Origin: Trichosphaerium sp. ATCC 40318
Taxonomy: Eukaryota > Protista > Tubulinea
Reading direction: 5' to 3'
DNA length: 64,000 bases
NCBI GenBank assembly: GCA_038496445.1
Contig: JALMLS010000255.1
Span: 186,001-250,000 of the forward strand
Part shown: in pieces, positions 1-64,000 of the stretch
How the letters are laid out: the number at the start of each line of letters is the position of its first letter
Numbering within the stretch: position 1 is the first letter of the stretch
Position numbers and translations under genes: made by a program
Notes under the pieces: model-generated
The model's database searches: none
Seen by the model: the letters and a program-made list of their open reading frames with translations, nothing else
Told to the model about the DNA's origin: nothing

Positions 1-1312
1 GGTGTACAGTCTTTCGTCCCTGTCCAAAAAAATTGAGAATTTAACCCATTTTCATAGCCATGTGAAGTGACAACACTCTTCACCTGGATCACAAAAATAA
101 GAACAAAAAAAAATTATCCACAAAAAAAAAAAAAAAAAAGAGCTTGCCTTTTCTCTGTGTTCCTTCGCAACATATAAGAACGCTGCAGAGTTACAAGCAT
201 AAAGCCATTTATCTTTGAACAGATTATCAGCATCTTAAAAAATCAAATCATATTTCACGTGCGTAAATTAGAAGTGTAAAAGTCAGGTTTGAGTGCCTTC
301 ATGTCCAACTCAATTTGACCAACTGCATGCGCACCATCTACAAGGACAAGGATACCACTAACACTTTCAAAAAAAGGCTGTACACAATATGTGGATGTAC
401 CGCTTGTGACACATGTCTATTATTTCCTCCACTGGGAATATAAAGCCAGCCGTGCTGTTGATGTGATCGACACATACAAGCTTAACTTCTTGCGATAGAC
501 CTGCCTCAATGCGCTCCAATATCTACGATAACATACATTAGCATCATCACTTTTTTGGTATCATCAATTCATTGTACGCTATCGGAATCACAAGGTAAGT
601 CTATGATGACTTTAACAAGTTCAACACCATCTACATCTCGCCTGTATTTGCACGTGTTGTTTATAGCACCTTGAAGACAAATTAAAGGATTTGTATGGCT
701 ACCTCTCTTACCATATCCAACGCTCAAGTACAGTATCTTTTCTCCTTTTTTGAAAGGCAAAGATTTGATTACTGCGTTGCATCCTGTTGTGGCGTTTTCA
801 ACAAATACAATATCATCCACATCAGCGTCTTTATGAAAAACACGTGTTAAAACTTTCTAGAGATACCACAAACACGTGACGTACTGACAAATGCAGCAAC
901 CTTTTTAAGAGCGTACAACATGAAATAAGGCATCTTATCACAAATAAACCTGACTGGTTGCAAGTCCTAAAGTTCTGGTTTACTTTTAACTCACTCCATG
1001 AAGTCAAATTGTCATACAACTTGCTCAAGCCATTGTTGTCGTGCGTAGGTAACGACCTTAGGTCTTGAGCCAAAACATCCATTATCTAGCATCTTTATTA
1101 GCACGTGGTTCATCTTCGAACGTCGTTTTTTGTCAAAAAACTTTTCGCGTGCCTAAGTATATAAAGGATTGATCTAACGCAAAGTTTTTACGCATTGGAC
1201 GTCCTAAATCTGCTTTGATGAATTTATCGCTACAAAACGTTGGAAAAAGCCAACTAGGCTCCTCATCAATGTCTTTAGTTAATTTCCAATCTTCTACAAT
1301 ATAATCTAGCAT
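1..1312 (-). CDS. PLP-dependent class V aminotransferase-fold enzyme (L-cysteine desulfhydrase / isopenicillin N epimerase / Egt2-like); 3' end runs off the window
   Basis: Spliced translation from ATG 1312: MLDYIVEDW...FALDQSFIYL-DNGCFGSRPKVV...QPVRF...ADVDDIVFVENATTGCNAV...DHINS...[30 protein letters not shown]. It has the DGAH motif and the PLP-lysine motif (HKW). Multi-exon, with three GC-AG introns. Confidence 0.88.
213..262 (-). other. GC-AG intron splitting the His codon of the HKW PLP-lysine motif
   Basis: TTA C|gcacgt...ttcaaag|AT AAA TGG. The nearest GT donor gives an immediate stop. Confidence 0.85.
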
Positions 1313-1460
1313 TATTATTGCGAACTAAGGCCTAGGAAAGTCAAAAAGATCCACAACAAAAATAGTCAACTCTAGTATTTTCCATTCTTTTAATTCGACG
1401 AGTCATCAGTTCAGCGTAAAGTCAACGGCTCTAGACAATACAATTTAATAGACAACTAGC
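1313..1460. promoter_or_regulatory. Compact bidirectional promoter (class V enzyme / PARG)
   Basis: 148 bp between divergent ATGs; three AGTCAA (TTGACT) copies near 1339, 1364 and 1420. Confidence 0.55.
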
Positions 1461-2765
1461 ATGACAAGCGTATACAACTTTTTCGTTGACAATAGCGACA
1501 GGTACAACTTGTTATTTACAAAAACGGTTCTGACGCCACTATAGAGTACCTAAATCATTCTCAGCTTGGCGTCACCGTATCGTAGACCTATGGAAACAAA
1601 TTCCAAACGCTTATTCAAACTACCAAATACAAATGGAAACGTACGTTAAACTACGCCCTCAACTAAGCGACGTTATTTTTAACATTCAATGATTTAAAGG
1701 CTGGAAGCTCTGAATCGCGACGGATACAGCCTAAACGGAACATGGGTAGAACTAGAAACAACTTTGGATGATTTCACAGCTGTTACAAAGAATGTCGCTC
1801 CACAAGGTCAGAAGACAACCTAATCTTTCCGAAAATATACTCACTGCATTCTTTAGATGATATTAAGGACTGGAAAGTGTATAAAGGAGAGCACGAAACA
1901 GTTTGTCAAGTAAAAAACGATGATTGTATTCTTGCCACGTTGTCACTTTTGGATGACGGATTTAACCCTGTCATGTTGAATATGGCCAACCCTTTTCATC
2001 CTGGAGGAAGCTATAAGCGTGGTGCATCAGCACAAGAGGAAAATATATTTCGAAGAACAAACCTTGCCGATTTAATCGACTCAACAAGAGGTACTAAAAA
2101 ATTTTGTTTGTAAATAAAAAATCTGTTCAGGAAGTCATGGTTGACTTTGTATTAATCTCTTTCTAGGTAAACAGAGACTACTACATCCAATTAATAGAGG
2201 AGAAGCTATCTACTGCCCAAGAGTCCAAGTTTTCAGAGGTACAAGCTCAGAGCAATACGCATTGTTTCCAAAACCTCGGTACGACGTCAAAAAAAAAATT
2301 GTTGGTTCAAAAACACGTGATATTTATATTTTTTCTTAGAACCATCGCAATCATGTGTTCTGCAGCTGTCCGAGATCCAAAAACAGTTATCGATGAAAAT
2401 GGAAATAGGCATCTAAATGAAAGGGATTCCTTAAACACAAAGAGAATCATCTATGCACAGTTCGAAACAGCTATGAAAAATGGACATGATACATTTGTTT
2501 CTGGTAAACCAACCATTTTTTCAACTTTTTTTGTGTTTTTTCCAACAACTCTTTGACTGGTTTTCCAAAATTAGGTGCTTTTGGTTGTGGTGGGTTTAAT
2601 AATCCTCCTGAGGATATAGCAAATACGTATCGGTTTATACAAGAGACATTCTTTTCAGGTGTTTTCAAGAAGATAGTGTTCCCGATTGTTTCTTCCTATA
2701 ACGAGAACGCACAGTCACCCAACTTTATGGCATTTGATAAATGTCTTGCACCCCAACAAGCTTGA
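1461..2765 (+). CDS. Microbial-type poly(ADP-ribose) glycohydrolase, TIGR02452/DUF2263 macrodomain family
   Basis: Motifs MLNMANPFHPGGSYKRGASAQEENIFRRT, SAAVRDP and GAFGCGGFNNPP span several GT-AG exons. ATG 1461, TGA ends 2765. Confidence 0.85.
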
Positions 2766-2943
2766 ATCATTTTCTATAAAATCATCAAGGTTAGCCGGCT
2801 GTCAACGGTTAAAAAAATGTAAAATAAAAGAATTTATAAAATGGGTTTAACGAGTTACTTTCCACGTGGAGGCTTCGAACCAAAGATAAATATCAAAAAG
2901 ATTTATTGAGGAATGTTAATAGGCTGTAAATGTAGGTATTCTA

Positions 2944-4311
2944 TCAAAGTTTAAAAGAACCCTCCCATACACTTGCACATGGATTTGGCGTGCCATAATA
3001 TCCATTGACGTAAGGCTCCTCTGCCTCCCTAAAACAGCCATCTTCTATTTCTATAAACGAAGTGCAAAAGCCATCAAACACACCAAGAGTCAATCCTTCA
3101 AAGTCTTTAAATATGGTTCCAAAAGTAGCTAACTGAGACTTGTGTATTCTAATGTAGTATGCTTTATGACACAAGAATCTGATAGCTTCTGTTGTAGCAT
3201 TCTTTACCAGTGAGATATCAATAGATTCTATTCTTGTAAAAGAACACAAGACATCGTTATTTACAGCATGTGAACATGACCGCAAGTCAATGTGTTTCAC
3301 ATCTGAAACTGCATAAAGTCCTACTTCAGTGACTTGAGACATATAGCAGTTTAACTGTAAGTTCTGCACCCCAGCAAGTTCCTTCAAAATACTATCTGTG
3401 ATAGATAGACAATTTGTATAGAATGACACTATACCCTTTAACGCCCTAAACCCAACCTCTGTTATATGTGGTGTATGGCTGTTAAACAACATCAAACGTT
3501 TAACACCAGATAGATGCATCATTCCTTTGTTTGTTAACTTCTCTGGATTGAACATTAGAACCTTGACTCCAGAAAGAAATGATAGCATATCATCAGGAAT
3601 AAAGAAATGATTAACTAGCATTGATACACTGTGAACTCCAGTTATGTGTTGTAAACACTTTTTTTCGAAAAAGCAGCCATCAGCAGAAATTGTATGAACA
3701 CCTGCAAGAGCTTTGAATGCTTCATGTGTTATATCAGTATCATTAAGCAAGATTGTATGAACACCTGATAGTGCATGAACTCCTTCATCTGTTACACGGG
3801 TACCTGATAGATCTATAGAATGAACACCAGCCAGTGATATTACCCCTTTATCAGTAATATTCCTGCAATCTGATATGTCTATTGTGTGAACACCTGATAG
3901 ATTTTTGAGGTCATTGTCATTTATCTTTGTATGAGATAAATCTATTTTGTGGATATTTCTAAGAGCACTGATACCAAATGATGTCACATTACATCGCCGA
4001 AGCAAAACCTCTGTTGCAGCTCCACAATGTTGTAGCAAGTCATTGATTTTTTGTTCCCCTGCTTCAAAAACCAGGCGACTTGTTGAGATGATGACTGGAT
4101 ACTTTATGATTGCTTCAATGTTTTCAGTTGTTGGATAGATGCGTTTGTATCCGTTTCTGTTGTAGATAATATTCTTGAAGGTTTTACAAGTAACAGAAAC
4201 AGCACAACGTGATGTATCATGGAGAAATGAGAATATTATAAACCAGACGTCATGTATAACTTGGTTAACACCTTCAAGCCTTAGCTCTTTGTAAGGCGCT
4301 CTCTTAAACAT
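2944..4311 (-). CDS. F-box / leucine-rich repeat protein, single exon
   Basis: 455-aa uninterrupted ORF. F-box-like IHDVWFIIFSFL...VSVTCKTF is followed by 23-24 aa repeats of the type L(S/A)GVH(T/S)IDLS...ITD.G. Confidence 0.88.
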   Translation of the reverse strand: MFKRAPYKELRLEGVNQVIHDVWFIIFSFLHDTSRCAVSVTCKTFKNIIYNRNGYKRIYPTTENIEAIIKYPVIISTSRLVFEAGEQKINDLLQHCGAATEVLLRRCNVTSFGISALRNIHKIDLSHTKINDNDLKNLSGVHTIDISDCRNITDKGVISLAGVHSIDLSGTRVTDEGVHALSGVHTILLNDTDITHEAFKALAGVHTISADGCFFEKKCLQHITGVHSVSMLVNHFFIPDDMLSFLSGVKVLMFNPEKLTNKGMMHLSGVKRLMLFNSHTPHITEVGFRALKGIVSFYTNCLSITDSILKELAGVQNLQLNCYMSQVTEVGLYAVSDVKHIDLRSCSHAVNNDVLCSFTRIESIDISLVKNATTEAIRFLCHKAYYIRIHKSQLATFGTIFKDFEGLTLGVFDGFCTSFIEIEDGCFREAEEPYVNGYYGTPNPCASVWEGSFKL

Positions 4312-4638
4312 GAATAGAAAGTGCGTTGCCTTTCACTGAAGAATTATTCCAGGGCTTATAATGGTCAAAGGTTTTCAGAAAAGGTAAGATTTTGCCGCAA
4401 AAACGTGATTAATTTAACCCACTAGTGATACATTGACAAAGCAAGAAGTCACCAACAGTAGGCAAGTTAATGCTGCCTCGTATTTTGTCATAATTACTTG
4501 TTTAAGCGTCCCAAAAGACCAGTTAAAATTGTCCAGTTGTCTATTAATAGAAAAAAAGATTGTGTTTACCGGCTATTGTACATTTATTGATTATTATCTT
4601 GTGTCTTTGTACATAATTGTTTACCACATAATAATCAT

Positions 4639-7600
4639 TCATTCATCAAAAGAGACATAAGTTTCAGGTACAAGCTTGAACACGGCACTATAAAAAAAGT
4701 AAGAATTCCACACATTCTAAGAAACCAAACGTACTCTCCGCCTTTTATATGTCCTTCCAGCCACCCATCTCCTCTATCTTTGTTTCTAACTTTTAATTTA
4801 TCACCTTTCTTTGCATTCAATTGTGTTTCGGCACTCCCTGTAAAATCGAATAGCATTGTGCCTGCGAACAGCGTCAAACAAAAACAACAACAAAACAAAA
4901 AAAAAACTCCTACCTGTCTTAAATGTCATGGCAGCTGCTGTCCTTGGTGTCGTCTCTTCAATCTCTGGCGCTGCTATAAAATCGACATAACCACTTGGTA
5001 CTAATCCAAGAGGCCCATCTTTAGTAGCTCTGGCTTCCATCCAACCATCATGTCGGTCCAAGTGTAAAAACAAAATAGCTCCTTTCTTGAAACTCAACTC
5101 ATTCTTAATCTCAGTATCAAAGTCGTATTTCGCCTTCAGCAACGTCTCTTGTTGGGGTTCAGGTTTTTTAGCTTCAGATTTTTTGCTTGGTTTGCTATGT
5201 CTACGCTTCTTGGGGCGTGTAGTTGTCGAAGCATCTTTCTTTTCGCCAGACTCTGATTTTTTCTTGTTGTCTTCCTTTTTCTTCGCTTTTGGATCACGTT
5301 TAGGTTTGTGTCGAGGTTTCATCGTTTTGTTAGCATCTTGCTTAGTATCCTTTGATACAGAACTCGATTTTGTAGCATCCTTTGAAGTCTTGGAGTTGGA
5401 TTTATTACTCTTTGACGGCTTGCTTGTGGAATCCTGTGAATTCTTTTTTAAAGACGAAGAATTTTCGCTTTTCTTTTGTTTTGTGTTCTTTGTTCGCTCA
5501 GTTTTTGTTGAAGAGCTACGACGCATATTTATAACCGTTGACTTTTTATCACGTGACGGTTCTCTTTTCTTTTCTGGGGTAGAGCTACGCGTTGCTCTCG
5601 GTGGACTCTTTGCCCTTGATGCTGGACGCGTTTTCTGAGGGCTCTTTGTTTTTGACACGTGACTGTCGTTTGCTTTGTCATCAGGCTCAGATTTCTAAAA
5701 AAAAGCAGTTTTTAGTATTTATCTAAGATAAAAACACGTACATTGTCTTCAAGTCGTTTAACATAGTTAGAAGGAATCAATCCAGTAGCACCATTAAGCT
5801 CAGCATGCCACCACTGACCCTTCATCTTTGTAACTTGAATAACATCTCCCTAACAACGTGTTATAAACAGCTCAAGCAATTGTAAAGTACTCAAAGAAGG
5901 TACCTCTTTGAAACCAAGATGAGTTGGTTTGACAGGCTTAAAGTGGAACATCCCAACTACTTTGAAAGGCTTGAAAATCGAATTCGAGTTTTCAGGCTCC
6001 TTCTTTGTAGAGGACTCTTTTTTAGCAGCTGTAGTTACTTTTACGCTACGCTTACTACCCTAAAAGAAAATAATAAGAAAAAGTTTGTCTGTGAGCAAAC
6101 AATCACGCACAGATCGCCTGGGTCCATCAGAACTCTGTTTAGGCTTTGACGTTGCTGATGAAGACTTACGGAGCTTCGATTCTGTCTTTGGTACGTCTAC
6201 AACAGGCTTTTTCTGTGCAGGCGCTGATGTATTCGCACCAGGCTCCTTAGCAAGTGCATTTTGTACTTGCTCCATCCAAGAAGAACTCGTCAAGTCCTAT
6301 CACTGGAATTAGATGTCATTTCACAAAAACAAAAAGTGACACATACAATCGTGTAACGGGCTGACTTTTTAGCAGCTTTTTGCTGTGCCAGCGACATGCC
6401 AGCCCGTTCATTATTCTCTCCTTTGTATTCAGTCTCTGGTGTATCAACAGGAGGAGCAACAGAAGATGAACGACTCTTTGGTTTTGGAGGAGGAATAGGA
6501 GGTAACGGTTTCTTTGATGTGATTGTCAGAGGAATACCATTATTATCAACTTTGATGGCATTCGGTGGCATTGACATTGGTCGCAATCTACCAAATTTTC
6601 GAGGCTGTGGTCGCTTTGGAGGAACCTTGAGAGACTAAGTCAAAAACAAAATAAAAAATATACTAAATAGGGATTGTACCTTCGTTGCAATTGATTGCCC
6701 TGCATCAACTTGGCTACGTTCATTTGATGAATCTTGTACTTTGAGCTGATCCAACTTGGGTCGTTGAACTGTAGGAGGTCTGCTTGGCTTCTTTGTAGTG
6801 GCAGCAGGTTCTGGTCGGCTAAATGACCTTGGTATTATTATTTTTTTTGGTTGTGGCGATGGCTCAGCAACAGCCACGACTGGCGCCGGATCCGCTACCA
6901 CAGCAGGAGGATTTGGTGGAGGTCGCTTCACAGGTGCTTTTTTGAGAGGTCTTTTGAAAGCTGCTTTCTTGCCTGGCCGTTTAAAGAATCCTCTCCCTTT
7001 CTTAGCTGCAAATTTTTTACCACCTGGAGGTCTAGGTAACGCAGAATAGCCTCTCTTAGCCAGTAATCCCAAACCCTTCTTACCTCCTTTTTTCGGTCTA
7101 AATACACGCTTCTTGCCTCCAAATTTCCTTGGTCCTGCACGCTTTACATTTGTGTTTGATTTGGGTACAAAACTGGTCCTAAAACAAGTGTCATAACAAC
7201 ATTGCGAAAAACTGAAAATAATTTTTGACAAAATAGCAACACTGAACTCTGACGGGCTCTTACGTTTTAGGAGGCCATGCTCTTGCTACATTAGGACGCT
7301 TCGGAGGAGGTCTGGCTGCTTTGAATCCATAATCACGACCTAGAATTGTTTTAAAAGGAAAAATGCTACAAATCAACTGTACCTTTTGGTGCGCTGTTTA
7401 CACGCGGTGTTGGTCTACTTGGCGTAGCGATTTTTGGCTTTGGTGGTTGCACAACAGGTGACGGTTCGCTTTGGTAAAATAATTCTTCGGTTGGTGATAC
7501 AGGAGGTTCCACATTATGGTTTACGGCGTTTGGAGTATTGAGAGATGATTTATTGTTTAGTTTGTTGAGGAACGGATTAGTTGGTGAAATAGGCACCGCA

Positions 7601-7709
7601 GTGTCGCTACCAGGCGAAATTGGCTTGTTATGTCTATTAAAATTGTAAAACAAATAAAACTTATTATAGAAACGCGCCTATTAATTGGTGGCGGTGCTCC
7701 AGCTCTCAT
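4639..7709 (-). CDS. Proline/lysine-rich adaptor with three C-terminal SH3 domains
   Basis: ATG 7709 MRAGAPPPINR-HNKP, then long PxxP-rich low-complexity exons. SH3 domains: LGFKE-GDVIQVTKMKGQWWHAELNGATGLIPSNYV; AKYDFDTEIKNELSFKKG...GWM...GLVPSGYV; LFDFTGSAETQLNAKKGD...GWLEG...LVPETYV. TGA at 4641-4639. Confidence 0.82.
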
Positions 7710-7817
7710 AGTATTCGTTGTTTGTTGAATACGCTTACGCGATACACATTACACTCACAGTTTACTGTAACCCTATCCTCAACGTTACAAAAGGAGGAAT
7801 TATTGCAGTGTACAACT

Positions 7818-10649
7818 CTAAATGAAGCTAGTAACCTTAACAAACCTAAGGGAGAGAATTGCAGTTCACGTTTTTTTTTATTATTTTCAGTTCAGAATCT
7901 GCCAACAAAATCGACGTCACTGTTCCAATCACACAAACCACAAAAACAAAGAAAAAAAAAAAAGGGGACAAGCCGACAAAGCCGCATTTTCTCAATAAAA
8001 TGCATACCAATTGCCCCGCCGCTTTGATAGCAGTTCTAATGCGCTAATAGTATTTCCAGTGCGTAAATACAAGTAAATCTGTAGCAAAACGCCTCCCGAA
8101 AAATTACCATTAATTTGCAAACAAGAATCTATACAACGCTGTGCCGCTTTAAAGTCGCTCTACAAAAAAAAATACAGTATTAACAACTATGAGTTAACAG
8201 TGGTGTATAATTTTTGTGAAAAACAAAATGTCAGAAATCAAAAAAGAAAGAGAGAAGAAAAAAATGAAAAATGTGTACCTTCAAAATATATACAGAGGCC
8301 AAGTTAGCCATCAATGTAGCCTTACCAACCGCTGCAAATGGTACTGATGTTACTTTGGTAGCAGAGGCAATTTCATTATTCCCTAGGCAGCAGAACGTGA
8401 GTCGAATGCCAATAAAATTTGCTTTTTTTTTGAAAAACATACCTGGTCTTGAAGTGCTCTCCTTAATCAATGATTCCAAGCACTTTGAAGCCCTTGAAAG
8501 CTTACCCATCAAGCAAAGTGCTTCAGCACCATAAACATTAATCAAGTAATGATATTTCTTATACTGTTTATCACCAGCTTTGAAAGGCGTCTTAGGAAAA
8601 TGGTTGTAGTAGAACAATGCCTCAGTAGGATCAGAAGCCTCCAAAGCAAGCCACGCCAAATACACACAAGCATGTGTTCTATAAACTAGTTAAGAAAAAA
8701 GCAAAACAGTGGGAAGAGCAGGTATACCTGATAGACATAAGGTGCCTTCTAAATGAATCAGATATTTTGTTGTGATTACTTCGGGAACCGTTTGTGCTCT
8801 TCCTTGCCTGTCCAGAGCTATGTGACGATCCATTTTCACGCTTTTTAGAGTGATTCGTAGTGGTCCAAGGACCATCGTTCTCAGTTGCTGTAGCAAGAGC
8901 AAGGGCATTTCTCATGTAAGTTATTGCACGTTGAAGTGTTGCACGCTGAGCTTTTGATTCTTCATCATCGCCACGTGATACACGGCGAGACATGTTTGAC
9001 AGATGAATCATACCACCTGTCCCCAGTTGAGTTGAAGCCGCTAATAACTGGTTTACAGGTATCTTTCTAACAGCACGCTTCGCTTTTTCGCCTTTTTTCT
9101 TCTGCAAACCACGTGTTACAATTTAACAAAAAAAACAAAAAAAGACTTTCCAGTCTGATTTTTACATACCTTAACACTGAACCTGTACAGGGCTTGTTCC
9201 ACTTCTCCCATACGCAACCATAACAATGGATCATTATAGTAATAGGGCAGGGCCTTTTGAAAGCAAGAAAAAGCTATTGTTGGCTTTCCAGAGAAGAGCA
9301 AATACAACCCAAAATTATAACATAATTGTGGTGATTTATCATCCAATAATCGCCTTATTGTTTGTTCTAAATAAACAATGTAAATATCGCACCTCACTTA
9401 ACATATTTTCAAAAAAAAAACAATTACCTTCAACAACATTATCCTTGTTAGTATCAAGTGCTTTACTCAAGTAGAACCCAGCAGCATGAAATTTATTCAT
9501 GCAAAAATGTACTGACGCCAAATCATTGTAGTACGCCGTCTGAGACGCATCTGGAACTTGTCCTGCAGATGTCAAAAGTTTTAACGCCTATCATGGGTGG
9601 TTAGTTATAGTTTTTTTTTTTAAACATGTTTTAAGCAAGCTTGACGCACTTCTTTATTTTTGCCTTTGTACAACGATAATTTCGCTGACATTATGGATTG
9701 ACAACTATTCTTGGCTTGATTGGCATCTTCATCACTATCTGTAGCGATTGACCATTCACGCATAGCAGCCTACGTCGCAATATGATGACGTGGTATTTTT
9801 TTAATTTGAATAAAAAAAAATTTCTGAAGAAAGCAAAAACAATATGCACTCACGTTTAGCTTCAATTCGTCCATAGCGACTCTCGCTTTTATAGAGGATA
9901 ACCACCCCTTTATAGATGAAGTAGAGGGTAGAGGTATTAATGCATCTAAATGCACAAGTGAGTATGACGCGAGTAAATAAACCCAATTTGGGTTCTAGTC
10001 TAAAAAGCGCCGAAAAAAGAAAAAGTGTTCATAATTACCAGCCCACGCGCCAGTGTAACCAACAAAAGCTTTCAAAGCGGTTTGCGATACGTACCTGCCC
10101 CTTGAGAATTCTTGTCTGCTTTATTGACTAAAAAATGTTTCTCAACGTAATCAGCTACCTGTTGAATCTCCTGCGATGTAGTTTAGGCCGGTGTGACTAT
10201 TACTTTCTCAAAAAGAAGGTAAATACCTTATTGGCGCCGTTAGGTACTCTCGTTTCTACTAGTGTCTCCAAGAGAAGCAAACACACTCTTATAGCAAGAT
10301 AATCTTCCATTGATGATGCCCCAAGAAATAGTTGCCATAAGATCGCTTTGCTTGCCGCAAATTGCTTTTTGTGATACAATATAACGGCTTTGTTGTAATT
10401 TGCATGCCAAAAAGTTGACTTATGACTATTGCTTGCTTCAACCTTGCCTCCGTCAAGTATTTTATCGAGAGAATGGAGTAAGTCGTCTGCTGCATCGACT
10501 GTTTGATTTTTAGCATAAAAATCGGCAACGAGGTGGTTATGTTGCTGGCTTGCTCCTAGTTTGTCTTGCAGCGAAGAACGAGCTTCTTTGTATTTTCCTG
10601 CAGCGAAATTTGTAGTTGCTTCCACGCTCTTGTCTGTGGGGTAAGCCAT
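7818..10649 (-). CDS. CNOT10: CCR4-NOT complex subunit 10 (TPR protein)
   Basis: YNKAVILYH, YYNDLASVHF, LCYNFGLYLLFSGKPTIAFSCF...PLLWLRMGE, YLAWLALEASDP..AL, YGAEALCLMG and C-terminal LLQIYLYLRTGN match CNOT10 blocks. The last exon is uncertain (alternative stop near 7993). Confidence 0.85.
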
Positions 10650-10849
10650 CGTCTACATGCGCTTTCACAAAAAAACCTTGAGTTGAATTTACTAGACCAT
10701 TTCATGTGTTGTTTTACAGTACTAGCCCATTAGCGTATGCACCTGGCTGCTACGCCAATTGCTTGTCTTATTTTAGTGCGTGTCGACTTGTACCGTTACT
10801 AGTAAGTTATCGCACACGTTGGTGTAATCGCAATAACAGGTGTTATTTG

Positions 10850-11632
10850 ATGGGGGACGCGTCAGAGGGTCTGTTAAAGTACTGTAATGCGGCGCTTACG
10901 TTGGCAGCCGATGAATATTCAGCAACAAACCAAGAGCTGAGCGACAATAGCGTAAGTACACCGTTCTGGCTAACTTACATAATTTTGTACGATAGGACTG
11001 CATTGAAATGGTATTTGATGCCTTGGAACGCTGCTTGTCGTTTCAACTAAAGGGTAACAACCAAACGTTAGTACATTATTTACATTTTCTGTTAGAAAAA
11101 TTATTCGGGCGAGTCACTTACTGGCATGTATTTGAGGCACTATCAGAAAAGCTCTCTTGGATCAGAGAGCATGTTGAATGGATAAAAAAGGATATTCCAC
11201 AGGCAGATGCAAGAGGCACAGTAGCTTTCTTAAAACCCTTTCTAATGCCTCAAAAGGTCGCGCTTTCTTACGTTATGCGTTGAACCAGCGCGTTTTAGGT
11301 GACGTATGCAGGGCATTGCACAAGAACAAACCAATGTTGTTTGACTACTACAACAAGGTACCTAAGCCTCCATTGCAAACTCTCACATACCACGTTAGCA
11401 TGCTGTCCTTTACCCTGAAGATACAGCCTTGATGTTCTTTCAGATGCTGAACACGCTAAAAAACATTCCATTTAGCTTGAGTTTAAACAGAATGGATCAT
11501 GACGTTAATGTACCACAACATCAACGTAAAAGGTTTACAAAGCACCCTAAGACAGCAACAAGGAGTAAAACAAAGGGTAGACGCATGGCAAAAATAGAGG
11601 AACGTGTCACAGTAGTGCCAAAAAAAGTGTAA
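10850..11632 (+). CDS. RUN-domain protein
   Basis: VFDALERCLSFQLK...YWHVFE...DAR-GRAFLRYALNQRVL...LFDYY...MLNTLKNIPFSL match the RUN blocks. It may instead be spliced to the next gene (see findings). Confidence 0.8.
11216..11256 (+). other. GC-AG intron within the RUN motif
   Basis: AGA G|gcacag...caaaag|GT CGC GCT TTC restores ARGRAFLRYAL. The GT donor 5 nt downstream leads to a stop. Confidence 0.85.
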
Positions 11633-11721
11633 ATGTAAAACATATTTCAGTGAACAGTCAACGTGTTTATTTTACGATTTCGAAAAAATAATAACAAAAC
11701 CCCAGCAAAACTAGAAACTCA

Positions 11722-14700
11722 ATGGGTGCTATGGAACCAGAGCACGAGTACTTTAATGAGCCATACGGCTCTGATAGCGGCTTTATGTTTGAAGGGGGTT
11801 CTGAATTTGCTGATTTGTCCAGTATGTACCTACAAAATACAACTACGGTTAGTAAACGCGCAAAAGAATATTTCTCTGAGGTTTCGTAGGACGTTACAGA
11901 AAAAGAAGCGCTCAGCAACCCCAATTTACCTAATTTATCGACCCAAGTTGCCAACAGCACCCAATCAAATACATACATGGATTATGATCCTACAACACAG
12001 CCTCTGTTCGCTCAAGTACATCAAAACGGCGCATGTTCGCACCTGTATAGTAATATTTGCATAGTCTATCCCACAAGCGGACTTTAACCCTGCGATAATG
12101 AACCACAAACCCATTAATATTAAAACCGAGCCATCTTTTTTTGAAACAGATGCCATGGTTGACAGCTTCGGCATGAATGGTACAGCGCTCTCAAACAGAG
12201 AATAATAAGACCACTTCAAAGCATCCTAACCTCCAGAGCAGATGCATGGCATGGCGACGAACAAATGATCTTTGGTGACGAAGACACATCGGCAGAATCA
12301 ACCGCTACGTCACCACCAGTCTCAGAGCTTCATCATCACATCAAAGTGGAACCAATGACGACAATACCAACTCCAGAAGCTGCCTTACCTGAGATTGCCC
12401 CACAAGGTAATTACAGGCTACATATCGATGGTGGTACGTTAAAAGAAAAAGTTACCTTTTGGTATACAGTTTTTATTAAGTTTATGTGGTAACTAGTACC
12501 TGCCAAATCTCGCGTCGAGACACAAATGAAAGTAAGAATTAAATTGGAGTCAAAACAGGGAGGATTCATTCCAAAGAATTACAGCGTCCTTGTGATACAG
12601 GATTACATGCTAGCGCCCAAGTCTCTAAGGCGTAAAGGTATCGAAATTTTTTTTGGGAAATTTAAGATGTACCAGAGATACCCTTATTGCTCATGTTTTC
12701 GTTTAACGCTAATACAATGGTTTAGTTACTGAAAAGAACCGAAAGATACAAAATCAACTTCAAGCGACAATGAACCGTGAAGGAGGTGTGATCCTCACAA
12801 GTAAAGTATGTTCACATTTAGTTCACGTGTACTTGGCCTCTTAATGTATTGGATAGGTGGTTCTTTGTGGTGATACCAATAAATCAGTTGATAGGTGCTT
12901 GGGTTGTATTGAACGTGAGAGAAGGAACTCTCAACGAAAGTTGGAGTCTAAAAACAAAAAACCTAAGCTAGAGCCATTGAATGTTGAAGATGAAAAATCT
13001 CGTATTCTGCAATGTTACTGTGAGCCATTCATGGGTACGTTGGTTTACTAACTCAAAGTACCAATTACAGTCGCCTAATAATGTATAGACTTTCGTAGTG
13101 GAGAAGCTATAATCAAAACGAGAATAACATGTTACTGGTACCTCCTTTTTTCCTTTTTTTTTTGATGAGTCATCGTCCCTGCTCAATCACGTTTTGACTT
13201 GTTTTTTGATAGCCGTCATCACAAGGAAGAACAAGGATTTAGGATTGTTATGACCCTGTTAGATGGTAGAACACACGAGGTGTTAGGAAGTGGTATTTCT
13301 ACACCTATACTGATCACAGACGACCATAAGCTTCAAGGCAAATCCTCAGCACATAAAAAGAAAAGAAAGAGAGAAACGTCATCTAGAGTTCTTCAAGTCA
13401 TTCCAGCAGAAGGTCCTGTAGCTGGTGGTATATCAGTAACCGTACTTGGACAAGATCTTCAATCAAGTACAGTCAACATTAAAAATCATCAAAACTGACT
13501 TGCGCTCCTTTTAGACTCAGTTGTTTGCTTTGGTGGTAACAAGGCTATCTCAAAGTACTGGTCAGGTACTTCATACATTGCATTATAATTTAGTAATCAA
13601 CCATGCTCACTTATACATTGTAGACAGTACAATTGTGGCGACATTACCTCCTTCAAGTGTTGAAGGTCCTGTTCGTGTGTCGCTGATGGGAGAGAAGCCT
13701 CCAAGCCCAGGAGAGCAAGTAATATTTACTTATAAAGATAATGCTAAGGAACAGTTGATGGCACTTGCATTACAGCTCATTGGTATGAAACTTACAGGAG
13801 AAATCAAAGATCCAACAAGGTACCAACCAGACCTAACATTGTATCTTATTTTTGCGTCTAGTATCGCCAGAGCGATTGTGCAACAAAGCCAAAACAAGAC
13901 CGGTAGTCCAGTCCAGCAAAATCATTCTGCGCCTCCAGGACAAACACTACGCATGTCATCAGTTGAACACCTGATTATGCGATGTCTTGTTGCAGCAATG
14001 AGATGTGAAACAGAGTTCAATGTAGAATGGAGTACAAGCACAAAAGCAGGACAAACTATTCTTCATATTTGTGCTCTGCTTGGGTTCCGCCATTTGCTTA
14101 AAGTTGTACTTGGCTATTGCTCGTCACCTCTCATGTTCTTGGACATTCAAGACACCAATGGTACGTATCACCAAGCTCGCGATGCGTCAGCCTTGTTAAT
14201 AAGAATGTAGGGTTCACGGCACTTCATTTCGCAGCGTTGAAAAATAGAAGGGAGATACAGAGGATTCTATTGGAACATGGTGCATCGCCTAATATGCCAA
14301 CGGAACTTGGTGTATTTCCTTATAACATTGCTATGCGAAGTGCTAGATTGGAAGCTCAAAGACGCAACATTAAAAAGATGAAGATGCTACAACAACAGCA
14401 ACAGCAACAAGAACAAAGAAAGGAAAAACCAAAACAACCGGAAAAGCCTACTGTTGTCCCAACCGAACAAGAAAAGGAAAAACAACCTGAAAGCAATGAA
14501 AATACCGAGCAGAATACTGAGGAACTTGAAGACGACAAACCAGATGAGAAAACTGAGGATGTGATTGTCAATATCCCAATGTCTTCTGTGGATGAAGAAA
14601 ACTATGAAGATCCTATTCTTTCTTCTACACCTCCTCGATCACCTAAGACTAAAACAAACAGAGTTAGAGAACTATTTACAGAGTTTTCTAGTGGCATTGA

Positions 14701-15338
14701 GTCAATGTCTACAACGATACAAGGCATGAGTTCGCAGAACTCTTTGGAGGATGAAAAAGCTAACGCTCAGAACAATGAAAAACTCGTCTTCAGATCATCT
14801 ACCATGCAAATGCTATTCACCTGGATAGTCAGTATCTGTACCTGGGTATGGACTAAGCACCGCTGGACAGTTATTTCAGGTAAGGAGGCTTTTTTTTAAC
14901 AACACTTCATTCCAACTCTTTTTTGAACACGTGTTGTTGTCGTTGTGACATTCTTCTTACTGGTGCTTAGGTTGTGCTTTGGCTATGGGTGTTTTACTCT
15001 TAACAGAGCTTGCTCCTGTGTTACCATCATTTACAAATGTTCAACAGCTACGAGTTGGTACTTGGGCGCCTGCTGTATTAAGCGCTTCAAAACCCAATCC
15101 AGAGAGTATACAAGTTGATGAAACAAGTAACAAACTCGATGCTAAGCATATATTAACGTACTTAATCTTCTCAGTGCTCGTTTTTCTGAATATATGGCAC
15201 TACAGAAAACGGTAAGACAAACAACTTTTAGTTCTCTTTATTGACTTTTTTTTTAGGCTCACAAGTATTGGTAGCGTTGCTCTCCTTTTGACGTTTGGTT
15301 TATCGTTTGGTAGCTTGATTTTAGTTCAATCTGGATGA
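11722..15338 (+). CDS. Spt23/Mga2-like membrane-tethered transcription factor (DNA-binding domain, IPT/TIG, two ankyrin repeats, C-terminal TM helices)
   Basis: VPAKSRVETQMKV, CLGCIERERR, RITCY-CRHHKEEQGF and TPILITDDHK; IPT motif VIPAEGPVAGGISVTVLG...IVATLPPSSVEGPVRV; FTYKD..EQLMALALQLIGMKLTG; ANK motifs GQTILHICA and GFTALHFAA; hydrophobic C-terminal segments. TGA at 15336-15338. Confidence 0.85.
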
Positions 15339-15480
15339 GACATTAACTGATCCCTATTTTTTTCTGATTGTAACAACACATGTAAATAGTAATTGCGTAA
15401 AAGCGATTTGTAAAATTAAAACATTGCCCAACCAAAAAAAGCTAAAATTTCTATCATCTCGTCATCCTTAATTACCCAGT

Positions 15481-17523
15481 ATGTCTCTCATTGAAAGCAT
15501 GTCACGCATTGCTATAGTTATAATGCTATCAGCGGTTATCTATGCAGCAGGTGCATACCTTGTAATATTACGTATTTACTGGTGTTAGAACAACAAACTG
15601 CTTTTATTTCTGGCAAGGGTACAGACACCGAAACTTGTGGCACTATGGAATCGTAAGATCGCTCTCTCTAAGGTTTTTATACTCAATCTATCTAAAAATC
15701 TTTTAGACCTTGTTTAACAATACAATATACAACATCAAGGTTCAAAAACGTGACCAGTTACGCCAATCACGTGCGATAAATTTTATTTTGTTTTATTTTG
15801 AATAGATGCTCTACAAATACAATTTGCGGATAACACAGTGCTCACACAAGGTATACCAACACTGCCGTGTAAGTATTGTTACGCTTATTCGGATATTAGG
15901 ACTACCAGTATCACTCAATGCATCGTCTTTAGGTGTGTTTGAGCCTTGATATGGACTTTATAACATTGGTAGGCATGATAAATCACCTTGAAGTTGTTGG
16001 TCCTGGACAAATATTCGGAGAATACCAATCTGGTTGTTTTGACGTACTAAGCACTAAATTGGTGATATAACTGAATTGCTTAGATCGAAGATATAAATGG
16101 TGACACTCAAGTTGTATTTAAAGGCGCGTGATGACTATAGTGGGTAATAGTGGGAGTGGCTAATTGATCATCAAGATTTGACTTTTAACGCGTGCTACCG
16201 AGATAGTCAGTTTGTGAGTGCAGGCGTGTTCGCTTCTGTAAGCCCTTATCTCAGTTTGACATTCGAGGGCTGCACCTTTACAGAGTGCGATTAATAAAAA
16301 TCTTTGTAAATGACACCTTATAGGGGACGTGGGGCGCTGGGAGGAGCAATGAGACTGGGTACAAACTACATGTGTTTTTGAAAATATCAACTTTATTGTC
16401 TGTAGAAAATACACGGAATTTGACGATAATTGATTCGTCTTTTTCTCAATTTGATGCGTTATATGGAGGGTGTTTATATCTTATTAATGTGGAAAACGTA
16501 TCAGTAAAGAACGTGGAATTTCAACTGAACACAGCCTCAGGTAAAGGCGTTGTGTTGTACCTAGATACGGTACCAGTTGTTCAAATGGACAACATCACAA
16601 TGCACAATAATACACCTTCCCTTGAGCACGTTGAAGGGGTACGAACAACTACTTACAAAATGGATATGTTTTCTTACTGTACATAGGCCATTTACGCCAA
16701 GAACAGTACACTGATGCTTACAAATATCAAATCGAGCTTCAACGGAAGGCAAAGGTAAATTCCAGGTTGTATTATGTAGTGACTAATATTGTTAGTGCTA
16801 TTGGCGGATTTGTTTACTTGTTAAACTCAGATTTGCACTTGGAAGATGCATCACGTGCGTTTTAAATCTGACTTGGTAACTTTGTTTTTAACATGTTTGT
16901 ATTAGTCATTAAAGACAAAGGTCATTCGCGTGTAGCATGTGTAGATTCAAGCATGGAATTCATAAACGTGAATATAGAAGGACCAGATGATAATGCTGGA
17001 ACAAGTTTCAATTGCACCAATTGCCAACCAGATGCGCTATGCAATATCACGTGCCCGTGTTCATCATGCCAGGATTGTGGATCAGGTACTCAAATACGCA
17101 AATCTTCTTTATGTAACTTTACCTAGGCGTATGTGCTCGACAACAAACTTCAGATGGAGACTGGTGCAAATGTCATTTGACAGAAGAACCTGCAGATTGC
17201 GGTACGACAATTCCACAAAGTGTTTTTTTTTCTAATTGGATGTGGTTTAGGTGTCTATGGAAACTGTACCATGTCCCAAGGTAATCCTATATGCGACTGC
17301 CTAGATGGATACGCTGGCGTACCTTGCTTACGGAGGAGGCTAACAGCAGGTATAAGCAACAAGGAAAAAATATTGTGTTAGATTAATTGTGCTTCAAGGT
17401 TTCATAGCGCTGATAGCAATAGCTGTCACTGCGGCTGTACTCGCTATGCTGGGCATGGCACTGATTTTTATTTTCAGAGTCAGGAGAGAACGAAAATATG
17501 GCGCCATTCGAATTATACAGTAA
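15481..17523 (+). CDS. Type I membrane/surface protein: signal peptide, beta-helix-like (pectin-lyase/Pmp-like) region, EGF-like Cys repeats, TM helix, short basic tail
   Basis: MSLIESMSRIAIVIMLSAVIYAA; G.GTDTETCGTMES-PCLTIQ; ALYGGCLYL and GGFVYL repeats; CDCLDGYAGVPC; TM FIALIAIAVTAAVLAMLGMALIFIF followed by RVRRERK. TAA at 17521-17523. Confidence 0.72.
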
Positions 17524-17731
17524 GAACAAATGGTATACTGCAGACAAACAAACCCATGGAAAAATAGCGACGGATTTTAGGATGCGTTGAATACATTTAT
17601 TCATTTGTTGGACCACAGTATTGGGTCTCATAAAAATTGTTTGTTGTTTGTTTTTGTTTTTTAAGGTAATAATGATAATATGTTGTTGTTTGTGTTAGTA
17701 CAATTCACGTGGGAGATCCAAAAAGGGGTGG

Positions 17732-20700
17732 TTAATAGATCAAGTCTACTAAATCTATACAATCGTCTGTTATCTTTGTGCCTACCATAGATCCCATAGT
17801 GCCAAAGTGCTTCCCTTGTGATAAAAGTTTCAAAGTGCTTTCTGCTGCTTTGGATGTATCAACCTGAGACGAAGAGATTCCCCTATCAAGCATAATCTTG
17901 TAAAGGTCATCAGCTTGTGATGGCTTGTTCTCTGCCTTCAGACAGTTCATTACCATCACATAGCTTGCTGATGCTACTTTGTGTTGTAGCGCTTGATTAT
18001 CTTTAAGAAGTTGAGCACTCAGTTCAAGCTTACCCAACTTTGCTGAGGCATAAATCGTTGCTTCATAAGCAGCAGTAGTTATTGATTCTTTGTGTTTTTT
18101 CATAGCATTGAAACACGCACAAACCAGTGCATAACGTTCACGTTCAGCAGCATGGCAAGCCAAAGCATTACAGCTAGCAAAGGTCGGACTCATTTTTGCT
18201 TGTATCATCTTTTGGTGGACATCAAAAGCGACATCGAGTCCTATTCTCGAAGAAATCTCCAAAGCTGTATCAAGTAGATGCTTAGGAGCCCGAGGACAGT
18301 GTTCTATAATATGTGTGATTATCTTATCCATATTTGAATGTAAACCAAGGTTGTTTAAGCCACGTAAAAGGATGATATAGAGTTTTGGTGTCACGTCAAA
18401 TTTGTACTCTTGGACAAAGTCGAAGACTTGGATCATTTGGTCTGTTCTGTCCGCGTTAACGCTTTCTATCATTACATTCATAATCTCTCCAGGTGGTACC
18501 TCAGTATCCTTAGATGCTGCATATTTCAAAACACCGAGAGCTCTCTCAATAGATTTGGTTTGAAAACATGCGTCAATAGCTAACTTTACAGATTGCATTG
18601 TTGGCGCTATACCGTTTGCCTCAAGATCTTCAAACACTGTAATTACAATCTCTGGATCTTTTTCGATACGTTCCATGACCACTCTAGAAAAAAAAGAGAA
18701 AGTGTTAGTATTCAATGGAGACAGAATTGCAAAAAGTTTTGAATTTGAAAAAAAAAAAAAAAAAGTCAAGATTTTTGGGTTTGCTGACGTACTTGTACAG
18801 TTCATCGTTTGTTGGTAAATTGTTTTCTCTGGCGTATTTGTACACTTCCCAGCATCCATGAGTGTCTTTTTCAAATTTCCTTGCGACAATGCTAATGTAT
18901 TTGGGAATGACATCAACACGAGGATCTTCAACCCATTTTTTTAATAACTCAAAACTACGTTCAGGCGACAAGTTCAGCAAAACAGCGTTATGAGTATCGA
19001 AGTCTGGCTTAATACCACGATCATGTAAGCTCTCAAAGACATCCAACATGGCAGCATGGTTGTCTTTTCGTCGCAAGTAATGAATAAGAGTGTTGTACGT
19101 ATAAATATCAGCCTCAACGCCACGTGAACTCATATCCGCCAATAGCACTTGCATACGCTCTGCGGCTGTTTCTTTCATCAAGCTCTTGTATAAAGGCGAA
19201 TATACATCATCTGGATCATCTGTAACAAGCTCTGATATCTCAGATCGTATTTGACGTGGTACGTGAGTACGAGTGGCTTGTGTGAAACCAAGCATGAGGA
19301 CAGTGTAAACAGCATTGTTCGGTACTAGACCTTGAGACTGCATGCTAGTCAGTACGCTTACAATGTCTGCTGTTCTGTTTGCCTCAGCCAGCACTTTGAG
19401 TACGACATTATATGTATGAAGCGACGGCATTATACCTCTTTCTGGTAGTTGTTCAAGCAGTGAGAGCATGTCATCAATGTGACCTTCAAAATCGTGCGTA
19501 TCTTTTCGTCTACTTTGTGCGTTCAACCACGTCGTAATAGTTTCTAGATTGTGGCTCTTGCCTGTTTCCTCCATCTCGTCCAAGACGTCGATTGCAAGGC
19601 TACTATTACCATCATTCAAGAGAGTGTTTGCCATCACATTATAGACAGATATATCAGCAAGCCCTTCGGCTTTAGCAGCATCAAATAAACGCAGCGCATG
19701 ATCCATTCTGTCTTGCTGCGGTGAACCAAAGTGACTAATAAGTTGGAGATACAATGAAGAACTCTTTTCTTTAGAGCCATTTATAGATTTGTATAGTTCC
19801 AAACTATCTTCCATCTGTCGCAAAGAATAAATAAACAAATAATCCAAAAAAATCACAACAATACTACGAGCTTGTAGTACGTCTTGTTGTATAAGTTTGC
19901 ACGTGTTAGCGTACCTTATTCATGTCACCTAAGAGCTGTGCTAATTGTACATAGTGTTTTTTACCCATAGGCACGCCACGGTCTCTCAAATGCGTAAACA
20001 AATCTAAAGCTGTCTTGCGATCATTTTTCTCATGCACAAGCTGAGCCCATAAATACGCTTTAGGCTTAAAGGGAACACCTACAATAAAAAGCCAACATTA
20101 ACATCATAATAACACAATCATAAACAACATTGAGAAACACCTTAACTCTTGTTCCTCTCCAAAACAAATTTTTCGAAAAAATGTCGTGTCAAAAAAAAAG
20201 TACGTACTGCTCTTGAATTGGGTGACATCCTCGTAGAGTGTACGTAAAATACTATGGGATCTACAACGCTTAAACATAATATCAAATAGCTGATACGTTG
20301 GCTCTACAGGATGATCTGATTGCTTCATTTCATTGTACACTTCAAATGCTAGCTTCTCGGTTGGCGCCTTGGAGATCATACGACGGTATATATCCTCTGA
20401 TGGAACCATTTTTTGCTCTGATGTCAGCGTTTGAAGCTCTTTGAACAGAAAATCAAAGTCGCGTAATTCTTCCATGCACTCAGCGAAGTTTTGTTTATTA
20501 CATGCCCCTTGTGTGACCTTTTTCAAAAGGTACGCTTCTTTCACCTCTAAGGTTTTTTAGATGGCTTAAGAAAGCGCCATACGCACGGCTTTGATGTGTT
20601 TGATCGTGTGTTGTAGCCACTGATTGCTTTTTCGGACGTATTGGCTCCACTGTTTCTTGTGTCTCTGAAAACGGCACCGCTGTCGACCTATAGCTATATA

Positions 20701-20815
20701 AGCACTAATTATACGGGTAATAACATTCGTACTGTTCTCTAATCGTTCTCGTACGAGAAATGCTCCGACGGGCAACAATAGTCGCTTTGGTACTCAATAG
20801 TGCGTACTTGAACAT
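17732..20815 (-). CDS. Pentatricopeptide-repeat (PPR) protein, predicted mitochondrial
   Basis: ATG 20815 gives MFKYALLSTKATIVARRSISRTRTIREQ (basic/hydroxylated, acid-free presequence). Many 35-aa repeats follow, e.g. PSLHTYNVVLKVLAEANRTADIVSVLTSMQSQGLVPN and ADIYTYNTLIHYLRRKDNHAAMLDVFESLHDRGIKPD. Confidence 0.88.
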
Positions 20816-21133
20816 CCTCGTGTAATTACGACTATTTTACACCAGGCTTACGCGAAACTGCAACTTTACGCGTTGCGTATACTAAGAACAAGCCATGCAA
20901 CCAAATTAAACAACAATAATAAATACAAAAAACAGTCGTAAAAATGTTGACTTAGCGTCAATACAAACATCACTCTATTATACATTCCTACAAGCCTTTT
21001 GAAAGTTGAAATACTCGTAAAGCGCAATTTTGGAACGTGATAGTCCAACAGAAGATGCCGAAACTACAAAACCTGAGACCATTTGGGTCAACCCAAATCC
21101 GCACTATTGAGTACCAAAGCGACTATTGTTGCC
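20771..21133. repeat. Perfect 34-bp inverted repeat (arms 20771-20804 and 21100-21133, 295-bp spacer)
   Basis: GGCAACAATAGTCGCTTTGGTACTCAATAGTGCG at 20771 and its exact reverse complement CGCACTATTGAGTACCAAAGCGACTATTGTTGCC at 21100. Confidence 0.97.
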
Positions 21134-21214
21134 GTGACTATCCTCATTTCAACAAAAGAGTAGCTGCTTATACAAGTTTATTTTGATAGGTCATCCCGAG
21201 AAGTGGCACGTGAT

Positions 21215-24200
21215 TTAATCGTCGGCATACCCCAAGTCCTCATTGTTATCTTCACATGGCTTATCAACCACGTCGTCATACCCCAAATCCTCGTTATTAT
21301 TTTCACGTGGCAAGTCAGATGACGAATTCAGCTCTAAGAAAGCATAAGCATTTTCGTTTTGCAGAATAGCGTTCATATTTACCTTGTCCCAGTCTCGTGA
21401 GTTCATCGTGTACATCTTGTATGGTGGGCCTCTCTTCAGGAGAGTTGCTTGTACACTTGATGACCAAAGACTTCCAAACAGTATTATCACTTTTGCCAAG
21501 GTGTTCTTCCACCCACTTGCTATTATTTTTCAAGTACATGGCTTGCTTATAGGCATTGATGTTTTTTCTCACCAATGAATCCTTTGTCTCAAGCTGAAGG
21601 CTACGATTCAGGTGAGAAACTCGATCAATATTGAAATAATTCCTATTCCGAAAAAAGCGTACATGATTAAACCGAGGGAGTACACATCAGCTGGTTTATC
21701 ATACACACTCTCAGTCAGTACTTCTAATGCCATATATTGTACTGCGCCGGGGATACCACTACACACTTCTGAACCCTCACCTGTGCCCATGTAAGCAACA
21801 GTAGACAGAAACAAGTTTAACTTACCCAAAAGCTTACTAACACCAAAATCTCCAAGTTTGGTTGCACCCTCCTGTGTCAAAAAAATATTGCCTATAAGGT
21901 TTGATAAGGTAATATGAGTGGCGAATGACAAATGGGTACCTGGATGTAAGTCTCTATGAACAAGATTTTTACCATGCAAATACGACAAAGCACTTGATAT
22001 TTCTATCCCAATCCGGAATTGATCGCTCCTAGGCAAAAGTACAGGATTTCTCTTGCTCTTTTTCAGCAGTCCTTCTAGAGTGCCGCCACCACAGTACTAT
22101 TTGTGTGTCAATAAATATGCACGTGTGCGAGAAAGTAAGTATTCAAAAACTCACTTCAAAGACAAGGCAAGGTATGTTGTTGATTGACGTCTTGCACACT
22201 CCCATCAGCAAGGCGATGTTACTGTGCCTTAAATCTCTAACTGCTTCAAGTTCAGCTATTTGTCATGGTGTTAGGCGATAATGACTTTAAAAGAAAAGGG
22301 TGTCAGTCTTACCCATTATTGCTTTGTCAATATTTTGTCCTTGCTTGGCGTTGTTTATACACTTGCATGCAACACTGCTACCATAGTACTGGCATTTGTA
22401 TACAGCACCATAATGTCCCTGTATGATGTAAGTAAACAGTTTTTGAGGAAGAGCAGTGTCCAGTAGTACATGACCTATCGGGACCCATGGTCCTTCCAAT
22501 GCATCTTTCTCAATGAGCATGTTTCCAATACTATAGTGAAGGCGCTCTTTTGAAGTCGGCTGGTTAGAACGTCGAACTTTAACTGTTTCGCCTTGTTCTA
22601 ACTTGGACAAATCTACAACACAAACGTTGATTATACACTTTCTTTTGGTGTGCTAGCAAGTACCTTGTTTGGTTAGAGGAGAGGATACCCGGCTATTATC
22701 CGAGTAACACAATCTGACAGCGCCAGGTATGGCGTATTTAACACGGATTCTTTCACATAGGGTGCCATGTGTTATTTCATCTTCTGCAACCGTAACTGAC
22801 TCTTTTCTTTCGTGATACTCGCAATTAATGGTGATGTAAGACGCTGTAATAAGCGTCTGTCAGTGGTTTTGTTTTGTTTGTTTTGCGTACTGATGCCATA
22901 GTAAGAGAAAGAACTTTCCGTTTTTTTGAGGGCATCAAGAACATCAACAGTTGACGGTCTTTGAGATGCTGATTTCCAACAGCTAGATATGAGTGCAGCT
23001 ATGTCTTCTGGCGTACTATCTGGAATCGAAGGACGCTCCTGGTCCAGTATGATGCGGTTCTACCATGCATCAGCTACAAAATGGAGAAATACTAGTTAAG
23101 CACGTTGCTTAGCTGAGCTTACAACTAGTAATTGTTGATCTTGATCGCTCTTGTCTAGTCCAAATTTGTACGGTTTTGTGCCATTACTACCACGTGTAAG
23201 CATATTTATATTTTATGAATAAATCACGTGCCACAAAGCCCATAAACACATACCAAAGCCATAAACGTTGACTCTAATTAGTGTTATTAATGGCTTAGTT
23301 TGAAGGGTGAAAAGAAAAAGAAACCTATTATTGCACTGTGTCACATCTCTTTCAAGTATCTCTGGAGCGCAATACATGAACTCATTTTCTATTTTCTCAT
23401 CCATGTCTTTCGTGAAAGGAGCCCCAGACAACACAATTGTATCCTCAAGTCCACCAATTTTAACCAAAGCAGTAGTTTCTTTTGTTGATGTGATCTGTAA
23501 GATATTATTTAATCACTACAACACAAGATTTCTGTACGCACGTGGATGTTATCTGCTTTGAAAAAAGGGAATACAACTCTCGGAGAGTGTTGTGCAAGAT
23601 CATCTAGAGCTTCTATGATTTGTAATGCAATCCTAAAGCGCAGTGCACCTGTAAAATCGGTACTCGCTTGCTAAGTAAACCCATGAGAACAAGACAAAAA
23701 GAGGCAAGTACTTTTAGCTGTGTGCCCAAGTTATATTCAGCTCGATCAAAAACGAGTCCTTTGTGACTTAATTTAGGCATATAGACAACGCCCTTGTACT
23801 CTGAGTAATAATCAGCGGTGAAATAATGACTTATGATATAATTCCACATTGCATATTGTATCCACGAGGCTCTCATTTTCGCTAGAACAAGACCAGTAGT
23901 CTGAGCAACGTTCAAAAGAGTGCCATCCAGAAACCTACATAAAATAAGTCATAAACAACACATATTCCTTAAAAAGTATGTCACGTGACTGTACATCAGG
24001 CGCAATGCGCTGCAGTGAATAAGCTTTAGTTTTGATCGTGCATGTACCTAAAAATCCAGTTAAAACAATATAAACAGGTAAACTGTGATTCCTCACCATC
24101 TTTCCTTGTACGCCATACATCGTGTAAGTCCCATTGAATCTTATCTGACGTGTTTCTGTCAAAAATGACAACATAACGCTTTATAGGATTTGTGCGAAGA

Positions 24201-25802
24201 GTGGCTTCAATGACATGGATAACGAATAAAAAAAAATTATCCTGTATGTCATCTTCATGGTATATGATCGCTGTTACCTCCAGGTGAGTTCTGTCAGGAC
24301 TTAGTTTAATTACAATCTCTTCACCAAGCTGTGGCATAAAAAATAAGGCACCAAACTGCCATATTGAACGAAGTACAACATCAGAACGCTTTAGCACTCC
24401 AAGTGTTATGTAATGTAGTTCTAGAGAAGGTAGCCCTATGCCTTCAAAAACCCAAGTCCTTCCAGCAACTAATCGATCCGGTTTTGAAGCACTCCTTCGA
24501 AGTTCGTTTTCTTCCAGTTGAGAATGCTCACGCTCAGGCGCCACAGGTATCATAAAAGGTAAAAACAAGTATTTCAACGGTTTCCCTTGTACTATTCCAT
24601 CAGATGTAAGTATCAATCCGCGTCGTCTATGCCATCATCAATCAACAAAATGAAACCGAATGATAAAAACCGTACTCAAGTATTTCTATGACCATTTTAA
24701 CCAAAACAGGACATATAGGATCTGCGTGTGTAATTTTTTGAAAGTGAGCTAATAAAGAAGGCATGGATAACACTGTCAAGTCGTCCATTATTGTCATCAA
24801 ATGCCTAACCACTGGGAATAGAATTTTTGGCGATAAAACAATGTGATCATGATTCCTTGACAATGTGATAAATCCTAATTTTTTAAGCTCGTAAGCTATC
24901 CTATGTTATGCCATTTAGATTTAATATCTTAGTATGTTGTCTTTTCTCACTCGATTTCATGTCTTCCACGGACGCCCAGCCTATTTAAAAAGGCCTCAAG
25001 CTCTATACTTGGACCTTCATTTCTTATTTTTAGTACTTTTGGAACAAGTTCCAATACAGCTATCGAAATCCCACAATTGTCCATGTAATCCCTACGACCA
25101 CTCAACGCTGCATCAACAAGCGCTGCTCTAAACATTTCCCTATGTTTAAAAAACCTGTCGGTACCTTTATCGAGTAAGTCACGTGATCATGACCTTTTTT
25201 TAAAGTAATAAAAATATGTGTACTAATGATGTGAGGGTTTGGTAATCCAAGGTCCAGCAGTACATCTCGTAAGTGTTCAGTAATCTCCTTTGAAGTTGGC
25301 GCTCTTCTAAAAAAAGTGCTATGCGATTTTTTGCAACAACAAAGAATCCTAGCGTGACTACTATGATTTCTAAAGCTATTTTAACAACGTAAATAGCAAA
25401 CATTAACCGATGTACCTAATAACACCCAAATATGTCGCAATTTTCTCCTGAAGTGAAGTGTCTATGTGTTGAGGTAAAAGAAACAGGAAAACAGCGTATT
25501 CCGCTAGAAGGAGGCTCAAATTGTACAAAATGTTATCTGTTACTATATTGGTTTCGAAACTGACCTAAATTAGATCAAAAACCGCTTGCATACATCTCAA
25601 CGCGTACAGCATCCTTTGTAGGACCTTGTACTTCTAAAGTAAACTCGTTTTCATGTACAGCTGGCGCGCCCAAGTATTTTCCCCACGTGATAGCTTCCTA
25701 AATACAAATAATTGTGTATTATCGTGTAATGACCTCATATACCTTCTCTTCAACTTGTACTATCACCAATCTCCAATTTATGGCATGTGGATGCGCAGTC
25801 AT
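21215..25802 (-). CDS. Tandem pseudokinase plus TKL-type kinase with an upstream COR-like region (degenerate Roco-like); 5' end uncertain
   Basis: Kinase 2 is intact: IG-QGHYGAVYK, VACK, HRDLHP-GNIFL, KLGDFG, DVYSLG, ERPT. Kinase 1 is degenerate: VVFPFFKADNIH, VKIGGLE, YCAPEIL. COR-like pieces: HIVLSPKIL, YLFLPFMIP, IWQFGALF. Confidence 0.75.
21221..21310 (-). repeat. 51-bp-period imperfect tandem duplication encoding NNEDLGY(D/A)D twice
   Basis: Units 21272-21310 and 21221-21259 lie in the last exon of the kinase gene. Confidence 0.85.
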
Positions 25803-26285
25803 GAGCCTGGATAAAATATTACGCGGCTAACGCATAAAAAACAGCACGTGGCTTAACATGAATTCTCTTTATATTCATCATAAGCCACAGCGTCCACAAA
25901 TACCTTCTTTTGCGATAAATACCGTTGCACTACGGGCTTGGATGCGCTGGTGCACTTTTACAGCTGAAGGAAAAACACAGCAAGCAGTGAAAGGTTAATT
26001 TGATAGCGCTGACAATGAAGTTCACCTGACGATCGTACCAGTGCCTTAATTCATCGAGAAACTCACCTAAAGATCCCGAAGGCTTTTGCAACCAAAATAG
26101 AGAAAAAACTTAGGAGTTTTTCAAAGTACGTTTACTGAAATAAGAAGCCCAAACCCCTTGTTTAACCAATCTAGACAAAATGAGAGTCTAACAGTGGTTA
26201 GCAGAAAAGGTTGGGTAGTTTGCTTAAAAGCTACTTGGGTATTCACGTAACCAATGCCCGACTTGATTGTACATAACAACAAATA

Positions 26286-27804
26286 ATGAACGCCTTCAAC
26301 AACTTCATACCTATCGCTGTAAGTAATACACTACAGGATCTGCCACATACCTTGAAAAAGGGGAGGGAGAGATCGAAGATAGCTTTGAAGCAAGCTGCCA
26401 ACAACATCTCATCGCACTTTGAACAAGACACGACATGGATTGATGATGCAAGTGTGGGCATTGAGTCCTTACTAGGACATCCAACCCCAGCTACTGGGTT
26501 GCAACAGAAAGACTTTACGTACGATATCTATTGGCAAGCAATGTTCACAGGTCTCTTTTATGTAGATTTATTCAACAAACCACACAGGAACTAACAGACG
26601 AAAATAATACTCTCACGTTTACTGCATATGCTCCGAAAGTATTCAATCGTATCAGGAACATGTCTGGCATAAGCTTACAGTCCTTTAAAGAATCACTAGG
26701 ATTAAACAATTTAAGACCAACTAAGGTACTAGATTGGAAGTTTGACACGTGATATTAACACACAAATAGAATAATCAAGGCAAGAGCGGTGCAAACATGG
26801 CTTTTTCTGCAGACCACACCATGATACTCAAGACTGTATCAAATGTATGTAGAAGCGTATAGCTTCCTTGCTCAATACACTGTAGGCTGAGAGTGACTTA
26901 CTGCTTCAACTGCTACCTTCGTATGTATCCCATTGTTCTCTCAACCCAGACACGCTTCTTCCCAAGTTTTACGGACTGTTTGCAATCAATAGATCTGGTA
27001 TTGGATCCTCAACTACTCGATTTGTTGTAACGAACAATGTATACTCAAGGTACATAAAGTCGGATTTATACATATTGACCGTTAAAAGCGCTACCCACTT
27101 CAACCCTGCTGAAAAGTACGACTTGAAAGGCTCAACTTATGGTACAACTCCGCGTTTGTACCTTATATCTAACGCCTGAAAAAGGGAGAACAGCAACAGA
27201 AGATGATGACTCAAGGACAGCACCAACACTAAAAGATGTAGACTTTATAAACAAGAATAAGAAAATCTTTTTACCTTCGTCATTGCAAGCAAAGATGGAA
27301 TCACAACTATACATAGACTGTCAGTTTCTACAGTCTAACAACCTCATGGATTACAGCTTGCTTGTTGGGGTACATAGTCCACGACTTACAAATTTCTGAT
27401 TAAATTAGATCGACTACGTTACCACTGTTGGACCTTCAGGGCAATCACACGTAGCATTACCGCGAACTAGAGAAGGAGCATCTTGTTGGCGCTTGTGTGA
27501 TGGCTGTACGTTTCAGTTTACGTAGTTATTAAACTAATAACCGACACAAGGCGTGTGTAGTTGGAACGGTGATGAAAAAAGGACTGAATACGTCTCTTTT
27601 GGCATAATTGATATTTTATGCGAGTTTGGCAAATTAAAGCGCGCTGAAAGTTTCTTCAAAGGACTTTCACGCGTAGGAGGACATTCTGCAGTTGATGCAT
27701 CTTCGTATGCTAACCGATTTTACAAATTTATTACAGGCGCTGTTACAGCGCAAGAGAACGCGCCAACTGCGCCTAAGCACTCTATAAATCCGTTTTTAGT
27801 GTAA
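26286..27804 (+). CDS. Phosphatidylinositol-phosphate kinase (PIP5K family)
   Basis: FTAYAPKVFNRIR, GKSG, ILKT, LLPKFYGL, KYDLKGST, LKDVDF, DCQFLQSNNLMDYSLLVG, FGIIDIL, YANRF. The start codon is provisional. Confidence 0.9.
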
Positions 27805-28057
27805 ATAACTGCAAATCAATTGTGTGTAAATAAGAATAAACTACCAGTTATCTACTAAACGCTGTCGTTGACGAAACAGTAACGTGACGCTGCAGTGAGC
27901 AAACCGGAAAGTATGTACTAGGGTTTTGCCAAACTAGGAAAGCGCTAGTCCAACATCATTAGCCTAGGCCAGCTCAGCCTCTACGTGTACGTTAAAACTA
28001 CAACCGTGCCTTAACTTTAACAAGTCTGCGTTTGGGCGAAGTTTGTTATAACCAACA

Positions 28058-29179
28058 ATGTCAAAGGTAAACAGCAATTAATCTTAAAACCAACTAATTA
28101 AACGCTACAGATCAGAGTACACGCTACCCAAGACGGAGCCACAAAAACCATTGAGCTTGACCGTCACAACGTAAGATGGAACGACTTACGCTCAAAACTC
28201 GCTCAGAAGTTCAACACAAACTCATTTGCGGCTAAATACCAAGGTCGCAATATTTCTGATGATCAAGCTTTGCAAGTAAGTGTACTAGTATTCCTTGCGC
28301 CGTTTCACCATTGAATCTAACGCGCACGAACCTATAACGCTGGCAGGGCAATTAGCCACGCAGAAAACTTTTTTATTATTATGAATACCTCTTTAACGCC
28401 GTTTAGGTAGCTATCAGAAGCGCAATACAGAGCAAGGCACGTTATCTCGACCTTACCTTGACGGGTTCTAGTGGTGGTGCGTAGTTTACTTGACAAAAAT
28501 CAATTAACGCTGGTTTACTAGCATCTTCCTCAAACAACGCTCAACGCTCTTACAACGCACCTTCAAACAACTCGTACAACGCTCCAGCCAAGAAGGCCGC
28601 ATACAATACCCCAAAAAGAAATACCGCTTCAGCACCTTCCAATGGTGCCAGAAAGAACGCTTCATCCGCAGGTAAGTTGGTGTCAAAATAATTCGGATTT
28701 GGAAAACAAACAAAAAAATTACCTTATCCCTTTGTGTGGTACTAATTCTGGGTGTAGCCTCTTCACCAAAAGGAACTCTCTTTGAGTTTGATGTTCCTGC
28801 TGGTGGCTCTGGAGATCGTGTAATGATCAAGTATGATCAACAACCAGATCATTTTATGTTCAACGCCACAGCATCCAAATACGACACCACTGTTGCTGTT
28901 GTATTAGAAGAAAACAAGTTACAGTTTGTGTGCACATGGTCGTTCCAAGATGGCCCTGTTCTCCGAACAATGCAGGCACGTACCCAGTGGAGAAGGAATT
29001 TCCATTTCGAAAATTTGTTGAAAATGTTTATTATTGCATAAAATGTTCATTATCGCATAAAATGTAATCTTATTATTCTGTAGGCCGCACAAACATTTAA
29101 TATGCCTTTCCCTGTCAGCGCTCCTGCTATTACCGATTGCGGACACGGATCTGTCCGTGTATCTATCCCAGGACGGTAA
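28058..29179 (+). CDS. Small protein with an N-terminal PB1/ubiquitin-like domain, S/N/A-rich linker and C-terminal beta-rich (HSP20/CS-like?) domain
   Basis: MSK-IRVHATQDGATKTIELDRHNVRWNDLRSKLAQKF...AKYQGRNISDDQALQ-VAI resembles PB1. The C-terminus reads LQFVCTW...Q-AAQTFNMPFPV...SVRVSIPGR*. Domain names are inferred by pattern only. Confidence 0.6.
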
Positions 29180-29399
29180 ACATTCTCTAGTGAGAAGACG
29201 GATTGCCTAAATACAGACTATAGTCTGAAAATTGTAAGCGTCACTAATGTATAGCAATTCCAAAGCGTATGATTTTTTAAATTAGCCAAGTAGCAGGTTT
29301 TTTTCGTGGCCTGTCAGTCACATTTAGTTTGGCCTTAAGGCACGCGTCCGTTGGTAAACCATTTAAAATAACTACAACGTAACAAGCATAACTTCAGTC

Positions 29400-30659
29400 A
29401 TGTCATTGCGTGGACGTACATTGTTTATAACGGTAGGCGTTATTTTCCCATCCTTTTTAAGTGTCACAGGGCGGCTCTCGTGGCATAGGTAAAGCGATTG
29501 GTATACGCGCTGCGAAAGACGGTGCAAATGTTGTAATAGTGGCTAAAACTGTTAAACCGCACCCAAAGTACGTCACGCGCCGAAAAATAGATAAACAAAG
29601 GCTTACAGCACTTTAGATTGCCTGGAACTATTTACACAGCTGCCAAAGAGATTGAAGAAGCCGGAGGACAAGCGCTAGCCGTACAAGTACGCGTTGCGCG
29701 ATTTCTGCCAATCATTAACATTTTAATTAGGCCGACATTAGGTTCTACGATCAAATTGAAGCTGCTGTAGACAAGGCTGTTAGGAAGTTTGGAGGAATCG
29801 ACATAGTCATAAACAACGCCTCTGCTATCAGCCTAACAGGCACACTCGCAACCACTCCAAAACGGTAAGCAGTGACGTTTCGTGATTTGTATTGATAGCC
29901 CGTTTCTTCATAGCTATGATCTCATGAACCAAGTCAATGCACGTGGTACTTTTATGACGAGTAAGGCATGTCTCCCATATCTCCTCAAATCAAAGAATCC
30001 ACACATCTTGGCAATGTCCCCACCATTAGATATGAACCCTATTTGGTTCAAAAATCACACCGCCTACACCATCGCAAAGGTGCGTCCTTGAACTCTTATC
30101 TTTTTTGTTTTCAAGTCTAATTTATCGTGTAGTACGGTATGAGCATGTGCGTCTTGGGGATGGCTGCTGAATTCAAAAGCGACGGTGTCGCTGTAAAGTA
30201 TGGTTTTTGTTTTCGTTTCTCTTAGTAGGCTATCTAATGATTTTCCCTTTAGTGCTTTGTGGCCACGTACTACCATAGCTACTGCTGCTGTTGTACGTAA
30301 TTTTTTATTCTTGGCCTGTGTTTACTTACCGTAAATCTTAGCAAAATCTGTTGGGCGGAGACTCACTTATATCTAGAAGCAGGTACTTATCACTTTTGCG
30401 ACTAAGTTATTCAACACGCGTTTGTCTAGTTTCTTTTTTTTTTCTTGTTTAGTAACGTTGTCGTAGGACACCTGAGATTTTAGCTGATGCTGCTCACTAT
30501 ATTCTAACGCAACCTTCGTCATTCACTGGAAAGTTTTGCATCGATGACGACATCCTGAAAGGAGCAGGTGTCACCAACTTTGACAAATATCTTGTAGACC
30601 CATCGCAGAAAGACAATTTGGCTCCTGATTTCTTTGTGCCTACCAATGCAAAATTGTAG
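29400..30659 (+). CDS. HSDL2: Hydroxysteroid dehydrogenase-like protein 2 family SDR, peroxisomal (ends AKL), no SCP2 domain
   Basis: LFIT-GGSRGIGKAI...AKTVKPHPK-LPGTIYTAAKEIE, NNASAI, YDLMNQVNARGT, AYTIAK-YGMS, LWPRTTIATAA. C-terminus PDFFVPTNAKL*. Confidence 0.9.
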
Positions 30660-30769
30660 TGTCAACTTGTCGCTGCAAGAACCAATTACAAGCGCTATGT
30701 TCAATCAAACCACGTGGTTTTAACCTCAAATTATTTGATTTATTTCTTTGTTCGATGCCAGCAAGTTTG

Positions 30770-31744
<975 letters not shown>

Positions 31745-31981
31745 GATAAAAGTGACTTCACGAGCGTTTGCTTTGACTGTGGCAAGTTAAAAAAAAAAAG
31801 CCACTTGATGTTCACTGAAACACAACTCGCTACTTTTGACGTCGCTTTTGTGTATCTTGGTTAGTTGACCGGAAACAGCGCTATCCTTATTTGAACATCT
31901 TGGTCATGGAAGTCACATTTTGGCAGTTAGGGATAAATTTATTTTCTATGACACAATTTTTAAAATGAAAGTTTTTGCCTT

Positions 31982-34900
31982 TCACTTTTTCTTTTTCTTA
32001 TCCTTTCGCTTCTCGTCCTTTTTTTTCTTTTTGGTACTCTTCGTTTCTAGAAGGCTACGCGAAGAATTTTTTCTACTTGCGTTAGACATGCGTTTACCAC
32101 TACGCGCAGAACTCCTGGCGCTCGTCATGGAGTCATCGTCTCTCATACTTGAGAAACGTTTGTGACCTTTTGGCGATTTCTTCTTAACCTGTTCGCTTGA
32201 GAACTTTACTGCCCGTAATGCGCCTATAAGAGCTGCGGTCACCTGTTCAGGGTGGTTCGCTACACATTCTTTAAATCGGAGTTCACCTTGAAATGAGTGA
32301 GTATTGCAAAAGCGTACAAATGAACCGCGTACTAGTTGCCATTAGCTCATACAGGGATAGTGCTTTTTCTAACGCCTCTTCTGTTGCTGCACCGCCGACA
32401 TCACCCAGTGTAATTAACCTGCTTGTGACACTATGGTAGGGCGCATTGTGTAAGAAATTGGATTGTAAGCATAAAATGTAACATACCCGACATTGAATTC
32501 GTCGCTGTCGAAAGCGCCGTAAGGGTCAATATCAGATATTGATCTCTTTCTACCAGTAGTTTCAGGCACAACTGTTAACAGTTTGGGCGGTTCTTTGACA
32601 ACAGGCACTTTTAGTTGCGCTTCCGGTTCCGGAAGCATACCATAGCCATTAAGCAATGCATTCTCTTCTACAGTGCCTGCATTTGGCTGTGCATTTTGCG
32701 CAATTGTGTCTAAACGTGTGTTAATTAAGGCATATACTTTGATTCCAACTTTGAGGTGGTGTCCACGTACTTGGATCTATATCTTTTCCTGACCTTTCTT
32801 TCAAAGGGTATCTATACATCCCAGGGAATCTTTGCACAAATGCTTCGAGTGTAGGTACTTGCGGGAATTCCCTCTTGCCAGTGGCGGTTTGCACTATGCT
32901 CCGCAATTAACAAAAGAGTAATTGGACAGTTTTTTTATTAAATACCTGAGAATCCTCCATTTGCCCTAGGAACAACACGTGCGCGGATGATTTCACCTTC
33001 TTGGTCAACATGCACCATTACCTCTCGAAGTGTTAGTGACTTATCAATGATAGTTATTAAAGTACAAAGTAGTGCCCTCGGTTGCCTATCCGCGCTAAAA
33101 AAGTCAATGGTTTTGCGCCTGTTAGAAGAATAAGCGTCTCCTCCTCAGTAAGAAATCCACGAAACCAGCTGAGGAATGATATCAATATCTTAAGAACGGT
33201 AGTTTAATTTGGTACCTTTGTGTGGGCCAAGACTCGGTGTAGGGTGTTGATAGAATATCTTTGTTCTTTTTTATAAATTCAGGTAATGTATCAAAATTGG
33301 GTTCATTGGGCTGTAAGTGCACAGAGAGTTTGCCCATTTCTGATCGCATCAAAAATTTGTTTACAGAGCCTTGTTGTCTCTTGAGCTAATAATATTATAA
33401 GGTCACCGTTGAGAAAAAAATAAGAAAATGAGGCGTACTGCAAAGGCGAAATGACCAGCGTTTGATCTACTAAATCGAGCGATAAAAGTCCCAGGTGGTG
33501 AATGCGTCAATAAGAATGTACATTCATCATGGCTCAAGTACCAATGGAACCATGGTTGTGTGCAGTAGGTGTTCATCTAGGACAATTTAATGGTGAATAA
33601 AGGCAGAAAGATGAAGTGTGCCATACTTTTTCAATACAGCGATTGAACGGTCCATTACCGTCCAAGAACGAAGAAAACATGTACACAGAAACGTATCGAG
33701 CTCGATTATGATCTATTTGTAGAACATTAGTACGTTTAACACGACTTGTGGGTGGGCTTTACCTAAAATCCGACGCAAGTTTTTTACATCTCGTTGGGTA
33801 ACTGTTACATTAATCTTCGCCATCGTTGCTTTAAAAGCCGGTATGAAGTCCTTAAATCGAATGACAGGCACCTGTTAGTAAGGAAACACGTGAGTACTAG
33901 GATAATAATTAACGATTTGCTTTACGTACATTACCAAAGGAGTTATTCCAAAAGTCTATTGCATCTTGATCCCACAAACTTTCAGTATAATCAACTTGGG
34001 CTTCTTGCTCCTGAATATCTCCTATGAAGGCTTTGATTTCAGCTTCGTCATCTCCTAGGAGACTAGCCATGGATGTTCTAACCCAACGTTAGTTAAGGGC
34101 ACAAAATATGTTGGCGGCTGCTGAGAAAAGCCCTTACGACTTGATGCTTTGTGTTTCGTAATCTTCACTAACTTGTCCCAACACGTGAATTTCTAACCGA
34201 AGTTCTGCGCTGGCCTGCTCAATGCTCGTTCGGGCTCGTTTGCTCTTTGTCCATCGCGACCATACCCTGCTATCGCGCATTAAGGTATCGAATGTACCCA
34301 ACAATCTCATTATCGATGAGAAATCAGTCTTGCGCGGCAGTGATAGCGAATGTAACTCCAACAAGGATCCACGCAATAACGCTATAATCTCTATCACATC
34401 AACCTTTAAATACAGTAAGACAAATACACCGTTGTTGAAAAAAGAGGATATGACCTTATCTTGCGCTACTCCGTGCAAGTAGTTAAGTAGCTGAGCCATG
34501 TACTTGATAATATTTCGTTTAGACACATTTTCAGTGTTTATCGCTTCAAATTTAAGTTTTAGTCTTGGAAGGGATTGCAACTGAACATGCTATGTGTCTT
34601 TGTCAGATCAAAAACAATCACTTTATGTTTTCGAGCGCTCACCTTCTTTTGTGCGAGCTGTAGCTTCTTTGGACTAGGAGACCATGTGTACATCTCCGAT
34701 ACTTGCTCACTTCTGTCCTTCTTTGTCGACACTGTAATCACGTTTATAGTGTCTTTATTCACTTTCACATCAACAATCTTTCCTTTAAATACGCGACATG
34801 CAAGCGGTTCATGTTGTTCTCGAAGAATTGGGGACCATATTGACAAAGCTATACCATCTGTTAGCGTTGTGCAATTAATACTTCAAACCATACTTTTGGG

Positions 34901-36181
34901 AGCCCTAGCCAGTATAAATCCGCTCACTATGTCCATGTGTGTTAACGCGGAAGTTGCCAGTTGATTTTGCAATACAGCCAATGCACCGAGGCCTGAACAC
35001 ACATGTCAAAAAAAACAATGACAAAAAACATGATCGATACCTTGATCCTCACGGGGAGCCTGAGTTACATTGATTGGCTGAATCTCTTGATGTTGATCAG
35101 CATGCACTTCTAGCAGTGAAATGTCGCCACTTGCATAACCGATAATAACGCTAGACACCATGTTAGTTCATCTCACCAAGGCGTTTCTAATACCATAGCA
35201 AACCAGAATGATTTTCAAGAGGGTGGAGGCTGAGTGGATTAGGCAGAAGTTGCGCAGTCATAGGTTCTTAAAAAGTGTCAGAAAAGTCACCAACTGGCCA
35301 GGGAATTACCTGCATCTGGTCTGCGTAGATACCACACAACCAATTCGTGAGTATCTTCAGGTTTTGAAGACGAGGAAACACGTCTTAGAGCATACAAGTG
35401 GTCTCCGTGTAACTAGTAAGTTTAACAGTCAGCTGTGGTTACTATATACGTACTTTAAGCGCCAGAAAGGCCATGGATTCCCTCATCTGCAACATTAAAA
35501 TACCTTCTACATAGTCCCAAACCTGGCAGGTTATAAATCATGGAGCAGGTTAGGAAGAAAATGGAGCACCTGGAATTCGCCATGAGACCCAAACAAAACG
35601 TAGCTGTCTGACACTGAAGAGTAGTGTTTACCATCTATAGGGAAGTCTGGCGTTGGGGAATGTGCGTTTATCTTGGTAAAAATACAAGGCGCCTGTAGAT
35701 GTAGTTGTGGTGAGTATTAAAAGGCATTCACGTAATGGATAACGCTCAAACCTCTAATATATACAAGCCATCCTTCGTCGCTACTATTGCAAAGTCGTGT
35801 CCGCCTACCAAACCAAGAGTTGTTCTGTTTGTAAAACTTTTTGTAACGACATCCCCAGTTTGCAAATTTACTAATTTGTATTTCTCGATATTATTGTCGC
35901 ATTTGAGTACAGTGACTACGTTGTCACCAAAAAAGCAACGTAAGGTAAATAACGCCGTGGTACTATCTTCATATTCGAAAACAGACCTATTTGCAAGCTT
36001 TAAACAGGTGTAGCTGTTGGTCTCCTTATAATCAGCAAATATAAATTCGGTGCCAACAAAATGTAACCCTTTGCGCTTGTAGAAACGTTTGTTGTTCCAA
36101 CAAGGTGGAATAAGATTATCTATGAGCCTTGTAAGATACATATAATTAGTACATGTAGTTAGAACCTAGTACACCAGTCAT
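31982..36181 (-). CDS. Protein with a beta-rich N-terminal region, Cbl-type TKB module (4-helix, EF-hand, SH2), a second SH2 domain and a Lys-rich tail; start approximate
   Basis: DAIDFWNNSFG...F..A...IL-DHNRARYVSVYMFSSF...PWFHWYLSHDECTFLLTHSPPGTFIARFSRSNAGHFA resembles c-Cbl DAAEFWRKAFG...IDLTCNDYISVFEF...PGSYIFRLS. The second SH2 reads WFRGFLTEEETLILLTGAKPLTFLARI. Confidence 0.75.
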
Positions 36182-36319
36182 GTCGAGGCTCGCATCCACT
36201 TCGCGTCTGTACAGCGCTGATAGAGTACTAATTTTGCCCTTTTAAGTAAGAAATATTAGTCGTAAGCCACATGAAAACAATTTACACATTGTGACAACAA
36301 CGGTTAGTTGTACGATTCT

Positions 36320-37003
36320 TTATTTGCTATTTTTGCCTTTGTTTCTGTTTCTATTATTTCCTCTGCCTCGCTTTTTTGGTGTTTCCCACTCTTCAACTAT
36401 CTCCCATTCCAACTCATCAGGTTTTTTTTCGGGCTCTTTGACAGGTGGAGTTTTCTTTTTAGGTGGTTGCGCTGCCTGTTTCTGTGGTTGTTTGGCTGGA
36501 ACTGAAGTTTGCTTCATTTGCCCTCCAACTTGCTTCTGCCCGCCAACTAACGTTTTTTCGTTATGTTCGCGTATTTGACGGCCCTATCATTTTTAAAAAG
36601 TGACAGCTACGTGTGACGGACCTTGCTTTTGTAAACATGAGATTTACGCTCTAGCTCTGGCACATGGCCTGCCCGAATCTCGATGGCTGGGCGCTCAGAG
36701 CCGTCCGCACGCTTTTCGCGTTTTACTGTCGTGTGTTGTTTGGACGGTGTTTTAGGGTCTACTTTAACTACTTTTTCCGTTGATTGCGCGGTTTTTTGCG
36801 TGTTTGGTGCAGTTTGAGTTGCTTTGTTGTCTTCTGTGCCAGAGGGTTTGTCTTTGGAGCCCTTTGTTGGTGTGTTAGCGTTTTTTTCCGTTTTTGATGC
36901 GCTAGTAGAAGGCTAGAGCGGTGTAAACAATTGGCAATGTATTTCGGTTCACCTTGTAATGGAAATTTCCCCTGCCTCTCCTCTTAGCACCACCACTACT
37001 CAT
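36320..37003 (-). CDS. PYM1: PYM/WIBG-like partner of Y14-Mago
   Basis: Three exons from ATG 37003. KRADGSERPAIEIRAGHVPELE...VYKSK matches the Mago-binding motif (R.DG+.R....++.G+VP..E...Y..K). Confidence 0.65.
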
Positions 37004-37165
37004 GTTGAACGACTGGTATACTTAGCTCGTTTAAAAAGTTTGATTTTTGCGATAATTATTGAAAAATAACTCACCAAATAACTGCTCGGAGTCACACAAT
37101 CGCCTCGCGTTATCTTGTACTATCGACCAGCCGATAAATGGTTAAATAATACAGCACAAATAATT
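37004..37165. promoter_or_regulatory. Compact bidirectional promoter (PYM-like / TOR)
   Basis: 162 bp between divergent start codons. Confidence 0.5.
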
Positions 37166-40100
37166 ATGACAACGAGAAAACACGCCAAGAAGCTCACTCA
37201 GTCAGAGTTGAAGCCATGGCAGCAGAAATTGCGGGTTATAAAACAGGCTGTTACAAGCGTCAGGTACTAGTGACCTAAACCAAGCAAAACTGACCAAAAC
37301 TACAGGATAAACGACACAAGGGAAGCAGCGAGACAATTGGGACAATTGGTATGAAATTATGTCGGTTTATTATTTATTCGCTCAAAGGTCGGTTTAAACG
37401 CGCGAGTGATGAAGGCAGAGTTTGCTTTGTTCATGGAGGACGTTAATAATATAATCTCGGACCTAGTGCGCAGCAATGTACAACAATCAAATCTGGCTGG
37501 CATGATATGTCTGTGTGCGTTTGAAGCTCAAACAAGGCGATTTTTCGTGTCTGACATTTTATGTCACCCCGATTTTAATGTTGCTATGAGCTCTTGATAG
37601 AGATCACCGTTTTATTTACCTGTCACTTTTTTTTTCCCAACTGATGCCTAGATGAGTTGGTTGGTGTAGACTTTCAAGAGCACATTACAAAATTGAAGCG
37701 CTTGGCCGAGTACTTGAGGGTTGGTTTATCAAATTCTGATTCTAAAGTAATAGCAGAAGCTGCCCACGCGTTCGGTACACCTTCACATACACCTGTGTTT
37801 AACCATGTCACCAATATTGCTTTAAGGGAGGCTTAGTAAAGTTGGACGTACACTAACGAATGAAATGTGTGCCAGAGAAATCGCTCAAGCGCTTGCTGGT
37901 CTAGGTACCATTACAATGACACTTTATAATAAAAAAAATAAATTCCAAAAAATTATTTACCAATTCTTTTAAGGGGAGACTGAACTCAAGACCGAGTCTA
38001 GACGCTATGCACAAGTATATGTGTTACTCAATCTTGCGAAACACGCGCCTTACTTATTTTACACTCACTTACAAACGTTTTTGGACAAATCAACCGGAAT
38101 TTGGGTTGCCCTAAGAGATCCTCGTGCAGACTTGAGAATAGTACGCTGCTAAACCGCACTAAAGGCTTATTTAACACTTATTTAGAGTGCTGCCGAAACC
38201 GTGGGTGCGGCATTAGCCATTATCACTGAAAGGGAGAACAGCACACAATACACATCACGTATTTACGAGGAAGCTATAAAGGTACTTTTGATACATATCT
38301 CGAGTCAAATTAATCAGGTGTGTAGGGTTTTGAATCTCAGAATGAAGATGTACCTAGCATACATGGCTCCCTTCTTACTTTAGGAGAGTTGCTTACGCGC
38401 TGTCCTACGTTTATGACGGGCTCTGGACGCCTGGACGTTACCTGTCACATGATGCTTAAATATAAAGACATAAAGGACAAGAATGTCAGACATTCAGTAA
38501 TAGACCTACTGCCGCGATTGGCGCGATGTAGTCCTAAAACATTTACAAAGAAATATCAGCCAACAGTAATGCCATGGCTCGTTCCTCTTATGGAAGGAAA
38601 AGACGAATACGCCAAGCGCTCTTTCCTCAGTGTCGGCAAAATTTCGTTGGTATGGCAGCTATCATTCAACTTTTTACTTTATTTTCTCACGTGTCTTGCA
38701 GGCGATAAAGCAACACAAAGAATTTAATAAGCATTTACCGGCTATAATACAAAACATAAGAAATGGATTGGTAGATGACCCTAAAATGGCAGCTTTTAAT
38801 GCAGCACTGCTACAGTGTATTACTATGCTTTCAGAAGCAGTGGGACCAGCAATCCATCAAGGATGTGATATGGGTGTATTCCTCGGTAAGAAAACTTCCA
38901 ATTGTTATTGTTATTGTTTATGCAAATTTTACTAACGTCTTCTATCATAAAAAGACCAAATTTTCTCTGTTGGGTTGAGCACAGAATTAGTAAAGTGCAT
39001 TGACACTATGTTAAAAACAATTCCGAGTCTTGCAAGAGACCTACAAAACAGATTGATAAATTTGCTCAAAAATATTTTGCTTCCTGCGCTAACACCACAA
39101 AGTGGTAAAGCCCACACTACCACCAAGTGAGTTTCATAGTATTACAGTATTCGGCTGAAATCACTTACTCTTCTGCTAGAACGAAACGGGACATGTTGAA
39201 ACGTGTTGTATCTAAACCCGCAATGGGAAAGCAAAAACAAAGTAGCCAACAAATCGCTATACAACAAATTGCTCTCGCCCTCAGAACATTGGGAACGTTT
39301 AACTACATGGTCTGTTATTTACCAGGTCAAAGCAATACTAACTAAAATGATAGGTGATGATCGAGGGTACTGTAGTATTCGCACGTGATGTAGTTGTAAA
39401 GTTTTTGGATTTCGGTAAGAAGCACTTACGGTTTGTTGTTTTTCTCATTACTTCCTGTAGAAGAACCTGCGATTAGACAGGAAGCTGCAATAGCATGTGC
39501 CACGTGGTTGGTGCAAGAGCTTCAAAAGAGAACCACACGGAAACAAAAGTTAAATTTCGATGGTGAAGACATGTTCTCACGTGTACTTACCCTTGGTATT
39601 ACTGACCCAGGTACGTAATTATTGGTGGCATTACTCTGTAACTAATGTCGCTCTCTACAGATCCTTCGATACGCTACAAAGTGCTGGGGTCTCTTGGAAA
39701 ATCGTTGGACGTGTATTTGGAAACAGGAGACAGTTTGCGGTCCCTCTTTATGGCGCTATATGACGAAAGTTTCAAAGTTCGCAACTTAGTGATGGAAATG
39801 ATTGGTAGACTTGCCATTCGTAACCCTGCCTCTATAATGCCATCTGTAAGTTTAGGCAGTTTAGTATTTTCATTTTTAACTTGTGCGTAGGTCCGTAAAA
39901 CGTTGACGGATCTCCTTACTGAATTCGGTGCGTTGTGTCAGACTGGCTGATAGAAAGCTAACAACTTCTTACAGAATTCGCTGGAACAGAGACGCACAAG
40001 GAACAGAGTGCGCGCTTGTTGGGTACCCTTATAGGCGCATCAGGAGATTTAATTAAGCCTTACGTTTTCACCATTTTGGAGACGTTACTGCCAAAACTTA

Positions 40101-43100
40101 AAGATGGCTCTGATGCTCTACAACTTGCTGTTTTGCAAGCTCTTGGGGAAATTTCAATTGTAGGATACCAAGAAATTGAAGTACATATGGAAAAATTGTT
40201 GCCGCTGATTCTTCGACTATTACAAGATCAAACAAGCCCTATCAAAAGGCGTATAGGCTTAGATGTTCTTTCCAATTTGGCGGGCGCAACTGGTACGTCA
40301 CTGATTACAATTGTTTGCATTTGAGTCTCACCTGTACCAAAGGTTACGTCATTGAACCGTACGAGAAATACCCACGGCTTTTCGATATTCTATTTTGGAT
40401 GGTTAAAACTGAGCGCGAAAAACATGTTCGTATGAGTTTACTCAAAGCGTTGGGCGTTCTTGGCGCTATAGATCCTTATAGAATAAAGAGTGCACTGCAG
40501 TCTCGAGGCGACCTTTTGGGCGTACGTCAAATCAAAAAAAAAGCAGTTCCTTCTCAAAGTTTATGTGTGTAGGAAGCGGCAGGTGGTCCATCAGCCCAAA
40601 GCCTGGCGCCATCAGATCCAGATTACTATTTGATAACAGCTATCCAGGTAGTAACCCCCTCTTGCTTTCTTGTGTTGATGTTTGGCATATAGGTGTTAAC
40701 GTCAATTCTTTATGATTCGTCACTTGCGACTTACCACAATCAAGCTGTCGATGCTCTTGTGCGCATAGCGAAAAACTGTTTACCTCAGATGGACGAAGAG
40801 AGTTCTGGATCATCTGACAAGGAGGATAACAGCAGAACCCGTGGAAGGGCAACGAAAAAACTGAGTATTCCAAACCTCAAACAAAACAGAGCAGCCAGAC
40901 GAAAGGCCATACTATCAAAGATTATGCCTGTAATGCTGTCTCTTATAGACAAACCTCAAGCGCCAATAACCAAATTGTTGATAGAACATTTAACAAGTTT
41001 GGTTCAAATCGTTGGGGATGACATAACAGACTACTTGGAGCAAACCTTTCATGTTATTCAACGCTTTTGGGATTCCACAGATCTTCTCGAAAGTATCATG
41101 TACCTCATGGAAGAACTTGCATCTGCTCTTGGTAGTCGATTCAAGGGCTATCTCCCTGGAATTATTCCGCAAATTTTAAAGCGGTTGGAGTTGCAAGTTA
41201 GAACCACTACGAGGCTTTTACTGAGAAGTCTTGCAGTACTAGGGCCGTTCCTGGATGGATATTTACATCTAGTCACATCGGCTATACTAGTGATATTCAG
41301 CAACGAAGAACTTGTACAAGAGATGCGTGTACTTGCTATCAACACGTTGACAGCGATCGCTAAGCACTTGAACTTGGCTGAATACGGATCTAGACTGATA
41401 CACCCAATCTTGAAGGTTTTTGAGCAGGAACCTAGCAATTCTGCACTTGTTCGTGGTTCTGTTGATTTCCTGTGCTACCTGGTTTTCCAAATGGGACCGG
41501 ATTATGCGATCTTTATACCTGCTGTTGCAAAGTTGTTACGGTTTAAGCAAGTCAGTCACAAGTCGTACAACACTATTACCAACAAACTGATGAAAAACCA
41601 GACGTTGAACAAGGTACAAACCTCAGCCAATACCCCTTTTTTTGTTTGATTTCCTTGAGTCTTATGCACTATTCCTAGACGGAGCTTCCCGAGGTAGATA
41701 CCCCAGAAACTATAATAGAATCGCGTCCATCACACTCTTATAGCATTGGCGGGCTAAGAGGTACTACTTTTTGTTTGGAAAGCCTATTTGCCTAACTTTT
41801 ATGCTTCACCAAAATCTAACCCTATGTAGGTAGCGTAAGTGGTATTACGCCTAGAACAGGAAGTCTGTCGGGTGTAATGAAAAAACCTAGAATGAATGAA
41901 GAAGCTCTACAAAGATCATGGGATACTACGCAACAATCTACAAAGGAAGATTGGGCAAACTGGATGCGTAGCTTCTCTGTTGAGCTTGTCCGCGAGTCAC
42001 CCAGCCTGGCGATACGGTCATGTTCTCAGTTAGCACAAGTATACTACCCACTTAATGAGAGATTGTTTCCAGCAGCGTTCTTATCCTGTTGGCACCGTCT
42101 CAAGAAACCAACTAAAGAACAGCTTTTGTCGTCATTGAAGATTGCTATTCTGTCACAGCATATGCCTTCTGGTACAATTATCTCTTTTTAAAAATACGTT
42201 AAATTAAATGTCCATAGGTATTTTACAAACGCTTCTGAATCTCATCGAGTTTCTGGAGCATGCGAACGTTGGTAGGATCATTGATCCTAAGATTCTAAGC
42301 GAGAGAGCAGAAAAGTGTAGGGCCTATGCTAAAGCGTTGCATTACAAAGAAATCGAATTTCATGATATCGTGTCAAAAGGATTCAAAAAACCTCCGCCAA
42401 AGCCAGAAACACCTATTACGTACAGAAAGGCTACATTGCACGCTCCCCCATTACCACCTCCTACAAAGAAAGATGGTGAAGGCGAAATGATTGCAATTGA
42501 AGCGCTCATTAGTCTAAACAACCATCTACAACAAGCCGAAGCGGCCAATGGTATTCTCATATGGGCACAACAAAACCAAAGAGACGCCAAGCTCAAAGAG
42601 ACTTGGTATGAAAAATTGAACCAGTGGGACTGTACGTACTATTTTGTCTTTTGTCTGTAGACTTAGTATACTGTTACTGACAAGAATTTAGCTGCTTTGC
42701 GTGTTTACCAATTGACTGAGCGTCAAGTCGAGAAAGGGACTGCAGAAGAAATGGCTGTTAAGGTTGGCATGATGCGTTGTTTGTCAGCGTTGCGTGAATG
42801 GGCTCAGCTCCTCCACATTGCGAAGCCTCTCTCTTTTAAAAAGTTCTCTAAATTTACACGTGAGGGCGCTACGCTTGCAGCCCGTGCGGCATGGCATCTG
42901 CGCGATATGGCCAGACTCGAAAAATACGTTAAAATGATCGATGACAGTTTACTCCAAGGACAATTTTTCCGCGCTATCCTTCGTGTGCACAGTGGAGATT
43001 ATTCAAAAGTGAGACGACACATTAAGAGCGCAAGGGTTAAGATTGATAATGAACTTACAGCTCAGTCCGCAGAGAGTTATGAACGTGCTTATGGAGTACG

Positions 43101-46100
43101 CCCTTGAAATACAGGTTAGACCACCAAAGCGCTAATGATGTTTTGTAGAGCATGGTCGTATTACAGCAGCTTGCTGAAATGGAGGAGATACTTACTTGGA
43201 GGGATGCTTCACCACAAAGACGTGAAATGACGAGAAAAATATGGACAAAGCGGTTAACAGGTATTCAACGCAACATAGACACATGGGAAAATATTCTAGC
43301 AGTCCGTGCACTTGTACTACCTCCACAGAAAGATCAAAATACGTGGCTTAAATTCGCTGGATTGTGTAGGAAAGAAGGTACAAAACAAAACACGTGACCC
43401 CTTTATCTGGTATTACTTTACTGACCAATGCTAATTTTAAGGCGGAAAATTGGGTCTTGGTCACAAGGTTCTTGTTGAGTTGTTGGGTACCGATCCAAGT
43501 GAAGCGCCACTAGCACCTCTCCCACACACCAATCCTGAAGCTACTTATGCGTTCATTAAACAAATGTGGGCGGCACAGGTACCAAATGAGTTGGTTCAAG
43601 AATTCTGTTATTCAATGCGTTCTAGGTCCATGAGGCAGCCCACGATCAATTGACAAAACTAGAGACTCATCTATCAAAAGCTAACGGAGATTATACTGGA
43701 TTACACGCAAGAGTCAGCTCAAAACTTTGCGAGTGGCAACGAAGACTGACCGAGGTCGATCAAAAGAGTATTGCTTCGCTGCTAGCCGGCTCAGAGAAGG
43801 CTCTAGCCCTTAACCCCAACTCTTACAAAGCTGAACATGCTTGGGCTATGCTAAATTATGATATTCTAGCAGTTTACGAAGAAAGGAGCCCAGCACAAGC
43901 AGTCTTCCTTCAAAGGTACCGTTGTAATCTCGGAAGTACAACAACCACTATTTAAACTCGTACTAGGTTGATTGATGCCATAAAAGGATTCTTTAACGCT
44001 ATTGCTCTGTCACCTGACAGCTTGCGTGATATTCTTCGATTGTTGACGCTCTGGTTTGAATACGGAAGCTACAAAAAAGAAGTTGAAACTACGTTGAAGG
44101 AAGGTTTCTCTGATGGTAGAATAAGTATAGACACATGGTTGCAAGTTATCCCTCAGATTATTGCGAGACTTGATTCGAACATTCCTCAAGTACACGAATT
44201 GTTGGTCTCCATCGGACGGGCTCACCCACAAGGTATGTTACATGAAATGCGGTTTGGTGTGGCTTACAATACTCTAGCGCTTGTATATCCACTGACTGTA
44301 GCCACTAACTCTGAGAACAGAGTGCGCCAAGAAGGTACGTACACCTGAGAGTTGTTTCTGTGTTCTCAATTGTAACAAACTTGTGTTTAGCTGCCAAGAA
44401 CATTATGGATGAAATGAGGCGCGATAGCGGTCCTCTTCTTGATCAAGCATTGCTAGTATCTGAAGAACTTGTACGCGTTGCTATCTTATGGTTCGAACAA
44501 TGGCAAGGTGGCATTGAAGAAGCCGCCAAATTTTACTACACAGACCAAAAAGACCCGGCTCGAATGGTTACCATATTGGAGACACTGCACCAGAGTATGG
44601 ACAAAGGACCAAAGTCTCACTTGGAGATTCAATTCTACCACGCTTTTGGAAAAGATCTGAAAGAAGCTCGAGAGTGGTTAAAACGGTATCAACGTGAAGG
44701 CGATCATAACTGCATTAGACGAGGTAACGTCAACACAAAACAATTTTCATTTTTAGAACTTTTTTTTTGTGCAGTGACCTAACCGGCTATAGCTTGGGAC
44801 ATGTACTACGCTGTTTTCGTACAGCTATCTTCCATCCTGAAGACTACCAATACTGTGGATTTGCGTTATGCCGCACCAAAGTTACACGCAGCGCAGGACC
44901 TCGATCTCGCTGTGCCCGGCACGTATGCCGGAAAGAAAGGTTCTGAAGTCATTTCTATCGCAAACTTTCACGCACAGTACGCAACGTTTGATATGCACTT
45001 TTGTAGTTAATTGGTTGCACTAGTTTACACATCATTACTTCCAAGCAAAGGCCTAGGCGCTTGAGACTTGATGGTTCTGATGGCAAGGAGTACACCTTCT
45101 TGTTGAAGGGCCATGAGGATTTGCGCCAAGATGAGAGGGTGATGCAACTGTTTTTCTTGGTAAACAGTCTATTGAGCAATCACAGATTCTCTTCTACCCG
45201 ACACTTGAAAATAAGGTGACCGAAAACTTGTTCAGCCACAATCTCACTCTTTGCCAACTAGGCGATACTCAGTTACGCCGTTAACCCCAGGAAGTGGGTT
45301 GATTGGTTGGGTTCCAAACTGCGACACAATGAATGAACTGATTAAACAGCACCGTAAACACAATGAAGCGCAGCTCAAAAAGGAAATCAACCTTATTGGC
45401 CAACTTTCTGGCAAAAATTATGATGATTTAACGGTACGCCCTACTTCCAATGGCATAAAACTCACTTTACTGATTGTACAATTTATAGATCATTCAAAAA
45501 TTAGAAATATTTAGCGAGGCCATAGCGCTGAGCGATGGCAGAGATCTAGCCGCTGTTATGTGGAAAAAGAGCCCTTCGTCTGAGGTGTGGCTCAATCAAA
45601 GAACCATCTTTACACGCTCCCTTGCAGTCATGTCAATGGTACTCCCTTCACTTCAACCGTCTCACCGTTAGCACCTATTTTAATAAAATGCTTTAGGTTG
45701 GTTATATTTTGGGACTGGGAGACAGACACCCAAGTAATATTATGATACACAAAAACTCAGGTCAAGTGGTACACATCGATTTTGGTGATTGCTTCGAGGT
45801 CGCCATGAACCGAGATAAATACCCAGAGAATATCCCATTCCGGCTGACACGTATGCTCGTTAAAGCCATGGAGGTAAGTCACCACTTTGTTATGGTTTTT
45901 GTTATGTTCTACAAGCTACAGGTTCTCACGTGTTTTTGTTAGATTTCTGGTATAGAGGGCACATTCCGTACCACATGTGAAGTGGTCATGCGTATCCTCC
46001 GTGACAACCGCGAAAGTCTTATGGCTTTGTTGGAGGCTTTCGTTTATGATCCTTTGATCAACTGGAGGCTTCTCACAACGAGTGCGTCTAACATGAGCAA

Positions 46101-46479
46101 AAAAAGAAATAGTAGAATTGTTACTAACACTACTGTTCAACCAGGTGATGCATCCACGCCTAGCTCCGTGAAAAACGCAGGGTCAGTGCCACTCAGCCGC
46201 ACTGCCCACCAAATGTCACTCAGTAAGAAAGCAAGCATTGGAAGTAAGATAAGCATGAGCAAACCTAGCTTTGGAAAGGCTAGCTTGGGCAAGGAATCCA
46301 AGCACAGGCTAAACGACAAAGCGCTTCAAATTGTATCACGGATCAAACAGAAGCTTACTGGACGAGACTTCGAAGACAAGGAATTAGAAGTCAAAGCGCA
46401 AGTCGATAAACTCATACAACAAGCAACGAGTCACGAGAATTTATGTACTTTGTTCGGTGGTTGGTGTCCATGGTGGTAA
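37166..46479 (+). CDS. TOR: Target of rapamycin kinase (HEAT, FAT, FRB, PI3K-like kinase, FATC), many introns
   Basis: [56 protein letters not shown] (FRB), [68 protein letters not shown]. Confidence 0.97.
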
Positions 46480-46609
46480 AACCAATTAACTGTCGTCTTA
46501 TAATGTATTTTTAAACAATAAAAAAGTAAACGCTAAGCACGTGTTTGAGCATTGTGGCTCTTTCAAAATCTATTTTCGCCAAGAATGTATTGATGAAGGC
46601 GCTTGAACA

Positions 46610-49600
46610 CTAACACATTTGATGCAAAGCTTCTGTTAGCTTTCCTTTAACAGTCGCCAGGTTATTGTAGTCTGGTAACAATACGAGCTTACATGACGCT
46701 TTCGCCTACAGGTAAACAAACGTCAGCAAGGCGAAAGGTTTTGAAACAATTAATAACATACTATGACTGGATATTCTGGAGTGTATGCCTTTTGAATGAT
46801 TATTTTCTGGTGTTGTTTGGTGTTCCACGTTTGCGGAATGCACGTGCCACTAGCAAACTTTAAAAAGCGCCTGAGATTCATCTGTATGAAAACTGATTAG
46901 GGAGATCACGCAAAGCTAGCTATAGCTAGCTACAGATATCGTACAATGTTCAACTGGCCGATAGCACGGTGCACAAACAGAGGAGTTTTAGACTTCTGGA
47001 TAGACAAAGTGAGTAACATGACCGATATGCACCTAAGCATTGTAGCACTCACCTCTGGGTAGCCTTCAAACATAAGCATCTCTAAGACCTCTCCATGGCT
47101 CACGTATGCAGGGCCAGCGAAGATGAATTCAAGTTGAAGGCCAGACGTTTGGGATGGAACATCTGTAGACTCAAGACCAGCCCTAAAAGCGGTTAAATAA
47201 AGCAAACCTATACAAAAGGACAAAATACCAAAAACCCTCTTTGAAACTCTTCAGTTGTGCATGTCGTCGATTCAACAGCAACTCTTCTATCTTTAGTTGC
47301 ACATACTGTGTTTTGTTTTCTTCATTGACAGGAATTTGACCTAAATGCAAACTAAGGTAGGGGCGATACGGGGATACACGACCTCCATCCGGCATGACTG
47401 ATCCGAAGTTGAGTTTCAGGCTATTTACATATCGTACAAGGTTGATTTCATGACACGTGTACGCCTCCTCAGGGTAGCATTGCTGCTTTACATTAACAAT
47501 AATCACCAAAAAAAGCACGTGCCTCCAAGTCAGCTATACTGGGTCGCTCACCACAAATAAATTTATATACAAAAGGCGCAAAAGGAACTGATAGCGAATA
47601 TCCTACAAACTTGTCAGTATACTACACATCGCTCAAAGGAAATGAATTCAAAGTACCGTCGAGAATGGCTCTCATTGCAAGTCTACCCAGCGCCCAATAG
47701 TCGCGATGGTTCGATTGGAGGCCATTTGGCACATAAAAACCACCCTTTGAGACCAATGAGCTATGATTTTGATGAATTTATACAACATACCGGCGTCATG
47801 ACAAATAATTTTGCATCCTCATTGAACACTGAGTCTTTGGAACTCAAGTCAAACAGTTTGTGATACAACATTACTACGAGCCTATCTTCTTGGCCTATAA
47901 ATACTAGTATAAGAACAAAGCGCGTGTATTCCGCGTACCTTCGGAAACCAGGTCCCGCAAAGGCGCTGTTACAGGCGCTTTCTTGACGGTTTCAAGAATA
48001 GAGTCTAGTGCATCATCCATAATGACAATTGCACTGCCTTCGGACGCCTCAAGCTTGTCTGTAGCAAGCTTGTAAAACTGTGCAATGCCGTCAGCTTGTG
48101 TTTGAAACTTGTGGTATGGAGCACAGTGGGCATCATACGCCTCACTTTCAATATGAGGAAATAAGAAGAAACGTGATAAAAGTGCTTTGCTAGAAGTCAG
48201 GCGTTCGTCAGGATGTCGTCTGACAAGAGAACCTACGATGTAAACAATGTCATTGTCAACATACAGGCAAAAGAAATAATTATGTGTACCGATAAAAGTG
48301 TGCAAATCTACTTCTTCTAAAGCGTTCAAGGTTATTTGAACAACAGATTTCGGAGGTAATTCTACCTCTAAACCACTGTAGTAGTCCTTTAGTAACATGA
48401 CACCATAGGCATACATGTCCCCTGCAAAGCATACAACACCTTCTTCTACTCTCTCAGGTGCAATGAAATCTAAAAGAAAGCGTTTGTTGTTGCTGCTTAG
48501 GCAGAAAACCCTTACCTATCAAAGTGGATTCAACGTCAACACTCTCAAGTCCTACATCGAAATCCACCAAAACGGGTAGATTATCAACAATGTGGACACT
48601 CAAGGGATTTAGATTACCATGAGAAATACCATGCGTGTGGCAAAAATCTAGTGCTTCAAGAACGCGCCTGAGAATAGCCTTAGTGAGGTAACAGATCTAC
48701 CACGTTTTGACGCACCAATACATCTTCCGCTTCTCCGGTTCTTTGGGCGAGTGAGTTTGCATCCATTGGCTCAGTGTTGGAGCTGTCGAAACGTCGTGTT
48801 CAATATATCCTGAATACAAATCTATAACAATACACTGGTTATCATACCTTTTTTTCATTTTAGTAAATATAAGTTACCTACAAAGGCCTTATTAATCTTT
48901 TCAATCTAATCACAGCAGTTAATTACAATTCATTTAATTACTAGTAACTTACCAGTGGATATCCTCCTACTTTCTGAAGTGCAGTCACTTGATGGCGGAA
49001 ATGATTGACAACCAAATCAGACTCAAACATGACTTTGCGCAACACTACCTACATACAGAGTAAGCAACTACCTCTTATAATCTAGCACCAAAACAAGCAT
49101 ACCTGTTTACCATCGTACACCATCGTCTGCTTTACTGTCTTTACAGATCCATCATTATCTTCCAAAGGGCTACGACAGTATTGTTAGCGTCGACGTGTGA
49201 CGCGAAACATTGGAATAAACAAACTCGTTCAAACCAAGAAAGATCAAAACAACATACGAATATTCTGAGAATGTGACATCTGAAAGCAGGAATCCTTGCG
49301 CCTCAGCATCGTGAAAAGGAACTAGTGTTGGGTACTCGAAACTACCTTTATTATTTCTAAGAGCTTGTTATAAGATTGATTGTACCTCAACTCAGGGGCA
49401 GCATAGGACGTGACGTGTTGCAACCACGACCACAAAAAGGCTCGCTTTGACTTTAGATTTTGCAAAACAATTTTAGAAGATGGTTGTTGCTGACCCTTTG
49501 CAGTACTCTCGCTTCCATTCAATGGTATTTCCTCACCAAGACTCTCAATTTGATTACGTCTAACAGCACCATACTCATACTTTATGCTACGGAGCTGTGC

Positions 49601-51367
49601 ATCAATATCGCGTAAGCTCTTGAGATATTCCATCCCTGTCTCGGTTGTTAAAATGGGAAAACGTCATTGATGTAACGACCTCTTTTTTTTAATCGCTTCC
49701 TATTCTCCCACTCTAGAATATACTTTTGTACGACAGAATAGATGAATAGTATGTGAGAGAATCGCGTTGCCATATCCACAGCCCCTTGAAGCACGTGCTG
49801 ACCATGTAAATACATAGCCTAAGCTGAAATGAGTACATTTTGTTAAGTCGGATGTACCTTTATAGTAGCAGGTATGTTTATGCTACTCCCAGCAGCAGTC
49901 AGGTTGAATGCATTTGCCAATATCTCAATCTGCTTCTGAAACTCTTCGATGGCCACCAAACACAATTCTGGTGATATAGCTTGTCCTGGTATTCAAAGTT
50001 GAGATGCTTGAATGGCACCAACAATAGTCGTACCTTTCCACGACATTTGTGTCTTCTTCATAAACACTTTAATTTCATCAAGAACTAGGATTGGCTCGAA
50101 TTCACCAAAACATGTCGTAATACGCTTTGCAGCTTCTTTTCTGAAGAGTACATCCCTTGCATCCACGTTGAGTAGCAATATGTATTGTGTTGATCATACC
50201 TTGCCTGACGAAGGTCTGTGGTCAACGCCTTGCTGCCCAATCCAATGGCTTTCCGTATTTCATCGTCCTTAATAGCTATGCTCTTCTGTGTCTCAAATAC
50301 CTTGAAACTACGAAGAATAACATCTTCCACATAAGCAAATACGGTGGTTTGATACAAGGCATACCAAAGTCAATATCACAAGCCTTTTCAATCTCCGGCT
50401 TTACAGCGTTAACAAGCATACTCAATTCACAAATGTCCATGATATCCCGTATTTCCGGTTTTTTTACAATGTTGGGCATCACTTTTATTGGTCGTATTTC
50501 AGGAGCGCTTACTGGCCTAATGGTTTTAATTTGGTTGTTTGTCCACGTGCTTTACTTACCTTCCAAGTCTGGTAGGAAACAAGTCCAGGAGAAACGACCG
50601 ACGCTTAGTCATACGAGGAGCAGACGCAGCTTGGTCGCGTTCACGTTTGAGATTTAGAAGCTGAATCAATTCTACAACCTACAAATTATTGTTTAGGAAG
50701 CCAAGGTAAGAGTGAGTGAGCATGCCTCTGGATCACTTTCCAAACTACTATCGGCTGCGTTTTGTAGAAGCAGCTTTACAATACCCAACTTCCCGTGTCG
50801 TGCAGCCCAACAAAGTGCTGTTTCTGGCCGACAGAAATTAAGTGGAGCGCCATTGTCCAGTAGTAGCTACCAAATAGAATTTACAAAACAAGAAAAAAAT
50901 AATAGATGTTTTCAGCATACTTACGCGCACGAGTTGTGTGTTACCAATCTTGGCTGCCACGTGCAACGGGGTAATTTCTACTGTGACACCATAATGATCA
51001 ACAGACGTCGTAACATTTGCGTAAGCGCCACGGTTGAGAAGAGCCTCACAAATGAGCATATTTCCGGTCCTTGTCGCTGTTATCAGCGGCGGTCCAAACA
51101 CGTTCGAATCACGTTTTAGCTAGAGTTTAATTAAATGCGTAATAAGACAGCCTAAAGCAGTAATAAAGGTACCTTTGCGTTGAGTAATATTTCTGGACAA
51201 CTATTGAGCGCAGACAACACTTGTTCTACATTGCAGTCTTCAATGTGCTGAACGAGCGCTACAAAGACGTCTTTGTGTTGTACTGGAACTTCATTTGGTA
51301 CATATCTCCCTGGATTCGTTAACAAACGATCAAATCAATGGCTTTTACCAAGTGTATCGACTTGCAT
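46610..51367 (-). CDS. Ankyrin-repeat / kinase-like / HECT-domain protein
   Basis: ANK motifs PLITATRTGN, TPLHVAAKIG and TALLWAARHG; kinase-like HGNLNP..VLVDFD..FIAPE..GDMYAYG; HECT-like PSIADLE, IPVNEENKTQYV, QLKSFKEGF, FLKFASG, LLPDY...KL.EAL. TAG at 46612-46610. Confidence 0.78.
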
Positions 51368-51553
51368 GTCAAATGCTGTATTGATTGGTCTATCCTGACT
51401 CAAACTGTCAGAATTTTCCTACGTAATTAACGTGCTCATGTAATAATGTCGTGGCGTCAGTGACAGTGCAGTTTTACAAAAAATCAGAGTAAGTGTTTCG
51501 GCGTCAACATTTTTATTTGATCAGAAAGCTTAACAATACACCAAACTCACGTC
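51368..51553. promoter_or_regulatory. Compact bidirectional promoter (HECT gene / fumarase)
   Basis: 186 bp between divergent ATGs; cluster of TGAC/GTCA words. Confidence 0.5.
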
Positions 51554-53624
51554 ATGGCTTTCTCTCTTATTCGCGCCAGTGCCTGCAGGACTGTTGGAAC
51601 ATGTCAAACAACTCAAAAACACCAAACAGCCCGCTACCACCGTACATCAGTAGCTAGAAGCGATTTTCGCGAAGAAAAAGACAGTTTTGGACCGTTGAAC
51701 GTACCTGCAGACAAATACTGGGGAGCACAAACGCAAAGGTAAGGGCGTACTCACAAGTATATTCTTAGCGAAAAAGGTCATTAAAGAACTTTGATATTGG
51801 CGGTGAAAGCGAACGCATGCCACCACCACTCATAAAAGCATTTGCTACGCTAAAAAAATCAGCTGCGATTGTTAATAAGCAATTTGGACTTGATCCAAAA
51901 ATCGCAGACGCAATTGTACAAGCCGCTGACGAGGTACAACCGCTGCACTCCTCCATGATTTTTGTAATGTCATCAAGGTTACAAATGATACTGTGGGATT
52001 GGACAACTTCCCACTCGTTGTATGGCAAACAGGCTCTGGTACACAAAGCAACATGAACATGAATGAGGTAAACCAACGAATCAAAAAAAAAATAGTGAGC
52101 CAGTAACGGCATTGACGCCATTCCGTCTTTAGGTGCTTTCAAACCGCGCCATTCAGATTTTGGGTGGTAAAATGGGCTCAAAGGAACCTGTACATCCTAA
52201 CGACCACGTCAACAAGAGCCAATCCTCCAATGACACGTGCGCACTTCTTTTTTTCTGCAAGTGTCAAAATCATTCTGCACGTGTGCGAAATGTGTCACAA
52301 ATAACACTATATTTTAATCATCATAAATCCCAGTCTGACTTACATATTAATTTACTTCAACTAGCTTCCCTACCGCCATGCACATTGCTACCGCTGTTGA
52401 AGTAACTACGCAATTGTTACCAAAAATCAAAGGATTGCATGACGCCATTCAAGCTAAATCCGAAGAGTTCAAAGACATCGTCAAAATTGGTAGGACTCAC
52501 TTACAGGTATGACAAACACAAACAATATTGCAAACTCACAAATTGCTTTGTTGTAGGACGCTACACCATTGACACTTGGACAAGAATTCAGCGGCTATGC
52601 ACACCAATTGAAGAAGGCCATGGAGCGTATAAATCGCGCATTACCTGACCTTCACGAACTGGCCCAAGGCGGAACTGCAGTTGGCACTGTATGACACTTA
52701 CACTCTTATTGCTTGTGGTCTTATTTATGGATTTAGGGTATCAACACATACATTGGCTTTGCTGAAAAAGTGGCCGAACAAGTGGCCAAAGAGACCTCCC
52801 TACCTTTCATCACCGCTCCCAACAAGGTGAGGTCGTATTTAAATGCTTGCGTGTTTACCAATTTCCTTAGTTCGAAGCATTGGCAGCACATGACGCAATG
52901 GTAGAGATGTCGGGTGCTTTGAACACCACTGCTGTCTCCCTCATGAAAATAGCGAATGATATTAGGCTCTTGGGTTCAGGCCCACGCTGTGGCCTAGGCG
53001 AATTATCGCTTCCAGAGAATGAACCTGGCAGTTCTATTATGCCTGGAAAGGTATGTCACGTCGTATTTAATCATGAACTGAGTTGTAGCTCTGTAATGTC
53101 TCGACGAGTTATTTGTCTAATTATATGCGAACTAGGTCAACCCTACACAATGTGAGGCAATGACCATGGTTGCTGCGCAAGTTATCGGTAACCACACAGC
53201 AGTGAGCGTAGGCGGATCTAACGGCCATTTCGAACTCAACGTTTTCAAACCAGTCATTGCCAAAAACGTATTGCACTCCATTAGGCTTATTGGTGATGCT
53301 TGTGTATCGTTCCAGAATAACTGTGTCGTTGGCATTGTTGCGAACCGTGCCAAGATCGATGCGATAATGCAAGAGAGTCTCATGTTGGTCACTAGCTTGA
53401 ACCCTTACATTGGCTATGACAACGCAGCCAAGGCAGCCAAGAAAGCACATCAAGAAGTACGTTTCTCGTTATTTACCTAACCCCCTCCTCAACCGATCTA
53501 ACATTTTTACCAGGGTACATCCTTGAAAGAAGCAGCAGTTGCACTTGGGTTGGTGACACCAGAACAATTTGATAAATGGGTCAGGCCAGAAATGATGATT
53601 GGCCCAAAACCGTTCAAACAATAA
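51554..53624 (+). CDS. FH: Fumarate hydratase class II, mitochondrial precursor
   Basis: REEKDSFG...[74 protein letters not shown]. Arg/Ser/Thr-rich N-terminus. Confidence 0.97.
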
Positions 53625-54036
53625 ATTTAGCGTTTTTTGTGTTTCTAATAAAAACCAGTTTTACAGTAATCAACGTTATAACCTAAAGTAATCATTCCTC
53701 TGCTAAACGCTTTATACGTAGTTGTTAGGTTGTAGGACGCGATTTCCGGACACAAGTACAATAATCGATTACAGTAAACGAAATTAACCGATTGACATCG
53801 TAATAAATGTTACGGATTAGTCCGTGTATCTTATTTCCAAACAAGCGTAGAGAGCTCCACAGCTTTTGGTAGATGGTTTTCAAATTAACGGTGCAACAGT
53901 GGAATTCTCCATATTCCAAAAAAGAAATCAGGCTCAAGTTTCCAGTTTACAACGGCGGTAGGGTTTATTGCCTTGGGCTAACAGTACAGAGTGATTTATG
54001 TTTCTTTTCTTTTTTTTGTTTTTTTTTTCTTCTTGG

Positions 54037-56609
54037 TTATGGTTTTCGTGGACTTTGTTCAAGCTCATTCGACCTGTCCTCAAGTGTTTGTTCGTCTAAA
54101 ACTGGCACATTTTTTATGAAATTTTGTATAAATGGGACTGGTCGGAGGCAATAGAGCGTGTCCTGTGCCTGGGCAATTTGACCCAAGACCTTTCCTAACA
54201 AAGACATTTTCTCAATGTTGATCAACTTTACCTCGCTGGATGGAGATGATGAATCAGCAGAAGAACTCGCCTCCAACATCTCCTCTGTGTATAAATCAAT
54301 ATTTCCGTTCTCAATGAACGTCAAATCCTTCTGGAAAATTGCTACGGCGTCAAGTTAGAGAAGAAGAAGAAGAAGGACAAAATAATGCATAGTTCAAAAA
54401 AATAAGAAGAAAGACGCACTGGGTGTAGGAATCAAAGGCGGCACAGCTTCTTGATAAATACTACGCAGTTGCGCGAAATTACGGCTGGGGCTGCAAAGTT
54501 TTTCGAACTTTGCGTGCTTGTCCATTGTAGAGTCAGGCACGCCCTTCCAGGTCTTTTTTAAGCGACCAACGGGCATTTGTGTGAGTCCTAATTATACGAT
54601 GAGGGGAAGGAAAGCGAAAAACAAAAAAAAAAGCGGAGAAATAGGAAATGTGTGCATACCTGCTACAACCGACATGCATCCATGGAAATTGTTGAGCTCG
54701 AACAATTCCTTTCAAACAAATTAGAAAAGCGCCCCACAAGCAACAGAAGAGAAAAAAATTTATGCATAAAATAACTTACTTCCTCTACTTGAATAAAGTA
54801 AGCTACTATTTTTTGACGTCGCTTGATGTCATCGCAGGAAATAATTACAGTGCCAATCCAATGTGTCATCTGCACCACGTAAAAGTGTTAATCTACGCGG
54901 ACTACTACCAAAAACACGCGGGTGACTACGTACAGCGTTGAAGTGCTTGTGTATAGCAGTTAATCCTGGACTTGTCTTCTCGTCCAGAAAGTTTTTGGAT
55001 AGGAGCTCATACAGCTTCACATTACGAAGTAGTTCGTGGTCGACAAGCGTTAGCTGTCGTGCTAATTCTATAGGTTGAATGTCCAATAGGTGTTTGGACT
55101 CCATACGTGTCATGTCCTTTAACTTTTTGTGCAAAAGTATTTTCGGTGCATTTGGAGGATTTGCTACAAACTCTGCATTTTCCTTTTTCTATAGAGTATG
55201 AGAAGGTGTGCTCAAGTGTTTTTACACTGCGTTTTACGTACTGCAGCTAGTTGGGTATTCCATGTATCAGTTAATAAGTTTGCAAATGTTTTAGAATGAG
55301 CTCCTCGACTCTTTAATGCACTCGTAAATGAGTCTAATATAGCCTTTACAGGTTCTGTAAAGTGGTAGAAACACGATTGAATCCATTTTTTCATAGCGCT
55401 TAACAATCTACAAAAGTATAAGTGAGAGAGTGTTACCAAAAAGGATAACAAAGTTGGCAGAATTAACATAAAAAATAATTTTTTGCAATTTTTGCCAAAA
55501 ACTATTTCTGCGAGAGCACGTACCTAACTTGGACAGGACTTACGGCATTCTTTTCGTCTGGAGCAGCACGGTGGTATCTATGGCGTGTTATTATCATTAA
55601 TTGTATTGCAGCGGCAGTTATTTTTTTTTCATATTTTTTGCGTAGCTGTGTTCATTCAAAAAAAAACAAAATGAAATTGGTGGGTTGACCTTGCTGTGCG
55701 CAATGGCACAAACGGGCAAACTGTAAAGGCGGAAAACTTAATTTGGGTTGTTGGGTTTTTTTTTTTCGTACATTGCAACAAACTGCTCTAGCAGACTTTC
55801 TGACGTGAGAAACTGTTTGTGCGTGAGTATCAATGTTTTGAGATATGTGCCCTCTATAATAGGAAGTGAGTACAGGGCCGTATACAATTTAAAACGAAAA
55901 CGCAAACATGTTTTTAAAACAAATTTTCTGTTAATGACAATTAATACGACGCGAGTCTTCGCTTGTTTCGTCGCAACAGTACCTTTTTTCTGCAAAAACA
56001 AAACAAAAATTCCAAAAACTGCATATAGACTTTACCTTGGTGCTCTTGTGTCACCTTATTTATGATAAAGTCGAGAGAAGCGCCAGCGAGCACTGAGCGA
56101 CCTTGTTCGTCCTGTTTGTAAAAAACATCGTTGTAGTAATCTTTTGCCACCTTATCGTGGCTCACTATCTTAATTTTGCTTGGCGATTGATGCTGTGTGT
56201 TATTTTTAGGGAGTGTAATGGTAAATCGTGTGCTTTGCGGTCGAGGTCTCCTAGGTGAAAGAGGCCCATCGTAAGGGTAATTGGCAGGCAGATCTATCGT
56301 TGAATTTGCTCTTGAGCGTGTTGCAAGACCAGTCACTACCCAATCTTCGCTGTGTGCTCTACCATGGTTTGTAGGTGCATGATCTTTCTTTCTTCGTGGT
56401 CTGGAAGGGCTCATTTTTCGTAGCAGTCCTCCTTTCTTCTTTTTAGCTTGTAAATCTGACGTAGAGTGAGCTCTACGCCGTAAAACATCCATTTTGTCTT
56501 TTGGTAGATTTATTGAAACGCGTTTTTGAGGTGGCGGGGACTTCTTTGCTTGATAGAGTCGTGGGTCTTTCACCTCAGAAGAACGAACTCCAGATCGCGG
56601 TGAATGCAT
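54037..56609 (-). CDS. Ras guanine-nucleotide exchange factor (REM plus CDC25 domains)
   Basis: LAGASLDFII, YLKTLILTHKQF, IQPIELARQLTLVD, LNNFHGCMSVV, RLKKTW, PSRNFAQLR, DLTFIENGN, INIEKM. Confidence 0.92.
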
Positions 56610-57144
56610 TGTTTTTACGAACCCAAATTTATGTATCTACTAGAGGACTCTTTTAGATAAATTGGTTATCACTGGTCGGTTTGGTGCTTTCCAATAAGGG
56701 CTCGGCTTTAAAACAACGACAATAAAAAAGTGCTTAATAATCCTAACTTAACGATGCTAACGTTTTAGCACTTTTCTGCGTCTATCATAACGAAACCGGC
56801 ATGGGCATTAAGTTTTGCGTTTTTGTTACAAAATCTTGATGACAAGCATGACGTAGACTGTTAATTAACAGTTTTGATCGTTCAGAGAAACACGAGTACA
56901 AATAATACTTGCGTAAGCACATTGCGCAGACTATTTCTACCAAGGATACGCCCTTCCGCAACTGCGTGTAAGTTGCTGTTTTGTTTGTTGTGCTTACGTT
57001 TCTCTCTCGTTTAAAACAGTTCTGCACTGCAAACCGTTCACTTTGCTTCAGTATTTTATTTTTTGTTGTAGTCATTTTTTTGGTTTGATAAAACAGTTTA
57101 AATCTGGTGGCCAACTTGCCTATTTACAAATTGTGTATTTAGCG

Positions 57145-60100
57145 CTAAATCTCTATTTCTTTGGCTAGTTTTTTGAGTTCAAAGGTTTCAGCGTCAGCAC
57201 CTAAGACATCAATGGGATTAGAAAAAAGCAAAGTAATAAATGTGTAAATGCACCCGCACCGCCAGCTGCAATACTCTCTTCCTCTAGTGCCTTTTGTAAA
57301 TCGTATTTTCCAAAGACAGCTGAAGCTCGAGCCACATCAACGTGTATTGTACGCTTTTCCTCCGTCGTTGGTGCTGGTTTTGCAACGCTTTTGTCCTCTT
57401 CCTACACAGAAGTTCAATAACTTACAAGGTGGCGTAGACGTTGAAAAGATAAAACGAAAAGCGCAGATGACAAAACTTACAGATGTGGTTTCGGCAGACA
57501 CAGGCAGTTTCTGTTGTTTGGATTTGCGCGTTATTGATGTTTTCTTCTTCTTTCCTCCCTCCTTCTTTTCTTTCGTGTTGTTGTGCAGCGCATTATCGAA
57601 TAGGATCGCTTGAATCTCGTTGGCCAGTGTGATGACAGGTGTCGAGTCTGTTTCTTGCTTGATGATAGCAGCCATGTCCAACAGCGGCAAAGGCATTTTC
57701 TTCAAAGTCTTGTTTCGCGCCAAACCGATTTTAAATACAGTCAAGCCCTGTTTTACAACAAATCAGTCAAGAACGCTACAAAGTAGCCTGTGTGCGTACT
57801 TGGAAAGTAGTCAAGTTGCCATCCCAATACAAGGTCTCGAGAGTCTTGTTGTGTTGCAATACCTTCTCCAATGCAAGTGCGAGATCTACAATACGATTTC
57901 ATTTAATACAACCACGAACCAGTAAACAAAAACGTGAAAAAAAAAAACTCCTTCAAGAGATATACGTACGGTCCTCAGCCTGGTGACCTCCAATATCAAC
58001 CTCCTTTAAGGATCGGTTGTTTATCAAGTAAAAAATAAGCGGCAAGAGATCACGTCGTAACTGCCATTTACTGTTTCCTTGCATCGACAAGCGGGTGATA
58101 GGTACAGCGTCTAGCATCTCCGCCAAGCTGCACCAAAAACAGTTAGTCACCGATATAAAACAAAGAATTGTGTTGTAAGGACTGTTTTTTTTTGCGTTTG
58201 AGTGTATTGGGTGTGTACCTTGTTACCGTCTCTGCACGTGTTCTTGTCTGTTTGCCCCAAACACCATTCATTACAATATTGCGAAGCAACACAGGTGGTT
58301 GCTTGGCTAGACAGCGCGTGAGTCAGAAAGCCACGTGAAGCATGTTACAGAAGAACGTACTTTTGATGTGTGTGCAAAAAGTTTTTACGCCTTGATCGCC
58401 AAGATCATTGTCTGAAATATCAATTTTGTCGAGGGAGGCAGTATCGATGATTTTGACGATATCTACAAAGTTATTAGCTAATGAACGACATAGCAATACG
58501 ACAGTTGAGTTAACGCACCTTCTACAGGTATGCCAGTGTTGCATAAGTGTAAGGATAATAATTTAGGCATGCGCTTCACAAATAGGACAATATCTGGTGC
58601 GGTTCGTGTCTATCAAAGGAAAGGGCGTCAATGTCAATTGATGCAAATACAAAAAATTGCAATGTTGCTTTTTTTCTTTTGTGCAAGCATAAAAACTATT
58701 TTGGCGTACAGTGATTTTGTTTTGGTTCAAAAATAGCTCGGACAAGGAATTATTGGATTCCAGGGTGGAGCATAGATACCTAAAATCAATGCCCGTGTTC
58801 GAAATGTCTAGAACGCGGAGAGCGCTGGCCTTGCCTACAGTTTCTGTTAGTACCCAATCATCATGACTACTCTCAATCTAATTGGACCAACATGTATGAC
58901 TGTTACAACCTTATGGCTGATATATGTGGCGGTAACGATAAACCAAACATGAGGCGTACCCAAAAATAGGCCGAGGAGGCGACTGCACTCGTTGTCAAAC
59001 TTGAGTCCTGAGAGTTTGAGTTCTTCTAGATTATCGCAAAGGTGCTTGTTCTTCTTTAGAGCTGTCAAAAGAGCTGTCACTCCTCTGCGTGCGCATACGG
59101 TGTTAGAGAGATCCAACACTTTGACTGGTTGAGGGTAGTCTCCAATCCAGTTTGCAAGTGCTTGCATGCCCTAATGCCAAGTAAGCCTTTTGAATACAAA
59201 ACGGTGGATTGCCAATAGTTACCTTGTCTTCGATACTGTTGCCTGACAGATAAATCTTGCGAAGCTGTAAGTTTTTGTTGGACTCCATGGAGGCAGCGAG
59301 TTGCGTGAAGGAGTCACGGGTTGCTCCAGCATTTTTTAGAACCAATTTCGTGAGTGTATGGTTGTACTTTAACATATGCGCCAACAACACAACACCTAGG
59401 GCGGCAAATGTGAATTAAGGGGTTGGATCAAACAAACAAGAAATCACAAAGAAATGCGTGCATAAATCACGTGAACGCACTTTCATTGCCGAGTCTTTGA
59501 TTCTCAGCGATAAACGATTTGAACCAAGTGTTGTGGTGAAGGGAGTAAACGAGTGTTTGGAACTCAGGATTTGGGTACTTGTTATTGTTGTGGATGAACT
59601 CATTCAAGTTAAAGTCAGTTCTATATAGGACCAGTCAGATGAATAGATTCAATCAAAATAAAAAACAACCGCGTGGTGAAGAGAAATAAAGCTGCTGTAA
59701 AAGCACGTACACATTGTTGTTGTGAAACAAATATTGTAAATCCCACGTCACGTCTTCATGTACAGGAGCGTTATAGTAGTCGCAAACAGTCTTGTATGTG
59801 TCCACAAATCCATTGCACTTAATACTGTCGTGATCAATATGTATGCGCTCGAGCAAATGGGCACAACGGTCAGGTGGCGCCACATTAAAAATGAATTTGG
59901 AATCCTCTGGTTTGCCAATTGATATTTCCTCCGTTCGTTGTTTTATTGTGTAGCAAGCGATGTCCACGTCGAATCCAGCGAAACAAATAGGCTAAAACAG
60001 TTGGTGTTAGCGCTCAGTATGAACAGAAGAGGAAAAAAACTCATGTACTCTGATAGTGACTTCGCTAGCCCGTCTATCCGTCTCTCCTTGCCATGTTACC

Positions 60101-62751
60101 ATCAGCTAAAGCAAATGTAAGTCTGTTGTACATTTTTCGTTGGGTAGAGGCGCAAAAGAGACTAGGTAATACTTACTGAAGCACCGCTGGCAGATGTCAA
60201 GATTGATAGATCCAAATAATGGACGTCCATTTCAATCTACATAGGTGTAAATGTACGTGGCGGGGAGGGCTTCGCATAGATGGAGTAGGCTAACGTACTT
60301 TACCACCCTTGGAAAAGAGGTACATTCTGTTACTACCAATCACGAAAATACGTTCTTCCACTTTACTCTTCGAGAGCTTGGCTGTACATCTCATGATAAA
60401 CAACTTATCCCATTCCTCGTTGTGGGCAGTGAGATGAAGTTGCATTTGTACTATTACAACTGTAAGCCAACCGTTTACTTTTGTGGTGGAGCCTTGCCTT
60501 TTTCAGTCTTGCTAACAGGTATACGCCGATTGTACGCATTTAACTCGTGTACTTTTTCGTCAAAATTGAAGTCAACAAACAGTTTATCAGCGTTCGCAAT
60601 CAAAACGTCTAAAGGCGAGTGTGTCAGAAAGATGGATGGACGAAAATGGATTCCAATGAAAATAATGTGTGCTGACAAAGAAAAGTATGTACCAGTAACG
60701 ACATTGCCAGCGTTCATGGAGAACATAGTATCAGCACCATCTAAATACATAAGTCGATGATTACTGAACAACTATAGTATTACTTGAAGCTTTAACATCC
60801 CTCATGAGCGTAGGGCCAAACACGATAGCCAAATTTGCAGAGTCCATCTTATTGACTGCTTTCTGCTTCTGTACGCTATGCAAAAACAGCAATAAATATG
60901 CCAAGGTGACGCGGTTAGGTTTAGGGAGCTCAGCGATTAGCTTTTTCATGTTTTCCAATTGGTTATCAGCACCCTTCTGGAAAGCTTTGGGCGTATTGTG
61001 TTAATAATAACAAACTAAAACAACTGGCAGCAGTAGTACATACCTGCGCATTTTACCCAACCCTCGCGATGTGTAGAAGGTATGACTGGGTCTGCTAGTT
61101 CGCGTAGGTACATTTTGAGTATGCCTGTAAGGAGATGTACGTCGGCCTTGGACAAATCAGGAATCAATCCCTGGTCTATCAGCTTCAAGTTTTTCTTGAT
61201 TGTCGTTTGTTGACCCGAAATACGGAATATACCCTCAGTTCTTAGTTCTAACACAAGTATTTTAGCAAAATAACCAAGAAATGTGACTTGGTTTGCGTGT
61301 AAAAGCCCCGTTTGTATGTTGTACAACCGGGTAATTATACAACATTGTATGTGGATATAAACACGTACTATCGCCACGAAGTAGCTCTATTGTACACCGC
61401 AATATATCAGGAACAAACGCATTTGATTTGAGACAAGCATCAGTGACTGTAGTGCCAAACACTGCTGAAGTTGCTAAAAGAAAAATTGTATTAGTACAGT
61501 ACTTCAAAAAGAGTGCTTTGACATTTGAACAAGAAAAAAAACTGTTGGCGTACATGTGGCCATCGCTTGCTTAATAGCATACAACCAAGCGTCCTTATCC
61601 TCTTGCGAATCGGCGCTGAGCTGTAGAGATTTTCTGTGGAGAGAAATTAATTAAGAGAACATCTTGTTACTAACTAATGACACATGTACAAAATAGTCAA
61701 AGCGTACTTGTCTGTTTTGTGGTGTAAGGCGAATACGAATTTATGACTAGAATCCGCTTTTTTTGCATCACCCAAATTTATTTCTTGTATTGATAGTACA
61801 GCCTCAGGTTCCACATCCTCACCCTATGTCCATATTAAGTATGTGTTTTTATTAGTCGTAGTTTTTTTTGCGAAAACAGAGTACACCAACGCCAAAAAGC
61901 TCCAAAGACCATCACGTAAACGCTACCAACGCTTTACGCATAGCGACAGTATTCTCATCAAATACGAATTGATTTGATGTGAAACGAGCTGATATCAGTG
62001 GCAAAGGCGTCTGCGCGATCAAAAAGCGGTTTTAGTTGTGAGGCGTTGCGTACCGTAGCTGGATTGTATTTTTTCGAGTAGAAGAAGAGGAGTGCGGCCT
62101 CCACACAAAAGTAAATCGGTCGGTACTTTTTGCTCTTTGCAGTATCAGCTAAAAGGCTTCCTTTTACGTTAATAAGACCTTCTTTGTGACCCTATGGCGT
62201 GTAAGTTAACGTGGCGCACAATTCATACGCACATGCTGCCACAGCATGTTTTAAATTTTTGATAGTATTTTTGTCGTTTAAAAAGGAGAGTGAGGCTGCT
62301 TTTGCTCATGTTTTTTTCAATCATCACACGTCAAGCGTGGTTATCGACACATGGCGCTCGAGAAAACTCAAAAATAAGCAAAAAGGCGACACCCGTTCAA
62401 AAAAAAAAATAAAACGGGTCACATGTTTTTGAGAAAAAACGTGCGCGATCGCTATACCAAAACCAAGGTGGACGTTTTTGCAACGAAGAAAAAGAAGATG
62501 AATTAATTAATTTTGAGATCTATCAAAGTTAAGGGTATTTTGGGTACCATCCACTCTCTTCCTGACACGCTGTAATTCCAAATCTCTCCATCTATTGATT
62601 TTCTCTGGGCTTTGAAACTCTTTCCAGCGTCCGTTACGCTTTTGGCTTTCCTTGTCTGCGCGAGTGCCGGCCTTGATTTACCCAATCGTTTCTCCCCTGT
62701 AGAATATGAGGTAGCTCTTTGATGATTTTTGTCGCCCGCCTGGTCTGACAT
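57145..62751 (-). CDS. PH - RhoGAP - CARMIL-type PH/LRR protein
   Basis: PH (HKEGLINVKG...LSADSQEDKDAWLYAI); RhoGAP (VFG, EGIFRISG, LKMYLREL, NKMDSANLAIVFGPTL); CARMIL-like ERIFVIGSNRMYLF, DVHYLDL and GFVDTYKTVCDYY...VTWD; RI-like LRRs. TAG at 57147-57145. Confidence 0.85.
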
Positions 62752-62927
62752 TTAACACGTTACGTTTGGGTACAAATGGGGGATCGCTGTTTGACTGTAC
62801 CACAAAAAAAAAGCACCCAACAATATTACTTGACTGGCTTTTCACTTTTCTGTAACTGAAGTTGATCCTCGCTGTAGTTGTTCGTTTGTATTATTTTTAG
62901 CAAGTTGTGGTCATAGTTGTGGTGTAA
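62752..62927. promoter_or_regulatory. Compact bidirectional promoter (CARMIL-like / histidine phosphatase)
   Basis: 176 bp between divergent ATGs; two TTGACTG copies near 62791 and 62830. Confidence 0.5.
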
Positions 62928-64000
62928 ATGCACGGCACCTATCCTATAGATTTAGTTTTGGTTCGTCATGGACAGAGCGAGGGCAACCTGGCGCAGGAAT
63001 GTAGCATGAAAGTGAGTAACAAATGGTGTACTGCTTTTTTTTCGAATCTAATGTACCGAATTTCGTGTAGGGAGACGATTCGCTATGGACTCAGGAGTTT
63101 TATCAACGTCACACATCGAGATACCGTCTTACAGATAAAGGCATAGCGCAAGCAAAGTCAGCGGGCGAATGGGTACGGAAATACGCCATAAAGGCGCTAA
63201 CGCGGTTCGTAGATACGTCAAAACATTACAACCAAGTTTGATCGCTATTACTGTTCCGAGTACATACGTGCCATGGAAACGGCGTCGCTTTTATCGCTAC
63301 CAAAGGCGAAATGGTTTTGTGGTGTGTCATGCAACTGTTAAGACTCATTTGTAATTCAAAGTGTAGAGTTCTATTTGCGTGAACAGGATCAAGGTGTATT
63401 TGCTGGTAAATCTAAAACTGAACGTAAACGCCTTTACGCAGAAGAATTGAGGTATGTTTTACAACAACTGCCATTATCATGTTGACACTTCGTAGGCGGC
63501 GCAAGCTTGACAGCTTTTATTGGGCACCTCCAGGAGGCGAATCAATAGCGAATTGTTGTTTGCGCGTTGATAGGTTTTTGGCGCAATTGCGAGAGTCGTG
63601 TTCAGGCTTTAGGGTTAGTCCGTGTTGCAGGCGCGTATTAGTAATCTAAATATTTGTTGCCGCAGGTCATAACTGTCTGTCACGGAAACATTTTAAAAGC
63701 AATGCGGATCCGCATTGAGCGAATGAAGCAAGTTGATTGGGCTAACATGAGAAGCAAACCGCACCAGGTAAATTGCACGCGCTTACAAATTATTTGTTTT
63801 TCAATAATGATTATAAGACGTTGTATTAACCTACGTCATCATTGCCCATAGAGAACTTATAATTGTCAAATATTACACTACACGAGACGTGACCCTGTTA
63901 CAGGTGTCATACATCCTCACTTGAAATGGTTTAGATCTGTTTGTACGTACATACATTAACAACATAGTATATTCTTTATGTTAAAAAAACCTATTTGACA
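62928..64000 (+). CDS. Histidine phosphatase / phosphoglycerate mutase family protein; runs off the window
   Basis: LVLVRHGQSEGN, LTDKG, SEYIRAMETA, LREQD, PPGGES, VITVCHG. Confidence 0.9.

Follow-up and report, generated by a model that had tools for sequence, protein, structure and literature searches.

Does an amoeba carry its own version of the Spt23/Mga2 membrane-lipid sensor and, if so, how would that protein be anchored in the membrane and released from it? The textbook example of a eukaryotic sensor for lipid saturation in membranes is Mga2, which has been treated so far as a fungal device. Our literature search, which included Amoebozoa, Dictyostelium and phylogenetic terms, found no publication on non-fungal members of the Mga2/Spt23 family, and the only distribution study that we found searched Fungi alone (PMC11658701). 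The locus that raises the question lies in a 64,000-nt stretch of the genome of Trichosphaerium sp. ATCC 40318 (contig JALMLS010000255.1, positions 186,001 to 250,000; hereafter the window, whose own positions are used throughout), where an earlier note, made from the DNA letters, had described a Spt23/Mga2-like gene with an unusual membrane anchor. We consider it likely that this gene encodes a Spt23/Mga2-type membrane-anchored transcription factor, resident and expressed in its host, for which we propose lipid-regulated proteolytic release.

The gene spans 11722-15338 on the forward strand, in a frame-consistent GT..AG model of 15 exons with a 2802-nt coding sequence (933 codons); the coordinates in the earlier note were exact, with the ATG at 11722 and the stop codon at 15336-15338. 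All 14 introns are GT..AG introns, with lengths of 42-91 nt. The exons are as follows:

Exons 1-5 (+): 11722-11847, 11890-12015, 12065-12179, 12239-12433, 12497-12637
Exons 6-10 (+): 12726-12805, 12857-13034, 13089-13137, 13213-13466, 13515-13565
Exons 11-15 (+): 13624-13819, 13862-14160, 14211-14879, 14971-15211, 15257-15338

Spliced RNA contigs from runs X1, X2, X3 and X5, which represent three studies, back eight of the 14 introns:

First four (+): 12016-12064, 12434-12496, 12638-12725, 12806-12856
Last four (+): 13138-13212, 13820-13861, 14880-14970, 15212-15256

The other six introns and the start codon come from the gene model; RNA contigs cover intron 2 and exon 3 in the N-terminal region, but confirm neither its introns 1 and 3 nor its start codon. 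Both introns that flank exon 14 (14880-14970, and 15212-15256, which is spliced in runs X2 and X5) are spliced in RNA, such that exons 14 and 15 are attached to the rest of the gene. Retention of intron 14880-14970, with an end at 14896 that would leave the Trp-rich stretch described below alone, was rejected as the main form because a spliced contig crosses the junction. A spike in RNA depth over a CAA/CAG run was set aside as a repeat-derived artefact. The genome contains a second copy of the gene, in which the same blocks recur and four or more hydrophobic segments are present; the two copies are diverged, lie on large contigs, and have introns in the same short style as those of neighbouring genes. 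The locus is an expressed resident gene, with two paralogues that have host-style introns, and it is spliced in RNA.

To which family does the gene belong? Pfam, phmmer, hydropathy and motif scans were all run per exon piece, on unjoined exons, and the part of the protein that precedes the anchor has the following layout:

11722..12433 (+): N-terminal region, exons 1-4; no Pfam match; acidic, and hydrophobic at the very start (EFADLSSMYL)
12497..13330 (+): p53-like SPT23/MGA2 DNA-binding domain, exons 5-9 (PF25603), with SRVETQ, CLGCIERERR, RITCY-C-RHH (hyphens mark exon boundaries) and ITDDHK
13331..13381 (+): basic KKKRKR stretch, read from the exon 9 translation; a putative NLS, from its composition
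13382..13819 (+): IPT/TIG domain (end of exon 9, exons 10 and 11), then the family-specific LMALALQLIGMKLTG block
13862..14345 (+): ankyrin repeats (end of exon 12, start of exon 13), PF00023
14346..14800 (+): low-complexity linker, a polyQ run followed by a Lys/Glu/Pro-rich and acidic stretch, in the exon 13 translation

PF25603 (SPT23_MGA2_DBD) matches three consecutive exon pieces colinearly, at profile positions 9-49, 71-120 and 152-189, with scores of 22.6, 27.3 and 38.7 bits (E = 1.2e-4, 4.1e-6 and 1.3e-9); two of the three pieces exceed the cut-off of 27 bits on their own. A profile search of the genome also recovers the PF25603 exon pieces of the window gene, and the DNA-binding exons are colinear with homologues in an exon-by-exon comparison. 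The IPT/TIG domain follows directly, an arrangement by which we judged membership of the Spt23/Mga2 family. Its TIG match is weak (E = 0.024, from the exon 9 part alone) because two introns split the domain over exons 9-11; exon 11 scores 44-47 bits against the corresponding region of Arcella, Pyxidicula and Mastigella proteins that carry PF01833. For the ankyrin repeats, PF00023 scores 27.1 bits (E = 4.4e-6; cut-off 21.1), and it takes alignment to the consensus of the homologues to recognise the first repeat. Neither the Rel homology domain (PF00554) nor the CG-1 domain matches any exon piece at E up to 1. The blocks that had been listed from the letters are all present and in order, namely SRVETQ in exon 5, C..C..RE in exon 7, the RITCY-C-RHH string in exons 8/9, ITDDHK and the IPT start in exon 9, LALQLIGMK in exon 11 and the ankyrin repeats in exons 12-13, and the polyQ/acidic linker is likewise found in exon 13. 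On the combined strength of the PF25603 pieces, the ankyrin match and the exon-by-exon homologue matches, we assign the window gene to the Spt23/Mga2 family, as the earlier note had done. By analogy with Mga2, for which a p53-TAD-like segment has been reported (bioRxiv 10.64898/2026.08.31.748402), the N-terminal region encoded by exons 1-4 may be an activation segment. A search of the ESM Atlas with exon 9 pointed weakly (scores up to 0.84) to IPT-bearing factors, one Mucoromycota SPT23/MGA2 cluster among them, and was given no weight in the assignment.

The closest relatives of the window gene are not fungal. The best totals in the exon-by-exon phmmer comparison, all from colinear matches, are 159 bits for Arcella, 143 for Mastigella and 138 for Pyxidicula. 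The proteins of Arcella intermedia (A0A6B2KX84), Pyxidicula operculata, Mastigella eilhardi and Mantamonas plastica (EukProt) have the same domain blocks, as do the metagenome proteins P0005, P0006 and P0016, although identity to the window gene is only about 40-60% in the best blocks. A single branch splits fungal from non-fungal sequences in a full-length tree (SH-aLRT 99). The window exons were left out of that tree because of their low coverage, and the tree was repeated on the DNA-binding region alone; all six host pieces, from both copies, group there with the non-fungal sequences, across a branch supported at SH-aLRT 99. This phylogeny had been named beforehand as a check on the reading, and it places the window gene in a non-fungal branch of the family that includes Amoebozoa, Mantamonas and other eukaryotes.

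These results bear on whether the gene is a long-standing resident or came from a fungus, through contamination or a recent transfer. It is chiefly in fungi that the family is known, and fungi supply the majority of the database matches; moreover, the genome has at least 73 matches to the fungal-type Zn2Cys6 domain, a fungus-like trait of the host. However, the genome also has at least 46 SH2 matches, which argue against a fungal host. The two paralogues are diverged, lie on large contigs and match their neighbours in the short style of their introns, all host pieces sit on the non-fungal side of the tree, the closest similarity is to Amoebozoa, and the anchor module described below is common only to the non-fungal homologues. 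We therefore regard contamination or recent transfer as scarcely credible. The arguments already made from the letters, that the host is not a fungus and that host-style introns speak against contamination, thus stand on the evidence gathered here, now joined by the SH2 count, the second paralogue, the grouping of both copies and the RNA splicing. Of the neighbouring genes that had been called non-fungal-like, two are borne out, by an SH2 match (33376-33552, minus strand) and by kinase exons; a suspected SH2 piece at 20569-20793, which contains a GAFLVRE string, had no Pfam match and was rejected. As further observations on the host, its intronless HSP70 is 65-68% identical to those of animals, fungi and plants alike, which favours none of the three as a placement, and its tubulin genes are too broken up by introns to serve as a query.

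How is the protein anchored? The remaining part of the gene encodes the following features:

14801..14879 (+): Trp-rich interfacial stretch MQMLFTWIVSICTWVWTKHRW, directly before the first span
14971..15211 (+): exon 14, with span A CALAMGVLLLTELAPVLP, a loop of ~40 residues with a conserved NP, and span B ILTYLIFSVLVFLNIW
15257..15338 (+): exon 15, with span C IGSVALLLTFGLSFGSLILV, three residues and the stop codon

Hydropathy, computed per exon with a simple scale, peaks at 2.03 in span A, 2.43 in span B and 2.27 in span C (Kyte-Doolittle), and both exons are RNA-spliced to the gene; a C-terminal membrane anchor is likewise a feature by which we judged family membership. The Trp-rich stretch scores about -7 kcal/mol per 18 residues on the Wimley-White interfacial scale, with a muH of at most 0.31; it had been described as amphipathic, and is better called strongly interfacial. 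It aligns with a W..YR stretch of the homologues, and scores 5.5 bits at positions 3-50 of an HMM that we built from the C-termini of nine non-fungal homologues, with the host excluded. On the same HMM, the scores are 12.8 bits for exon 14 and 13.9 bits for the paralogue, values reached by none of 500 shuffles (the shuffle maximum for exon 14 is 7.1 bits), whereas fungal C-termini score at most 3.3 bits. Span C scores -0.2 bits, giving no sequence-level homology signal on this HMM; its position matches that of span C of the homologues in the alignment. Pfam searches of the three-span module in seven homologues and the paralogue returned only sub-threshold noise, and therefore no known family covers the module. 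The multi-pass anchor of about three hydrophobic segments that had been read from the letters is thus upheld by hydropathy, by the homologue alignment and by the C-terminal HMM.

The charges around the spans fit the positive-inside rule: a basic KHR precedes span A, the loop between spans A and B is neutral to acidic, and span B ends in a basic HYRKR turn that separates it from span C. The predicted topology places the N-terminus in the cytosol and the C-terminus in the lumen; should the Trp-rich stretch itself cross the membrane as a fourth segment, which is conceivable, this topology would be inverted. All nine non-fungal homologues (Arcella, Pyxidicula, Mastigella, Mantamonas and five more) share the multi-span anchor of the window gene and its paralogue, with two to three spans, whereas the fungal homologues have one span, which carries FW(I/V)P. 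The window gene and the non-fungal homologues have in common the W..YR stretch, a span A with E..P, the NP loop, a span B that ends H-(Y/F)-(R/K) and a terminal span C, and none of them has a PY motif; span C of the Arcellinida homologues still begins with FW, unlike that of the window gene. Judged by these alignments, the anchor is a conserved module composed of a Trp-rich interfacial stretch, a span A ending in E..P, a luminal NP loop, a span B with a basic turn, and a C-terminal span C. Since this layout is common to other non-fungal organisms, the Spt23/Mga2 family is older than fungi. What is new here would be the three-span anchor outside fungi; the family itself is known, and homologues with the same anchor are present in public Arcellinida, Mastigella and Mantamonas data.

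How might such a protein be released? Processing of Mga2 proceeds through Rsp5 and its LPKY motif, insertion of a loop into the proteasome, and stalling at the IPT domain. The regular expression [LP]P.Y finds nothing within any single exon of the window gene, as the earlier note had reported for LPKY/PPxY, and [LP]PxY is absent from all nine non-fungal homologues; it occurs upstream of the span in chytrids and Hysterangium. Profile searches of the genome found no contig shared by WW and HECT matches, although the counts from these searches are lower bounds, the assembly being fragmented and intron-rich. With neither a PY motif nor a WW-HECT ligase detected, the release trigger is probably not Rsp5-type ubiquitylation, and the absence of the PY motif from all non-fungal members, together with the absence of a WW-HECT pairing, points toward a different release mechanism.

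By analogy with yeast Mga2, we propose that the protein would form an IPT-mediated dimer in the ER membrane, where its anchor would read a property of the lipid bilayer. Regulated proteolysis would then free the N-terminal part through the IPT domain, and the freed part would enter the nucleus and activate lipid-metabolism genes, such as a delta-9 desaturase. Our preferred guess for the release step is that the proteasome enters at the low-complexity linker, as an internal loop, and is halted by the IPT domain, ubiquitylation being the work of another ligase. Lipid sensing and cleavage would follow for the window protein if the analogy holds; a distinct release mechanism is likewise a proposal.

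An alternative is regulated intramembrane proteolysis in the style of SREBP, with no proteasomal processing: spans A and B would be arranged as a hairpin around a luminal loop, and cleavage of that loop on the luminal side, or a change of conformation, would allow a site-2-type or other intramembrane protease to cut span A at E..P. The conserved Glu and Pro at the end of span A, the Asn-Pro of the loop conserved in non-fungal members, and the absence of both the PY motif and a WW-HECT ligase speak for such a device, and the hairpin-plus-loop layout resembles that of SREBP. Nonetheless, the protein has kept a long low-complexity linker as well as the IPT domain, which signals the proteasome to stop in Mga2, and we consider this alternative unlikely. 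Less likely still is a factor that stays uncut in the membrane and works from there, in the ER or the nuclear envelope; it could, for instance, tether or sequester partners via its ankyrin repeats and IPT domain, or act at the inner nuclear membrane. Three spans make a firmer anchor than a tail-anchor, and no processing motif is recognisable; yet conservation extends to the DNA-binding residues and to a pronounced basic stretch for nuclear import, every characterised family member is processed, and the inner nuclear membrane would be hard to reach for a protein with an extraluminal part of ~800 residues. We thus favour proteolytic release, by way of the proteasome.

The three-span module might even be the original device for membrane sensing and release in the Spt23/Mga2 family, already in place by the time Amorphea and CRuMs shared an ancestor, if not earlier. 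On this view the yeast sensor, with its one helix and its dependence on Rsp5, would be a fungal reduction in which span C alone was retained, and ancestral release would have operated without a PY-binding ligase, possibly via a cut in span A or in the loop; we offer this scenario tentatively, and hold it to be rather doubtful. Whichever way the anchor evolved, the window gene, its paralogue and the nine non-fungal sequences have, outside fungi, a different conserved three-span anchor and no Rsp5 docking motif. They provide a comparison set for asking how an anchor in the membrane translates a property of the bilayer into a decision on proteolysis, and which parts of the yeast mechanism go back to the ancestor, be it helix rotation, Rsp5 or the IPT stop signal. 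They also extend the p53-like DNA-binding domain, computationally, to amoebae.

Several known systems resemble the window protein in part. CAMTA (CG-1 - TIG - ANK - IQ) has the same order of DNA-binding domain, TIG and ANK, but is soluble, and the window protein has neither a CG-1 match nor IQ motifs. NF-kB p105/p100 likewise combines an Ig-fold DNA-binding part with IPT dimerisation and ankyrin repeats, and the model for the whole NF-kB p105/Mga2 group is partial processing by a proteasome that halts close to the IPT domain; by contrast, the window protein lacks a Rel homology match, a glycine-rich region and a death domain, and is membrane-anchored where p105 is soluble. SREBP is also a transcription factor that is bound to a membrane and regulates lipids; its two spans form a hairpin around a luminal loop, and the first of them contains a helix-breaking residue. 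However, it has an unrelated bHLH-Zip DNA-binding domain and a large C-terminal regulatory domain that binds SCAP, and no sequence similarity to the window protein. The nearest systems are the OLE-pathway saturation sensors, Mga2/Spt23 of Saccharomyces cerevisiae and Mga2 of Schizosaccharomyces pombe. Besides a proteasome- and Cdc48-dependent processing of its precursor that responds to lipid saturation and leads to induction of the delta-9 desaturase, a fungal OLE-pathway sensor in the strict sense has a single FW(I/V)P helix and LPKY/PPxY, and groups with fungi; the window protein departs from it on the last three counts. It has three spans and a Trp-rich interfacial stretch rather than one span, no FW(I/V)P sensor motif in the last span or in either of the others, no LPKY/PPxY Rsp5-binding motif, a luminal tail of only three residues, a polyQ/acidic linker and a non-fungal host. 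Nevertheless, it shares with the yeast proteins the DNA-binding domain family PF25603, reported as p53-like (bioRxiv 10.64898/2026.08.31.748402), the order DBD-IPT-ANK-linker-membrane anchor, a cytosolic N-terminus and luminal C-terminus (predicted for the window protein), a basic turn before the last span, and two paralogues per genome.

Reading window positions 11640-15480, with frames and splice sites checked by script, gave a gene of 15 exons on the + strand whose ATG (11722) and stop codon (15336-15338) fall exactly at the limits proposed in the earlier note, 11722-15338. Its coding sequence is 2802 nt (933 codons), and all 14 introns are GT..AG introns of 42-91 nt. We compared window 11600-15500 with contigs from four public runs in three studies; although these runs are only presumed to be RNA, contigs without introns cannot be genomic, and they therefore count as transcript evidence. 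Eight of the 14 introns are absent from the contigs at exactly the predicted borders:

12016-12064, + strand: intron spliced out in contigs of public runs
12434-12496, + strand: intron spliced out
12638-12725, + strand: intron spliced out
12806-12856, + strand: intron spliced out
13138-13212, + strand: intron spliced out
13820-13861, + strand: intron spliced out
14880-14970, + strand: intron spliced out
15212-15256, + strand: intron spliced out

The gene is expressed; the other six introns (1, 3, 7, 9, 10 and 12), like the start codon, come from the model only. Since the introns at 14880-14970 and 15212-15256 are spliced, the two final hydrophobic exons belong to the transcript. Summed contig depth rises to 1200-2400 over a CAA/CAG (polyQ) run at window 14351-14481 in runs X1 and X5; we rejected this peak as a sign of expression and treat it as an artefact, because the contigs at that place, each 31 letters in length, contain mismatches and so derive from other repeat-bearing transcripts. 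Contigs of other runs differ by single letters, at low depth, at 14344 (T>G), 14746 (G>A) and 15137 (C>T), probably reflecting strain differences.

The Pfam scan and all homology searches used separate exon translations. The Spt23/Mga2 DNA-binding domain (SPT23_MGA2_DBD, PF25603) matches three consecutive exon pieces at successive profile positions, 9-49, 71-120 and 152-189 (E-values 1.2e-4, 4.1e-6 and 1.3e-9); a weak TIG (IPT) match begins at the end of exon 9, and exon 13 holds an ankyrin repeat (27.1 bits, cut-off 21.1). Neither Rel homology nor CG-1 matched any exon piece at E up to 1. Each of the diagnostic blocks previously described is found in the translations, in the order SRVETQ, CLGCIERERR, RITCY|C|RHH (intron-split), ITDDHK and LMALALQLIGMKLTG, and the polyQ run followed by a Lys/Glu/acidic linker does lie downstream of the ankyrin repeats. 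By Pfam's definition, these matches place the gene in the Spt23/Mga2 family. The Mga2 domain is reported to be p53-like and to bind DNA via a basic helix (preprint bioRxiv 10.64898/2026.08.31.748402).

Hydropathy, calculated separately for each exon, gave three clear spans at the C-terminus, preceded by a Trp-rich stretch:

exon 13 end, + strand: Trp-rich stretch upstream of the spans, MQMLFTWIVSICTWVWTKHRW
exon 14, + strand: span A, CALAMGVLLLTELAPVL
exon 14, + strand: span B, ILTYLIFSVLVFLNIW
exon 15, + strand: span C, IGSVALLLTFGLSFGSLILV, then three residues and the stop

The earlier note had described three hydrophobic segments and an amphipathic Trp-rich stretch; the segments and the stretch are there, but the stretch is non-amphipathic (hydrophobic moment at most 0.31), and its interfacial free energy is very favourable, at about -7 kcal/mol per 18 residues. 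The predicted product is a DBD-NLS-IPT-ANK-linker protein with a three-span C-terminal module. Basic residues precede span A (KHR) and link span B to span C (HYRKR), and the loop joining A to B is neutral to acidic. Under the positive-inside rule, the N-terminus is therefore predicted to face the cytosol and the C-terminus the lumen.

A PF25603 search of the host's 70.3-Mb assembly found one locus besides the window gene, on contig C102:

C102, ~113600-117500 (2600-6500 of locus L004), + strand: paralogue, a second Spt23/Mga2-type gene (PF25603 search, frames read)

Its frames carry SRVETQ, C..C..RERK, RITCYCRHH, ITDDHK, IPT, LELALQVIGMRL and ANK in the order seen in the window gene; a Trp-rich stretch, YWFWMRQTALNIWNRHRY, and four or more hydrophobic segments come next. 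A DNA-binding piece of this paralogue, searched with phmmer against 1.84 billion cluster representatives, matched only 51 proteins at E up to 1e-3, the best at 64 bits, indicating that public data hold no close relative. Cluster look-ups of the longer matches named the Amoebozoa Pyxidicula operculata, Arcella intermedia and Mastigella eilhardi, and Mantamonas plastica of the CRuMs; the others were metagenome or SRA proteins on eukaryotic contigs and many fungi, early-diverging and other. A profile from seven non-fungal proteins added 383 proteins, every named one fungal. Two further EukProt proteins were also matched, and no match came from dictyostelids, Acanthamoeba, Entamoeba or Naegleria, an absence left unproven by the word index that limits the search.

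Compared exon by exon with phmmer, the window gene is colinear with the collected homologues, with totals of 159 bits for Arcella, 143 for Mastigella and 138 for Pyxidicula, and at most 127 for the best fungus. In an unrooted maximum-likelihood tree of 29 full-length homologues, one branch (SH-aLRT 99) splits 20 fungal from nine non-fungal sequences. In an unrooted tree of the DNA-binding region, to which three window exons and three pieces of the paralogue each contributed a row of their own, the six host pieces all lie on the non-fungal side of a branch (99) uniting 18 fungal sequences; with unrooted trees and short fragments, finer placement is unreliable. A family search and phylogeny, as suggested in the earlier note, found non-fungal homologues and placed the host pieces on their side of the tree. 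That the gene is a fungal contaminant is a much less likely explanation, and neither tree gave any sign of the host genes nesting inside a particular fungal group.

The anchor also differs between the two branches. Scored by the identical hydropathy rule, fungal homologues show a single C-terminal span, usually with a basic stretch before it, an FW(I/V)P start and a luminal tail (one span in 76 and none detected in 29 of 105 additional fungal matches); non-fungal homologues have two or three spans at the extreme C-terminus, except Arcella, where only the last was detected. In the alignment, the non-fungal proteins share a conserved order that runs from W..YR through span A (ending LL.E..P), an NP loop and span B (ending H-(Y/F)-(R/K)) to span C, a layout with which exons 14 and 15 of the window gene align. 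Against an HMM of the nine C-termini from non-fungal homologues, host excluded, exon 14 scored 12.8 bits (HMM positions 58-135), equalled by none of 500 composition-preserving shuffles (mean -0.5, maximum 7.1), and a paralogue piece scored 13.9 bits, again equalled by none of 500. The Trp-rich pieces of the window gene and paralogue lie colinearly upstream (5.5 and 9.1 bits), and 14 fungal C-termini scored at most 3.3 bits. Exon 15 gave no HMM signal, so span C corresponds by position only. No Pfam family matches the module, which on this evidence is conserved among non-fungal members, host included; the multi-pass anchor first noticed in the window thus holds up.

The host genome has at least 46 SH2 matches, one of them within the window; in fungi, Spt6 is the only SH2 protein known, while Amoebozoa and Holozoa have many. 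The SH2 count, gene-tree position and anchor type indicate that the host is non-fungal and probably amoebozoan, in line with the non-fungal genome suspected earlier. At least 73 matches to the fungal-type Zn2Cys6 domain (PF00172) are also present, an unusual pairing in which SH2 abundance points away from fungi and zinc-cluster abundance is typical of them. Four cytosolic HSP70 genes are intronless despite the intron-dense genome, with best public identity just 65-68%, alike for animals, fungi and plants, so that HSP70 did not help to place the host. These and other features are:

window 17735-19919, - strand: pentatricopeptide-repeat gene (PPR_2, 102 bits)
window 26277-27801, + strand: PIP5K-type lipid kinase gene (62 bits)
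window 33376-33552, - strand: SH2 match (28.6 bits), probably the SH2 neighbour named in the earlier note
window ~37000-46476, + strand: large multi-exon gene with FATC-like tail, which looks like a TOR kinase gene
contig C8, 25652-27466: intronless HSP70 gene
contig C8, 66110-67924: intronless HSP70 gene
contig C56, 189563-191377: intronless HSP70 gene
contig C56, 211415-213229: intronless HSP70 gene

By analogy with Mga2, the protein would dimerise through IPT and reside in the ER membrane, its anchor would sense a bilayer property, and its N-terminal part would be freed by proteolysis, enter the nucleus and switch on lipid genes. A pattern scan for the Rsp5-binding motif [LP]P.Y was empty for every window exon, as the earlier note had it for LPKY/PPxY, and for all nine non-fungal homologues; chytrids and Hysterangium have the motif some 100 residues before the span, and it occurs in 19 of the 105 additional fungal matches. 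The 19 WW and 44 HECT matches in the host genome, lower bounds for an intron-rich assembly of 642 contigs, have no contig in common, so a Nedd4/Rsp5-type ligase was not detected in the host assembly. In yeast the IPT domain is the stop signal; the window gene keeps this domain together with a long low-complexity linker that could plausibly serve as an entry loop, and we therefore favour release by the proteasome, begun by a ligase other than the Rsp5 type. Intramembrane cleavage in the manner of SREBP is the main competing reading; it is suggested by the hairpin of spans A and B, by the helix-breaking E..P and by the NP loop on the luminal side. That the protein stays permanently membrane-bound is a much less likely reading.

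Databases already show the family beyond the fungi, since the Arcella and EukProt proteins carry precomputed Pfam matches. Our literature search found no published mention of non-fungal members, and the single published distribution analysis covered Fungi only (PMC11658701). Fungal sensors in the strict sense have a PY motif and one FW(I/V)P-bearing helix, and group together in trees; the window gene has neither the motif nor that helix, and its pieces fall outside the group. The orientation predicted for its product is that of yeast Mga2, and the yeast helix may be a remnant of span C. For specialists, the window gene and its relatives, known here from sequence alone, offer a natural contrast to the one-helix, Rsp5-dependent mechanism of yeast.

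Follow-up and report, generated by a model that had tools for sequence, protein, structure and literature searches.

A short inverted copy of part of the inferred first exon of a PPR gene in its upstream spacer in Trichosphaerium sp. ATCC 40318, probably a neutral templated insertion

Gene arrangement at the locus

The DNA analyzed here (the window) is a stretch of 64,000 nucleotides from Trichosphaerium sp. ATCC 40318, corresponding to C14:186001-250000 of an assembly of 70.28 Mb in 642 contigs; positions given below without a contig label are counted from its first letter. Two genes follow each other in tandem on the minus strand, 400 nt apart. The upstream gene encodes a protein kinase (Pfam Pkinase and PK_Tyr_Ser-Thr), has introns of 45 to 62 nt, and ends with a TAA stop codon at 21215-21217. 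The original prediction had given the kinase an AATAAA signal near 21183-21178. Such a hexamer is present in the 3' flank of the gene, one base away from the predicted position, at 21182-21177 on the minus strand, and it is followed by CA and then by a T/GT-rich stretch. This AATAAA probably serves as the poly(A) signal of the kinase, and the normal kinase mRNA presumably ends near 21150-21170.

The downstream gene (17732-20815, minus strand) has about six exons in our model, and its large exons match Pfam PPR_2, PPR_3, and PPR; for the 383-aa open reading frame of one exon, the E-values were 9.7e-30, 1.6e-22, and 5.8e-13, respectively. A representative protein library contained 6564 PPR-type matches to this gene. 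An exhaustive search of its 1.84 billion representative proteins gave 26% identity for the closest one, and a metagenome scan returned one PPR protein with 25% identity. BLAST revealed no paralogous DNA of the locus in the 70.3-Mb assembly. Judged from these searches, the PPR protein is lineage-specific and has no close relative among the 1.84 billion representative proteins.

The 5' end of the PPR gene had to be modeled. The ATG at 20815-20813 (minus strand) is the first one after an in-frame stop, and it would open an exon 1 of 83 nt (20733-20815, minus strand) that encodes the peptide MFKYALLSTKATIVARRSISRTRTIRE(Q). The first 26 residues of MFKYALLSTKATIVARRSISRTRTIRE include seven K or R and no D or E. 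Among 2610 ATG-opened 26-codon stretches from 260 kb of the contig, 1.4% had this charge pattern, and only 0.11% combined it with the S/T/A/L content of the exon 1 peptide (p ~0.001-0.014). The peptide thus strongly resembles a mitochondrial presequence. The putative intron 1 (45 nt, 20688-20732, GTACGA...TATAG) removes an in-frame stop and keeps the frame into a predicted exon 2 (20687-20534), which a second putative intron (55 nt, 20533-20479, GTACCT...CTGAG) joins in frame to exon 3. Three introns further downstream in the PPR gene also begin with GTACG, and one intron of the kinase begins with GTACC. Were translation to begin at the next candidate start instead, the N-terminus (MEELRDFDF...) would be acidic, and an organellar protein would lack a presequence.

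The segment 20848-20873 (minus strand), 33-58 nt upstream of the PPR ATG, contains CGCGTAA twice in direct orientation, with the copies 18 nt apart. The first copy is part of an ACGCGT, and a small GCAAC...GTTGC hairpin is found in the same segment. These are possible promoter elements of the PPR gene; if they are, its 5' UTR would be very short.

The inverted repeat and its edges

The segments 20771-20804 (left arm) and 21100-21133 (right arm) are perfect reverse complements of each other over 34 of 34 nt, as found by reading the sequence, by repeat and pattern searches, and by a script. The plus strand of the left arm reads GGCAACAATAGTCGCTTTGGTACTCAATAGTGCG, and that of the right arm is the exact reverse complement of GGCAACAATAGTCGCTTTGGTACTCAATAGTGCG. 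The near end of the right arm lies 285 nt upstream of the A of the PPR ATG, which confirms the perfect inverted copy, 285 nt upstream, that the original prediction had described. The right arm is intergenic; it begins 81 nt after the kinase stop codon and 43 nt after the AATAAA, and the normal kinase mRNA probably ends before it. The PPR ATG and the in-frame stop that precedes it lie within the 295 nt between the arms (20805-21099), and the promoter and 5' UTR of the gene presumably do so as well. If the elements at 20848-20873 are the promoter, the right arm lies outside the normal PPR mRNA.

The left arm had also been assigned to nucleotides +12 to +45 of the PPR coding sequence. We accept this assignment as part of a plausible gene model, given an ATG that is the first after a stop, a presequence-like peptide, splice sites similar to those in neighboring introns, and an alternative start that is acidic. 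On this model the arm extends from the last base of codon 4 to codon 15 (peptide ..ALLSTKATIVA).

The repeat is real, beyond chance, and outside any repeat family. In the pattern search, 100 dinucleotide-preserving shuffles of the window produced not one match, even with up to three mismatches allowed. When 501 nt and 2.8 kb around the site were compared by BLAST with the whole assembly, only the self-matches and the match of one arm to the other were obtained; the arms are therefore the sole two copies in the 70.3-Mb genome, and the sequence between them is unique. A self-BLAST of 2 kb showed no duplication longer than the arms already found. The search of the region for Rfam families (E up to 1), tRNAs, and tandem arrays returned nothing, and we rejected a tRNA, a known RNA family, and a tandem repeat as the identity of the locus.

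The same searches bear on the reading of the arms as terminal inverted repeats of a 363-bp MITE that landed on the 5' end of the PPR gene. The geometry is MITE-like, with terminal inverted repeats of 34-40 nt around some 290 nt. However, neither the arms nor the spacer have another copy in 70.3 Mb, the flanks (...CCGACG and GTGACT...) have no common direct repeat that could be a target-site duplication, and one of the would-be terminal repeats is in-frame coding sequence of a presequence. We consider a MITE or other transposon hardly credible here, effectively refuted by the absence of further copies and of a target-site duplication.

An error of assembly or polishing, such as a chimeric read that added a short inverted segment, is very unlikely. 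Fold-back artefacts of long reads are usually palindromes on the kilobase scale, and a 34-nt patch within 295 nt of unique sequence does not look like them. Moreover, unique, non-repetitive DNA surrounds both junctions, and the reading frame through the left arm is open and makes sense. Some room for an artefact is left by the way in which the published Trichosphaerium draft was made, from Nanopore, PacBio, and Illumina reads followed by Redundans reduction (PMC10521059). That draft comprises 70.87 Mb in 710 scaffolds, with a mean intron of 75 bp (PMC10521059).

The repeat search extended the arm pair to 40 nt at 95% identity (20771-20810 and 21094-21133). Pairing stops sharply at the outer edge (20771/21133), with none beyond it, and in the 6-nt extension at the inner edge four of the six positions match. 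Both mismatches of the 40-nt version are therefore confined to its terminal 6 nt, which by our own arithmetic would be expected in about 2% of cases if mismatches fell at random over the 40 nt. From this we take the copied block to be 34 nt long, and the inner extension reads as microhomology or chance rather than as decay. The inner junction has CAA.T in common with the flank of the donor, and the outer junction has nothing in common with it.

Two further ideas about the junctions were discarded. The flanks do not look like a patchwork of templated snippets: 8-mers shared with the neighborhood of ±500 nt account for 8-21 of 40 nt, and the background averages 10. The other idea concerned the C-terminal tail of the kinase (21220-21311, minus strand), where the protein closes with repeats of the acidic motif NNEDLGY(D/A)D, encoded by two tandem 51-nt units with 85% identity. 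The edge of the right arm was considered as a degenerate third copy of this unit; the resemblance extends over 17 nt at 76-82%, which by our own rough estimate is the chance level for 3 kb.

A perfect palindrome of 18 nt, ATTTGGGT-CA-ACCCAAAT, lies at 21081-21098; a single base separates it from the inner junction of the right arm. In 260 kb we counted 55 hairpins of this type, and we estimate the chance of finding one this near to any of the four junction sides at about 0.3%, an estimate made post hoc. The palindrome may be a stall or snap-back site tied to the event that produced the repeat.

Origin of the repeat

To place the PPR-kinase pair among other inverted repeats, perfect arms with spacers of up to 1 kb were surveyed in C14:1-260000 and compared with shuffles. 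Arms of 12, 13, 14, and 15 nt were observed 16, 4, 3, and 1 times, where the shuffle means were 20.5, 4.3, 1.3, and 0.3. A general excess of short inverted repeats can be dismissed for these 260 kb, since arms of 12-16 nt occur at the shuffle frequency. Above that length there were only three inverted-repeat loci, the PPR-kinase pair included. The chance frequency of the short arms indicates that this pair is a discrete, rare event and not a product of composition.

The other two of the three loci are larger inverted structures. The segments C14:6501-7878 and C14:9670-11058 form an inverted segmental duplication of 1.39 kb with 98.4% identity; the copies are separated by about 1.8 kb and contain 111-nt repeats. 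At C14:79721-80038 there is a 318-nt inverted repeat (83%, arms of ~135 nt, loop of ~47 nt), an older and far larger hairpin that stands just upstream of a minus-strand open reading frame, MORN-repeat-like by eye.

The nearest parallel within the genome was found at the U2 snRNA genes. There, an inverted copy of the U2 5' end, 26 nt long and 96% complementary, lies 263 nt from its source (L025:1515-1540 and 1804-1829, G000:C13); it recurs in several copies of the U2 gene (also L026 and L028). A U12 locus has an inverted repeat that is weak (23 nt, 78%). The U2 copy and the PPR copy are nearly the same in size (26 vs. 34 nt), spacing (263 vs. 295 nt), and orientation. They differ in that the source of the U2 copy is a small-RNA gene and not a protein-coding exon, and the U2 copy is the older one, having been carried along in several gene duplicates. 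Such near-identical geometry at an unrelated gene points to a mutational process and not to a purpose-built device. It also suggests that this genome collects short inverted copies some 260-300 nt from their source, which could be the preferred reach of the copying process.

Taken together, we think it likely that the repeat arose in one recent and probably neutral event, a templated inverted insertion that copied part of PPR exon 1 into the spacer. We infer the copying event, its direction from coding sequence to spacer, and its neutrality from the DNA sequence. During replication or the repair of a break, a DNA end in the kinase-PPR spacer would have jumped to the other strand some 300 nt away, been extended by 34 nt copied from PPR exon 1, and then gone back. 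The outcome would be the perfect inverted copy of PPR +12 to +45 that lies 285 nt upstream of the gene's own ATG. The route may have been a template switch in replication or a fold-back in which microhomology primed the repair synthesis. SD-MMEJ and snap-back synthesis by polymerase theta are related routes to templated inverted insertions at double-strand breaks. Genes for family-A polymerases are present in the genome, and a polymerase theta may be among them.

Both routes have precedents. In a replication template switch, the reverse complement of a nearby sequence is written elsewhere, and perfect hairpin arms can originate in one step at sites that had no prior similarity; the majority of these mutations are neutral, and a small number of the hairpins become small-RNA genes when an existing promoter happens to transcribe them (PMC10710096, Mönttinen et al. 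2023). In yeast, fold-back repair at breaks yields inverted insertions that are mostly ~5-34 bp long (PMC11724301).

The direction of copying has to be argued from the features of the two arms. Of the two arms, the one in the spacer is more likely to be the copy. Since 34 is not divisible by three, an insertion of this length would put coding sequence out of frame, and the spacer tolerates any insertion. This length, together with the palindrome that stands beside the spacer arm, makes the exon the likely template (left arm, probable donor) and the spacer arm the likely product. The opposite direction would mean that the spacer sequence is the original and that 34 nt of PPR exon 1 were overwritten by the reverse complement of it, which would have given the protein a partly new presequence. 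In favor of this direction, identical arms carry no sign of which was copied from which, presequences are permissive as to sequence, and a stretch of 34 nt has, by our own arithmetic, a chance of about 59% of being open in a given frame. Still, this direction demands a replacement of exactly the same length within a coding exon, as 34 is not divisible by three, and a product that stayed presequence-like, when 1.4% of the ATG-opened 26-codon stretches reach seven basic and no acidic residues. The palindrome, a likely stall or repair site, also sits at the spacer arm and not at the exon arm. We regard the overwriting of the exon as unlikely.

The original prediction had named a neutral template-switch scar as its null model. 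This null model fits the data better than the regulatory role proposed beside it: in its favor are the perfect arms, a length not divisible by three, the palindrome adjoining one arm, and the parallel at the U2 loci. Three points qualify the neutral scar. The perfection of the arms may just as well come from selection for continued pairing. The argument from the palindrome is post hoc. Finally, the copy matches a region near the translation start, an RNA reading through from the kinase would cover it, and Piwi, RdRP, and RNase III genes are present in the genome, which leaves a function possible.

Possible function and comparison with known systems

The regulatory proposal was that the repeat acts as a switch, an antisense regulator, or a small-RNA locus. 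In such a reading, the repeat would be a working module, or a nascent one already in use, that lowers PPR expression through a hairpin or antisense RNA. An unterminated kinase transcript would cross the right arm and continue into the PPR gene, a Dicer-like RNase III would cut the 34-bp stem, RdRP would possibly amplify the products, and small RNAs or the duplex itself would lower PPR expression.

The complementarity that this demands is there. Because the arms are exact complements, any minus-strand RNA that covers 21133-21100 would, as predicted, match the probable 5' coding sequence of PPR (+12 to +45) in exact antisense orientation. The 34-bp stem foreseen for a read-through RNA was likewise borne out when a hypothetical minus-strand transcript of 451 nt, from 21180 to 20730, was folded: the stem, a duplex of -62.8 kcal/mol, was kept in both the minimum-energy and the centroid structures, and the whole RNA folded at -148.2 kcal/mol (z = -5.7). 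The tandem order of the two genes on one strand, 400 nt apart, would allow such a transcript. The genome also encodes silencing genes: a Piwi match above the cut-off on C37, about six RdRP loci on C29, C81, C93, and C6, and RNase III domains at several loci, some of them paired. The presence of Piwi, RdRP, and RNase III genes indicates that the capacity to process the stem would exist. In plants, inverted duplication of target sequences gives rise to young small-RNA loci (PMC3237417).

The geometry, however, is poor for a dedicated hairpin gene, as the loop is 295 nt long and presumably holds the PPR gene's own promoter. Normal mRNAs would each carry at most one arm; with the PPR start presumably inside the spacer and the end of the kinase mRNA presumably before the right arm, only RNAs that run on from the kinase into the PPR gene would carry both. 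The inverted copies beside the U2 genes imply that a mutation process alone suffices to produce the repeat, and the locus has no Rfam match. A role as a switch, antisense regulator, or small-RNA locus is thus possible but unsupported, and the neutral template-switch scar fits the data better. We hold a hairpin or antisense module that is already at work, or nascent and in use, to be distinctly unlikely.

A more specific version would join the two readings: the scar may have been co-opted as a sensor of read-through, in which a failure to terminate the kinase transcript leads to a duplex in cis, the duplex is passed to Dicer, RdRP, and Argonaute, and the mitochondrial PPR protein is silenced. 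As a model of this locus, we find such a sensor quite improbable. If it were true, the locus would be a small-RNA locus at its birth in an amoebozoan, with the target gene itself as one of its arms. More generally, if the repeat is used, it would link the termination of one gene to the silencing of its neighbor and would exemplify the birth of a small-RNA gene in Amoebozoa.

If the repeat is a neutral scar, as we favor, it would be a clean and datable case in which one copying error gave a gene a perfectly complementary neighbor. Partners of this kind have been proposed as the starting material of new hairpin and micro-RNA genes. The spacing of ~260-300 nt found at both the PPR and the U2 genes could also tell something of how this genome is replicated or repaired.

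For plants, a model in which microRNA and hairpin-RNA genes are born by inverted duplication was reportedly put forward by Allen et al. in 2004; an update is available (PMC3237417). The PPR-kinase repeat resembles this model in that the target sequence has been duplicated in inverted orientation, with perfect complementarity at birth. In the plant model, both arms are part of a separate, self-transcribed locus and extend over hundreds of nucleotides, whereas here one of the arms, of 34 nt, is the target gene itself. The present repeat also differs in belonging to an amoebozoan.

With the insertions made by fold-back repair, the repeat has in common its size of 34 nt, its inverted orientation, a template in the same locus, and a sequence that can form secondary structure adjoining the junction. 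Those insertions were measured at induced breaks, with templates right beside the break, and the PPR template is about 300 nt away. The microhomology at the PPR-kinase junctions is also weak for an insertion of the fold-back or microhomology type, with four of six positions at one junction and none at the other.

Most described template-switch events reach less than 295 nt, which tells against such an origin here, and those collected by Mönttinen et al. in 2023 are said to be mostly shorter in reach and to form compact hairpins. The PPR repeat differs from these events in that its source is 295 nt away and one of its arms is coding sequence of a live gene. Like the mutations left by template switches, the arms of the PPR-kinase pair are exact reverse complements of sequence nearby on the same chromosome, and their edges are sharp.
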